Positions 1 through 64,000 of a DNA stretch of 64,000 nucleotides are shown here, one piece after another. This stretch comes from Squalus acanthias. Taxonomy: Eukaryota. A model generated the notes under the pieces. That model was not told where the DNA came from. It searched no databases and saw only the letters and a list, made by a program, of their open reading frames with translations. Position 1 is the first letter of the stretch. Every line of letters begins with the position of its first letter. The stretch lies in NCBI GenBank assembly GCA_030390025.1, contig CM059432.1, forward strand, positions 91,390,001 to 91,454,000, given 5' to 3'. The translations under genes were made by a program, and so were the position numbers.

Positions 1-760
1 CCAAGCCATGGAACCCTTGTTTCAACATTCTGATGGTTATTTCACCATACGTCCCATTGTGATCCTGGTGGCTGCATTCAGCTCTTGTTCTTGACTCCCT
101 CAAGGGGGTCATAAGCCAGAGCTCGATGATATATTTGGTGTCCGAGAAGCTCTTCAAATAGTGATGGCACCACAGATTGATATAAGAAAAGATGTCATCA
201 CTGCTACCAAGATAGTGGGCATCTATGTGCATATTTTGGGCATATGTTCACAGGACAGCTGGTCATTAATGGAAAAGAACCCCTTTCTGTTCATGAAGGT
301 GATGAGAGTGAGGGTAGGAGCCTATATGTCATCAATAACACCCTGCGCTTTGGAGAAACATGCACCTTGAAACAAGGCATCTGTCACTTGTTTTATGCAT
401 CAGTACATTGCTGATTTGAGATAATTGCATATATCCACTGCTGTTGCTTGGAAAACTCCGGTAGAGTAAAATTTCAAGGCAGTGATCATCATGATAGCTA
501 CTAGCAGAGTCTTCCTTGTCATGGAACTTGTCTGAAGATCTGCCTCAAGGACGCAGCATGCTGTGACTGTTTCCCTGATGAAGCATAGTCAGTGAAGGTA
601 GATCTTGTCAGACATTTCTAGGTAGCTGTTCATAGTCACAAGTGATTAGGTAAGGATGGGTGCAGGCAGTCTGCCTCAGACAATAATGCACTTCTCTCTC
701 ATTCCTCATCAAATTACCCTCTAAAAATGAGCAAAAAGAAAGATCAGCAGAATGCCCAGC
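1..760 (-). pseudogene. Highly decayed Harbinger transposase
   Basis: Minus-strand remnants ITALKFYSTGVFQA, CIKQVTDALF and TIRMLKQGF. Confidence 0.7.
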
Positions 761-879
761 TCCTTAATTATACTTGTGGCAACTTAACATTTAGTTGCTA
801 TCAAGCTACAGATGCAAAATGTGAGTCACAAAAAATTGTAAAAAGGCAAAAACCAGAAGTTTATGCAATGAAAAATATT

Positions 880-1170
880 TTATTTTATTAATTCTCTGGA
901 TGTATGTGTTGGTGGCAAAGCTGACATTTATTGTCCAGCGCTAGTTGTTCTTAGAAGGTGGTGGTGGGGCTTCTTCTTGAATCACTGCAGCCATTTTTAT
1001 TCTTTATAATGGTTTGATACAACTGAGTGGCTTGCTAGGCCACTTCAGAGGGCAGTTAAGAGTCAACTACATTGGTGGCAGCCTGGAGTCATATATAGAC
1101 TAGACTGGTAAGGACATCAGGTTTCTGAATTATTAGTCCAAGCCTCAGGATTACTAGTTCAGTAACATAC
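880..1170 (-). mobile_element. Bipartite non-autonomous derivative of the tRNA-headed LINE
   Basis: Matches the 5' UTR (actagtaatcc...ctcttaactgccctctgaagtggcctagcaagccactcagttgta) joined directly to the 3' tail (ctgcag..ttcaagaag..caccaccaccttct..caataaatg) of the element at 2713-5880. Confidence 0.75.
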
Positions 1171-1342
1171 GCTTGTCCAAAAAAGCAATTACAAACTGAT
1201 CATTGTAGGAAAACTAAGATCTGAAGGTACTAATGGTACTTACCTTTAGAGTTCACTATAAAAATGGTCAACCCAGATGCCCATTTTAAATGGGTACACA
1301 ATAATCTCAAAGAATTTCTGGCATCACCCAACCAGCACTGGA

Positions 1343-1625
1343 AGTAGGAACAGGAGTAGGCCATTCAGCCCTTTGAACCAGTTCCACCATTCAATTAGAT
1401 CATGGCTGATCTGTATCTTAACTCCATTTACCTGCCTTGGCTCTATATCCCTTTATACCCATGTATAATAAAAATCTATCATTCTCAGTTGTGAAATTTT
1501 CAAGTGACCTAGTCTCAACAGCTTTTTCCACTACCCTTTGTGTGAAGAAGTGCTTCCTGACATCACCCCTCAATGGTCTAACTCTAATTTTAAGGTTATG
1601 CCCCCTTGTTCTGGACTCCCCCAAC
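1343..1625 (-). mobile_element. CR1 LINE 3' fragment
   Basis: GESRTRGHNLKIR..RKHFFTQRVV and a CR1-type 3' UTR. Confidence 0.85.
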
Positions 1626-2712
1626 TGCTGCAGTCACAACTGCAACCTCAAAGCAGGGCAAAGACCGCATTGTCTGTGGCTGTCAAGGTGACCATGGCTC
1701 TTATCTCTTCTGGATTCTTCCAGGTTGCTGCTGGAGATATAAGCAATGTCTTACAGTTTGCAGTACACAGCTGTGTAAGGGAGGTCACTGAGGCTCTCTA
1801 TACACAGAGAAAAGGCTTTGTCTCATTCCCTCTCGCCAGAGAGGCAAGCAGGCGGAGTGAGCACAAGGGTCTGCACAGATTGCAGGCTTCACCATGGTGC
1901 AGGCTGCCATTGACTGCACACACATTGGCTTGCGTGCATCTCATGTCAACTCAGCCATTTTCCTGAACCGAAAAGGATTCCACTCCCTCAATATGAAGCT
2001 GGTGTGAGACGACAGGCAGCGCATGATGCAGGTGAATGCCCATTACCCTGGCAGCAGTCATGATTCCTTCATTCTGCGGGAGTCCTCTGTGCCAGCGCAT
2101 TTGACCCACCATGGCAAGTCGAAAACTGGCTACTGGGCGACAAGTGTTATCCACTCATGACATGGCTCATGACTCCGGTCCAGAACCCACGCACACGTGC
2201 ACAGCAAGCATACAATGAGAGCCATATTGCCACAAGGAACATTATAGAGCACACCATCGGCATCCTCAAGCAATGCTTCCACTGCCTGGACTGCTCTGGA
2301 GGAGCCCTGTAGTGCTCAGCTGAGCAGTTATCAAGATTTGTGGTAGTATGCTGCATGCTGCAAAACCTGGCCATTTTGAGGGTACAGCACTTGCCACTAC
2401 CTATCAGGCAAGAAGGTGAGGAGCAGGAGCATGAGAACAGAAGAAGGAGGAGGAGGAGGAGGAGGAGGAGGAAGTGCAACAGGAAGTGGAGGAACAGGAA
2501 GAGGAACGGAGGATACAATGCAGACAGCCCCTTTCTGCCCGGGCTCTATGTGAGCAAATAATTCATGAGCGATACAAGTAACCTCAACCACACCTACTCG
2601 TTCACCAACCATCCCACGCTCCTTACCTTTCCTCTATCACTGACCATCGTCCTCTTTCCAACAACATAAAAATAAAAGCCAACAGAAAATGTACATTCCA
2701 GTCCAATTTTAT

Positions 2713-5700
2713 TAGGGAACGGTAGCGTAGTGGTAATGTCACTGGGCTAGTAATCCAGAGGCCTGGCCTAATGATCCAGAGACTCGAGTTCAAATCCCAC
2801 CACGGCAGCTGGGGAATTTAAATTCAGTTAATTAAATAAATCTGGAATAATTACTAGTATCAGTAATAGTAACCATGGAACTATCGGATTGTCGTAAAAA
2901 TCCATCTAGTTCATTAATGTCCTTTAGGAAAGGCAATCTGCCGTTCTGGCCTATATGTAACTGAAGACCCACGCCAATGTGGTTAACTCTTAACTGCCCT
3001 AGAAATGGCCTAGCAAGCCACTCAGTTGTAACAAACCGCTACGAAAAACAATAAAAATGAAACCGGATGGACCATCGACCTCAGCACCAGCTACGGACAT
3101 GGCAACGGCACACCCAGCCCAGTTGACCCTGCAAAGTCCTCCTCACCAACATCTGGGGACTTGTGCCAAAATTGGGAGAGCTGTCCCACAAACTAGTCAA
3201 GCAACAGCTTGACATAGTCATGCTCACAGAATCATACCTTTCAGCCAATGTCCCAAACTCTATCACCATCCCTTGGTATGGCCTGTCCCACCGGCAGGAC
3301 AGACCCACCAGGGGTGGCGGCACAGTGGTATACAGTCGGAAAGGAGTGGCCCTGGGAGTCCTCAACATTGACTCCAGACCCCATGAAGTCTCATGGCTTC
3401 AGGTCAAGCGTGGGCAAGGAAACATCCTGCTGATTAGCACCTACCGCCCTCCCTCAGCTGATGAATCAGTACTCCTCCATGTTGAACACCACTTGGAAGA
3501 AGCACTGAGAGTAGCAAGGGCGCAGAATGTAGTCTGGGTGGGGAACTTCAATGTCTATCACTAAGAGTGGCTCGGTAGCACCACTACTGGGCCTGCGACA
3601 GGTGGTGAGAGAACCAACACGAGGGAAAACCTACTTGACCTTGTCCTCACCAATCTACCTGTCGCAGATGCATCTGTCCATGACAGTGAGCAGTGATCAC
3701 CGCACAGTCATTGTGGAGACGAAGTCGCGTCTTCACACTGAGGACACCCTGCATCGTGTTGTGTGGCACTACCACCGTGCTAAATGGGATGGATTCAGAA
3801 CAGATCTAGCAGCTCAAAACTGGGCATCCATGAGGTGCTGTGGGCCATCAGCAGCAGCAGAATTGTATTCCACCACAATCTGTAACCGCATGGCCTGGCA
3901 TATCCTTCACTCTACCATTACCATCAAGCCAGGGGACCAACCCTGGTTCAATAAGGAGTGTAGAAGAGCATGCAAGGAACAGCACCAGGCGTACCTAAAA
4001 ATGAGGTGCCAAACTGAGGAAGCTGCAACACAGGACTACATGCATGCTAAACAACGGAAGCAGCATGCTATAGACAAGGCTAAGCGATCCCACAATCAAC
4101 AGATCAGATCAAAGCGCTGCAGTCCTGCCACATCCAGTCGTGAATGGTGGTGGACCATTAAACAACTAAAGGGGGGAGGAGGATCCATGAATATCCCCAT
4201 CCTCAATGATGGTGGAGCCCAGCACGAGTGCAAAAGACAAGGCTGAAGCGTTTGCAGCCAGAAGTGCCGAGTGGATGATAAATATCGGCCTACTCCTGAG
4301 GTCCCCACCATCACAGAAGCCAGTCTTCAGCCAATCCGATTCACTCCACGTGATATCAAGAAACGGCTGAGCGCACTGGATACAGCAAAGGCTATCGCGC
4401 TGAAGACTTATGCTCCAGAACTAGTCACACCTCTAGCCAAGCTATTCCAGTACAGCTATAACACTGTCATCTATCCGACAATGTGGAAAACTGCCCAGGT
4501 ATGTCCTGTCCACAAAAAGCAGAACAAATCCAAACCGGCCAATTACCACCCAATCAGTCTACTCTCAATCATCAACAAAGTGATGGAAGGTGTCATCGAA
4601 AGTGCTATCAAGCGGCACTTACTCGCCAATAACCTGCTCACGGGTTCCCAGTTTGGATTCCGCCAAGACCACTCGGCTTCCGACCTCATTACAGCCTTGG
4701 TACAAACATGGACAAAGGAGCTGAATTCCAGAGGTGAGGTGAGTGTGACTGCCCTTGACATCAAGGCAGCATTTGACCGAGTGTAGCATCAACGAGCCTT
4801 AGTAAAACTGAAGTCAGGGGGAAAACGCTCCACTGGCTGGAGTCATACCTAGCACAAAGAAAGGTGGTTGTGGTGGTTGAAGGTCAATCATCACAGTCGC
4901 AGGACATCGTTGCAGGAGTTCCTCAGGGCAGTGTCCTAGGCCCAACCATCTTCAGCTGCTTCATCAATGACCTTCCCTCCAACATAAGGTCAGAAATGGG
5001 GATGTTTGCTGATGACTGCACAGTGTTCAGCGCCATTCACAACTCCTCAGATAATGAAGCAGTCCATGCCCGCATGCAACAAGATCTGGACGATGCAGGT
5101 AACATTCGCGCGACAGAAGCTCCAGGCAATGACTATCTCCAACAAGCGAGAGTCTAACCACCTCCCCTTGACATTCAACGGTATTACCATTGCCGAATCC
5201 CCCAGCATCAACATCCTGGGGGTCACCATTGACCAGAAACTTAACTGGACCAGCCACATAAATACAGTGGCAACAAGAGCAGGTCAGAGGCTAGGTATTC
5301 TGCGGCGAGTGTCTCACCTCCTGACTCCCCAAAGCCTTTCCACCATCTACAAGACACAAGTAAGGAGTGTGATGGAATACTTTCCACTTGCCTGGATGAG
5401 TGCAGCTCCAACAACACTCAAGAAGCTCGACACCATCCAGGACAAAGCAGCCCGCTTGATTGGCACCCCATCCACCACCTTAAACATTCACTCCCTCCAC
5501 CACCGGCGTACCGTGGCTGCAGTGTGTACCATCTATAAGATGCACTGCAGCAACTTGCCAAGGCTTCTTTGGCAGCACCTCCCAAACCCGAGACCTAAAA
5601 GGACAAGGGCAACAGGCGCATGGGAACATCACCACCTCCAAGTTCCCCTCCAAGTCACACACCATCCTGACTTGGAAGTATATCGCCATTCCTTCATCGT

Positions 5701-5880
5701 CACTGGGTCAAAATCCTGGAACTTCCTCCCTAACAGCACTGTGGGAGTAACTTCACCACACGGACTGCAGCAGTTCAAGAAGGCTGCTCACCACCACCTT
5801 CTCAAGGGCAATTAGGGATGGGCAATAAATGCTGGCCTTGCCAGTGATGCCCACATCCCATAAATGAATTTTTTTTTAAA
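2713..5880 (+). mobile_element. Full-length single-ORF APE-RT non-LTR retrotransposon (CR1/L2-group-like) with a tRNA-like 5' head; ORF disrupted
   Basis: 11-bp TSD TCCAATTTTAT (2702-2712 and 5881-5891). APE motifs (LTESYL, YRPP, GNFN, SDH) and RT motifs ([25 protein letters not shown]). Confidence 0.9.
2716..2805 (+). promoter_or_regulatory. tRNA-derived Pol III internal promoter (A and B boxes)
   Basis: A box TAGCGTAGTGG at 2723-2733; B box GAGTTCAAATCC at 2786-2797. Confidence 0.75.
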
Positions 5881-6651
5881 TCCAATTTTATGAATTCAAT
5901 CAAGACATAATGCATAAAAAAATAAATTAATCGCCCTGGTACATTCCTTAGTGCCTGTGCCTATCCTAGTGCTCCGACGAGGTGCGTCCCAAGTGGCTGC
6001 AGCATAGATGGTAGAAAGCTGCTGACCTTCAATTAAGGATACAGCAGATGGTCTCGCAGGACGACCTGGAGCAGCTCTGGGCCTAGAATGCCCGGCTTCA
6101 GACTGCACCACCTCGGCATGGGCGGCAGTCATCTAGGCTGGCTTCTTGACAGGCAACAGCAAGGGTACTGGCAGAGTGGCAGTGCTGGGAGCAGGAATGC
6201 TCCATAGAGCCACTGCCACTCTCCCGGGGCGGTGCCTCAGCAATTCTAATGCTCTGTTGGAGAAAAGATTGATGGACTGCTGTGATGCCTTGGAAGCCCC
6301 TTTGAACAGTGATATCCAAAGCCATGGTGGCAGCAGTCTGAGATTCCACTGCAGCACTCAGACTTTTGGTGGAAGCTGCTTGTGCTACAATGGAAGCTGT
6401 GACATAAGCCACCAGACACTGTATCATGCTAGGTTCCACAGGTGGGCTGATGGAGGTGACCACCCATTCCATGTTGGAAAGGATGGGCTCCAAGGTCTGC
6501 GCACAGCCCTGTGCCAAATTGGTGCTGGACTCCTCCAAGCTCTTTGATATTGAGCTCCGGCTTTCTAGCAAGCTTTCCTGTGCACCAAGCATTTGGGTTT
6601 GTACACCCATCAACCTTCTTCTGTAGCATGGCCCATCAAAGTCCTCATCTG

Positions 6652-8387
6652 GTGGGGCCCAGCACGCGAGTGCAAAAGACAAGGCTGAAGCGTTTGCAAC
6701 AATCTTCAGCCAGAAGTAGAGTGGATGATACTTCTCGGCCTCCTCCTGGGGTCCCCACCATCACAGAAGCCAGTCTTCAGATAATTCGATTCACTCCACG
6801 TGATATCAAGAAAAGACTGAGCGCACTGGATACAGCAAAGGCTATGGGCCCCGACAACATCCCGGCTGTAGTGCTGAAGATGTGTGCTCCAGAACTAGCC
6901 TCGCCTCTAGACAAGCTGTTCCAGTACAGCTACAACACTGGCACCGACCCGACAATGTGGAAAACTGCCCAAGTATGTCCTGCCTACAAAAAGCAGGACA
7001 AATCCAATCCAGCCAATTACCGCCCCATCAGCCTACTTTCAGTCATCAGCAAAGTGATGGAAGGTGTCGTTGACAGTGTTATCAAGCTGCACTTACTCAC
7101 CAATAATCTGCTCACCAATGCTTAGTTTAGGTTCCGCTAAGACCACTCGGCTCCCGACCTCATTACAACCTTGGTCCAAACATGGAAAAAAAGAGCTGAA
7201 TTCCAGAGGTCAGGTGAGTGTGACTGCTCTTGACATCAAGACAGTATTTGACCGCGTGTGGCATCAAGGAGCCCTAGTAAAATTGAAGTCAATCGGAATT
7301 AGGGGGGAAACTCTCCACTGGAGTCATACCTAGCACAAAGGGAGATGGTTGTGGTTGTTGGAGGTCAAACATCTCAGCCCCAGGACATCGCTGCAGGAGT
7401 TCCTCAGGGCAGTGACCTAGGCCCAACCATCTTCAGCTGCTTCATCAATGACCTTCCCTCAATCATAAGGTCAGAAGTGAGGATTTCACTGATGATTGCA
7501 GTGTTTAGTTCAATTTTCAACTCCTCAGATAATGAAGCAGTGCTTGCTTGTATGCAACAAGGCCTGGACAACATTCAGGCTTGGGCTGGTAAGTGGAAAC
7601 TAACATTCGCGCCACACAAGTGCCAGACAATGACTATCTCCAACAAGAGAGAGGCTAGCCACCTCCATTTGACATTCAACGGAATTACCATCGCTGAATT
7701 CCCACCATCAACATCCTGGGGGTCACCACTGACCAGAAACTTAACTGGACCAGCCATATAAATACTGTGGCAACAAGAGCAGGTCAGAGGCTGGGTATTC
7801 TGCAGCGAGTGTCTCACCTCATGACTCCCCAAAGCCTTTCCACAATCTACAAGGCACAAGTCAGGAGTGTGATGGAATACTCTCCACTTGCCTGGATGAG
7901 TGCAGCTCCAACAACACTCAAGAAGCTCGACACCATCCAGGACAAAGCAGGCTGCTTGATTGGCACCCCATCCACCACCTTAAACATTCACTCCCTCCAC
8001 CACCGGCGTACCGTGGCTGCAGTGTGTACCATCTACAAGGTACACTACAGAAACTCACCAAGGCTTCTTCGACAGTACCCCCCAAACCCGTGACCTCTTC
8101 CACCTAGAAGGACAAGGGCAGCAAGTGCATGGGTACAGCACCACCTCCAAATTCCCCTCCAAGTCACACACCATCCTGACTTGGAAATATCTCCCCGTTC
8201 CTTCATCATCGTTGGGTCAAAATCCTGGAATTCCCTACCTAACAACACTGTGGGAGTACCTTCACCATACGGACTGAAGTGGTTCGAGAAGACCGCTCAC
8301 CACTACCTTCTCAAGGGCAATTAGGGATGGGCAATAAATGCTGGCCTTGCCAGTGACGCCCACATCCCATGAATGAATTAAAAAAAA
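6652..8387 (+). mobile_element. 5'-truncated copy of the same APE-RT LINE, inserted in H2 Myb exon 3
   Basis: RT and 3' tail match 4210-5870; A-rich tail; ATCTG duplicated at both ends. Confidence 0.9.
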
Positions 8388-10024
8388 ATCTGAGTCCTTC
8401 GCAGCAGAACTAGTGTGCGACCTCGATCTCCGGTGAGCTGGCACCTGCACTATCCTTTGCCCCCACCCCGGCTCCTGCGCACATGTGCCTGGTGTCTCAC
8501 CATGTGCAGATCCCTCCTCTATCCTAGCCTCTAAAATACGCGCAGTGTCAGTCTCTAAGCTGGTGGCTGAGATTCTGAGTCTCTTCATCTTCACATTCTT
8601 CTTCCCCTTCCTCCATTGACTGTGCAAGTTCCAGTTCTTGGGCAGCTGAAATGAAAAAGGGACAAGGATTGGGTTGTGATGAGGGGAGAGGAGAAAGTAA
8701 GAATTGCGTGCTTACATCCTCAGCAGCTTGTCAGTCAGAAGAGATTGAGGGATGAGGGAGAAGTGGGATGAAAGAAAGAGGATTAGGTGTACGGATACCG
8801 TCATCATCAATCACTTTAGCGCTGCCAGTGGCTACGGCCTCAGCGATGCCCCTTCCCATGACTCCTCCATGGGTGTTAAAACGTGCAGGCATGCTTGTCC
8901 TCCTTCAGTTGGATGCTGCTGCCTGCTGTTATGTGCCACCTTCTGCTGCAAGAAAGAGGGAAGTGCGTCAGTGAATGTCATGCAATTATTTGGGTGATGT
9001 GGCTGTCGTGGCTGAATAGCTGCCAGTGAGTGCGCGCTGTGAGTTGTGGGTGCGAGGCTTGCAACAGTGCTAAGTGGGTGCAGGTGAGATAAAGCATATG
9101 AATGTAACGGTTGAGTCCTGATTGATAAAGATTGTTGGTAAATGGATGATGGGGGTGTAGTGAATTGAGCACTGGATGTGGCTAGTGGTGCAGGGGTAGA
9201 ATATGCCATTTGAAGATGAACTCACTCACTTTGGCAACTTGTGTGAGATCATTAAACTTCTTCCTACACTGCATTCAAATTCTTGGAGCAGCACTCCTAG
9301 CATTGACACTCGCCACTACTTAGTCCCACTGCCTCCTGCCCCCCTTTGGATACAAGACATCTGTCCTCCTTTCCACCTATTCCACCAAGACCTCCAGTGC
9401 ATCGTCTGAAAACTTTGGTGCACACTCTCTTGCATGATCAGCCACTGCTCAAAGTATCACAGCAGTGACTCTGTTTTGTTGCAGCCACAATGCACCTCCC
9501 CTTTAAGAGGTGCAGGCTGCCTTTAAGTAGCGCTAGACACTCGCGATATCAGGCCCCCTGCTGATGCATGCAGCCAATGAACAGCGCATGTAGCGCTGGC
9601 TGCAACGCTAGGAACGGGCACGGGTTAATCATGAACTGTGATCCCGGTGCCCGTTTTTACATCTTATTCAAATTCTTCTCCATAGTTTGTCAAAATGCAA
9701 ATTCTAATTTGCCTTCATACCACTTTTAAGAAAAGGTATTCTGATTTTTTTTTGCATGCAATTTGAGCAATAATTTTAAAAACAGGAGAACTTCTTGATC
9801 CTTAGATTGTGCTGACAATATTTTAATTTATTAAATACAAGAACATCTTTAATTCACTGATGAAGGTGGGTGGGGGGGCGGGTGCATGCGTGCGTGTGCA
9901 ATGCCACGGGAGATCGACTAGTATATTTAAAAATATGAGCATAAAAGTGAAACACTGAAATTACTAGAAGTGTTAATCATCCTCAGTGATTACAGAACCT
10001 TGTTTGTCAGGGAACAATTGAATA

Positions 10025-12447
10025 TTTTTATTTATTTGATCCTGGGATGTGGGCGTTGTTGGCAATGCCAGCATTTACTGCCCATCCCTAATTGCCCTTG
10101 AGAAGGTGGTGGTGAGCCGCCTTCTTGAACCGCTGTGGTAAATGTACGTCCAGAGTGCTGTTCGGAAAGGAGTTCCAAGATTTTGACCCAGCAACGATGA
10201 AGGAACAGCGATATATTTCCAAGTCAGGATAGTGTGCAACTGGGAGGTGATGACGTTCCCATGCACCTGCTGCCCTTGTCCTTCTAGGTGGTAAAGGTCG
10301 CAGGTTTGGGAGGTGCTGTCGAAGAAGCCTTGAGGAGTTGCTGCAGTGCATCTTGTAGATGGTACACACTGCAGCCACGGTACACCGGTGGTGGAGGGAG
10401 AGAATGTTTAAGGTGGTGGATGGGGTGCTATACAAGCGGGCTGCTTTGTCTTGGATGATGTCGAGCTTCTTGAGTGTTGTTGGAGCTGCACTCATCCAGG
10501 CAAGTGGAGAGTATTCCATCACACTAAATGGTGAGAGATTGGGAAATGTTGGTGTTCAGAAGGCCCTGGGTGTCCATGTACACGAATCACTGAAAGCTAA
10601 CATGCAGGTACAGCAAGGAATTAAGAAAGCAAATGGTATGTTGGCCTTTATTACAAGAGGATTTGCGTATAAGAGTAAAGAGGTCTTACTGTAATTATAT
10701 AGGGTTCTGGTGAGACCACACCTGGAGTATTGTGTACAGTTTTGGTCTCCTTACCTAAGGAAGGATATACTTGCCACAGAGGGAGTGCAACAAAGGTTCA
10801 CCAGACTGATTCCTGGGATGGGGGGATTGTCGTATGAGGAGAGATTGAGTAGACTAGGCCTATATTCTCTAGAGTTTAGAAGAATGAGGTGTGATCTCAT
10901 TGAAACATACAAAATTCTTACAGGGTTTGACAGGGTAGATGCAGGGAGAATGTTTCATCTGGCTGGGGAGTCTAGAACCAGGGGTCACAGTCTCAGAATA
11001 AGGGTCAGCCATTTAGGACTGAGACGAAGAGAAATTTCTTCACTCAGAGGGTGGTGAATCTTTGGAATTCTCTACCCCAGAGGGCTGTGGACGTGCTCAG
11101 TCGTTGAGTACATTCATGACAGAGATCGATAGATTTTTGGATAATCAGGGAATCAAGGGATATGGGGATAGTGCAGGAAAGTGGAGATGAGGTAAAAGAC
11201 CAGCCATGATCTTATTGAATGATGGAGCAGGCTCAAGAGGCCAAATGGCCTACTCCTGCTCCTATTCCTTATGTTCTTACTCCTGACTTGTGCCTTGTAG
11301 ATGGTGGAAAGGCTTTGGGGAGTCAGGAAGTGAGACACTCGGCGCAGACTACCCAGCCTCTGATCAGCTCTTGTAGCCACAGTATTTATGTGACTGGTCC
11401 AGTTAAGTTTCTGGTCACTGGTGACCCCCAGGATGTTGATTGGTAGGGGATTTGGTGATGGCAATGCCATTGAATGTCAAGGGGCGGTAGCTAGACTCTC
11501 ACTTGTTGAAGATAGTCATTGCCTGGCACTTGTGTGGCGCAATGTTACTTGCCACCTATCAGACCAAGCCTGAACATCATGCAGGTCATGCTGCAAGCGG
11601 GCATGGACTGCTTCATTATCTGAGGAGTTGCGTATGGAGCTGAACACTGTGCAATCATCAGCGAACATCCCTACTTTTGACCTTATGATAGAGAGAAGAT
11701 CATTGATGAAGCAGCTGATGATGGTTGGGCCTAGGACACTGCCCTGAGGAACTCCTGTAGCGATGCCCTGGGGCGGATGTTTGCGAATGCTTCAGCCTTG
11801 TCTTTTGCACTCGCGTGCTGGGCTCCGCCATCATTAAGGATGGGGATATTTATGGAGCCTCCTCCCGTTAGGTGTTTAATTGTCCACCACTATTCATGAC
11901 TGGATGCGGCAGGACTGCAGAACTTTGATCTGATCTGTTGATTGTGGGATCACTTAGCTCTGTCTATAGCATGCTGCTTCCGCTGTTTAGCATGCATTTA
12001 GTTCTGTGTTGCAGCTTCACCAGGTTGGCACCTCATTTTTAGATACGCCTGGTGCTGCTCCTGGCATGCTCTTCTACACTCCTCATTGAACCAGGGTTGG
12101 TCCCCTAGCTTGATGGTAATGGTAGAGTGAGGGATATGCTGGGCCATGAGGTTACAGATTGTGGTAGAATACAATTTTGCTGCTGCTGATGGCCCACAGC
12201 GCCTCATGGATGCCCAGTTTTGAGCTGCCAGATCTGTTCTGAATCTATCCCATTTAGCATGGTGGTAGTGCCACACAACAAGACGGGACTTCGTCTCCAC
12301 AAGGACTGAGCGGTGGTCACTGCTACCAATGCTGTCATGGACAGATGCATCTGCGGCAGGTCAAGTAGGTTTTTCCCCTCGTGTTGGTTCTCTCACCACC
12401 TGCCGCAGGCCCAGTCTGGCACCTATGTCCTTCAGGACTCTGCCAGT
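10025..12447 (-). mobile_element. Internally deleted copy of the same LINE family
   Basis: MEYSPLAWMSAAPTTLKKLD and WDRFRTDLAAQNWASM; interrupted by a CR1. Confidence 0.85.
10525..11278 (+). mobile_element. 5'-truncated CR1 nested in the LINE above
   Basis: KKANGMLAFI, RPHLEYCVQFWSP, cttatgttctt tail. Confidence 0.9.
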
Positions 12448-13107
12448 TATGATGCACTTATTACAAAGAGACTCTTTCACTTCAGTGGCATATCAGTTTC
12501 CTTACTAAAGTTAAAATGCAGATACTATAAGCCACTAATTGAATTTTCATCTCTTGCCATAAGCATTAGGGCATTCAATTTTGCACTTAGTGCTAAAATG
12601 TACCAGGTAGTGTAAGGAGAATAGGATACATTTCTTTTCTAATCAATTTAACCGTTATATTCAGGACACTCAATGATCCAGCTTTTAAAAGCATTGTAGT
12701 GTTTATAGTACAATGGGGGGGAAAAAGTTAAGTGTTCTATGTTTAATTAAGGTCTTATAAGCCAAGAAGTCACTATCTGTGCTTTACATATTCATAATAA
12801 GAATGGCATTCTAACGTTAATGGAACATTGCTTTTAGCACAATTTTTTTTAATCTTTCCCTTATTTTATCTTACATTGTTTATCATTCTCAGCCTATGAA
12901 CAATTTGGGGATGTGCTTTTGAAGTGTATGATTTTATTGCCTATTCCCTTGTATGGTTGTATAATGTTTTAAATCTATAACTGGTTTGATATGCATTAAA
13001 AGAAAATCAATTGCTAGCCTGTAACTGAGCCATATTGGCCAGAAATTCTCAAGTTTCATTCCTGTTCTTTGTTGAGTTACCAATTTTTGATGGAGGCGAT
13101 AGTAAAA

Positions 13108-13218
13108 TCCTGAGGAAGGGTCTTAGACCTGAAATGTCGACTGACTTGACTTGTGATTCTCCACAGCTACTGGCTGACCAGCTGAGTAGTTCCAGCTTTT
13201 TCTGTTTTTGTTTTCAGA
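13108..13218 (+). mobile_element. Degenerate copy of the hammerhead-bearing repeat
   Basis: ctgagga-agggtcttagacct-gaaatgtcgact followed by the family tail. Confidence 0.6.
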
Positions 13219-13844
13219 GGTACTGAGGTTGATTCTAGTACACCCACTACCAAACCAATCCTAGATTTGAAAACTTATATAACTGTACAAGAGAGAGGGG
13301 AAAAAAACATTTAAAAAGCACATTGCAAAATAGCTTGCCAAGTACCCTAACTTAGGAAAGTGAGTCAGGGTAGAGTTGGAAGGGCAGACAGAAGTGTCAT
13401 TACTCTGCCCCAAAGAGGAGAATCCGGCTATATACTACTATTTTGACTATATAATCCAGCATTCTATTAAGTTTATCCTATAAAAGGACATTACGTAAAA
13501 GGGAGGATGCTGAGGCAGTCAGTGCAATCTCCATTACCTCGAACTGCTACATAGTGCAGAAAAAGGGTTAATGACCTTACAAGGTTGGCCAAGGTAAGAT
13601 AAAGTAAGAACATAAGAAATAGGAGTAGGCCATGCAGCTCATCGAGCCTGCTCCGTCATTCAATAAGATCATGGCTGAACTTCTACATCTATCCACTTCT
13701 CGTCCTATCCCTTGATTCCCTTAATGCCCTAAAATCTATTGATCTCAGTCCTGAATATAGTCAAAACTGAGCATCCACATTCCTCTGGGGAAGAGAATTC
13801 CAAAGATTCACAACCCTCAGTGAAGAAATTTCTCATCTCAATCT

Positions 13845-14623
13845 TACTTAAGGAAAGACATCCTTGCTCTCGAGGCAGTGCAAAAAAGGTTCATTCGGTT
13901 AATCCCGGGGATGAGGGGGTGGTCATATGAGGAGAGGTTGGGTAGATTGGGACTCTACTCATTGGAGTTCAGAAGAATGAGAGGCGATCTTATTGAAACA
14001 TATAAGATTGTGAAGGGGTTGGATCGGGTGGATGCGGGGAGGATGTTCCCGATGACGGGTGAGACGAGAACTAGGGGACATAGTCTTAGAATAAGGGGCT
14101 GCTCTTTCAAAACTGAGATGAGGAGGAACTACTTCACTCAGAGGGTGGTAGGTCCATGGAATATGCTGCCACAAAAAGCTGTAGAAGCTACAACATTAAT
14201 TAAATTTAAAACAGAAATAGACAGTTTCCTAGAAGTAAAGGGCATTAAGGGTTACGGGGAGCGGGCAGGAATTTGGACATGAGTCTAGGTTCGGATCGGT
14301 CATGGCCCTGTGGGTAGTGGAGCGGGCCCAGGGACTGTGTAGCCTGATTCTGCTCCTATTTCGTGTGTGCAATTCTGTTAGATGCAGGAGATGGTTCTGT
14401 GATAGATAGTAGATTGGCGGTTAGGATCAGATCAGCCATGATCTTATTGAATGGCGGAGCAGGCTCGAGGGGCCGATTGGCCTACTCCTGCTCCTATTTC
14501 TTATGTTCTTATGTTCTTATGTTCTTATGTTCTTATGTTCTTATGTTCTTATGTTCTTATGTTCTTATGTTCTTATGTTCTTATGTTCTTATGTTCTTAT
14601 GTTCTTATGTTCTTATGTTCTTA
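13845..14623 (+). mobile_element. Young 5'-truncated CR1 with duplicated 3' UTR and (TTATGTTC)15 tail
   Basis: ORF 13878-14282 is the CR1 ORF2 C-terminus; the 8-mer tail runs 14501-14620. Confidence 0.92.
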
Positions 14624-15540
14624 AATGGCCGACTCCTTATCCTGAGACTATGACCCCTAGATCTAGACTGTCCAGCCAGGGGAAACAACCTCTCAGCATC
14701 TACCCCCTCTAAGAATTTTATACAGTTTAATGAGATCATTTCTCATTCTTCTAAACTCCAGAGAAAATAGTTCCATTCTATTCAATCTCTCCTCATAGGA
14801 CAGCCATCTCATCCGAGGAATCAATCTAGTGCACCTCTACATCAACTCCACTTTCTCGTCCTATCCCTTGATTCCCTTAATGCCCCAAAATCTATCGATC
14901 TCAGTCCTGAATAGTGAACCTTTGTTGCACCCCCTCCAAGGCAAGTATATCCTTCCTTAGGTAAGCAGACCACAACTGTATACAATACTCCAGGTGTGGT
15001 CTCAGCAAGACTTCCTTACTCTTATACTCCAGCCCTCTTGTAATAAAGGCTAACATACCATTTGCCTTCCTAATTGCTTGCTGTACCTGCATGTTAACTT
15101 TCTGTGATTTGTGCACAAGAACCCTCAAATCCCTTTGCTTATCAACATTTACTAGTCTCCCAACTTAAAAAAAAAAATTCTGCTTCTCCATTCTTCCCAT
15201 CAAAGTGGATAATTTCACACTTCCACACATTATACTCCATCTGAAACCTTCTTGCCCAGTCGCTTAACCGATCTATATCTCTTTGCAGTCTCATTGCGTC
15301 CTCCTCACAGCTTACTTACCCACCCCCCCCCCCCCAGCTTTGTAGCGTCAGCAAACTTGGATACACTACACTCTGTTCCCTCATCCAAGTCATTGATATA
15401 GATTGTAAATAGCTGAGGCCCAAGCACTGATCCTTGCGGCACTCCACTAGTTACACCCTACCATCCCAAAAATGACCCGTTTATTCCCAGTCTCTGTTTT
15501 CTCTGTCCGTTAACCAATCCTCAATCCATGCTAATATATT

Positions 15541-16629
15541 GGACGTGTTTGTTCGAAACACCAAAAGCTCTGATTGGTCCCCTTGGATGACAAGCCCTGA
15601 TTGTTGATTGGTCCTCCTGGAGGACAAGACACACCCAGCAGTTTCTCTGGAATGTGTAATTAGATCCTCCCTGCCTACGTAATCAGTTACATTGCAAAGT
15701 GTAATTCGGGCCATTCTGACTGCCGACTCCAGACAGAACGGAACTCACTTGGAACAGAGAGGGCTCACCCTCGTGGGTTAAGACCTTCTCCCACCCACAA
15801 ACAAGTTCCTGCCCCCACCACCCAAGTTCCTGACCTACTCGCCCCAAGTTTCTGGCATTCTCCCCCCCGCCCAAGTGCTTGACCTGACCCCCAACCCAGT
15901 CCAAGTTCCTGACCTCCCCCCGCCCAAGTTCCTGACCTTCTCCCCCTGTCCAAGTTCCTTTCCCCCCGGATTCATGACCTTCTCCCCCCAACAAGTTCCT
16001 GAATTCCGCGCCCCCCCCACCCCATAGATGGGGCACAGTGGGGGGGTCACGGATTGTTAACAGGTTAATTGGGTATGAAGTGAAGTGAGAGTCATCGTCC
16101 AGTCCAATGATGTCACTTGCCATACGCACCGAGCTTTCCAAGAAATCAACCAGGTTTACGGGGAGGAGGGGGAGGAGGGGGAGAACGTGGTGCGGGTGTA
16201 AAGGGGGTGGGGTTGGAAGAACGTGATTTGTCTTACCATCTGCATCACAGTCTCGCTCTCATTCCCCCCCCCCACCCCTTTAGACCTGGATCACGTTTTT
16301 CCTCCATCCCCACTTTGCTCTCCGTGCTCTTTACCCCCTCCCCGAGTTCATGACCTCCTCTCTCTTCCCCCCTCTGTCCCTCTCTCCCTCCTATTTTCTC
16401 TCTCCCCTCCTATTCTCTCTCCCCGATTCCCCCTCCCTGATTCCCCCCCGATTCCCTCTCCCCCTCTCTCCCTTTCTCAATCCGATTTCCCCTCTCTCCC
16501 CCTCTGCGTGGCCTTGGTGACAGCGCGCATGCGCAGAAGGAGATCGGGTGCTCATGCGCAAAAAGGGGCGGGCCCAACCATGCGCATACGCAGAAGGACA
16601 CAAAAATGTTCGTGCAGATAATCACTTTG
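15541..16629. mobile_element. Unclassified ~1.09-kb insertion
   Basis: Interrupts a CR1 RT sequence and is flanked by the direct repeat TAATATATT (15532-15540 and 16630-16638). Confidence 0.7.
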
Positions 16630-17409
16630 TAATATATTACCCCCAATCCCACGAGCCCTGATCTTGTGTAACAACCTCTTGTGTGGCACCTTATCGAATG
16701 CCTTCTGAAAATCCAAAGACACTACATTCACTGGTTTTCCCTTATCTACCCTGCTAGTTACTCCAAACAGATTTGTCAAACACGATTTCCCTTTCATAAA
16801 TCCGTGTTGACTCTGCCTAATCATAGTGATTTTCCAAGTGCCCTGTTACCACGTCCTTAACAATATAGATTTGAACACCTCTATTAAATCTCTTTAATTG
16901 CAAGCATTATTATGGTATGGACACAACCAGAGGCAAAGAAATGTAACTGGAGGAGGAATAGTCAGTTTCAGAAGGTCAAGTGCTCACAAGGAAGAAGCAC
17001 TGCTGCTGATTGGAAGTCACACAGGAGAAGCTGTGGGAGATAGGGACGTAGGTGAAGCATCACGAGGAGATTTGTAAAGGCAGGGCAAAGGAGAACACAG
17101 ATGGTTTCAACTTTATATGGAAAGTTAAAGGGGTAAAAATTCACTTGGTTGCGCCTCCCGTTAGCGCCTTAAGAGGGCGCTAATGGAGCGTTAAGCCGCT
17201 AACGCCCGGGCGCAGCGCTGTTTGCGCCGCTCGAGAACTTAACTTGAGATTGTGCGGCGGCGCTAAAACTTACCGCTGCGACCACCTGCGCGCGCAGATT
17301 GTGACGTCATTCCATGGTGCAACGCCCTTGGGGCGCCCCGGAGCGGAAATTGAGTGGCTCCCCCTGCCTTACCGCCTGGCGCTTCCAACGACCGGAAGAC
17401 TGGAACGTT

Positions 17410-17450
17410 CCAATCGGTGTGGGGCTGGGGGGGGCGCTATTTAAAGGGGG
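17410..17450 (+). promoter_or_regulatory. Candidate transposase promoter (CCAAT, GC-rich box, TATTTAAA)
   Basis: ccaat at 17410, a G-rich run, then tatttaaa at about 17438, roughly 270 bp upstream of the ATG. Confidence 0.45.
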
Positions 17451-17498
17451 CCTCTTCCTGTCTTTTTCTGTGGTCGATATTTATGCACCACTCGTTCT

Positions 17499-17526
17499 GA
17501 GAGAGAGAGAGAGAGAGAGAGAGATT

Positions 17527-17601
<75 letters not shown>
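17499..17601 (+). repeat. Interrupted (GA)n microsatellite in the transposase 5' region
   Basis: Three GA runs separated by the same TTCG interruption. Confidence 0.95.
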
Positions 17602-17605
<4 letters not shown>

Positions 17606-17705
17606 CTACATTGACTCAACGCTTTGTGAGGTAGTTTTGCCTATTCATCCTAACTTTGTTGCTACTTTAGTTGCTGTACCTCATTACTTTTCTGGCAAAG
17701 AGAAT

Positions 17706-18867
17706 ATGGGGGCTGCAATGATTGGGGGCGTCGTCCTGCTCCAGCTGAATCGGAGGATACAGAGACGCAGACAGAGAGTGGCAATGATGGCCAGACGGAG
17801 GAGGGCCATCAGGCGCATGTACAGGAGAGCTTACCCTCCCAGGGTATATCGTGAACAGCTCTCCTACATCCATATGTCCGAGGAGCTGTGTTTGCGGAGG
17901 CTGCGATTCAGCAAGGAGGTGGTCACTGAGCTCTGCCACCTGCTGCAGCCAGATCTGCAGCCTCAGCTGAGGTCCAGGACGTCTCTGTCGGTGGCAGTGA
18001 AGGTCACAGTGGCTTTGAACTTCTACGCCACTGGCTCATTCCAAGCTGCTGTTGGGGACCTCGCCAATATCTCCCAGTTTGCGGTGCATCGCTGCATCCG
18101 GCAGGTCACCAATGCCCTCTTCAGAAGGAGACGAGACTTCATCTCTTTCCCTATGACCCCAGACAAGCAGCGTGACCGTGCTCTGGGCTTTGCGAGGGTA
18201 GCGGGCTTCCCCATGGTGCAGGGCGCCATTGACTGCACGCATGTGGCTTTGCGTGCTCCGCGAGAGAATGCAGAGGAATTCAGGAACAGAAAGGGGTTCC
18301 ATTCCTTGAATGTGCAGTTGGTCTGTGACCACAGACAGGTGATACTCGCGGTCAATGCCCACTATCCGGGCAGCTGCCACGATGCTTTCATCCTGCGCCA
18401 GACTACTGTGGCAGAAGTTTGAGGCACCGCATCAGCCAGTTGGTTGGCTTCTGGGGGACAAGGGGTACGCATTGAGCACCTGGCTGATGACACCGCTCCG
18501 TACGCCAAACACCCCTGCTGAGCTGCGGTACAATGAAAGCCATCAAGCAACCAGGAACATTATTGAGCGCACAATCGGCGTGCTGAAACAACGGTTCCGC
18601 TGTCTGGACCATTCCGGAGGAGCCCTGCAGTACTCGCCTGAGCAAGTTTCGAACTTCGTAGTCGTGTGCTGCATGTTGCACAACATGGCAATCCTCAGGA
18701 CCCAGCCAATGCCACCAGGCCTTGTAGCACCACCAGAGGAGGAGGAGGAGGAAGAGGAGGAAGAGGACGAGGACGATGATCATCAGCAGCACCAAGGCAG
18801 GAGGGCGGCCCACAATGGTCAAACTGCAAGGGCCGTCCGTCAACGACTAATAGCAAGCCGCTTCTAG
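17706..18867 (+). CDS. Harbinger (HARBI1-like) DDE transposase, about 387 aa, one frameshift near 18418
   Basis: ORFs 17637-18422 and 18355-18867 join to give [56 protein letters not shown] and CCMLHN. Confidence 0.92.
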
Positions 18868-19161
18868 GGCCCCTGCCATTGCTACAAACACTAATCAACC
18901 CAGCACGCAACCCCTAAGCCGGCCAAGGCACCAATAATTCCAACCACCAGCCATGTATATTTTGAATACAGAAACTTATTTATTTTACAAACTCTGTGTG
19001 TGTCAATTCCTCATGACAAACTCATAGAAATAAACACAAAAAAACAGTCAATAACATAACTGGTTCTCACAACCTGGAGATAATGTCCAAAACACTAAAC
19101 AAAAGTTGGACCATGAACCTCGGCCTTTAATAAAAAAATGACCAGCATTTTGGCACACCTC

Positions 19162-20140
19162 CTACTTTTTGCCCTTCGAGGGTGATCTCCTTCCCTTGCG
19201 CACTTCCCCCCTTCTAACCCTACTGCTCCTCCGTAATGGGACCTCAGTGGCTGCAGCAAGGCTGGTGGAAGGCTGCTGCTCGTCAGACCCGGACACTGCA
19301 GATGCCCCTGAAGGACGGCCTCGACCACTTCTGGGCCTGGAGGGCCCGGCTGCAGACTGCACCAACTCTGCATGGGCGGCAGCAGTCTGTCCTACAGGCG
19401 GTGGCAAGTGCAGTGGAGAAGTGACAGTGTTGGCAGCAGGAATGCTGTCATCGTGAGAGAGGCCAGCAACTCCCTGCTCGCCCGACACACTGGCACTCCC
19501 ACGGGGCAGCACTTCAGCATCCGGAGCAATCTGCCGGAGAACGGATTGCTGGCCTGCTGCGGCGCGGTGACAGCCCCGGGGACATGTGCACGAACCATCG
19601 AGGTTGGCAGCAGTCTGTGCTCGCGTGGCCTCCATCTGAGTCTGTATGAGAGCAGTCAGAGGTGGGATCACGGCAGCCAGTGACTGAATTGCAGCACTAA
19701 GCGTTAGTGTGGCATCCGCCTGTGCTACAGCGAAGTGCTCCACACTCCTTGCCAGTGACTCAATGCATTCGGGCACCCTTCCCACTGCACCCATGAGCTC
19801 AGTGTGCATGCCCACCGCCTGGGTGTTCATTTCTGCAATCAGCCGCTCCTCCTCTGCGTCCATTGCAGTAGGAGTGTCTGGCATACTCTCCCTCTGGGGA
19901 GAAGGCCCCCTTCTTCCCTGCCCCCCCCATGGCGTTGCTGCAGCCCGCTGGGTCCTGGAGCTTCACCATCATCAGCCCCTTCCCCCCTGCTCCCCTCCGG
20001 GGAAGGCGTGTTCCCAGTGTGGGCATGGGCTTCCTCGGGAGAGGGTGGCACTGATGCTCTGGCTTCCTCTTCCTCCTCAGCTGCAGCATCACTCCCAGTG
20101 GCAGCTTCAGGGCCCGTCTCCTCAGCTGGTGAATCACCAT
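19162..20140 (-). CDS. Harbinger Myb/SANT-like protein, exon 3 (1-nt frameshift in a G8 run at 19921-19928)
   Basis: ctttcAG acceptor; acidic low-complexity region, then a helical segment (GMHTELMGAV..ESLARSVE) and a basic tail. Homologous to ORFs at 6098-6682 and 50802-51569. Confidence 0.8.
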
Positions 20141-20299
20141 CTGAAAGCAGGGAGGTACAAGAGTGGCTTTAGCGTGAGGACAGGGTGGCAGTAAGGGAGG
20201 AATAAGTGCAGCGAGTTAGCAAGTTGGATTGAAAGTGTCAAAGGCTGGTATTGTGAGGGACAAGTGGAAGGACAGAGGACAAAAAGGTGATGACCTTAC

Positions 20300-20462
20300 C
20301 ATTGCTGTCCACAACGGGGTCGGCGTCTCCAGTGGCGACGGGACCGATCACCCGGCTTGCCACAATCCTGTGGACGCGCTCCTCCAGATCGCTGAGGGGT
20401 TGCAGCTGAAGCCGCCCTCCACCCGTCCGTTGCTGCTGTCTCCGATTATGAGCCAGCTTAGC
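20300..20462 (-). CDS. Harbinger Myb/SANT-like protein, exon 2
   Basis: ttttcttgcAG acceptor, AKLAHNRRQQQRTGGG...LSDLEERV, GTAAGG donor (phase 1). The same exon is seen in the other copies. Confidence 0.85.
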
Positions 20463-20490
20463 CTGCAAGAAAAAGGACAGCATCTGAGTA

Positions 20491-21192
20491 AATATACAGC
20501 CATGGTCTTCCCTGATGTGCCTCCCATAGGTGAATAGCCCTTACAATATACAGCCATGGTCTTGCCTGATGTGCCTCCCATAGGTGAATAGCCCTTACAA
20601 TATACAGCCATGGTCTTGCCTGATGTGCCTCCCATAGGTGAATAGCCCTTACAATATACAGCCATGGTCTTGCCTGATGTGCCTCCCATAGGTGAATAGC
20701 CCTTACAATATACAGCCATGGTCTTGCCTGATGTGCCTCCCATAGGTGAATAGCCCTTACAATATACAGCCATGGTCTTGCCTGATGTGCCTCCCATAGG
20801 TGAATAGCCCTTACAATATACAGCCATGGTCTTGCCTGATGTGCCTCCCATAGGTGAATAGCCCTTACAATATACAGCCATGGTCTTGCCTGATGTGCCT
20901 CCCATAGGTGAATAGCCCTTACAATATACAGCCATGGTCTTGCCTGATGTGCCTCCCATAGGTGAATAGCCCTTACAATATACAGCCATGGTCTTGCCTG
21001 ATGTGCCTCCCATAGGTGAATAGCCCTTACAATATACAGCCATGGTCTTGCCTGATGTGCCTCCCATAGGTGAATAGCCCTTACAATATACAGCCATGGT
21101 CTTGCCTGATGTGCCTCCCATAGGTGAATAGCCCTTACAATATACAGCCATGGTCTTGCCTGATGTGCCTCCCATAGGTGAATAGCCCTTAC
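20491..21192. repeat. Tandem minisatellite, 13 x 54 bp
   Basis: Unit aatatacagccatggtcttgcctgatgtgcctcccataggtgaatagcccttac; 12 identical copies plus one with a single substitution; no spacers. Confidence 0.97.
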
Positions 21193-21340
21193 TGTATGCA
21201 AAGTGTGGAATGTGTGTGTGTGTTTGATGAAAGGGCCATAGGTGTTGGATGAGTGTTGTGCATTGGGGTTTTAAGACCCTCTGGCCATAGAGTGAGGTTG
21301 AGATGGAGGGATGGAGAGGTATTGAGAAAAAGCCACTCAC

Positions 21341-21577
21341 CCTGACGACCCGAGTGAGGTCGTTGAACTTTTTGCGGCATTGAGTATGGGTCCTGGGCAC
21401 CATGCTCCTGGAGGAGACGCTCTGAGCCACCTCCCTCCACACTCTTCTGAACTCGCGTGGCAAAGGCCTCCTGCCACTCTCAGGGAACAGCATACATCGT
21501 CTGCGCTCCACTGCGTCAACCAGAGCATCCAAGGCCCGCTCGGTGAAGCGATGAGCGCGTTCTCTCACCCTCTCCAT
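21341..21577 (-). CDS. Harbinger Myb/SANT-like DNA-binding protein, exon 1
   Basis: MERVRERAHRFTERALDALVDAV...WREVAQSVS...RTHTQCRKKFNDLTRVVR followed by a GTGAGT donor (phase 0). Confidence 0.9.
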
Positions 21578-22859
21578 GCTTGGCAGCAAAATGGATTACA
21601 GGTCTCTCCAGGCTGAGATTCAAGGCTGCAATGAGCAGGGTGTGGCTGGGGAGCAAGTGGCCCCCCCCGCTTTAAGAAGTGGCCGGCGCCAGTGTGTCTG
21701 TGTTCCCTCGCTAACTGGCAGCAGCTGCGCTGCGCTCGTGCGCTGAGTTAGCGCCTCACTCCTTGGCCTTTGCGCCTTGAGAGGTGTGCAGCGCCTGCTT
21801 TAGCGCTCCACTCACCTCCCGGGGCGGTAAAAGTGAAGTTTCCTGTCAGTGCCGATAATTAGCGCCAGGCGCTAATATTTGCGTCCGGACGATATTTGCG
21901 CCCCAAATGGGGCGCGACCTAATTTCTACCCCAAAGTATTTAAACGGGCATTGAGTCAGCCACTATTTTTTCCAAAGAGACATGTCGATGTTTACACAGA
22001 TAATGAAGCATTTGTTTAACATCCTAGGAGACGGCCTAGAGGAAGAGAAGAACCGGTCAGAGGAGTACCTGGGCATTTCAAGCTGCACAACTCCTGCCCT
22101 ATCCTCACCAATTCTGTCATGGAATCTTACATGCTCCTGCAGCACCCCAGAGACACCCACACAGGAGGAAGTAGTTAACAAGTATATTGGTAAGTATGGC
22201 GACCCGGAATAGGGTGGAAAAACACCCGCCCTAAGCTGAGGAGACTAAGGACCCAGATCTCAAAAGCCCAGTCTTCAAACGAACAATGATTTGGGAGCAG
22301 CAATTCCATGCCCAGTGCAATAGAAACAGTATTCATGCATATTATCAAGAAATCCACTACAAGCAGCTGCAGCACAATGCAGGAAGTTTGTTATGCCTTG
22401 CAGAATATCCGGTGAGTAGGACAGTTCAGGAGATTTCTGCATCTAAAAGATGCCAAGAGGAGCTACTAGGGACAGTGGTGCATTCGAGTGGCAGCTACCA
22501 CTGCTTCAGTAGGTGCATTAAGGGTCAGCCTTAATATGACAAATTCATAAGGCTTCCAGGACTTAACTGGAATTATTTGGTCTGTTCTCACATTGATCAG
22601 TAGCATCGCCGAACCTGTGTCCAGCACCAGTGGGCTGTAAAGAGCGGTAACGAGGTTGAACTTCCAGAGGTTCTCCCGATCGACCGCTGTAACTTTGGTG
22701 GAAGATCCACGGAAGCCCCAGAGAGATGGTGTAAATGCCTTCTGTGTTTTGTGCAAGACCGCTGCTTGGCTGCAAATTGGAAAACGGAGCCAACTGGCTG
22801 TTCTTAAAAGGGATGGTGCACCCAAATTAAAGAGTAGTAGAGGAGTAGTGGGTAAACAT

Positions 22860-24780
22860 GGAGGTGTAGCAAACATTTTCAAGGATGGTCATGGGGAAGA
22901 CTTCAGCTTTTAGTAATGATGCTTTGGACATCCTGTTGCAGCAGGTGCAGTGAAGGATGGTGACTCTTTTTGGAGTGGAAGGGCACCCACCTCTGCAATC
23001 AGAGGCCCAAGCTGCAGGGCAAGTGAATGCAGCTTCCAGGGTGTGACAGACATGGGACCAGATACAAAAGAAGTTCAAAGACATGAAAAGAAATGTCAAG
23101 GTAAATATAGGCACCTTTGCATACATCACTAATTACTTCAAGGCATACAATTGGTGTAACCATCCATTATCTGCACTCTTAGGAAGATCACCTGTCAAGC
23201 TAGAGCACAATATTGTTCCCTGTCGGCAACATATCTTCATTTTGCAAAATCTGCATGGGGACAAGTAGTTCCATCAACGGAACTCTTAACAGCTCAACCA
23301 GAAAAGTGTCAGGTTCAGAAAACCACTATGCAAACTCATGGAAATAGTCATAGCCAGGGCGGGACATAGTCAGGGAACAGGGATGCTGCTCTACGACTTG
23401 CTAATATCTTCAAAAATGTGCTCTGTTTACAGGTCAAAGCTGCCCACAACCACTAGGGGAAAACCAGGACTGGAGGTGAGCCACAATTACTAAGGTAGCT
23501 CACTGCATCTGAGGAAATGGCACTCACCTTATGTGTAAGGGAATCCGTAGTGGCCCTTGACAAGGGCAAGTTTGGAGTCATGGTGGCACCATCCAGCAAG
23601 TATCCTTCATATTGAGAGTCCATTTCAGAATCCTGGCAACAGGGCCAATACTTGCCAATTTCCTACCTGATTCACTCAATCTTACTTGTTTTAGACACCA
23701 CTGTTTGGGGGAATTGTAAAAAGATTCTGCTTCTTCTTTAGGTTCTGCCACAGATGAAAAAAAACAGCAAAACCAGTGACCCAGCCCCATAGCACTTCAC
23801 TTCATGGTGAATCAAACACTCCAACTTGCTCCAAGCTCCAACTCAAATATTGGCATCCTGGAGTCTTAAACTCACTAATTGAAGGGGTGCCAGGTGAAGC
23901 ACAAATCGCAAGTAAGCAGGAACAAGCAGAGGTGGCAGGAGAGAAAGAAGAAATGTATGGCCAATCTGCCATTTGCCAACAGCATGGGCAAGGAAATGGT
24001 TTCCTACAGGGCCTGCTTTCAAAGAAGTTAATTGCAGGAGCAAAAGCCATTTGCAACCTCATTTGAGTCTGCTTTGAGCAGCCTGCTGCAGTAGTCAGAA
24101 TATGCAGCAGTGCACCTCTGGCACAGCACAGTGCACCAGGAGGGATTTACTGACATGCAGAGGACCTTGGAATGAGTTACATTTTCACAGCCCTCTGTAA
24201 GTGAGGTCAAAAGCAGTGAGAGAACCAGCAGAGCACAGAGTTCTCACACAAATACTGTGATATATGCCATTGAGACCTTGGACATTCAGTTACATGGGGC
24301 CATCACTGCTCAATTTCATACATTGAGAGATCATTTGGAAAGAGCAGTGACGGCAAGCTTCATCTGCATCGGAGATACTCTAAAAACTACTCTCATGCAG
24401 ATTACCGGACATCAAACTGGGAGGCCCAGCACTGAGGGTGTGGCAAAAGGAGGGCCCAAGGGCATCAGCCTCCTCTTAAAGAGGTGCTACAAGTTCCTAC
24501 TAAAGCCATGCCTCTCAAGGGAAGGAGGAAGTGCCAGAGTGGGCAGGCACTATCATTGGATTTGGTCCACCTGTTGCAGGGATATCACATGACCGCGCAT
24601 CTAATGGTTCTAGGTCATGAACAGCTTAATGGTCAGCAGCATGCAGAGTAACCTACAAAACAGCTGCTTCTCCCACTCGGGGAGTGCTTTACTAGAATCT
24701 TAGGTTAAGAGTAGGGCAAGCACATTATATAGGGCCAAAGGGAAGCATGAGTGTAGAGATGGGAGCACTTAACGCTATTT
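22860..24780 (+). pseudogene. Old Harbinger Myb/SANT gene remnant (different subfamily)
   Basis: AFSNDALDILLQQV...TWDQIQKKFKDMKRNVK with a GT donor at 23101; next exon VKAAHN..RTGG after tttacAG near 23432. Confidence 0.7.
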
Positions 24781-24819
24781 AAATAGAACAAAATAAATTT
24801 ATCTTAGTTGTCCGGCCAC

Positions 24820-26586
24820 TGTTTGCTAATTGCAGTCATGCCCTCTCCAAGCTCATCTTGTCCACGAGACCCACCTCCTGCTCCTTCGACCCTATTCTCA
24901 GCAAACTGCTGGCCACCCAACTTCCCTATGGCCACCCATGTTAGCTGATATTGTTAATGGTTCCCTCTCCTCAGGTACTGACCTCCTCCATTTTAAATCT
25001 GCTGTCATCAGCCCCCTCCTCAAAAATCCACCCCTAAACCCTTCTGTCCTTGCAAACTACTGCCCCATCTCCAATCTACCTTTCCTCTCCAAAGTTCTTG
25101 AAAGTGTTATCGCCTCCAAAATCCGTGTCCATCTTTCCCGCAACTCCATGTTTGAAAACCTCCTATCAGGTTTCCATCCCTGCTGCAGCACTGAAATGGG
25201 CCTTATCAAAATCATAAATGACATCCTATGGGAACTATCACTCCTCATCTTTCTCGACCAGTCTTCAGCCTTTGACATGGTTGACCAATGTTCCCGCTAA
25301 TTTTTGTTTGGGTGCACTGCCCCTTTAACGGGCTGCGCAGCCCATTCAAATTTCCATGCATCCACGGTTTTTCCATCTAAAAGCCGCTGAGCGGCCTGCG
25401 CGGGACCTCCAGATATGGCCGCGCAGCTTAACGGGAACATTGTTGACCACACCATCCTTCACCAATGCCTCTCCTCTGTTGTCCAGCTGGTTGGAACTGC
25501 CCTCGCTGGTTCCATTCCTATCTAGTCAGTCTTAGCCAGAGAAGCTCCTGCAGTAGCTTTTCTTCCAGCTCCCACACCATTACCTCTGGAGTCCCCCAAG
25601 AATCTATCCATGGCCCCCTCCTATTTCTCATCTACATACTGCCCCTCGGCGTCATCATCCAAAAACACATCAGATTCCACATGTACGCTGATGACACCAC
25701 CACCTCTCTTGACCCCTCCACTGCCTCTGATGTATCAAGCTGCTTGTCCGACATTCAGTATTGGATGAGCAGAATTTTCTCCTATTTAATATTGTGAAGA
25801 CCAAAACCATGGTCTTCAGTCCCCTCCATAAACTCCGTTCCTAAGCCACCGACTCCATCTCCCTCCCTGGCCACTGTCTGAGACTTACCCAGACTGTTCG
25901 CAACCTCGGCGTCCTATTTGACCCTGAGCTGAGCTTCGCTTCCGACTGCGTATCCTCTCCATCACCAAGACCACCCACTTCCACCTCTGTAACATCACTG
26001 TCTCTGCCCTTGCCTCAGCTCATCTGCTGCTGAAACCCTCAACCATGACTTTATTACCTCTGGAATCATCTATTCAAATGCTCTCCTAGCTGGCCTCCCA
26101 CCTACCACCCTCCGTAAACTTGAGCTCATCCAAAACTCAGTTGCCCGTATCCTCACTTGCACCAAGTTCCATTCACCCATCAACTTGTGCCTGCTGACCT
26201 TCATTGGCTCCTGGTCCAGCAACACCACGATTTTAAAATTCTCATTCTTGTGTTCACATCCCTCCATTGTCTCACCCCTCCCCATCTCTAACTTTCACCA
26301 GCCCTACAACCCTCTGAGATCTCTATGCTCCTCCAATTCTGGCCGCTTGTGCACCCCGATTTCCTTCGCTCCATGTTTGGTTGGCGTGCCTTCAGCTGCC
26401 AATGCTCTAAGCTCTGGAATTCCTTCCTGAAACCCCTCTGCCTCTCTCTCCTCCTTTAAACCTACCTATTTTGGTCAACTGCCCTAATGTGGCTGGGTGT
26501 CAAATTTTGTCTGATAATACTCCTGTGAAGTGCCTTGGGATGTTTTACTATGTTAAAGGTACTATATAAGTGCAAGCTGTGGTTGT
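24820..26586 (+). mobile_element. Decayed L2 LINE
   Basis: ISNLPFLSKVLE, GVPQ..GPLLFLIY, MYADD, LELIQNSVARIL and an L2-type 3' end. Confidence 0.85.
25286..25442. mobile_element. 157-bp MITE inside the L2
   Basis: 15-bp TIR CAATGTTCCCGCTAA / TTAACGGGAACATTG; TTGAC duplicated on both sides. Confidence 0.85.
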
Positions 26587-26719
26587 GACAAAGTTGTAAG
26601 TGCTGGTACAGGTGAGAAAAAGGACAATGCAGGTTGAATGATGCAAATATGTGTCAGATTCATGGGGCTACGTGTTTGCTTTCATAGCATAATCACAGCT
26701 GAACGGATGTCCATTATAG

Positions 26720-26910
26720 AAAGTCAGTGATCGATTACTTTCACTCCACCCAGCCAGCCTGTATATCAGCTCCCTCTAAGTCTCCACCTTTTCCTCCTCC
26801 TGGGAGACTACAGTTCTCTGATTCCCTGCTTAGGATGCTCCGTAGCAACTCCTCTCCCGATGGCCAGATTGTGAAGCATGCAGCACGCAGTCGTGATCAT
26901 GTTCACTTAT
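26720..26910 (-). pseudogene. Harbinger transposase C-terminal remnant, probable partner of the 22860-24780 Myb remnant
   Basis: ITTACCMLHNLAIGRG on the minus strand, convergent with the Myb remnant. Confidence 0.6.
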
Positions 26911-27448
26911 GCTGAACATTAGTGCAACATCCCTCCAAAAAGTTGCTAAATATGAAAGGTAGATAGAGCCTGCCGAGTTACTCATTTTTTCTTTTAAATT
27001 GGACTGATATATAAAAGTGGAGATGTAATCATATTTTACAATAAATATACAATATGAAATGTGAGCAAGCTTTAATTTTCTTCAGTCCTCATTCATTTTG
27101 TTTGAATTTCAAATAACTAATCTTGTTACTTCAAACACATTAAAGTTCAACATAGCTTTTGCATAATTTTGATTTAATTAGAATTTTGCTAAAATTAAAC
27201 TAAATATTTATTGGCTACTTCGCTGTAGTTTTCATTTCAAACTAGTTGCCATCAAACCTAATCTGTTCATTCATTCTAAGGCTGTAATGCCTCTCATGTA
27301 ATAATTAATTTCAGCCGTGTGATTAATTTCCCTTCAATTCAAGGACAAAAATGTCTTTAGTTCCCATTGAAAATAAACTAGAAATTCTTACAAGTAAAAA
27401 CGGACTTAAAAAATCTAATTCTATAAATATTAAAAAGTAAATGACAAT

Positions 27449-28192
27449 GGGCCAGAAATTCGGATCTCCGGCTTCCCGCGGGTGCAAGAATCGCGCGCGT
27501 ACTTACCTAGCGCGCCTGCCGTTGTGCTTCGGGCCCGCGTGGAATTCAGCTCCTGGGCCTCCTCCAGCTGCCGGTGCGCAGTGCTCGCGTATCCCAGGGG
27601 CGCAGTTAGTTCGAAGCGTCCCCTGGGATCACGTGGGCCATGGAGAGCCAATCGGAGCAGGGAATCTCCATTCATAGATTTTGACAGGAAGACCTGTCAA
27701 ATCTATGAATAGAGATCGGCCCCAAAACCTCACTAAAACTTCAAATAAAAAATCACATTTTTAAAATAACTATAAATTACATAAATTAACTACTTTAAAC
27801 AAAAACTTAAATTTTTGAAAAAATTAATTACACTTTTTAACGGTGCTAAAAATAAACTTACCTTTCTTTAAAGTAGGTAAAAAAGATAAACTTGTTGAAA
27901 AAAATGTTTAAATTATACTTACTTCACCACTTACCTTGTTAAAAGCAGGCCTTGCGCCTCCTTTTTTCCTGCGCAGCTTCTCCGGACTGACCCTCACGGA
28001 GAAACCTGAAAACAAAACGAAGTTCAAGGTCTACGCGCTGCCTCTCCAGCGCACGCGTTCGACCTCTGAACCCCTTCCTTCAGGGGAACGGAAGTTCCGG
28101 TTTCCAGCGCATGCGCGAAACCGGCACTTTCGTTGGGTCTACGGGTGAGTACCCAGCGCATACTCACCCGTGGAGACACGAATTTCTGGCCC
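27449..28192. mobile_element. Harbinger-type MITE
   Basis: 21-bp TIR GGGCCAGAAATTCGnnTCTCC, GC-rich arms, AT-rich core; flanks AAT/ATT. Confidence 0.8.
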
Positions 28193-28199
28193 ATTGTTA

Positions 28200-28952
28200 G
28201 GGGGAAAAATTCGGTTGATTTGTGCCTCCTGTTAGCACCCTAAGAGGGCGCTAATGGGGTGCAAAGCAACTAGCGCCTGGGCGTGGCACTGCCAAAGCCT
28301 CCCGCGAAATTCAGCGGGAGGTTAGTGGCGGTGGTAACCATTAGCACCCCGCAGCGCTACACTGCCAGCGATGACGTCATCGCCGTGCGCAGCACCCCAG
28401 CTGCAATCTTCGGTAGCGCCCTGACTTACCGCCGGACGCTATGTCCGATGGGGTCAAGGGGGCCTACCTGCGGCCGGGGTGGCACAAATTAAAGGGAAGG
28501 TGTCGGGCGGCCATTTTGGTTGCTGGCTGCCTGTCAGCACCTGCCCGCTTTGCCATCCCCGGCCTTCTGAGCAACCCCCAGGGAATGTCGGCTGCGCTCC
28601 GTGAGCCAGGCACTTCTAGAGTGCTGGGCTCTTTTGCCGGCACTCCGATCTCTGGTGGCCCAGCTGGGCCCCGGGTCATGCTGCGCTAGGCCCCTCCCCT
28701 TTAATAAGGGGAGGAAGGCCTGCAGTACTGTGGCATTAAGTGCCACAGAGCATGGTGCTGCAGCACGTAGCTTCGCGATATTCACTCACAGCACCCCAAG
28801 AGGGAGGCGCGGCACTTCCAGTAGCACCCCACCTCCCTCTTGGGGCGCTACCGGGAATTTCAGGCGCGGGGGCGCTAACTTTTTCAGGGTGCTAAAAGCA
28901 GCGCCCCGGCAAAGTTGGCACCCCAAAGGGGGCGCAACCCAATTTTTCCCCC
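28200..28952 (+). mobile_element. Harbinger MITE related to H1 (copy 1)
   Basis: GGGGGAAAAATT / AATTTTTCCCCC ends and subterminal sequence shared with H1 and with 43140-43827. Flanks TTA/GCA do not match. Confidence 0.85.
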
Positions 28953-28955
28953 GCA

Positions 28956-31900
28956 GACCGTGAAATTCGGCACCTTAGCGCCGGCTGATAATGCTGGTTT
29001 TGTAGGAAAAATGGCGGCCGCCTCACTTCTGCTCACTTCTGGCAGGTCCTGCGGCGGCCGCCATTTTGGGCAGGTCGGCAGCGCAGCTGTTGCCTGCAAC
29101 ACTACAGAAATGGTAATGAGGCAGATCGTGACGTCAATCAGTGTGCAACACTGATTTGACGCACGACCTGCGATTTTTAACGTCGCCGCTCCATTCAACG
29201 CCCTCTCCAAATCACGAACAGCTGAACATGAGCGTGGCAGCAGGAAGGACCCCCCACCAGCGCTAATTAAAGGGATCAGCAACAACTTGCAGCTGCCTTG
29301 CTTTTGGATTTGCATTGGCTCTGTGTAAGTTTGTGCAACTGTTTGGAGCTTTGTACAGTTATTTAAAGTTGCTGAGGTGACTGGGAGTGTTGCTGCAATT
29401 GGAGAACGACTTGCTTCTGATTTAAAGGGTTCTGCTCACACCACTTGCTCCCAGTCATGGGGGCTCTACTTGCAGTCTCCCTCATGCTTAACAGGGAGAT
29501 GGAGCAGAGGCAGCGAAGAGGAGGACAAGCTGCTCGCAGGGGGAGGAGGAGGAGGGCTCTCAGCAGGAGGCCTTACCCACCTAGGGTCGTCCGAGAGCAC
29601 TTCTCCTACCTGCACTTAACCCGGGAGTAGTGTATTCGGAGGCTCTGCTTCACCAAGGAGGTGGTCACAGAACTCTGCCACCTCCAGGAACCAGACCTGC
29701 AGCCTCAGAGCAGGGTGATGATGGCACTGCCAGTGGCCCTCAAGGTCACCATGGCCCTGAATTTTTTCACCAGCGGATCCTTCCAGGCTGGAACAGGCAA
29801 CATAGCAAACATCTCGCAGTTCGCCATCCATCACTGCATCCAGGAAGTCAGAGGCTCTGTACCCCAGAAGGGACTTTATTGTCTTCTCTCTAAACAGAGA
29901 GAAGCAGGAGGAGCGCGCACGTGCCTTTACCAGGATATTGGGCCTCCCTATGGTGCAGGGCACCATCAACAGCACACACGTGGCTTTGCGGGCACCGCAT
30001 ATCAATGCTTTGATGTACCGTAACCGCAAAGGCTACCACTCACTTAATGTGCAGTTAGTTTGCGACCACACCAAGCACATCATGATGTTGAATGCCCAGT
30101 ATCCTGGCAGCAGTCATGATGCCTTCATCCTGCGCCAGTCCAGTGTGCAGCAATCTTCCAGCCACCACGTCAAACCAGAGGGTGGCTGATCAGAGACAAG
30201 CGCTATCCGTTCTACACCTGGCTGATGACTCCCCTCCGCAACGTCACCACTCGTGGCCAGCACTCAGTGACAGCACTGCTGCCACCAGGAACATCATCGA
30301 GTAGACCATCAGGCTTCTGAAGCAACAGTTCCGCTGCCTTGACCACTCTCCTCCTCCATAACATCGGCGCCTGGCTGTGCTGGTGGCAGTTCTTGGGTGC
30401 CTGAAAGGAGAAAGGCACAAGGTCGGGTGAGGGGAGTGGAGAAGCAAGATGCGCATGCTTACACCATTAGCAGCTTGTAAGTGAGAAGAGATTGTGCCGT
30501 GAGGAAGTGGGATGCGAGAAGAAGGATTAGGTATGAGCATACCGTCATCATCAGCAATGCTTTCAACCTCAACGCTCGCCACGGCCTCAGTGACGGCCCC
30601 TCCAATGATCTCCAGCACTGTGTCCTCCAGCTCAAGTCAGGTTTGAAGTCAGGCTTCCCCTCCGCCCGTCTGCTGCTGCTCACGGCGGTTGTGTGCAACC
30701 TTGGCCTGCAAGAGAAAGGGAAGTGTGTCAGTGCAATGTGTTTGGGTGATGTGCCTGTCATGTTTGAATAGCTTGCAGTGTGTGCAAGGTGTGAGAGGTG
30801 GGTGTCAGTCTTGCAGCAGTGATAAGTGTGTGAGGGTGAGGTGAAGCTATGATTGTGAGGTATGAGTCGTGATTGCTAGAGATTGTTGGTAGGTGAGTGA
30901 TGGGGGTGTGGTGCGTTGAGCAGTGTGTGAGGCTAGTGGTGCAGATGGTGGGATATGGCATTTGAAGATGCATTCACTCACCTTGACCACTCGTATGAGG
31001 TCATTAAACTTCTTGCGGGAATGGATCCAGGTACTGGGGACAAAACTCGTGGCACTGACAGCTTGTGCTATTTCCTCTCTCAGACTGCTGACGTGCTGCC
31101 TGGCAGGCTTCCTGCCCCCCTGTGGTAGAGGACCTGACATCCTCTGTGCACCCTCAGGACCAAGGCCTCCAGTGCGGCATCAGACAACCTCCTTGCCCAT
31201 CTCTCTTCCCTGTTGGGCCATAGCTTGAGAGTGCAGCGAGCACAGAGTGAACTACTGGGAGTTTGGTAAGTGTGGAAGTTTTAAGGGTTAATCGCTTTTA
31301 AAATTTAGTGTTAATTGCTTGTAGCTCTCAAGTAAGATCAACTGTTTAAGCTAAAATTTAAACTTTGAATTTTTAAGTTTCTTCAGGCTTAAGCAGAGAC
31401 AAACAAGCAAGCTCTCCTGCTGGAGAGCTGCTGTAGTTAGTTAATTAGCTAACTGGATTAAACTGGTGCTTGAAACAGTAGCAGAGCAGTGCTGACTCAT
31501 CCGAGTCACAAACAGTAAAAACACAGGGGCCTGTGAGTGCAGCCAGCACTGAGTGCAGCGAGTACAGAGTGAACTACTGGGAGTTTGGTGAAGTGGAGGA
31601 AGGAGGCGTTTGCTTTTCCTAACTTCTCCCGCAGAGCGGCGGTGGACCTGAGTGGGAGCAGACCGAGGCCTGAGAGTAGGGATAAAAGCAGCAGCAGACC
31701 TGCATCAATAAGAGAAAACGACAGTTTGACATCACAGGTAAGGCAGGTAAGTGATTGGTAGTGACTGTGGGCTAAATTTTAAGTTAACATAACTATTTTA
31801 AAAACTAAACTTAATTTAATTAATTTAATAAACTAAACGAGGTAAATAATTTGATTAACACTAAACTAATTAATTAAATAAAATTAAATAATGGGAGAAC

Positions 31901-34900
31901 AGGAGATGTGTTGTTGCTGCAATATGTGGGAGCTTGTGGACATTTTTGTCCAGGGTGACTACATCTGCGGCTCGAGGAACTTTGGCTCAGAGTTGAGGAG
32001 CTGGAGTCCGAGTTGCAGGGAGACATCAGGGAGGGAGAAAGTTACCTGGACCTTTTGCTCCAGGAGGCAGCCACACCCCTTAGATTAAATACTTTAGAAT
32101 TGACACGTGGTCAGGGACAGGAGGGTGTGACTGCGAGTGAGGCAGGTACGGGGATCCAGGAAGTAGTATTGCAGGAGCCACAGTCCCTGCACTTGTCCAA
32201 TAGATTCGAGGTTCTTGCAACCCTTGTGGACAAGTGCGGGGACTGCGAAGAGGACCAGCAAACTGACCACGGCACCGTGGTACAGGAAGCCATTCAAATG
32301 GGGAGAGTAAAAAGGAAGGTGGTTGCAGTTGGCGACAGTATAGTTAGGAGGATGGACACTGTTCAGGAGCGTGAGTCCCGAAGACTATGTTGCCTACCCG
32401 GTGCCAGGGTAAAGGACATCTCCTCCGGGCTGGAGAAGAACTTGGATTGGGAGGGGGAGGATCCAGTTGTCGTGGCCCACGTAGGTACCAACGACATAGG
32501 TAGGACAAAGAAAGAGGTTCTGCTGAGAGAATTTGAGCAGCTAGGGACTTAATTAAAAAGCAGAACCACAAAGGTCATAATCTCTGGATTATTACCGGAG
32601 CCACGAGCAAATTGATATAGGGTCAAAAGGATCAGGGAGATGAATGCGTGGCTCAAAGATTGGTGTGGGAGAAGTGGGTTTCGATTCGTGGGGCACTGGC
32701 ACCAGTACTGGGGAAAGAGAGCTGTTCCGTTGGGACGGACTACACCTGAACCATGCTGGGACCAGAGTTCTGGCGAATCGAATAACTTGGGAGGTAGCTA
32801 GGGCTTTAAACTAAATAAAGGGGGGCAGGGTCCCGGAAGAGAAAAATCTAGAATGCTAAAGAGAAAAGACAAGGAAGCAGTGCAGAAAAGTGATTGGGGT
32901 AAGGATAACCAGATTGTGTCAGGAAGGGACAGAGCGTACAGACAAAGGAGTGCACTAACAAATAGGGTCCAGGTAAGAAAAAATGGTAATAAGACAAATA
33001 GGGCCATAGTACAAAAAAATATTAAAAAGACGAATCTAAAGGCACTGTATCTGATTACATGAAGCACTCGTAATAAGGTAGACGAATTAACAGCGCAAAT
33101 AGATGTAAACGGATACGATATAATTGCGATTACGGAGACATGGCTATAGGGTGACCAAGGCTGGGAGCTGAATATCCAAGGATATTCGATATTTAGGAAG
33201 GACAGGCAAAAAAGAAAGGGAGGTGGGGTGGCGTTGTTAGTAAAGGATGAAATCAGAGCAATAGTGAGAAAGGATATTGGCTCAGAAAATCAAGATGTAG
33301 AATCAGTCTGAGTGGAGCTAAGAAGCACCAAGGGGCAGAAAACATTGGTGAGAGTTGTCTATAGGCCTCCAAACAGTAGTGGTAATGTAGGGGATGGCAT
33401 TAAACAGGAAATTAGAGATGCATGTAACAAGGGTACTACAGTAATCATGGGTGACTTTAATCTACATATAGACTGGCCAAACCAAATTAGCAATAATACT
33501 GTGGAAGATGAATTCCTGGAGTGTGTACGAGATGGTTTTCTAGACCAGTACGTTGAGGAGCCAACTAGGGAACTGGCTATCCTAAATTGAGTATTGTGCA
33601 ATGAGAAGGGGTTAATTAATAATCTTGTTGTGCGGGGTCCTTTAGGGAAGAGTGACCATAACATGTAGGAATTCTTCATTTAGATGGAAAGTGAAGAAGT
33701 CCAATCCGAAACTAGGATCCTAAATCTAAACAAAGGAAACTACGAAGGTATGAGCAGCAAGTTGGCTATGATAGATTGGGGAGCTTCATTAAAAGGCATG
33801 ACGGTGGATAGGCAATGGCTAACATTTAAGGAACGAATTGCAACAGTTATACATTCCTTTCTGGCGCAAAAACACAAAAGGAAAAGCGGCCCAACCATGG
33901 CTAACAAAAAAAATTAAGGATAGTATTAGATCCAAAGGGGAGTCATATAAAGTTGCCAGAAAAAGTAGCAAGCCTGAGGATTGGGAGCAGTTTAGAGTTC
34001 AGCAAAAAAGGACCAAGAGATTGATTAAGAGGGGAAAAATAGAGTTTGAGAGTAAACTTGCAAGGAACATAAAAGCGGACTGTAAAAGCTTCTACAAGCA
34101 TGCAAAAAGAAAAAGATTAGTGAAGACAAATGTAGGTCCATTACAGTCAGAAACGGGAGAATTTACAATGGGGAACAAGGAAATGGCAGAGCAATTAAAC
34201 AAATACTTTGGTTCTGTCTTCACGGAAGAGGACACAAATAACTTCCCAGAAATGCTAGGGAACCCAAGTGAGAAGGAGGAATTAAAGGAAATTAGTATAA
34301 GTAAAAAAAAGTGCTGGAGAAATTAATGGGACTGAAAGCCGATAAATCCACAGGGCCTGATAATCTGCATTCCAGAGTACTAAAAGAGGTAGCCATGGAA
34401 ATAGTGGATGCATTGGTTGTCATCTTCCAAAATTCTATAGATTATGGAACAGAAAGGCAGATTATTTAAATGGTGATAGATTGGGAAATGTTGATGTACA
34501 AAAGGGACCTGGGTGTCCTTGTACACCAATCACAAAGCAAACATGCAGGTGCAGCAAGCAGTTAGGAAGGCAAATGGTATGTTGGCCTTCATTGCAAGAG
34601 GATTTGAGTACAGGAGCAAGGATGTCTTACTACAGTTATACAGGGCCTTGGTGAGACCACACCTGGAGTACTGTGTGCAGTTTTGGTCTCCTTACCTAAA
34701 AGGATATACTTGCCATAGAGGGAGTGCAGCGAAGGTTCACCTGACTGATTCTTGGGATGGCAGGACTGTCGTATAAGGAGAGATTGGTTCGACTTGGCCT
34801 GTATTCACTAGAGTTTAGAAGAATGAGAGGTGATCTCATTGAAACGTATAAAATTCCGACAGGCTAGACAGACTGGATGCAGGGAGGATGTTTCCCCTGG

Positions 34901-35497
34901 CTGGGGGGGTCGAGAACTAGGGGTCACAGTCTCAGGATACGGGGTAGGACATTTAGGACTGAGATGAGGAGAAATTTCTTCACTCAGGAGGGTGGTGAAC
35001 CTGTGGAATTCTCTACCACAGAAGGCTGTGGAGGCCAAGTCACTGAATATATTTAAGAAGGAGATAGATAGATAGATTTCTAGACGCAAAAGGCATCAAG
35101 GGGTATGGGGAGAGAGCGGGAATATGGCATTGAGATAGAGGATCAGCCATGATCATATTGAATGGTGGATCAGGCTCAAAGGGCCGAATGGCCTACTCCT
35201 GCTCCTATTTTTCTATGTTTCTTTCTACAATGAGGTGCTTCTGAAACAAAGCACCTCCTCTTTAAGTAGCGCAGCGAGCTTGGGCCAAATTTTATTGGCC
35301 AGTAGACGGCACCTGATATTAGCCCCCTTGTCTAGCGCTACGCCAACCAGCAGCGAGTTTAAGCGCTGATATCAGCGCTCCAATCATCATAAAGAGCAGG
35401 CAACACGAATTTTGCGTGCTGCCTGCACCACTTTGAATGGGTGTGGGCACATCACGCTTCCAGAGTTCATTTTTCAGCTTTATTCAATTTCACCCCC
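28956..35497 (+). mobile_element. Decayed Harbinger (H3) with an internal deletion and a CR1 insertion
   Basis: Transposase remnants at about 29445-30350 (+). Myb exons at 30360-31220 (-; RKKFNDLIRVVK). Ends gaccgtgaaattc and caatttcaccccc. Confidence 0.85.
31225..35226 (+). mobile_element. CR1 with 5' UTR, ORF1 (Cys-rich plus SGNH esterase) and ORF2 lacking the RT core
   Basis: ORF1: VGDSIVR, CLPGARVKD, HVGTNDIG. ORF2 APE: YRPPNS, MGDFN. Near 34450 the sequence jumps from the pre-RT region to post-FADD sequence. Confidence 0.9.
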
Positions 35498-35537
35498 TAG
35501 TCCTTAACCCAGTTTTTTAAACTGCATTTTTCATCGT

Positions 35538-36478
35538 TGTAGGATCGATTCCTCCACCCCAACGGTAAAAATATTGGACAATGAAATATAAAAACCCAGA
35601 ACTGCAGAACTCGCAAAAAGGGCACGGCAATAAAGGGTTAATTCAAACATTGCAGCCGAAACTACGAATATAAAATCTAAACAAGAACATCCGCATATTC
35701 ATGTCCCTTAAGGGGTTACATTGTCCACCTTAGACCACGGTCCCTAAATAACTGGTTTCAGTGCAGGCCTAGATAATGGGCCGGGCCTTGAACCTTTTGA
35801 CTACGAATGCTAACAGAAACCAACAACTTCGCATATGCAGTCACTTTGGGAAGGTTGCATTGTCAGAAAGGAATCTCTAATCAATGAACAATACGAGGGA
35901 CATTAGCCATCGAGAGTTCTCTGCTGGAGACAATTCAAACATTTTGATATGGCCATCGCATGCTCAGGAGGGGGCCAGAAATACTGCAAGTTGGTTTTGG
36001 TTTAAAGTAAGATCACTTCGAAGACAGTGGTGTGGGAAGCCGACAGCAGAACAGCGAACAGAAAGATTCGGGCCTACAATCAACTCCAAGAGACAGCCGA
36101 TCGGGAGTGGTGATTGTATGTTTCAGTCAAATCATAGAGGGGGCTTTTATGATTGAGTCTGAGTAAGTTTGAGAGTTTCAGTCAGATCACAATAAGGGTT
36201 TTGTGATTGAGCCTGGGTAACTTTATATGTAACAGTCAAATCACAGACGGGTTTAACGGTCATATTGTGTCGATGCAAATGACCCTTGCGTAGGGGTTTT
36301 TATTTTGAGGTTGTTAGCCTGATATAAATCGTAGGGATTTATACTGGGGAAGTAATTGTGTGTGTGTGTTCAATAAACAAACGAATCAAAGGTTGAGCCA
36401 AAACCCTGTGCCGTGTGTATTTTGTTCTTATAAATCCTGACGTCCAAGAACTGTGTGTAACGGAGAAAACCCCTTACA
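35538..36478 (+). mobile_element. Possible solo LTR
   Basis: TGTA...TACA ends, AATAAA at about 36372, internal imperfect tandem repeat at 36120-36260; no clean TSD. Confidence 0.4.
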
Positions 36479-36610
36479 CCCTTTCTGGTACCCCCATGGT
36501 ATTCATCATTCCCTACCTCTACACAAAGACAGAACATGTGCACACAGGCTTCATTTGTGTTGCTTTGCAACTAGCTTGAAATAAAAACTACAGCAAAGTA
36601 GCCAATAAAT

Positions 36611-36649
36611 GAGTTCTGACGAAGGTTCCTCGACCCGAAACGTTGACTC
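36611..36649 (+). ncRNA. Minimal type I hammerhead ribozyme in a Penelope-like repeat (insert 36611-36712)
   Basis: GAGUU-CUGACGA-stem II-GAAA-CG-UU-GACUC; stem I GAGUU/GACUC; the insert is flanked by the 8-bp direct repeat CAATAAAT. Confidence 0.7.
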
Positions 36650-37184
36650 TGTTTCTCTCTCCTCGATGCTGCCTGACCTGCTGAGTGTTTCCAGCATTTT
36701 CTGTTGTTATTTCAATAAATATTTAGTTTAATTTTACCAATTCTAATTGAATCAAAATTATGCAAAATCAGTGTTTGACCTTTAAATGTGTTTGGAAGTA
36801 ACAAGATTTAGTTATTTGAAATTCAGACAAAAAGACAGGACTGTAGAAAAAGGAAATTAAAGTTTGCTCACATTTCATGTGCTGCATGCTTCACAATCTG
36901 GCCATTTAATCAGGGGAGTAGCACAGCTATCTTCCTATTTTCTCTCCTCGCTGTGGGGAATCACTGAGCCTCCTTTCTGCATCCCCATTTGATAGCAAAG
37001 CTGAGGTTAGGACACATCACATGGAGAACTGCAAGATAATCCCATGCTCTATCTTTACCTTTGTCACAGCTCACCACTAAATGCTCCACAACTGCACTAT
37101 TACTGAACCATTTTTATTGTCAAATATTGTTATGTTCCAAAACATTAGCCAGGTTTACTTGCCCACATTAATTTACAGCTGCAA

Positions 37185-37584
37185 TAGCAAAAGAATGCAG
37201 ATGCTGGAAATCTGAAATAACAGAAAATGCTGGAAACACTCAGCAGGTCAGGCAGCAATCAGTGGAGAGAGAAACAGAGTCAACGTTTCAGGTCTGTGAC
37301 CCTTTGTCAGAACTGGAAAAAGTTAGAGATGTAACAGATTTTAAGCAGGTGCAGAGGCAGGGAAAGTGGGGAGGGGAGGAAAGAACAAAAAGGACGGTCT
37401 GTGATAGGGTGGAAGGCAGGAGTGGTTAAATGTTGCAAATGGGGATGGCAGAATCATCAACACCTGCCACCTGAAAAAAATAGGGGCAGGGGTTCTAGTC
37501 TGAAATTGTTAAACTCAATGTTGAGTCCAGAAGGTTGTAAAGTGCCTAATAGAAAGATGAGGTGCTGTTCCTTGAGCTTACGTT
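37185..37584 (-). mobile_element. Penelope-like repeat fragment with a mutated hammerhead (about 37277-37315)
   Basis: Reverse complement of the 36611 repeat; the core reads CUGACAA...GAAACGUU. Confidence 0.65.
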
Positions 37585-37889
37585 AATTTATAGTTGTTTT
37601 ATTATACATTAAGTGTTCACTTAATAAGCAATTGAACTTATTTGGACACCAATATACACAGAAGGGATGAAGGCAGCCTGATTATGGGGTATGTAATCCT
37701 TGGAATGGGCCAAGGCACAAGGTGCACAAGAAGAAGCAAGTATAGGTGCATCTTATATTTACTTTGACAAAATGTTGGAGACAGTTATTTATTTAGAGTG
37801 AGGATGTCATTGCCATTTTTCCCCAACTGTTAACTGATTTTAGGGCCATTAGGAAAGAGGTTCAGATTGTCTGGTATCATTCCAATTAG

Positions 37890-38308
37890 GTGCATTTACA
37901 TAGCACTTTATCACATCTTAGAAAATTCTCAAATCACTTCACATAGTTCTTTAAAGTGCAATAACTGTTGTTTTGCAGGCAAATGTATCGGGAACTTTGT
38001 ACACGGCAGAATCCTACAAATGTCAATGAGATGAATAACTAATTAATCTAGCTATGGAATGATGAATGAGATATGATGGCCAGAGCAAACCCTTCTCTTC
38101 AGAGTGCAATGGGATCTTTAACGTCTACCTAAATAGGCAGACAGGATCTCAATTTAACATATAATGTGAAGCATAGCAGTTCTGATAGTGCAACACTTCT
38201 TCAGCACTGCTTTGGATCATCAACGTAAATTCTGTGCTCAATTCCTAGACTGGGACTTAAACCCGTAACATTCTGACTCAGCAACAAGAGTGCAGTGAAC
38301 TGAGACAA
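37890..38308 (-). mobile_element. Decayed DeuSINE (SacSINE1-like)
   Basis: tRNA-like head, Deu-domain-like gttaaattgagatcctgtctgcc..gacgttaaagatccca, L2-type tail. A further fragment lies at about 55962-56070. Confidence 0.6.
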
Positions 38309-40935
38309 GTTGATATACATACATTAACCTTTTAGATTGGCATATATACAATGAGCATTTTATATGCACATAAATTTAATGGTTGGAAAGGGCTGTTGCA
38401 TTGTCCACAGCGTGGGATGCATTTTCTTGCTAAAAGCAAGCACTCTCCCAGCTTGCAAGCGATAGAATATCGCACCCAGCGCATGGGAATTGGATTTAAA
38501 GGATAGTTATGGTCAACCATGTGTAGTACTGTAGTGTGCTCAGTGCCATGGCTTCTCTAGTATAACGGGGATTGGAATAAGATAAATGTTTGTAGTCAAA
38601 ATGGGAATGGGTTCTTATGCATCCAGGAGCACTTTCTTAATCAGTGTGTTGCATGTCCAACAAGCAAGGACAAAGTACTAAATCTGATCTGGATCATGAA
38701 ATAAAGTGGCGTGAAGGTAGGAGAATATGTCCGCTTTCCCCAAACAAGGCCATCAACGCAGGAGGGGGCAGGTCCAGGGGCTCCTTGGGACTTCCCAATT
38801 TCCCACCCCTAAAAAGGGACCTAACATTTCATTGCTGTACCAGCCCACCAAACAATGGATGCGGGGTCCAGGTCATGATCCCAAATAGAAACCAATTAAA
38901 AAAAAAAATGTGACCTCATTAAAATAGGGCAGTCTCCTTGGTCTAGCAATTTACAATAGTGGGTGTTGTAGATGCAGCCATTTTATAAGGGTGCCTGCCA
39001 CCGGCATGTAAAATGGGACCAATCCTTGATCGCACAAACTTCAGCAGGGTAAATAGCAGAGATCCCAGGTGGAGCACTTGGTACTCACACCAGAATCTGT
39101 CACCCTTGCAGATTTTCAGAATCCTTATGTTCTGGTACTGGACTTCTATACTAGGGCTCTGAGATTCCTCAGTTTGCAATCCGTGTGAGGGCACTTTATT
39201 TAGAAGGGATAGGTGGGCTCAGGTGCCACTTCTGCCACATCTCCAGCATCCATCTGCCCAAGAAAGGTAACTCTAGTGCGTGACCATCCTGGGGGTTGCC
39301 CAGGTCCCCATCCCAGCCATGGTTCCCTCAGCACCCTGAGCAAGGGCACTAATCTGTAAGAGATTTTTTATAAATCTCATCTTTGGAGGTCCAGGCCAGT
39401 TGTCTGTACCTCACTGGTGGGGCCCACTTTCACACTTGTAGAAACCAGTACAGCATCACACTCAGTGTACCGAACTCCATTGATGTGCTACAACCCCGTC
39501 CAACCTAAGGAGCAAGAACTCCCAGGGTAAGAAATCCCTGCCCTGACTCCACCCACTGGCTGTCATTTATAAAAAGAGATAGACGGAGGTACTGCCCTTT
39601 AAAAGGAAACTAGCAAACTCCTGGAATCAGCAGAGACCAGGACTCTGCCATTTTCCTGCTGGAGGTATGGCTGAAGATCAGCAAAACCTATGAGGAATTT
39701 TGGGACATAGATGTTTATCAGTAAGCATGTTTTAAAATTTTATAGTATGGTGCTTACATATGACTTTCTGGCAAATTGAAAGCCTGTAAAGTTAATAAAC
39801 CATACATAATGATGAGCTGTGGGATACAATTTATATCCCATGATTGGGTTGGCCAAATGCAAAATTGAGTGTTATGGTCACAAATGTAAGTGATTATAGA
39901 TTGAGAAGCATAGCTCATCATATTTTCTATTTCTGCCACATAAGTAATTAAAATGATAATGTTAAATGCAAATATTAAACACTTTGATTTGATGTCACTA
40001 CAAAATGCTTTTGGCAAAGTACAGTCTGTTTTCCATTATGATGTCACCTCTGCGAAACATAAATATTTCTTAGAAGTGCCATCACTATCTAAATTATAAA
40101 GTTACTTATTGATTTGTAACGTTCCCACAGAGAATTGTTGGCACATTGTATCATTAGTTCTAGCAATATGTTTTGATTTCAAATACTGAATGTAAAGGCA
40201 CTTAAAAGTCCTTTTAAGTCCACTCAAAGTGGGCAACCCTGCCGATTTCTCACTTACCTCGGCTGAAGTGTCCTTCAGGGATATAAAATACACCGACCAT
40301 TATTGCTACAAGTGCTCCAAACTTGAATAACCAGAAGCTTTGAAAAGAGAATGTTAATGGCACCATAAGTCTTAAATTTCTCTATATCTACTGTATTCCT
40401 TCTTATGCAATCCTGAAAGATTTTATCTATGCTTTATAATTTAATTTCATTCTAAAAAAAATCAAAGAAACCATTGTGTTACTTTAAAGACAATTGCAAT
40501 TTAAAGACAATTGCAATTTACATGTATTTTAATTTTATACAGAATTAATTTGATTTAATATTAAGAGTTGCTTGGTATCCATAAGAGTAAAGGATGAATA
40601 ACTACTGATGGATAATAAAACAGTTTTAAAATACAATCATTTAAAGTCTGATATACTTCATATTGTCTTGAAGAAAGTAAGCTTTAATAAAATGCAGTAC
40701 AGGCTGATTTTTACCAATTCCACTCCTGGAAGAGCGCCTCATCCTCCATGAGCTCATATCAAGAATTGCAATTTCCAGTATGTGCTACAAGCAGGCAAGG
40801 GTCTCTGTCAAGAGCATGATTTTGTAAACTTGGTCCTTATAATTAAAAGTATATTGTTTTTAAGACGCATGCAATGATTATAAACTCGTTTCTGCCACAG
40901 AATTTCTTTCAAAAACAATTTACAAAAAAACTTAC

Positions 40936-41126
40936 CCGTTGTGTATTAGGGCCCTGGGATCTTTGCTATTTCTCACATTGATCATAAGCAGAGCTAACAG
41001 CAGAAAGAAAGTGGCCATTCCAAAGCAGATACGATACACAGACTTGTAACCAACCAACACTCTGCAGATCACAGGGTTAACTTCAGTGAACTGTGCATTA
41101 TATCCGAACTCGCAGAATCCTGGAAT
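40936..41126 (-). CDS. SERINC: SERINC coding exon, equivalent to exon 3
   Basis: 191-nt exon between ttttAG and GTaag, in phase with the previous exon: [63 protein letters not shown](G). Not in the ORF track. Confidence 0.95.
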
Positions 41127-43139
41127 CTAAAAGGCAATTTCTTAGAGTTGCTATTTGTTTCACAAGAACCAACATTTGTAATCAAGGAAGAAATGTTAAG
41201 AAATATATGTGTTTAAAGAAAGAAATAGCACATATCATATCCTCAGAACGTCTGGAGTACATGCGTCGCACATTTATTCAAAGTGCAGTACTTTACACTT
41301 GTATGCATTACATTTTATTGCCTTTACTGCCCACATCCATATAGGCCTGAAAACCTGCTGGATCTCTGTCCAGGCAGAAATGCAAGGATGAACCTTCTTG
41401 TGACCTCTGGCACTGATCCCAAAATTTGCCGGGTCAGGCGGTCACCTAATTTGATTAACACAGACAGGAGCCCTGGCACTAGAGACACATCTTCTGACGA
41501 GTGCCCAACAAGTGGCTGTAAGCCCGTTCCAGGGAAAGCAGCAGGGGCCTCTTTCAGATAGATGCCCAGACTGTCTCTTCAGCTGAATTTATAAGATGAT
41601 GAAAAATCTTTAAATTTATTACCTTTTCAGGGGTCCAGACCATAATCCAAGCTTGAAACCCTGCCACCCCCACACGAATCACCCAGGTAAGACCCACATC
41701 TGCCAGATAGTGGGCCAGTATGTCTGGTCTGTCTTAATGTACCAGCCCACCACTCTTCTGCCAGACTGGGGATGAGGAGATTCCAAAGATAACACGGCAG
41801 CAAAAGTCTGCTAGGAGAGACTGTAGGACAGAATGCAGAGGAGCTATTTTGTTTAAGTAAAGTCAGATGATCCACCAAAGTGGGATAATGTTGCAAATTC
41901 ATTTTTTTTTATACCTTTATATGAAGCTAAGTTGTAGCAATGAAACTAAGGAATTTAATCATAACTATTGCCTTACTGTGGAATAAAGCACCTTAAATGA
42001 TTTAAACTAAGCTTCACCTCATCTAGTTTATTTCATTCTGCCTTTGGAGAGATTGAAGAAGTACATGTGGGAAAGAAACAGAAATCTGGTCCGGATTGAA
42101 AGGGAATTTTGTTGTTCTACTCCCAGGTTCCGCTACTATACAAGTAGATATAGGACAGTGCAAGTCGACTCCCAAAGATCAAGGGCTTGCGCTTCTGTTA
42201 GGTTGGACTAGTATTTCCAGCGCAATTAGCCCCAACTCAGCCAAACTAGTGCAAAAGATCGAGGAATTTCAAGCGCAAATTAAATCCAATGCAAATCGGG
42301 TTTCCGTGATCTTTAATTACGCCCGTTTGCGTGCCTTTGAAGAGGCTCTTAAAATTAAGCTTTTTTTTTTAGGCACAAGGGCACTAATCAGTACATTTTA
42401 AAACTTAAATATTTTTTTAATTTACTAAAAAACTGATTACTGTACACCAATGTAACTAGTAAATGGTTCTGTATAGTTTTTAAAAGTCATTTTCAGTTAT
42501 TTAAAATCAGGTGGTGGCCTAGACACTCTGAATAAAAATGCTTATTTTATGTGATAAACCCATTTTGAACTGTATTACGAAAACTGCACCAGGTTACCAC
42601 TCTTAAATAGATCAAGGAATATTTTTAATGCAAATGTTTGTCTTTTAAAATTACATTCCAAAACACTACCCGATTGCTCTGGTTCATGGAAGATTTACGT
42701 CGGTGATACGCAAATGAGTTTGAGGGGAAACTTGAGCAAAAAATTCACTTTGCAAAACTTGCGCAATTTTGAGCGCAATTTACGCCCAGATCGCCGATTA
42801 TGCCCACAGTGGAAACTCTTGGCCAAAGTGCACAGACCGCTTACGGTAGCGAATTACATCACTGAACGTATTTATGGCAGACTCAAATTCCTATCACCTT
42901 CTTTAGGGTGGGTGGAGGCTCCACACCAGACAAGGCCCCATGGAAACTACAAGGGAAGGCTGTGACCCAGCGTATCTAGGTGCTGACCTAATTTATGGCC
43001 CATTGCTGCACTTCTGTTGGACTTACAGCAGTAGGCTATGGAGAAAGAGCGGGGGAGTAGGACTAAAGGATAGCTCTTTCAAAGAGCTGGCACAGGCACG
43101 ATGAATCAAATGGCCGCCTTCTATGCTGTATGATTCTAT

Positions 43140-43827
43140 GGGGGAAAAATTCGGTTGCTTTGTGCCTCCCGTTAGCTCCCTAAAAGGGTGCTAATGGGGG
43201 CGCAAAGCAACTAGCGCCCAGTCGCAGCGCCGCCAACGCCTCGCGCGAAATTCAGCAGGAGGTTAGTGGCGGCGGTAACCGTTAGCGCCCCATGGCGCTG
43301 CGTCGCTGGTGATGATGTCATCGCTGTGCACAGCGCCCCGCTCACGATCTTCGATAGCACCCCCGACTTACCACCGGACGCCATGTCCGACGGGGTCAGG
43401 GGGGCCTACCTGCAGCCGGGGCGGGGCTATTTAAAGGCGAGGTGCCTGCCAGCACCTGCCTCAGCTGTCATCCCCGGCCTCCTGACCCACCCCCTCCCCG
43501 CGGAGTGCCAGCTGCACTCCATGAGCCCAGCACTTCGAGTGCCGGGCTCTTTTGCCGGCACTCCGATCCCCGGTGGCCCAGCTGGACCCCAGGTCACGCT
43601 ACGCAAGGCCCCTCCCCTTTAAGAAGGGGAGGAAGGCCTGCAATACTGCGGCGGGACATGTCGCGCCGCAATATTCCCTCGCAGCGCCCCAAGAGGGAGG
43701 CGGGGTACTTCCAGTAGCACCCCGCTTCCCTCCTGGGGCGCTACCACTCAATTTCGGCCGCGGGAGCTCAAAGTAGCACCCCGACGAAGTTAGCGCCCCT
43801 AAGGGGGCGCGACTCAATTTTTCCCCC
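43140..43827 (+). mobile_element. Harbinger MITE related to H1 (copy 2)
   Basis: Perfect 12-bp TIR GGGGGAAAAATT and 3-bp TSD TAT, inserted in a (tatgattc) CR1 tail. Confidence 0.9.
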
Positions 43828-44419
43828 TATGATTCTACGAATGCGCAAGAAATGCAACGAAATTTGAGCCCCAGTTTTTCCAACTCACTGGGGGTCAAAT
43901 CGATAAGGCCTGAAAATGAGTGCAGGGGTCATGATGTGCGATCCTTCCGTGCCCGTTGAAAGCAATGCAGGTAGCACGTGAAATTCGTACTGCCTGCTAA
44001 TTAACATGATTGAAGAGCTGAGCCCAGCGCTGAACACACTGCTGGTTGGCTCAGCGCTCAGCAGGGGGCCCAATTTTGTGGGAAGTGTGATCTCTATTTA
44101 AAGGTTGCCTGCAGTGTGAAACGCAGTCTGCACTTCTTAAAGGGGAGGTGCTTTCTGAAAGAAGCACCTCATTGTTAGTGTAGCAAAGGAAAGTGGTACC
44201 TATGTCTCAACAGGGCAGAGAAAGGGTACCTCGGTTCTCCGACGCAGCACTGGAGGCCTTAGTGCAGGGGATCGAAATGCCCTCCAGACTGACTAAGAAG
44301 GCAGTGGGAGCAGAGTGCTGAAGTAGTCAGTGCCACCAGTCCTTCCCCAGGGCCTGGATTCAGTGCCGCAAGTAGTTCAATGACCTCACGAGTAGTCAAA
44401 GTCAGTGAATTCATCTTTA

Positions 44420-47400
44420 CATAGGATATACGGCACAGAAACAGGCCATTCGGCCCAACAAGTCCATGGCATTTATGCTCCACACGAGCCTCCTCCCATC
44501 TTTCCTCATCTAAATCTATCAGCATAACCTTCTATTCTCTTCTCCCTCATATGCTTGTCTAGCCTCCCCTTGAATGCATCTATACTATTCACTTCAACCA
44601 CTCCCTGTGGTAGCGAGTTCCACATTCTCACCACTCTTGGGTAAAGAAGTTTCTTCTGAATTCCCTATTCGATTTCTTGGTGACTATCTTATATTGATGG
44701 CCTCCAGTTATGCTCTTCCCCACAAGTGGAAACATTCTCTCTGTATCCACTCTATCAAAATCTTTCATAATTTTAAAGACCTCTATTAGGTCATCCCTCA
44801 GCCTTCTTTTTGCAAGAGAAAAGAGACCCAGCCTGTTCATCCTTTCCTGATATGTATACCCTCGCATTTCTGGTATCATCCTTGTAAATCTTCGCTGCAC
44901 CCTCTCCAGTGCCTCTATATCCTTTTTATAATATGTCGACCAGAACTGTACACAGTACTTGCAAGTGTGGTCTAACCAAGGTTCGATACAGGTTTAGCAT
45001 AACTTCCCTACTTTTCAATTCTATCCCTCTAGAAATAAACCCTAGTGCTTGGTTTTCTTTTTTTTTTAAATGGCCTTGCTAACCTATGTCTCAACTTTTA
45101 GTGATTTGTGTATTTGTACTCCTAGATCCCTTTGTTCCTCTACCCCACCTAGACTCGCACCTTCCAAGTGATGTGACATCCCTATTCTTCCTACCAAAAT
45201 GTAATACCTCTGTGTTGAACTTCATTTGCCAATTATATGCCCTCCTCCTCAGTATTGACCTTGCCCCCCCAATTTGATGTTATCCGCAAATTTAGAAATT
45301 GTGTTTTTGATTCCCAAGTCTAAATCGTTAACGTAAATTGTGGACAGCAGTGGTCCTAGCACTGATCCTTGTGGAACACCACTACCCACCTTCTGCCACT
45401 GTGAATAGCTACCCTTTACTCCTACTCTTTGCTTTCTGTCCTGAAGCCAACCAGTAATCCATTCTGCTACTTGTCCCCTGACTGCATTCTCTGACCTTGT
45501 TCATCCGTCTATTATGGGGGTACCTTATTGAAGGCCTTTTGAAAATCCAGATAAATTACATCTACTGCATTACCATTGTCTACTCTCTCTGTTACCTCTT
45601 CAAAAAATTCAATAAGGTTGGTCAAGCTAGACTTTCCCTTTTGAAATCCATGTTGACTATTCATTATTATATTTTTGGTTTCTAGATGTTCTTCTATTTT
45701 CTCCTTTAGTAGGGATTCCATTATTTTTCCTACCACCGATATTAAGCTGACTGGTCTATAATTCCCTGGACATGTTCTATCCCCCTTCTTAAATATCAGT
45801 ATTACGTTAGCTATCCGCCAGTCCTCTGGCACTATACCTTTTTCTAACAAACTATTAAATATGCATAGTAATGCCTCTGCTATCTCTTCCCTAGATTCTT
45901 TTAAAATGCATGGATGCAATCCATCTGGACCAGGGGTTTTATCCTCTGAGTTTGATTAATTTATTTAATATATCCCCTTTTTAATTTTAAATGCACTTAT
46001 CTCATTACTAATCTCATCATCCAATGTCATGTCCACCTGTTCTACCTCCCTGGTAAATACTGAAGTAAAATAATTATTTAATATTTCTGCCATCTCTCTA
46101 TCATCACCTGTGGTATTATCCTGACTATCTCTTAATGGCCCTATTCCCATCCCAACCTTCCTTTATTTACTGATGTGCCTATAAAATATTTTACTATTTT
46201 GTTTTATGTTCCTTGATAATTTCATAGTTCCTCTTTGCCTCCCTAATTGTTTTTTTGACTTCTCTCCTAATCTTTTCGTATTCTCCCTTATCATGCACTC
46301 ATAAGAACATAAGAACATAAGAAATAGGAGCAGGAGTAGACCAATCAGCCCCTCGAGCCTGCTCCGCCATTCAATGAGATCATGGCTGATCTGATCCAAC
46401 CTCAACTCTAAAGAACACAAGAAGTAGGAGCAGGACCAGGCCACCCACAGGGCCTTGACCGATCCGAATTCAAACTCATGTCCAATTTCCAGCCCGCTCC
46501 CCGTAACCCCTAATTCCCTTTACTTCTAGGAAACGGTCTATTTCTGTTTTAAATTTATTTAATGAAGTAGCTTCCACAGCTTCCTGGGGTAGCAAATTCC
46601 ACAGACCCACTACCCTCTGAGTGAAAAAGTTTCTCCTCATCTCAGTTTTGAAAGAGCAGCCCCTTATTCTAAGATTATGTCCCCTAGTTCTAGTTTCACC
46701 CATCATTGGGAACATCCTCACCGCATCCACCCGATCAAACCCCTTCACAATCTTATATGTTTCAATAAGATCGCCTCTCATTCTTCTGAACTCCAATGAG
46801 TAGAGTCCCAATCTACTCAACCTCTCCTCGTATGTCCACCCCCTCATCCCCGGAATTAACCGAGTGAACCTTCTTTGTACTGCCTCGAGAGCAAGTATGT
46901 ATTTTCTTAAGTATGGACACCAAAACTGTATGCAGTACTCCAGGTGCGGTCTCACCAATACCCTATACAACTGCAGCAATACCTCCCTGTTTTTATATTC
47001 TATCCCCCTAGCAATAAAAGCCAACATTCCATTGGCTTTCTTGATCACCTGCTGCACCTGCATACTAACTTTTTGACTTTCTTGCACCAAGACCCCCAGA
47101 TCCCTTTGTACTGCAGTACTTTCCAGTTTCTCACCATTAAGATAATAACCTGCTCTCTGATTTTTCCTGCCAAGTGCATAACCTCACATTTTCCAATATT
47201 GTATTGCATCTGCCAAATCTCTGCCCACTCACCCAGCCTGTCTATATCCCCTTGTAGGTTTTTTATGTCCTCCTCACTCTCTACTTTCCCTCCCATCTTT
47301 GTATCATCTGCAAACTTTGATATGTTACACTCGGTCCCCTCCTCCAAATCGTTAATATAGATTGTAAAGAGTTGGGTACCCAGCACCGACCCCTGCGGAA

Positions 47401-50310
47401 CACCACTGGCTACTGGTTGCCAGTCCGAGAATGAACCATTTATCCCAACTCTCTGCTTCCTGTTAGATAACCAATCCTCCACCCATGCCAGAATATTACC
47501 CCCAATCCAGTGATTTTTTATCTTGAGTAATAATCTTTTATGTGGCACCTTGTCGAATGCCTTCTGGAAGTCTAAATACACTACATCCACTGGTTCCCCT
47601 TTATCCACCCTGTACGTTATGTCCTCAAAGAACTCGAGCAAATTTGTCAGACATGACTTCCCCTTCATAAAGCCATGCTGACTTTGTCCTATTAAATTAT
47701 GTTTATCTAAATGTTCCGTTGCTGTCTCCTTAATAATAGACTCCAAAATTTTACCCACCACAGATGTTAGGCTAACTGGTCTATAATTTCCAACCTTCTG
47801 CCTACTACCCTTTTTAAATAAGGGTGTTACATTAGCAGTTTTCCAATCTGCCGGGACCTTTGCTGAGTTCAGGGAGTTTTGGAAAATTATTACCAAAGCA
47901 TCCACAATTCCTACTGCCACTTCCCTCAAGACCCTAGGATGTAAGCTATCAGGTCCAGGGGATTTATCCGCCTTGAGTCCCATTATTTTACTGAGTACCA
48001 ATTCCTTAGTGATTTTAATCGTATTTAGCTCCTCCCCCACTAGAGCCCCCTGTTTGTCCAGTGTTGGGATATTCTTAGTGTCCTCTACCGTAAAGACTGA
48101 AACAAAATATTTGTTCAGCATTTTTGCCATCTCCATGTTTCCCACCATTAATTTCCCGGTCTCATCCTCTAAGGGACCTACGTTTGCCTTAACCACCCTT
48201 TTTCTTTTTATATAACTATAGAAACTCTTGCTATCTGTTTTTATATTTTTTGCTAATTTATTTTCATAGTCTATTTTCCCTTTCTTAATCAATCCTTTAG
48301 TTACTTTTTGTTGTCTTTTGAAGACTTCCCAATCTTCTATCCTCCCACTAACTTTGGCTACCTTATATGTCCTTGTTTTTAGTTGGATACTTTCTTTAAT
48401 TTCTTTACTTAGCCATGGATGGCTGTCATTTCTTTTACACCCTTTTTTCCTCAGTGGAATATATTTATTTTGAAAGTTGTAAAATAACTCCTTGAATGAA
48501 CACCACTGCTCATGTACCGTCTTACCCTTTAATCTATTTTCCCAGTCCACTTTAATCAATTCTGCTCTCATACCATCATAGTCTTCTTTCTTCAAGCTCA
48601 GTATGCTTGTTTGAGAACCAACCTTCTCACCCTCTAATTGGATATGGAATTCAACCATGTTATGGTCACTCATTCCAAGGGGATCCTTAACTAGGACATT
48701 ATTAATTAGTCCTGACTCATTACACAGTACCAGGTCCAAGGTTGCTTGCCCCCTTGTAGGATCAGTTACATACTGCTCAAGAAATCCATCCCTAAGACAC
48801 TCAATAAACTCTTCCTCAAGGCTGCCCTGCCCAATTTGATTTGTCCAGTTAATAGGATAGTTAAAATCCCCCATAATTATAGCTGTTCCCTTATTACATG
48901 CCCCAACTATTTCCTGATTAATACTTCTTCCAACAGAGTTGCAACTATTAGGAGGCCTATATACTACGCCCACCAGTGTTTTTTTCCCCTTATTATTCCT
49001 TATCTCTACCCAAACTGTTTCATTATCCTGATCTTTTGACCCAATATCATTTCTCTGTATTACAGTGATTCCTTCCTTTATTAACATAGCCACCCCCCCT
49101 CCCCTTCCTTCCTGCCTGGCCTTCCTGATTGTTAAATACCCTGGCATATTTAATTCCCAGACGTTGTCACCCTGCAGCCATGTTTCTGTAATGGCCACAA
49201 GATCATACCCATACATAGTTATTTGTGCCGTTAACTCGTCCATTTTGTTACGAATGCTACGTGCATTCAGATAAAGAACTTTCAAATGTGTTTTGCGACA
49301 CTTACTTCCTGCTTTTTCCTTATTTAACACTTTACCTTTTACTCCATGCTTTCCTCTGTCTCCCTGCTCAGGTTCCCAACCCCCTGCCACATTAGTTTAA
49401 ATCCTCCCCAACAGCACTAGCAAACACTCCCCCTAGGACAGCGGTCCCGGCCCCTTCTGTCTTTGTATGTAATATATGCCTCTTTCCTTACCCTCAATTG
49501 TTCCCTTATGGCTTTATTCATCCATGGAGTCTCATTATTGTTTAGTTTGTTCTTTCCTTTTAGCAGAATATATTTTTCCTGCACTCTGTTGAACACTGTT
49601 TTAAATGTTTCCCATTGCTATTCTACATCGTTGTTTGCTAATATTGTTGACAATTTCCCCCCCCCCAAGTTCTATTCTCAGCCCTTCAAAATCAGCTTTT
49701 CTCCAATCTATTAACCTGGTTTTCATCATACTTATATCCTTCTCAATTATCATCTTAAAGCATATTATATTATAGTCACTATTGCCTATATGTTCCCCTA
49801 CCTTTACTTCTCTTATCTGCTCTGGCTCATTTCCCATTACTAGATCCAATAGCGAATCCTCCCTTGTTGGGCTTTTTACATGTTGGGTTAGGAAGGAGTC
49901 CTGTACACATTGTAGGAACTCCATTCCCTTATCCCCTTTACCTACCTACTTCTTCTGTCCAATTAATATCTGGGTAGTTGAAATCCCCCCTGATTATTAT
50001 TCTATGTTTTTTACTCATTTCCCTAATTGGTCTGCATATTTCTTCCTCCACCTCCCTTCCACTATTAGGTGGTCTGTAGTCTACATCTATTAGTGTGATT
50101 GATCCTTTATTATCTTTTATCTCTATCCATATGGATTCTATTTTTGTCTTACTGATATCTTCGTCACTTTTTTCTACTGCCATTATGTTATCCCTATTAA
50201 GTACAGCTACTCCACCTCCACCTTTTCCCTCCCTATCTTTTCTCAATATGTTATACCCTGCAATGTTTAATTCCCAGTCCTGATTTTTCTGCAGCCAAGC
50301 CTCAGTAATC
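44420..50310 (-). mobile_element. Older CR1 (44420-46300 and 49455-50310) in intron 1 of the H4 Myb gene
   Basis: APE fragments at 49601-50246, RT at 45512-45919, C-terminus at 44628-44900. Confidence 0.85.
46301..49452 (-). mobile_element. Young CR1 with near-intact ORF2 (APE plus RT), one frameshift near 47171
   Basis: 781-aa ORF 47045-49390 ([31 protein letters not shown]) continued by ORF 46476-47090; duplicated 3' UTR. Confidence 0.95.
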
Positions 50311-52370
50311 CCTTCTCAGTAATCTTCAAAATGCCATATACCACTATCTGCACCACTAGCCTCACACACGGCTCAATGCACCACACCCCCATCACTCACT
50401 TACAAACAATCTCTAGCAATCACGACCCATACCTCACAATCATAGCTTCACCTCACCCTCACACATTTACCACTGCTGCAAGCCTCACACCCACATCTCA
50501 CAGCTTGCACACAATGCCAGCTATTCAAACATGACAGGCACATCACCCACACACATTGCACCACACTCACCGACACACTTCCCTTTCTCTTGCAGGCCAA
50601 AGTGGTGCATAACCGGCACCGACAGCAGCAGACAGGTGGGGCCAAGCATGGCTGCAGAACCTGACTCAGCTGGAGGGCCATCACTGAGGCCATGGCAATC
50701 GGAGAGGTTGAAAGCATTGCTGATGACAGTATGCTCATACCTAATCCTTCTTCTCACCTCCCACAATCACTTCTCACTTACAAGCTGCTGATGGTGTAAA
50801 CATGTACATCGTGCTTTATCCCTGCTCCCCTCACCACAACCCTACCCTTGTGCCTTTCTCCTTACAGATACTTAAGAACTCCAACCAGCCCATCCTGTGC
50901 AGGAAGAACAAGAGGAGTGATAGAGAAGAGACACCCTCACTCGATCTGACACTCGCAGGCACCAGCTCAGAAAATGGCACTGCGCGCACTTTAGATAGCA
51001 TAGAGGCGGGATCTGCACGTGGTGAGTCACCAGGCACGAGTGGACTGCAGCAAGGGCAGGCAGAAAGGGTAGCGCAGGTGCCAGCTCCCCAGAGAGCAAA
51101 GTCACACACGAGTTCCGCTGCAGAGGACACAGATGAGGACTTCGATGGGGCGGCCTTCAGGAGACAGATGATGGGGATGGACACTGAAATGCTTGGTGCA
51201 TTGGCAGGTCTGCCAGAGAGTCTGTTGTCACTGTCAAGGAGTATGGAGGAGTGCGGCTCCAACCTTGCACAGGGCTTTGCGTAGACCTTGAAGCCCATGA
51301 TTTCCAGGATTGACGTGATGGGCAGCTCGATTCGAGCACTTGTGGACCCAACCATGATGCTGGGTCTGATGGGCGATGTCGCAGCTTCCATTGAAGCACA
51401 AGTGGAAGTGATCCAACGTCTGAATACTGCAGTGGAAGCTCAGACTTCTGTCATGCAGGCTCAGCTCGCTGCCACGCAAGATCAGACTGCTGCCATCGTG
51501 GCTCTGTTTACCAGTGTTGAAAGGGGCTTGCAAGGCTTCACAGCAGTCCAGCAATCTGTGCTCCAATAGATTACGACAGCGCCGCCCCTGGGGCGTGACA
51601 GTGGCTCCGTGGAGCACGAACTTGCTGTCCTCTCTCAGGATGACTGCATTCCTGCTCCCACCACTGCCACTCCACCACTACCTTTGCTGTTGCCTGTCAA
51701 CCAGCCAGCCCAGACTGCTGCCGTCCATGCCGAATGGTGCAGTCTACAGCAGGGCATTTTAGGCCCAGAACTGCACGAGTTCATCCTGCAAGGTCATCTG
51801 CAGTCTTGCCCACTGAAAGTCAGCAGCCTACCACCCAAGGCATGCTGCATCCACTGGAGTAGCACTTTGTAGGAGCAATAGGATAGGCAAAGGCACACGA
51901 AAGACAGGCACTAAGGGAATGCGCAAGGGTGATTAGTTGACTTTGTTATGTAGCGTTGGAATTAATCATTTATAAATAATGTTTGGAATGTCAGTTTTGT
52001 GGTGGCTTTCATTTCAGCATTGTGATCAAGAGGACACTGTGATGTTCCATGACAGAGGGATGGAAAGGTGGGTACGTGTTGAGCAACGGGTTCTGGGGTT
52101 TCATTCAGGGGAACCTGAGTCTGATGATGCGCTCATGAACAGCCCGTCCAGAACAGGGATTTGCAGGTTGCCTCCTCCCTTCCTCCTCCAGAGGTGGTCA
52201 TGGATCCCGTGGTGACAAGGGCTGCGCCCTCATGATGGCCAAGCTGTGGAGGATGCAGCAGACCACCACGAATTGGGACACCTGCTCCGGCAAGTATGCG
52301 AGGGCTCCTCCTGAGCGGTCAAGGCAGTGGAACCGTTGCTTGAGCACCCTGATAGTCTGCTTGGTAACGT

Positions 52371-53790
52371 TCATGGCTGATCTGCGACCTAACTCCATAT
52401 ACCTGTCTTTGCCCCATAGCCCTTAATACGTCTGACTAACAAAAAGCTATCAATCTCAAATTTAAAATTAACAACTGACCTAGCATCAATTGCCGTTTGC
52501 GGAAGAGAGTTCCAAACTTCTACCACCCTTTGTGTGTAGAAGTGTTTCCCAATTTCACTCCTGAAAGTCTGGCTCTAATTTTTAGACTATGCCCCCTAGT
52601 CCTAGACTCACCAACCAGCAGAAATAGTTTCTCTCTATCTACGCTATCTGTTCCCCTTAATATCTTGAAAACTTCGATCAAATCACCCCTTAACCTTCTA
52701 AATTCCAGGGAATACAACCCTAATTTGTGTAATCTCTCCTCGTAACTTAACCCTTGGAGTCCTGGTAAACCTACACTGCACTCCCTCCAAGGCCAATATA
52801 TCCTTCCTAAGGTGTGGTGCCCAGAACTGCTCACAGTACTCCAGGTGTGGTCTAACCAGGGCTCTGTGTAGCTGTAGCATAACTTCTACCCCCTTGTATT
52901 CTAGTCCTCTAGATATAAAGACCAGCAATCCATTAGCCTTTTTGATTATTTTCTGTTAATGTCATTTTAATGATCGATGTACCTGGACCCCCTTGTCTCT
53001 TTGGGCGTCCACTGTTTTTAGCTTTTCACCATTTAGAAAGTACCCTGTTCTATCCTTTTTAAGTCCAAAGTCGATGACCTTACATTTGCCTACATTGAAA
53101 TCCATTTGCAACAGTTTTGCCCATTCACTTAATCTATCAATATACTCTTTGTAATTTTATGCTTTCATCTACACTGCCTACAATGCCACCTATCTTGTGT
53201 CATCAGCAAACTTGGATATGTGGCTTTCTATCCAATCATCTAAGTCATTAATAGATATGATGAATAGTTGAGGCCCCAGCACAGATCCCTGTGGGACACC
53301 ACACTCGTCACATCCTGCCAATTAGAGTACCTACCCATTATCCCTACTCTCTGTCTCCTGCCACTCAGCCAATTTCCTAACCATATCAATAATTTGCCTT
53401 CAATTCCATGGGTTTCAACCTTTAGTAATAGTCTCCTATGAGGGACTTTATCAAATGCCTTCTGGAGGTCCATATAAATAACATCCATAGACATTCCCCT
53501 GTCCACTACTTTAGTCACCTCTTCAAAAAATTCAATCAGGTTCATCAAGCATGACCTACCTTTCACAAATCCATGCTAGCTCTCTCTGATCAGCTGAAAA
53601 TTTTCAAGGTGTTCAGTCACCCTATCCTTGATTATAGACTCTGGTAATTTTCCGACAACAGACGTTAGGCTAACTGGTCTATAATTCCCTGGTTACCCCT
53701 CTCACCATTCTTAAATAGCTGAGTGACATGCTCAAATTTTCAATCTAAAGGAACGGTTCCTGAATCGAGAGAACTTTGGAAGATTATAGA
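52371..53790 (-). mobile_element. CR1 RT fragment inserted in the H4 transposase
   Basis: KGRSCLMNLIEFFEEV and RPHLEYC. Confidence 0.88.
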
Positions 53791-55025
53791 ATATATATGG
53801 TGGCTGGAAGATTGCTGGCACACCAGACTGGCACAGGATGACGCCTGACTGCTGCCAGGATATCGGGCATTCACCATCATGATGTACTGGGCGTGGTCGC
53901 TAACCAACTGCACATTACGTGAGTGGTACCCTTTGCGGTTACGGTACATCTCACCATTGATATGCAGCGCTCGCAAAGACACGTGTGTGCAGTCAATGGC
54001 GCCCTCCAGCACGGGGAGGTCCGATATCCTGGCAAAGGCACGTGCGCGCTCCTCCTGCTTCTCTCTGCTTAGAGAGAAGACAACAAAGTCCCTTCTGCTA
54101 GAATACAGAGGCTCTGTGACTTCCCAGCTTCGCGCCATCGTCACCCTGCTCTGAAGCTGCAGGTCTGGCTCCAAGAGGTGGCAGATTTCTGTAACCACCT
54201 ACTGGGTGAAGCGGAGCCGCCAAACACACTGCTCTTGGCTTAGCTGCAGGTAGGAGAAGTGCTCCCTGAAGACCCTAGGTGGGTAAGGCCTTCTGCTGAG
54301 AGCCCTCCTCCCCCTCCAAGCAACTTGTCTTCTTTGCTGCCTCTGCTCCATCTCCATGCCATGCTGCAGCGCGAGGGGGACTGCAACTAAAGCCCCTATA
54401 ACTGGGAGCAAGTGGTGTATTCAGAGGCCTTCCAGTAGCTGCCAACACCTTCCCAACCTCCAACAGCGCTCCCTGCACAATTTAACAGCTTTATAAATGT
54501 ATTCCAGCAATTCAGTATTCATACAAAGAGCCAGTACAAGAGCAATACTGCAAGTTGTATGCTTCCCTTTAAATAGCACTGGTGGAGGGGGGGTCCCTCG
54601 TGCAGCTGAACGCATGTCCAAAATGACAGATCGTGCGTCAAATCAGCACTGCACGCTGACTGCCGTCACAATCTGCCTACTCTCATACAGCCAGCGCACG
54701 CACATCCTGTTCATGCTATCACCCTCACCAAGATGGTGAACAGCGGTGGAAGCGAGGCGGACGCCTTTTTTCCCCCCGCCTTAACTACTGGCGCTAAGGT
54801 GCCGAATTTCGCAGCCATTATGTAAGTTCTGAGCTGCCTCCTTTCTTTCCACTGCCCCTCAGTTTGGTATCAGCAAATTTGATGCATTTGCATTTCTGAA
54901 TCACAGTCATTGATATAAATGAGAAACAATAATCCCTTGGGAGCATCCCACTCAGTACTTCCTCCAATCCTAACATAACTGCTCTAACAAATAGCTGTTG
55001 CTTCCGTCAAAGCAGCTATTTCATT

Positions 55026-55794
55026 GGCCCAGAATTTGTGGTGGGTAATAACACCGAACAAACAGCGTTCGCTGTTATTATCCCTTTGAAACTGACTGCA
55101 ACTTCAGGATTTAGCGCATGTGCATCCTAACGCGGAAATCCTGAAGTTCCAGTCAGTCATTCGCTGTTCCGACACTGGCTGTGCTGTGGCCTCCCACCCC
55201 TCGGTCACAATCAGTGGAATCAGGGAAATCAGTGAAACTGACAAAAACTTGGGCTTTTCTTCGATATCACTGTTAAATACCCTATTAAAAGTTGGACCTT
55301 GTTGGATTAGGTGTAACTGGGGTTTTAACAGTGCACTGACTGCTAAACAAACGTTATGGTCCTGAAAAACTAATAGTTTTGTGGAGTGTCAAATTTCTCC
55401 ATTTTAATAAAAATTGCAATTAAGAAGCTTTAAAAAAAAGTATATTTTTTTAAAAGTTTGTTCATATTTATTTCAGATTTACCTTTCCCCCATGTGAGAA
55501 TCCCAATCTTTGTTTTGCTCTCTATAACATTGTTAAAAAGTTAGAATAAAAAGGAGTTTATTCACTAACTGGTCCCCAGTCTATGAGAATTCTGCATTGT
55601 GATTGGCTGCTTCGACAGCTTGTAGCCATCACAGCAGCTCGCACTAGGAATTCCCTGTTAACTTACACTAATCTCAACAGAACGTCGGAAAAGCCCAACT
55701 TCTCGTCACAGAGATCGTGAGATCTTTGTGGGAAGCTTACTTCGGGGCCAGCGGCAAACGCCTTTGATTCACCGCTGACTGCAAATTTTGGGCC
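55026..55794. mobile_element. Harbinger-type MITE
   Basis: TIR GGCCCAGAATTTG / CAAATTTTGGGCC and 3-bp TSD ATT. Confidence 0.8.
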
Positions 55795-56941
55795 ATTATC
55801 TATTCTCAAGATTTACCCTGGATCTCCAGAGCTTTAAACTTGACTAGCATTCTTTTGTATGGAACTTTATCAAGTATGTTTTACACAGTCCATTTAGATT
55901 GTCACTTCCTCAAAGAAACTGAGGAGTTTGTCAAGGCAGGAACTTCCCCTTTTGAAGCCAAGCAGATGGGGCCCAGGTTTAATGTCTCATCCAAAAGATG
56001 GTACCTTCAACAGTGCAGCAATCCCCGAGTAATGCACCGAGATGTCAGCCTAGATTATGTGCTCAATTCCCCAGTTGTTCAAGGGGAAGTGGATAAAACT
56101 GTTGATGGATGAAATTATCAATTATAACTAGCACAAATAGCTTAAGGCTCCCAAGATTAGTGCTTCTACAGCCTTAATCCTGAGATCTGCTTAATATTTA
56201 AGTTGATGGGGAAGATTTTCCTCTTACTGGGTTTGAACATAAAGTATGACCTGGGCACAATGCACAGAGCAAATTAGGATGAGGATGATTGCATGCACAT
56301 TATACAGCCAACTTGGTCTGCTGTCCATTACAGGCATGCACTGTATGCCCAGTGGATGCTTTACACCAAGCACAATAAGAGGAAAATGTGCCCCATTACC
56401 TACGCAAAAACATATTTGGGATTTTTTTTTTGAGGGGGGAGATGGGCTAGAAGATTCATGCATCATTTTCATGATGACAACATTACTCAAAAGTGATATC
56501 ATATACCTTGGTGCATTTTTGGGATAATTTTTGACCTTTTGCTTACTTTTAGGGATAATTTTCTAACTATTTCACCTGGGGCGGAACCCTGCCAGCAGCT
56601 TGAAATTGGAAAATGACCTTTTATGTCATTATATTGGGCTAATTACATGCTCTTGTTCTTTGAGCGGGGAACAACACTGACAGGAAGTGCATTGCGGGAA
56701 ATCTCGGGCACACAGATGGCAAAACAGGGTCTGTTCACCTATGATTTTCCACGATTGGCTCCCTGCAAATACTGCTACCCACTTGGAATGTAGAATTGTA
56801 CCCACTGAGTTTGTGAACAATCTGCCAAAAATTTTCATAAAGTCCGTGCTCCTTTAAACACTACGGCTGGAGACAATTCCCTCCATATCGTATCACTTCA
56901 GACAATTAATTTATTATTACAAGCTTAATCCTGTATCATAC

Positions 56942-57103
56942 CTTCCTCAGTTGATCTTCTACTCCAGGTACAAGCATAATACCAGCAACAGATGTACCAA
57001 TCAATAAAATAGTTGCATACACCAATCGTGTTACTATGGAAGTTCTCCCAGTTGGACAACACGAGCACACCAGACATGGAGCACTACTGCACAAACATGG
57101 GAT
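56942..57103 (-). CDS. SERINC: Serine incorporator (SERINC1/2/3 clade) coding exon, equivalent to exon 2
   Basis: 162-nt exon between tttacAG and GTatga encodes [54 protein letters not shown], the Cys-rich SERINC N-terminus plus TM1. Paralog not resolved (looks SERINC3/1-like). Confidence 0.95.
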
Positions 57104-57459
57104 CTGTAAACAGAGAGAGTGAGTGATTTTAAACATAGCATAAATTAGCTCTGCATCCGAGATATATAGCAGCAGCTGCACTCGTGTTCCCCAACACCTT
57201 CTGCTGCCACTAGACCGTGCTGAGGTCAGGCCTCCACTGGGGTACCTCAGGCCATTTAAAGGCCATGGGCAGGGGCAGCCCCCTTCAGTTGCACTACTCC
57301 TGTCCAGCGGGGGTGGAGGGTAGGACAGGAAATTTTTCCTATGATCATATTGGAGTTGACCTTAAGGTGGCTAAATCGTTGCAAGCTCTTTGGTTTGTTA
57401 TGGTCTTGAAGGGTTACTTGCAGGCTGGAAATTATAACAATGACAACAACTTGCATGTT

Positions 57460-58815
57460 CATACACCCCTGTTCAAAAAAGGGGACAGCGATAAACCCAG
57501 CAATTACAGGCCAGTCAGACTAATGTCGGTGGGGCAACTTCTGGAGACAGTAATCTGGGATGAAATTAATTGGCACTTGGAAAAGTATGGGCTAATAAAT
57601 GAAAGTCAACATGGATTTGTTAAAGGCAAATCGTGTTTGACTAACTTGATCAAGTTCTTTGATGAAGTAACGGAGAGGGTTGATGAGGGTAGTACGGTTA
57701 ATGCGTATATGGACTTTCAAAAGGCGTTTGAGAAAGTACCACATAATAGACTTGTAAGCAAAATTGAAGCCCATGGGATTAAAGGGACAGTGGCAGTGTG
57801 GGTATGAAATTGGCTAAGCAACAGACAGCAGATTTAGTGGTGAACGGCTGTTTTTCAGACTGGAGGGAAATATACAGTGGTCGGTATTAGGACCACTTTC
57901 CCTTTTGATATACATTAATGACTTGGGTATACAGTGCATAATTTCAAAGTTTTCAGATGATACAAACACTCGGAAATGAAGTAAACAATGAGGAAGATGA
58001 TGATACATTTTGGTAGGAAGAGTGAAGAGAGCCAATATAAACAAACGTTAACTCTGTTTCTCTCTCCACAGATGCTACCTGACCTGCTGAGTATTTCCAG
58101 CATTTTCTGCTTTTATTTCAGATTTCCAGCATCCGCAGTATTTTGCTTCTGTATAAACTATATGGTACAATTCTAAAGGGGGTGCAGAAACAGAGAGACC
58201 TGGGGGTGTACGAACACAAATCTTTGAAGGTGGCAGGACAAGTTGAGAAGGCTGTTAAAAAAAAGAGATCCTTGGCTTTATTAATAGAGGCACAGAGTAC
58301 AAAAGCAAGAAAGTTATGCTAAACCTTTATAAAACACTGGTTAGGGCTCAGCTGAAGTATTGTGATAAGGGACTTCAGTTATGTGGAGACTGGAGAAGCT
58401 AGGGTTGTTCTCCTTGGAGTAGAGAAGGTTAAGAAGAGATTTGATAGAGGTGTTCAAAATCATGAACTGTTTTGATAGAGTAAATAAAGAGAAACCGTTG
58501 CCAGTGGCAGAAGGGTTGGTAGCCAGAGGACATAGATTTAACGCTATAGGCAAAAGAACCAGAGGCGACATGAGGACTTTTTTTTTAATGCAGCAAGTGG
58601 ATGTGATCTGGAATGTACTGCCTGAAAGGGTGGTGGAAGCAGATTCAATAATAACATTCAAAAGGGAATTAGATCATTTATACTTGAAAGAGAAAAAAAT
58701 TGCAGGGCTTTGGGGAAAAAGAGCTGAGGAGTGGAATTAATTGAATAGCTCTTTCAGAGAGCCATCACAGGCACGATGGGCTGAATGGCCTCCTTCTGTG
58801 CTGTATCATTCTATA
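57460..58815 (+). mobile_element. Decayed CR1 RT/3' region
   Basis: NYRPV, SQHGFVKGKSCLTNL, DFQKAF. Confidence 0.85.
58043..58151 (+). mobile_element. Truncated Penelope-like repeat nested in the CR1
   Basis: Same family as 36611; 7-bp direct repeat TATAAAC on both sides. Confidence 0.7.
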
Positions 58816-59715
58816 TACGAGAAGCTCATGTCAATGGTTGAAGCAACAGCAAGATATTCCACAAGTATAGTAAAATTAAGCCAGGCATTTATATCCTTGC
58901 CTGGATTTGAACCCAGTACTAAAGTTGCAAGGACATTATGGTTGATTACATGAGCCAGCACTGCTAGCAGGGAATGGCATTCACAGCAAGCACTTCTTGA
59001 GAAATGCAATACGCTTGAAGAATTAAGATTATTTTGTTGGAGAAAATGCAGGCTTAGAGAGGGTATGACTTAAGCTTTTAAATAACAAGGGAATTGGAAG
59101 CAGTGCAGTTAGATTTGAAATGGATATGGGTGATAGGACTAGATGTTATTCCTATAACATCTATAGGAAAAGATTTATATTAGATGACAGAAGAGGGTAC
59201 AAAGGAGGGCAACCAGGATAATACCAAAGGGGTCATTTTCCAACTTTGCATTGCGAGCAGAAAGTCCCACCTGCTGGGAGTACATAGTCAGAAATTCAGA
59301 GGGGTGCTGCGCAAAATTTTCCAAGCATTAATGGCAGGTGGGGCTTCCCGCTGGAAGCATTTTGAAGAAATGTAAGCTTAGAGGGGATATGATTGAAATC
59401 TTTAAAATGATGATGGAATTACAGACAGTCAGGTTAGAAAGTTTATTTGAAATAGATAGGAATATCCTCTAGTCCTACCACCCTGTCAAATCTATAGGCA
59501 AAGAGTTAGGATAGATGCCAGGATGTATTTTTGTTAGAGTCATTGCCTTCTAGAACAAATTGCTGAGATATGGTAAATGCGGAGTTGTTACAATCCTTTA
59601 GTCAATTTAAAGGGAACTTGACAAGTTCTTGAGAGAAGAAGACTATTCCAGTTATAGAAGGTAAGTTGCCAGTTAGTTGTGATTGTAATGAGTCATGGGC
59701 AATTTTTTTTGTTCT

Positions 59716-60699
59716 ATTTTTATTCGTTCCTGGGAAGTGGGCGTCGCTGGCAAGGCCAACATTTATTGCCCATCCCAAACTGCCCTGGAGAAGGTGGTGG
59801 TGAGCCGCCTTCGTGAACCGCTGCAGTCCGTGTGGTGAAGGTACTCCCACAGTGCTGTCAGGGAGGGAGTTCCAGGATTTTGACCCAGCAACAATGAAGG
59901 ATCGGCGATATATATCGAAGTCAGGATGGTGGATGACGTGGAGGGGAACTCGGAGGTGATGATACTCCCATGCGCCTGCTGTCCTTGTCCTTCTAGTTGG
60001 TAGAGGTCGCGGGTTTGGGAGGTGCTGTCGAAGAAGCCTTGGCGAGTTGCTGCAGTGCATCTTGTAGATGGTACACACTGCAGCCACGGTGCGCCGGTGG
60101 TAGAGGGAGTGACTGTTTAAGGTGGTGGATGGGGTGCCAATCAAGCGGGCTGCTTTGTTATAGATGGTATTGAGCTTCTTGAGTGTTGTTGGAGCTGCAC
60201 TCATCCAGGCAAGTGGAGAGTATTCCATCACACTCTTGACTTGTAGATGGTGGAAAGGCTTTGGAGAGTCAGGAGGTGAGATACTCCTCACAGAATACCT
60301 AGCCTCTGACCTGCTCTTGTAGCCACAGTATTTATGTGGTTTGTCCAGTTAAGTTTTTGGTCAATGGTGACCCCTCAGGATGTTGATGGTGGGGGGATAT
60401 GGCGATGGTAATGCCGTTGAACATCAAAGGGAGGTGGTTAGACGCTCTCTTGTTGGAGACAGTCATTGCCTGGCACTTGTGTGGCATGAATGTTACTTTC
60501 CACTTATCAGCCCAAGTCTGAATGTCGTCCAGGTCTTGTTGCATGCGGGCACAGACTGCTTCATTATCTGAGGAGTTGCAAATGAAATTGAACTCTGTGC
60601 AATCATCAGCGAACATCCCCATTTCTGACCTTATAATGGTAATAAGGTCATTGATGAAGCAGCTGAAGATGGTTGGACCTAGGGCACTTCCCTGAGGAG
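59716..60699 (-). mobile_element. 5'-truncated copy of the tRNA-headed LINE family
   Basis: FADD, MEYSPLAWMSAAPTTLKK and the matching 3' tail. Confidence 0.88.
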
Positions 60700-60959
60700 T
60701 AGAGCAACATTAGTGACACACTCACACCAAGTGGAACCAAACGCTAACAAGACACAGATCACATTTAGGGAAATAAAATTTGGTAGAGCTTCAGTTGTAG
60801 TTTTCAGAGACTGTTTTTATGGTATTGGATTCTGTATATTCAGGTGACAGAAATGATATGCTTGGCAGCTTTGTAGATATTGGTAAAAATGTAGACAAGT
60901 GCACATTTATTGACAGCATGGTAAAGGTGCTGGGCTGTTCGTCACTTATCTGGATGCTG

Positions 60960-62040
60960 CATCCTTCAATTTTTTCCCCTGGATCTCTCCCTATCCCCGT
61001 CCAGTTCATCTGCTCATTCAGACCCATTTGCACTAAACTCCGAACCACTCAACTTCTCTTACTGGCCCCCATACCAGCCAATATTGTATATAGTTCTCTC
61101 GCCTCAGGAACTGTCCCCCTCCCTTTCAAAATCACTAGCAACAACCCCCTTCTCAAAGAAACCATCCTCCACCCCTCTAGCTTTGCAAACTACCACCTCA
61201 TCTCTAAACTTCCTTTCCTCTTTAAGATCCTTGAATGTGTTGTCACCTCCCAGATTTGTGCCCACATCTACCGCAACTCGCTGCTTTAATCCCTCCAATT
61301 ACATTTCCACCCCTCTCACAGCACTGAAATGGCCCTAAACCAAAGTCACAGATTCCATTCTTTGTGTATCATCCCTTTTTTGTCTTCCCTGCAGCCTTTG
61401 ATACAGTCAATCACATGATCCTTCTCCAATGTCTCTCATCTGTTGTTCAGCTCAACTCAACTTCCCTTGCTTGGTTCCACTCTTACCTATCTGATCATAG
61501 CCAAAGCATCTCTTCACCCACCTCCACTCTGTCATCTGCAGACTTGATTACTCTCCTGACTGAACCTCTCCCCTCTGTCCTTCATAAAGCTCAGCTCATC
61601 CAAAACTCTGCTGCCTATTTTCTATCCTGTCAGTCTGTTCCTCAGACACCTACATTGACTCCCAGTCCCTAAATGCCACAAATTTAACATTTTCATCCTT
61701 GTATTTAAATCTATCCATGGACTCAGCCCTCTCTATCTCTGTAACTTCCTCCAGTGTACATCCACCCCCTGCCCCACCACTGCCGAGTTTATAATCCTCT
61801 GACTTTGTATGCATTTTGCATCTATGCCTTCACCCATCTAGACCCCATGCTCCGGAAACCCCTCCACATCCCTCTCCACCATTAAGGCTTTCATTAAAGT
61901 CAACCTCTTTGGCCAAGCTTTTGTTACCTCTGCTAATATCTTCGTCATTGATTGGCATCACATTTTCCTTTGCACGTGAAGGTCCTTGGAATGTTTTTCT
62001 ACATCAACAGGCATATTATAAATGCAAGTTGTTACTAATG
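60960..62040 (+). mobile_element. Highly decayed L2
   Basis: ISKLPFLFKILE, AAFDTVNH, LIQNSAA and an L2-type tail. Confidence 0.7.
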
Positions 62041-62827
62041 TTGCCACTTCTTAATCCTCCACTTTTTCAGCCTTGCAAAGGCTTCTGGTAGAATGAGATG
62101 CTTTTAAAACTCACCAATAAGCTTCAATTTTTGTCCCCCCATTGTGACATTCCCTTTAAATTGTCTCATCCCTTTAAGTTTCACCTATGTGCAATTTTCC
62201 TTTCTCTCGACCTGTCTGTGTTTACACCTGGAGTTGTGAATAATTATTCAAATTATACAGAGAATTGAGTGCTATTTGTACTTGACCTTTCAGGTGGGAT
62301 TAGCATCTTTTAACCCAGTTAACACAGACAGACCTGCAGATGAAAACCCATTCCATTGATTCCAACATTGGGTGCAAATCATAGAAGCAGAGAAGAAAAA
62401 TGAAAAAAAAACTCAATGACATTCAAGTTCAATATGTTTACTTGTTCCTCTCCTGTTCAATATTTGCCTCAGTAAGGGGTCGATTTTTACTGCCTTCACC
62501 TGGCATTAACGGGCAGTAATGGCCTGATTCTCGCCTTCATTTTCAAAGGGGCCTACCACCGGGTGTCGACAGCACTCACCTGTTTCTGATGCTAGGCCCC
62601 TTTTAATATGGAAATCGGGGTCCTATGATGTAAATAGGACCATGACTGCCATTTTAGGTGCGATTTCCATGGGCGAGGGAAATGAAGAAGCCCACCAAAG
62701 GTATGTGTCAAATTATTTTTGTAATAATAGGGGCTGCCCCGGGACTCCACTCTCTGTAATCGAGACCACCCACCCCCCCCGCCGCTGCCCCAGAACTTAC
62801 CTTACTGGCACCGGCCACAGCCTGGTC

Positions 62828-63295
62828 AGAGTCATAGAGTCATAGAGGCACAAAAGGAGTCCATTCGGCCCATCGAGTCTGTGCCGGCTCTCTGTGGAGC
62901 GATCCAGTCAGTCCCATTCCCCCACTCTATCCCCGTAGCCCTGCAAGTTTATTTCCCTCAAGTGCCTATCCAGTCTCCCCTTGAAAACATTGAGTGTCTC
63001 CGCTTCCACCACTTCCGTCGGCAGTGAGTTCCAGGTCCTCACCACTCGCTGCGTAAAAATGTTTTCCTCACATCCGACCTATATCTCTTGCCCAAAACCT
63101 TGAATCTGTGTCCCCTAGTCCTTGTACCATCATCTAGTGGGAACAGCCTTTCCCCGTCTAGCCTATCCAAACCCGTCATAATCTTGTACACCTCTATCAA
63201 ACCACCCCTCAACCTCCTTTGCTCTAATGAAAACAAATCCAGCTTCTCCAACCTGTCCTTGTAGCTAAGATCCCCCATCCCCAGAACCATTCTGG
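62828..63295 (-). mobile_element. CR1 3' fragment
   Basis: RLEKLDLFSLEQRRLRG, TRGHRFKV and an agtcatag tail. Confidence 0.85.
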
Positions 63296-64000
63296 TCTTG
63301 AGGCTTTAATCTGGCGAGCTACATTGGGACGCCTGTTTAGCGCTCCGCAGCTTGCCTGTCAAATTGAAATGGAGCCGGGGCCTCAAAGCCACCAAAATGG
63401 GTGGGCAATTAGTGTACTTCACCAATCAGTCACCCAAAATTCAAAAATGACCCTCAAGTGTTTACTAGCTTATGCTTTCACAGTGAGTCTCTGGGAACAC
63501 TACTGGGATGTAGAATTATCCCAAACTCCCTTGACATTAGAAATCAGTTTATTTTCACTGGAAACCATGAAGATTTGAGCAGGCTTCCACCAGGTAGGTT
63601 CCCAAACACTCAGTGTGACGGCAGGAGCCAGCAAACACCAAGGCACAGTAAGGAGGGCAGATCAAGGAGGATAACATGAAGGACACTGGGTAGAAACAAT
63701 GGTGTGAGGGGGAATGGGTAGAAACAATGGTGTCAAGGGGAACGGAGAGATACAGATAAAAACAAGAGAGAAGAACAGACAGAAAATAAAACAAAGGAAA
63801 GAACTGGAAAGAGAGAAGTTGAGTAAACAGCACACTATAACCTCAAATTTAAGTAGTGCGCATAAGCAGAAGCACACCAGATAAGTATGAAGAGTTCCTT
63901 TTTGCCTTTGTACCGTTGCGCTGATCTGTACATTGGAAATATTTTTAAAATGTGGCTGTAAAATCGTTAGGACATTGCAGCAGTCGCATAAAAATTTCAT

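Follow-up and report, generated by a model that had tools for sequence, protein, structure and literature searches.

A family-wide tRNA-like head on the elasmobranch LINE Zenon and its possible transcription by Pol III

Introduction

By the textbook division, LINEs are coding elements transcribed by Pol II and SINEs are non-coding elements transcribed by Pol III (PMC10886601, PMC5786205). An element at 2713-5880 of the window (the whole stretch of shark DNA that was analysed, 64,000 nucleotides) raises the question whether this division always holds. An earlier note, made from the letters of the window, described it as a LINE with a tRNA-type promoter and a body free of terminators, and proposed that its family may be transcribed end to end by Pol III and translated non-canonically. 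The family makes up about 4% of a vertebrate genome, is common to sharks and rays, and appears to cross the line between LINEs and SINEs.

The element and its surroundings

The features of the element are collected in Table 1. As the earlier note had it, one 11-bp TSD flanks both the A/B-box head and the APE-RT region. This is atypical for the family, in which a TSD of at least 7 nt was found by a strict adjacency test in 2 of 28 full-length copies. The 5' end of the family lies at 2715; the letters at 2713-2714 are not common to the copies. The copy in the window is 96% identical to the family majority (3307 nt, taken column by column from 36 near-full copies), has 150 nt deleted and is dead, with its ORF in pieces. 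In the majority the ORF runs for 973 codons in one frame, and the Pfam matches in it (PF03372, PF14529 and PF00078) are those of an APE endonuclease and a reverse transcriptase. Of the subfamily-diagnostic changes in this frame 14 out of 22 are at third codon positions, an excess that points to coding masters, as expected.

Table 1. Features of the element and of a related sequence in the window (positions of the window)
Feature	Position	Strand	Remarks
Left copy of 11-bp TSD	2702..2712	+	identical 11-mer at 5881-5891
tRNA-like head	2715..2800	+	A box 2723-2733, B box 2788-2796
Leader body	2801..3055	+	also found in SINE-like derivatives; most of the 9 upstream AUGs lie here
Single APE-endonuclease and reverse-transcriptase ORF	3032 to about 5815	+	five pieces in the window copy
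Out-of-frame AUG	3057..3059	+	opens a 48-codon overlapping frame ending at 3196; where homologues start with Met
AATAAA polyadenylation signal	5824..5829	+	39 nt upstream of the T-run; in 75/83 tails
Terminal T9, then A3	5869..5880	+	across copies a T-run of 1-11, then an A-tail
Right copy of 11-bp TSD	5881..5891	+	same 11-mer as 2702-2712
Old SINE-like relative	900..1190	-	leader (to 3059) joined to tail (from 5765), 76-79% identical

Directly upstream of the insertion lies a decayed transposase of the DDE_Tnp_4 (PIF/Harbinger) type (window 1500-2560, + strand; PF13359 match at 2064-2309, E 5.7e-12), and the element may have inserted within a decayed transposon of this type. Other copies of the family, rearranged or truncated at the 5' end, lie at 6650-8379, 10043-12415 and 59722-60698, and at 20491-21192 a 54-bp unit is repeated in 13 copies with 99% identity.

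Identity and abundance of the family

The leader of the family agrees, by eye, with the first 400 nt of the published SquAca_Zenon-1 consensus, the part that was compared. Judged by this 5' match, the element is an elasmobranch Zenon, a single-ORF LINE of the CR1 group, in decayed form. Stuart et al. (2026) describe Zenon in five elasmobranchs at >84% identity, always with a poly-A tail and without ORF1 (PMC13343379). The absence of ORF1 pointed out in the earlier note is thus correct, the 335-nt leader holding short uORFs only, and is not special, being normal in Zenon. The family has therefore already been published as a consensus; its head, terminator-poor body, T+-like end and missing start are unremarked in the main text of that paper, where the words 'tRNA', 'promoter' and 'polymerase' do not occur; 'tRNA' is also absent from the searched supplement. 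A literature search that covered few subscription papers returned neither a Zenon nor any other autonomous LINE reported to have a Pol III head.

In the five published shark and ray lineages inspected by eye, the A and B boxes stand at the start, the spacer between them has diverged, and the first 400 nt hold no T4. In the published consensuses of hagfish and coelacanth Zenon, also read by eye over the first 400 nt, the head is absent and T4+ runs are present. One of the top full-length homologues (P0002, 33% identity) has, by eye, the endonuclease N-terminus of Zenon-1_Hmel (PMC6740152). In an RT tree built without named reference RTs, the family falls outside the group (support 96/94) that holds the canonical shark CR1, and the node linking it to P0002 and P0003 is not settled.

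Within 40 evenly picked 10-kb tiles of the 3.7-Gb genome, Zenon occupied 16,040 of 400,000 nt, or about 4%. Among the copies in these tiles, 2 are headed and coding and 4 are short relatives, of which 3 have the tail; this suggests, with a wide margin, that headed copies number ∼10^4 in the genome. Five annotated shark proteins (P0001, P0012, P0017, P0020 and P0032) hold pieces of the ORF at 68-85% identity, probably through contamination of gene models and possibly through exonisation.

The tRNA-like head

Both boxes of the head match the tRNA-promoter consensus. They form the sole A+B pair in the window with both strands scanned, where 0.017 would be expected per shuffled window. By Rfam the tRNA ancestry of the head is weak (14.8 bits, E 4.5, for 2716-2778), and ARAGORN called no tRNA. 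Of the 24 aligned copies that extend to the 5' end, 19 have both boxes intact, and 47 of 105 fetched loci start at 2713-2716.

Whether the head belongs to the mobile unit was assessed in three samples. When loci were sought with the head, 37 of 39 non-self loci continue into the endonuclease and the other two consist of head and tail only. When they were sought with the junction, 12 of 39 reach 2713-2721 and the others are truncated inside the same leader. With a distant homologue as protein query, 28 of 44 matches were fetched, chosen for starts near the N-terminus; 5 of these 28 copies reach 2714-2716, 23 stop at staggered points between 2730 and 3218, and no other shared leader was found among them. 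Comparison of the flanks upstream of the 105 loci yielded 7 matching pairs, with no larger group, and thus neither an alternative leader nor an ORF1. It is therefore not the case that most full-length copies lack the head: the head-seeded loci, the five published lineages and the one TSD agree with the earlier view that it moved as part of the element. Overall, head, leader, APE-RT frame, AATAAA, T-run and A-tail are mobile as one unit of 3.3 kb, and that this structure is real and family-wide is virtually certain. Of the traits of SINE2 elements, the family has the tRNA-related 5' head with A/B boxes; at 3.3 kb and 973 codons it is neither short nor non-coding, traits that only its ∼450-nt derivatives show.

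T-runs in the body

No T4+ run occurs between 2713 and the terminal run, as the earlier note claimed. The terminal run itself is T9 (5869-5877) rather than the T10 read there, and A4+ runs are indeed frequent (14 in the element). The T4-free stretch is the longest in the window; for a single copy, such a stretch has a chance of P=0.009 by mononucleotide and P=0.096 by dinucleotide shuffling. The trait is ancestral to the family and not a quirk of this copy, the family majority being without internal T4. Internal T4 is absent in 25 of 36 copies, and the 16 runs found in the 36 rows are all private and arise at the rate of neutral decay (0.44 per copy versus 0.49 simulated). The majority has 7 T3 runs, one window with four T's in five positions, and no TVTTT, which is a partial type of Pol III terminator (PMC8466645).

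The count of T-runs in the majority was then compared with synonymous shuffles, in which protein and codon usage are fixed. T4 runs do not occur in the consensus at the expected rate, yet 0 versus 1.8 is not significant (P 0.09-0.11), so that chance could account for the absence of T4 taken by itself. The wider idea of terminator avoidance fared better: T3+ runs (5 versus 11.2, P 0.004-0.007) and near-terminators with four T's in five (1 versus 5.6-5.8, P 0.006-0.011) are depleted, values to be read in the light of several statistics having been tried. Runs of at least three A, C or G showed no depletion against the same shuffles.

The control family was CR1, taken from a young canonical copy at 46300-49450 of the window (- strand; ∼97% identical to 12 others) that has an open stretch of 782 codons and belongs to a family with ORF1 and an AUG-led ORF2. 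The CR1 majority has 14 T4+ runs in 5078 nt, without depletion, compared to none in the Zenon majority. In the 400 kb of tiles, T4 runs occur at 0.51 per kb in the decayed copies of Zenon, 3.64 in CR1 and 2.34 in a third LINE; part of the contrast with CR1 arises because the sense strand of Zenon is T-poor (T fraction 0.19-0.20 versus 0.24). Three counted Zenon pieces elsewhere in the window have one T4 in 3.8 kb. Metagenome relatives served as outgroup controls: 11 of 20, pooled, hold 51 T4 runs against 45.5 expected, after nine loci were left out (six with fragmented or overlapping match spans, three with matches <250 nt). An insect Zenon-like relative without an upstream A/B pair (L178) is mildly depleted in T3+ (P 0.022) and in four-of-five windows (P 0.014) and retains 4 T4 runs despite this; another relative (L179) is borderline. 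Overall, terminator avoidance shows as a genuine signal of moderate strength.

The 3' end

Most tails (68 of 83) parse as a T-run followed by at least A3, and most of the remaining 15 are also A-rich. The length of the T-run that precedes the A-tail is 1 letter in 27 tails, 2 in 16, 3 in 15, 4-7 in 7 and 10-11 in 3, i.e. 2-3 in 31 and at least 4 in 10 of the 68 parsed tails. The Pol III RNAs of T+ SINEs carry a shortened terminator at their end and are then polyadenylated (PMC12101331, PMC10572872). T-runs before A-tails may lengthen after insertion, and their variation is therefore not proof of Pol III termination. A distance of 39 nt between AATAAA and T-run lowers T+ polyadenylation, and Zenon elements in general have a poly-A tail (PMC13343379). 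In one locus (L065), a T4 followed by an A-run is inserted in the leader at position 2895 of the window, resembling the family's own 3' end.

SINE-like derivatives

Junction-seeded searches recovered elements of ∼450 nt in which leader (to 3035-3060) and tail (from 5737-5796) meet at many different points, with 70 to 97% identity. In a leader tree that used 30 of 61 LINE leaders, SINE-like and coding labels interleave (6 changes, 2 forced), and hence the direction, SINE to LINE or LINE to SINE, is not settled by the tree. Similar leader-tail joints occur in contigs of other organisms. The simplest reading is that these elements would be repeated deletion products of the headed LINE. Large internal deletions with both ends kept, unusual for LINEs, are common among headed copies (L093, L124, L127, L130, L135 and L212). 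The idea that leader and tail pair over a long range and so cause the deletions was rejected, since their four 7-bp matches are close to the number due to chance.

The leader and the start of translation

The family leader measures 335 nt and contains 9 upstream AUGs; its body is conserved in the five published elasmobranch lineages. Short leader motifs are absent from the searchable supplements of papers on SINE superfamilies (Meta, Deu, V and CORE), where domain alignments are given as figures. The fold of the leader is not unusual (z 0.26), which lends no support to a structured, IRES-like leader.

The earlier observation that no in-frame AUG just precedes the APE start holds for the family, the first Met of the majority being codon 287. 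The in-frame TGA at 3124-3126 is CpG decay, as had been suspected (CGA 17, CAA 13 and TGA 4 of 36 rows). Of the two out-of-frame ATGs named earlier, the family as a whole has that at 3057, and its majority lacks that at 3099. Among full-length homologues the closest (P0035, 39% identity) begins with Met and an Arg-rich peptide that aligns to the main frame from ∼3070, which places the expected start near 3056-3064; between-lineage changes in this region, read by hand, include Arg-preserving ones in the main frame. The AUG at 3057, which is out of frame by one base, is shared by the five published lineages and is AUA in one small in-genome subfamily and in 6 of 6 contigs of organism C, which weakens it as an obligatory start. 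The in-frame ACG at 3041 is ancestral here (50 of 70 parsed copies, by decay pattern only) and absent in four other lineages; it is therefore not a general start. Two further routes were rejected: readthrough from the AUG at 3005 would need the passage of two stops, and reinitiation past the uORF stop at 3196 would leave the first endonuclease motif out of the protein. With the AUG at 3057 out of frame and AUA in some, and ACG 3041 not shared, we infer that the APE-RT protein is initiated non-canonically, by a slip from the AUG at 3057 or at a non-AUG codon.

Discussion

The question raised by this locus is which polymerase reads a coding element with such a head. The head stands in place of a normal 5' UTR throughout the family. 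That the active masters would be transcribed end to end by Pol III is in our judgement the best single explanation, though as a proposition evenly balanced and argued from sequence. Contigs of presumed RNA runs span the element; as they do not show start, strand or cap, they weigh on neither side. The steps would be as follows. An ancestral Zenon gained the head, probably via template switching, before sharks and rays split. Pol III would start at 2715, pass through the terminator-free body and stop in the terminal T-run, and AATAAA would direct polyadenylation of the RNA, as it does in mammalian T+ SINEs. The protein would start near 3056-3064, at the head of its Arg-rich N-terminus, either at a non-AUG codon or through slippage from the out-of-frame AUG; the RNA would be copied by target-primed reverse transcription, and repeated internal deletions that retain head and tail would give rise to SINEs. 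The full proposal, in which Zenon would be an autonomous element whose 3.3-kb Pol III RNA serves as both mRNA and template, with T+-like poly-A addition, translation without cap or AUG, and a role as parent of SINEs, we put forward tentatively, as falling a little short of an even prospect. Pol III RNAs are uncapped and poorly translated (PMC5703244), and the processivity of Pol III is thought to limit transcript length (PMC10886601).

A serious if less probable explanation is that the element is an ordinary Pol II LINE and gained its 5' UTR by capturing a SINE-like head. Pol II would start in or upstream of the leader, AATAAA would be a normal polyadenylation signal, and T4 would be missing because the coding strand is T-poor and C-rich. 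Capped RNA would solve the recruitment of ribosomes, although cap-dependent scanning, too, is ill served by 9 upstream AUGs and the lack of one in frame. Such an origin is in line with the P of about 0.1 for the absence of T4 alone, the mild depletion in the insect relative L178 and the generality of poly-A tails in Zenon. It also fits the finding that Pol III-type promoters drove luciferase, and thus gave translated RNA, even with T-runs present, a hint that another polymerase is involved (PMC5703244), and the tRNA-like stretch within RTE-1_DAn, noted with no Pol III claim in the passage concerned (PMC5786205). What it leaves unexplained is that five lineages retain the A and B boxes around a spacer that differs, that T3+ and four-of-five windows are depleted beyond codon usage, and that the sole T4 is at the 3' end.

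These three points, together with the T+-like end, would be covered without translation of uncapped RNA if Pol III made the full-length RNA for reverse transcription, the element acting as a giant SINE, and the protein came from capped Pol II read-through of genic copies. Read-through should be plentiful for a family of about 4% of the genome, and the subfamily that lacks the AUG at 3057 still spread. Such a division of labour would still need a start codon, however, and purifying selection on the master ORF (seen in the third-position changes) is easier to understand if the protein acts on its own RNA; we regard it as rather improbable. An accidental chimera at a single locus, or a SINE inserted beside a truncated LINE, could draw on the head-and-tail elements that are common in the genome, but the same colinear junction lies between unrelated flanks in 37 of the 39 head-seeded loci and recurs in the five published lineages, and one TSD encloses the whole. 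A single-locus accident is refuted by the family data, and we attach almost no probability to this explanation.

If the element is made by Pol III, it would provide a natural Pol III messenger RNA and a test case for initiation that is independent of cap and AUG; it would also extend T+-type polyadenylation beyond mammals and show an origin of SINEs by simple deletion. Even if it is made by Pol II, a SINE-type leader has been kept across sharks and rays, unremarked in the main text of PMC13343379.

Among known systems, the published elasmobranch Zenon elements (SquAca_Zenon-1 to -3, CarCar_, ScyCan_, RhiTyp_ and HypSab_Zenon-1; PMC13343379) share with the family one APE-RT ORF, the lack of ORF1 and an A-tail; over the first 400 nt of each consensus no difference in kind was seen, and SquAca_Zenon-1 measures 3314 nt as compared to 3307 nt for the family majority. 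Insect Zenon (Zenon-1_Hmel) also yields internally deleted derivatives, Persaeus (PMC6740152). Unlike the family here, Persaeus as described there is without a tRNA head or Pol III promoter, and insect Zenon has an annotated ORF start and T4 runs. RTE-1_DAn resembles the element as a LINE noted to contain tRNA-like sequence (PMC5786205). Bov-tA and SINE2-1_ACar combine a tRNA head with LINE-derived sequence (PMC5786205, PMC4494074), but in these the head is joined to an already deleted, non-coding LINE, whereas here a full coding LINE bears it. The T+ SINEs B2, Dip and Ves have, like Zenon here, a tRNA A/B head, AATAAA, a variable T-run and an A-tail (PMC8466645, PMC12101331, PMC10572872); they are short and non-coding and, in these sources, reported in placental mammals only, whereas the Zenon element of sharks and rays is 3.3 kb long and codes for protein.

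What the first reader, a model, noticed from the sequence alone, without database searches (positions are those of the whole stretch)
17130..21932. Young, structurally complete two-gene Harbinger in a SERINC intron, possibly still competent
TIRs, TSD, CpG-rich subterminal regions, the catalytic motifs (GAIDCTH, HD, GDKGY, IERTIG) and canonical splice sites are all present. Restoring one small indel per gene gives a ~387-aa transposase and a ~459-aa Myb/SANT protein with no stop codons. Near-intact vertebrate Harbingers are uncommon, so this is a candidate for an active or easily resurrected element.
Basis: partly seen in the sequence, partly recalled or inferred. Interest (0 to 1): 0.72.

Follow-up and report, generated by a model that had tools for sequence, protein, structure and literature searches.

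The report
Broken copy of abundant shark Harbinger
This is a complete-looking but twice-frameshifted copy of a very abundant two-gene cut-and-paste jumping gene in what is likely a shark or ray genome; sister copies keep the reading frame at both breaks and are spliced in probable RNA data, so this copy would move only as a passenger and is an ordinary member of a known kind.

Summary
The anatomy is confirmed: a 4,803-bp PIF/Harbinger element with 12-bp TIRs (11/12 match), an AAA duplication, a DDE_Tnp_4 transposase on + and a three-exon Myb/SANT gene on -. Each gene has one frameshift; the 387-aa and 459-aa sums are right. It most likely lies in a SERINC intron over 40 kb long.

The copy is not rare: over 15,000 contigs per DNA run match it, and summed depth falls from about 10^6 to 19 at the right end. 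Sister copies carry the missing letters at both breaks, and neither loss simply lengthens or shortens a homopolymer, so the breaks are likely real and this copy cannot make either protein.

The family looks alive: two probable RNA runs splice Myb intron 2 exactly and keep both frames at the breaks; transposase variants are mostly synonymous (11 of 18); sister sites show an extended target preference resembling Harbinger3_DR. Current transposition is untested.

The scan has noted Harbingers in this genome many times (385 notes), some with both frames open. New member of a known kind.

The parts
17127..17129 (.). [quoted passage not shown]
   Evidence: sequence
17130..17141 (+). left terminal inverted repeat, 12 bp
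   Evidence: 11/12 match to the right end; same kind of end on MITEs at 28200 and 43140
17142..17450 (+). CpG-rich left subterminal region, with CCAAT (17410-17414) and TATA-like (17438-17445) words; likely transposase promoter and Myb binding sites (inferred)
   Evidence: CpG o/e 1.10 over 17130-17450 vs 0.40 for the window; words read from the sequence
17499..17602 (+). (GA)n microsatellite upstream of the transposase start
17706..18419 (+). transposase, N-terminal 238 codons, with the first catalytic D (GAIDCTH)
   Evidence: PF13359 E 1.2e-13; best relatives 63-69% elasmobranch 'putative nuclease HARBI1'
18420..18420 (+). frameshift in the transposase: two bases fewer than sister copies
   Evidence: two extra letters behind 18420 in 9 (X1), 5 (X2), 1 (X12) and 1 (X19) contigs, the whole depth in both probable RNA runs; an X at the break aligns to one residue in the 14 relatives aligned
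18421..18867 (+). transposase, C-terminal 148 codons and stop, with GDKGY, IERTIG and an acidic tail
   Evidence: PF13359 E 3.9e-20
18868..19161 (.). shared 3' region of the two convergent genes, with poly(A)-signal words on both strands (19029, 19129 on +; 18979, 19126 on -)
   Evidence: use not tested
19162..20140 (-). Myb/SANT partner gene, exon 3, with a frameshift behind 19910 (one base fewer than sister copies)
   Evidence: one extra letter behind 19910 in X12, X19 and 3 contigs of X2, none listed in X1; 19165-19908 open for 248 codons
20141..20299 (-). Myb intron 2, 159 nt, GT-AG
   Evidence: joint 20140-20300 in X12 (depth 264, side 18) and X19 (depth 52, side 29), 0 in DNA runs X1 and X2
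20300..20462 (-). Myb exon 2, 163 nt
20463..21340 (-). Myb intron 1, GT-AG, predicted only
   Evidence: consensus donor and acceptor; splicing not tested
20491..21192 (.). 13 x 54-bp tandem array at the 3' end of Myb intron 1; 12 units identical, 1 with one change
21341..21577 (-). Myb exon 1, 79 codons, Myb/SANT-like DNA-binding domain
   Evidence: PF13873 E 1.6e-9, PF13837 E 4.3e-7; one relative at 50% in Narcine bancroftii
21640..21920 (-). CpG-rich right subterminal region, likely Myb-gene promoter (inferred)
   Evidence: CpG o/e 0.86 over 21640-21932
21921..21932 (-). right terminal inverted repeat
   Evidence: depth cliff and loose ends at 21932
21933..21935 (.). right copy of the target-site duplication (AAA)
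40256..57070 (-). three upstream exons of the SERINC host gene (56942-57070, 40935-41084, 40256-40336); the next exon was not found in the window
   Evidence: PF03348; negative scan

Best explanation
This is one copy of a very abundant two-gene PIF/Harbinger cut-and-paste transposon family in a likely elasmobranch genome; it has one frameshift in each gene, likely real, so it would move only if sister copies supply the proteins. Mechanism, inferred from Harbinger3_DR and Ping/Pong (PMC2836001): promoters in the two CpG-rich ends drive two convergent genes. The spliced Myb/SANT protein binds the element's ends and brings in the DDE transposase, which cuts the element out and inserts it at a 3-bp core inside a roughly 15-bp preferred site. 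Shown here: the anatomy, the abundance, frame-keeping sisters, splicing of intron 2, an excess of synonymous transposase variants, and a one-sided target consensus. Inferred: binding, cutting, mobilisation in trans, and that the breaks are not assembly errors.
For: Pfam domains. 15,078 and 22,728 contigs laid on 2,871 bases, of which 3,348 and 5,616 are 99%+ alike. Depth cliff and many different flanks at 21932. Sisters carry the missing letters at 18420 and 19910. Neither loss simply lengthens or shortens a homopolymer: one includes a C and has a substitution 3 bases upstream, the other is a G between a C run and TT. The assembly looks accurate nearby: 297/297 flank letters match an X1 contig. 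Intron 2 joint with canonical ends in X12 and X19 only. Among the 40 listed of 129 variant sites, 11 of 18 in the transposase are synonymous against 0.24 expected, p = 8e-4. Sister right flanks give consensus TAAGTGTTTT (22 contigs) and TATATGTTTT (32 contigs); after the triplet, the X1 consensus is the palindromic mirror of the AAACAC half of the Harbinger3_DR site AAACACCWGGTCTTT (PMC3016246). The right end differs at 0 of 46 and 0 of 63 letters from contigs in two other organisms.
Against: No listed contig shows this copy's own broken alleles or bridges its junction, so a real lesion is not proved. X1 lists no contig with the extra base at 19910. RNA status of X12 and X19 is the tool's guess, and the joint has only 18 and 29 letters on its short side. 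No contig spans a whole gene, so a sister open in both genes is not shown here. The Myb gene shows no synonymous excess (6 of 20, p = 0.42). The variant rows are the tool's best-supported 40 of 129, not a random sample. This copy's TSD is AAA, not the TWA of the group definition. Flank consensus agreement is only 0.44-0.46 over 30 letters.
Confidence: 0.8

Rival explanations
1. The copy is in fact intact and autonomous; both frameshifts are errors of the assembly.
For: Start, stop, splice sites, catalytic triad and both ends are intact. No listed contig shows the broken alleles. Repeat copies are prone to consensus errors (general knowledge).
Against: Neither loss is a plain homopolymer slip. 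The flank is 297/297 identical to an X1 contig, and 12 array units are assembled without a difference. At four further sites (18350, 19291, 19463, 19543) 97-100% of the depth in all four runs differs from this copy, as private decay would give.
Confidence: 0.1
2. The whole family is extinct: an old burst that looks young because shark DNA changes slowly, with transcripts arising from read-through or residual promoters.
For: Measured shark rate 7e-10 per site per generation (PMC10587355, passages; a different species). 19 of 24 listed runs, labelled as organisms A-G or unlabelled, hold half or more of the words, which fits a burst older than their split. No insertion polymorphism was shown.
Against: Both probable RNA runs, from two organisms, keep the frame at both breaks and splice intron 2 exactly. 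Synonymous excess among transposase variants. Thousands of contigs are 99%+ alike. CpG is retained at both ends.
Confidence: 0.3
3. The locus is a domesticated HARBI1/NAIF1-like host gene pair.
For: The best protein hits are named 'putative nuclease HARBI1', and two pairs among them are 84-85% identical between species.
Against: TIRs, TSD, very high copy number and a frameshift in each gene. The copy is only 52-63% identical to the ten elasmobranch proteins aligned.
Confidence: 0.01

Closest known systems
Harbinger3_DR / Harbinger3N_DR of zebrafish (Sinzelle et al. 2008; not read, seen only as cited in passages of PMC3016246 and PMC2836001)
   Same: Vertebrate two-component Harbinger with DDE transposase and Myb-like partner; extended target preference with an AAA...TTT frame around a 3-bp core.
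   Different: The core here is TAA/TAT in sisters and AAA in this copy, not CWG. Harbinger3_DR was reconstructed, whereas here sisters keep the frame naturally. No sequence comparison with Harbinger3_DR was made.
PIF/Harbinger group of the PHIS superfamily (PMC4482050, passages read)
   Same: Two ORFs (DDE and Myb/SANT), TIR under 60 bp starting with G, 3-bp TSD. Length 4,155 bp without the array expansion, against a group mean of about 4,124 bp.
   Different: This copy's TSD is AAA rather than TWA, and it fails the paper's test for a potentially active element (both ORFs intact).
Elasmobranch 'putative nuclease HARBI1' proteins, e.g. P0001 and P0002 of Pristiophorus japonicus
   Same: 63-69% identity over the N-terminal piece; same motifs and length (P0002 is 387 aa).
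   Different: All ten elasmobranch relatives aligned lack the catalytic E of IERTIG, which this copy keeps. None of the 120 listed of 202 hits exceeds 70% identity.
Harbinger expansion in sea kraits (PMC8437027, listing and start of abstract only; passage in PMC9179366)
   Same: Massive amplification of a Harbinger family in a vertebrate genome.
   Different: That case is ascribed to horizontal transfer; here the nearest proteins are all from sharks and rays, which fits long residence.

Membership tests
PIF/Harbinger (PHIS superfamily) | transposase with DDE domain (DDE_Tnp_4) and catalytic triad | tested here: met
   PF13359 on both halves; D, D, E motifs present; frameshifted in this copy
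PIF/Harbinger (PHIS superfamily) | second, separate gene with a Myb/SANT domain | tested here: met
   PF13873 and PF13837 on exon 1; intron 2 spliced
PIF/Harbinger (PHIS superfamily) | short TIRs, usually under 60 bp, starting with A or G | tested here: met
   12 bp, 11/12, starts GGGG; right boundary confirmed by depth and loose ends
PIF/Harbinger (PHIS superfamily) | 3-bp target-site duplication | tested here: met
   AAA on both sides here, TAT on both sides of the MITE at 43140-43827; the MITE at 28200-28952 has unlike triplets. No empty site seen
PIF/Harbinger group in the narrow sense (PMC4482050) | TSD is TWA | tested here: inconclusive
   this copy AAA; sister consensus TAA in X1 (22 contigs) and TAT in X2 (32 contigs)
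PIF/Harbinger (PHIS superfamily) | extended insertion preference of 9-15 bp (PMC2836001) | tested here: met
   right-flank consensus over about 9 letters; 11-22 contigs per row follow this copy's flank to 21941-21944. Left side not tested
PIF/Harbinger (PHIS superfamily) | both proteins needed for transposition; Myb binds the ends | not testable with these tools
   known from PMC2836001 passages
Potentially active (autonomous) element | both ORFs intact | tested here: not met
   frameshifts at 18420 and behind 19910
NuwaI group | CWG target-site duplication | tested here: not met
   AAA here, TAA/TAT in sisters
NuwaII group | C|TNA|G target | tested here: inconclusive
   this copy T|AAA|G; X1 consensus TAA|G, X2 TAT|A; left base of sisters not seen; no tree with named groups built
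Domesticated HARBI1 / NAIF1 genes | single copy, no TIRs or TSD, intact frame (definition recalled) | tested here: not met

The most novel reading that the evidence does not exclude
The family is a naturally active vertebrate PIF/Harbinger: frame-keeping sisters are transcribed and spliced in at least two elasmobranch species, still transpose into a roughly 15-bp preferred site with an A/T core, and can mobilise this broken copy and perhaps related MITEs. It would give a native, unreconstructed two-component vertebrate transposon with its own site preference, persisting under purifying selection inside slowly evolving genomes.
Probability: 0.35. Interest if true: 0.6.

Novelty: new member of a known kind. 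Interest (0 to 1): 0.3.

Why it matters
This copy matters little on its own; it is a damaged passenger. The family matters more. [quoted passage not shown] A 2022 survey found none in elephant shark and asked for other cartilaginous fish to be tested (PMC9179366, passages); a later genome paper lists Harbinger and Tourist as the commonest DNA transposons of the grey reef shark without describing families (PMC12498223, one passage). A transcribed, spliced, frame-keeping family with a strong site preference would let two-component transposition and target choice be studied with native vertebrate proteins. It would also be a source of insertion variation in animals with a very low point-mutation rate.

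Tried and rejected
No genome was held, so copies could not be counted, dated or screened for open frames.

TIR plus TSD as proof of the ends: rejected, since 42 such pairs occur in the window and 14-19 in shuffles.

My first guess that both breaks are homopolymer errors (T run at 18418-18420, C run at 19921-19928): not borne out by where sisters differ.

Empty-site or polymorphism test: inconclusive. X2 has no cover at 21948-22077 where X1 has depth 19, but a hole proves nothing; no listed contig bridges the junction, and 49 loose-end rows were not shown.

No RNA holder is on record; four runs are guessed RNA.

Horizontal transfer to organisms E and G: each gave one contig with an identical right end. 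Trace host DNA, low cover of a relative, or a few-copy invasion cannot be told apart.

No solved structure matched the transposase piece (one chance hit, E 0.49). Myb exon 3 has no similarity to P0121. The flank ORFs at 16898-17074 and 21955-22209 match no Pfam family. A look-up of earlier notes by sequence found none, so it is not shown that those notes concern this subfamily.

Literature searches listed no paper describing a shark Harbinger family in detail. The library lacks most subscription journals and Repbase, and no supplements were read.
Full report
Observation. The element runs from 17130 to 21932 (4,803 bp). Its ends form a 12-bp inverted repeat with one mismatch, flanked by AAA on both sides. 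This pattern alone is weak: 42 such pairs lie in the window and 14-19 in five shuffles. The right end is fixed by other data. Summed contig depth falls from 1-2 million inside to 19 just outside, and 22 contigs of X1 and 32 of X2 leave the stretch exactly behind 21932 into other flanks. Two short elements in the window (28200-28952, 43140-43827) match both ends at about 78-82% and stop at the same kind of TIR. Both subterminal regions keep CpG (o/e 1.10 and 0.86, window 0.40).

Genes. On +, an ATG at 17706 opens 238 codons, and a second frame continues from 18421 for 148 codons to a stop at 18867. The pieces match PF13359 positions 1-65 and 73-158 and carry GAIDCTH, HD, GDKGY and IERTIG. On -, exons 21577-21341, 20462-20300 and 20140-19162 have canonical splice sites, and exon 1 matches PF13873. 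The best transposase relatives are shark and ray proteins at 63-69% (120 of 202 hits listed, none above 70%). The only Myb relative found among longer proteins is from Narcine. The host is therefore likely an elasmobranch.

Host gene. Three SERINC exons lie on - at 57070-40256 and cover Pfam positions 12-134 of 434. The 140 most hydrophobic of 511 minus-strand ORFs below 40250 gave no Serinc match. The gene should continue beyond the window's start, so the element most likely sits in an intron of over 40 kb, at least 17 kb from any exon. No effect on the gene is suggested.

Abundance. 19 of 24 listed runs hold half or more of the element's words, labelled as organisms A-G or unlabelled. On 2,871 bases, 15,078 (X1) and 22,728 (X2) contigs were laid, 3,348 and 5,616 of them 99%+ alike. 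Summed depth is no copy number. Even so, about 5 x 10^5 against 19 for the flank implies roughly a thousand or more copies after allowing about thirty-fold for overlapping contigs (inference). X1 may be the source sample and is not independent.

Are the breaks real? Behind 18420 sisters carry two more letters, in all four runs and in the whole depth of both probable RNA runs. Behind 19910 they carry one more, in X12 (220.5 of 220.5), X19 (26.1 of 54.6) and 3 contigs of X2, but in none listed for X1. The two RNA contigs also lack three letters at 19920, an in-frame difference. Neither loss simply changes a homopolymer's length. The flank matches an X1 contig at 297 of 297 letters. At four more sites, 97-100% of depth in all four runs differs from this copy. 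I put real lesions at about 85-90%; no listed contig shows the short alleles directly.

Is the family alive? A joint 20140-20300 with canonical ends appears in X12 (depth 264) and X19 (52), from two organisms and two studies, and not in the two DNA runs. This is exactly the predicted Myb intron 2. The runs are only guessed to be RNA, and the short sides are 18 and 29 letters. Of the 40 listed of 129 variant sites, 18 fall in the transposase and 11 are synonymous (expected 0.24, p = 8e-4); in the Myb gene 6 of 20 are (p = 0.42); 2 are non-coding. The variant sites are transversion-rich, ts/tv 0.69-0.90 in the four runs. Six of eight listed X12 contigs differ from this copy at 9 of 1,295 letters; the two left out differ at 15 of 172 and 17 of 175. 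Word shares of 0.50-0.66 correspond to 1.3-2.2%. At 7e-10 per site per generation (PMC10587355, passages, another species), even a few tenths of a percent of private change is millions of generations, so 'young' is relative. Present-day movement was not tested.

Target site. Sister right flanks give TAAGTGTTTT (X1) and TATATGTTTT (X2), and further groups of 11-22 contigs follow this copy's flank for 9-12 letters. After the triplet, the X1 consensus is the palindromic mirror of the left half of the Harbinger3_DR site AAACACCWGGTCTTT (PMC3016246, passage), with an A/T core instead of CWG. This copy's own site keeps the AAA...TTT frame over 15 bases. An extended preference of 9-15 bp is a known trait of the group (PMC2836001, passage).

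Mechanism. By analogy with Harbinger3_DR and Ping/Pong, the Myb protein would bind the ends and bring in the transposase, which would cut and paste the element. This copy would yield a 238-aa transposase with one of three catalytic residues, and a Myb protein that goes out of frame after about 210 residues. Its ends are intact, and the right end is identical to contigs in two other organisms, so sisters could likely move it in trans.

Comparison. It meets the tested features of PIF/Harbinger (PMC4482050, passages) apart from an AAA rather than TWA duplication at this copy, and it fails the both-ORFs-intact test. Harbingers were not found in elephant shark (PMC9179366, passages) but are the commonest DNA transposons of the grey reef shark (PMC12498223, passage). 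Searches listed no detailed description of a shark family; Repbase and supplements were not seen.

Earlier notes of this scan. 385 notes on this genome mention Harbinger. They describe copies with both frames open, thousands of copies, transversion-rich change and intron minisatellites. These are unchecked AI notes, and a look-up by sequence did not tie them to this subfamily.

Verdict. A real, well-preserved but broken copy of an abundant family that was under selection and is likely still transcribed. New member of a known kind; interest 0.3. The open question is whether the family still jumps, and a naturally open sister is the better subject for it.

Noticed in passing
window 20491-21192: 13 x 54-bp array at the acceptor end of Myb intron 1, 12 units identical. 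Without 12 units the element is 4,155 bp. The minus-strand frame of exon 1 stays open through the whole intron and array to 20348 (about 409 codons from the ATG), so an unspliced transcript would encode Myb plus 13 x 18-aa repeats; probably chance.
   Followed up: partly
window 17630-17701: Possible short 5'-UTR intron upstream of the transposase ATG (donor-like GAG|GTAGTT, pyrimidine-rich tract, AG). An X12 contig covers 17614-17748 unspliced and no joint was listed.
   Followed up: no
window 28200-28952 and 43140-43827: Two MITEs (753 and 688 bp) with ends related to this element. The second has TAT duplicated and the same 10 letters on both sides; the first has unlike triplets (TTA / GCA).
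   Followed up: partly
window 2-627, 1538-2460, 5965-6433, 9230-9439, 13519-13593, 29564-31128, 44208-44390, 51120-54264: Many older Harbinger remnants (about 68-73% DNA identity, 33-71% protein identity) of transposase and Myb genes in the same SERINC introns.
   Followed up: no
runs X10 and X13 on window 21870-21933: Organisms E and G each gave a single contig with an identical right end, against about 1,500 in organism A. Trace DNA, low cover or a few-copy invasion. The X10 flank looks like a shark CR1 LINE tail (recalled, not tested).
   Followed up: partly
proteins P0004/P0006 and P0008/P0014: Two pairs of full-length Harbinger-like transposases are 84-85% identical between species (Mobula/Narcine; Carcharodon/Chiloscyllium) and lack the catalytic E: candidate domesticated genes.
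   Followed up: no
window 18420 and 19910: In the sister sequence each lost stretch includes one base of a CpG. Two cases only.
   Followed up: no
window 47048-49396 (-): 783-codon open frame of a LINE-type ORF2 (endonuclease-like start, by eye), continuing in another frame at 46479-47183.
   Followed up: no
window 14498-14623: Perfect 8-bp repeat, 15.8 copies, at the tail of a LINE remnant.
   Followed up: no
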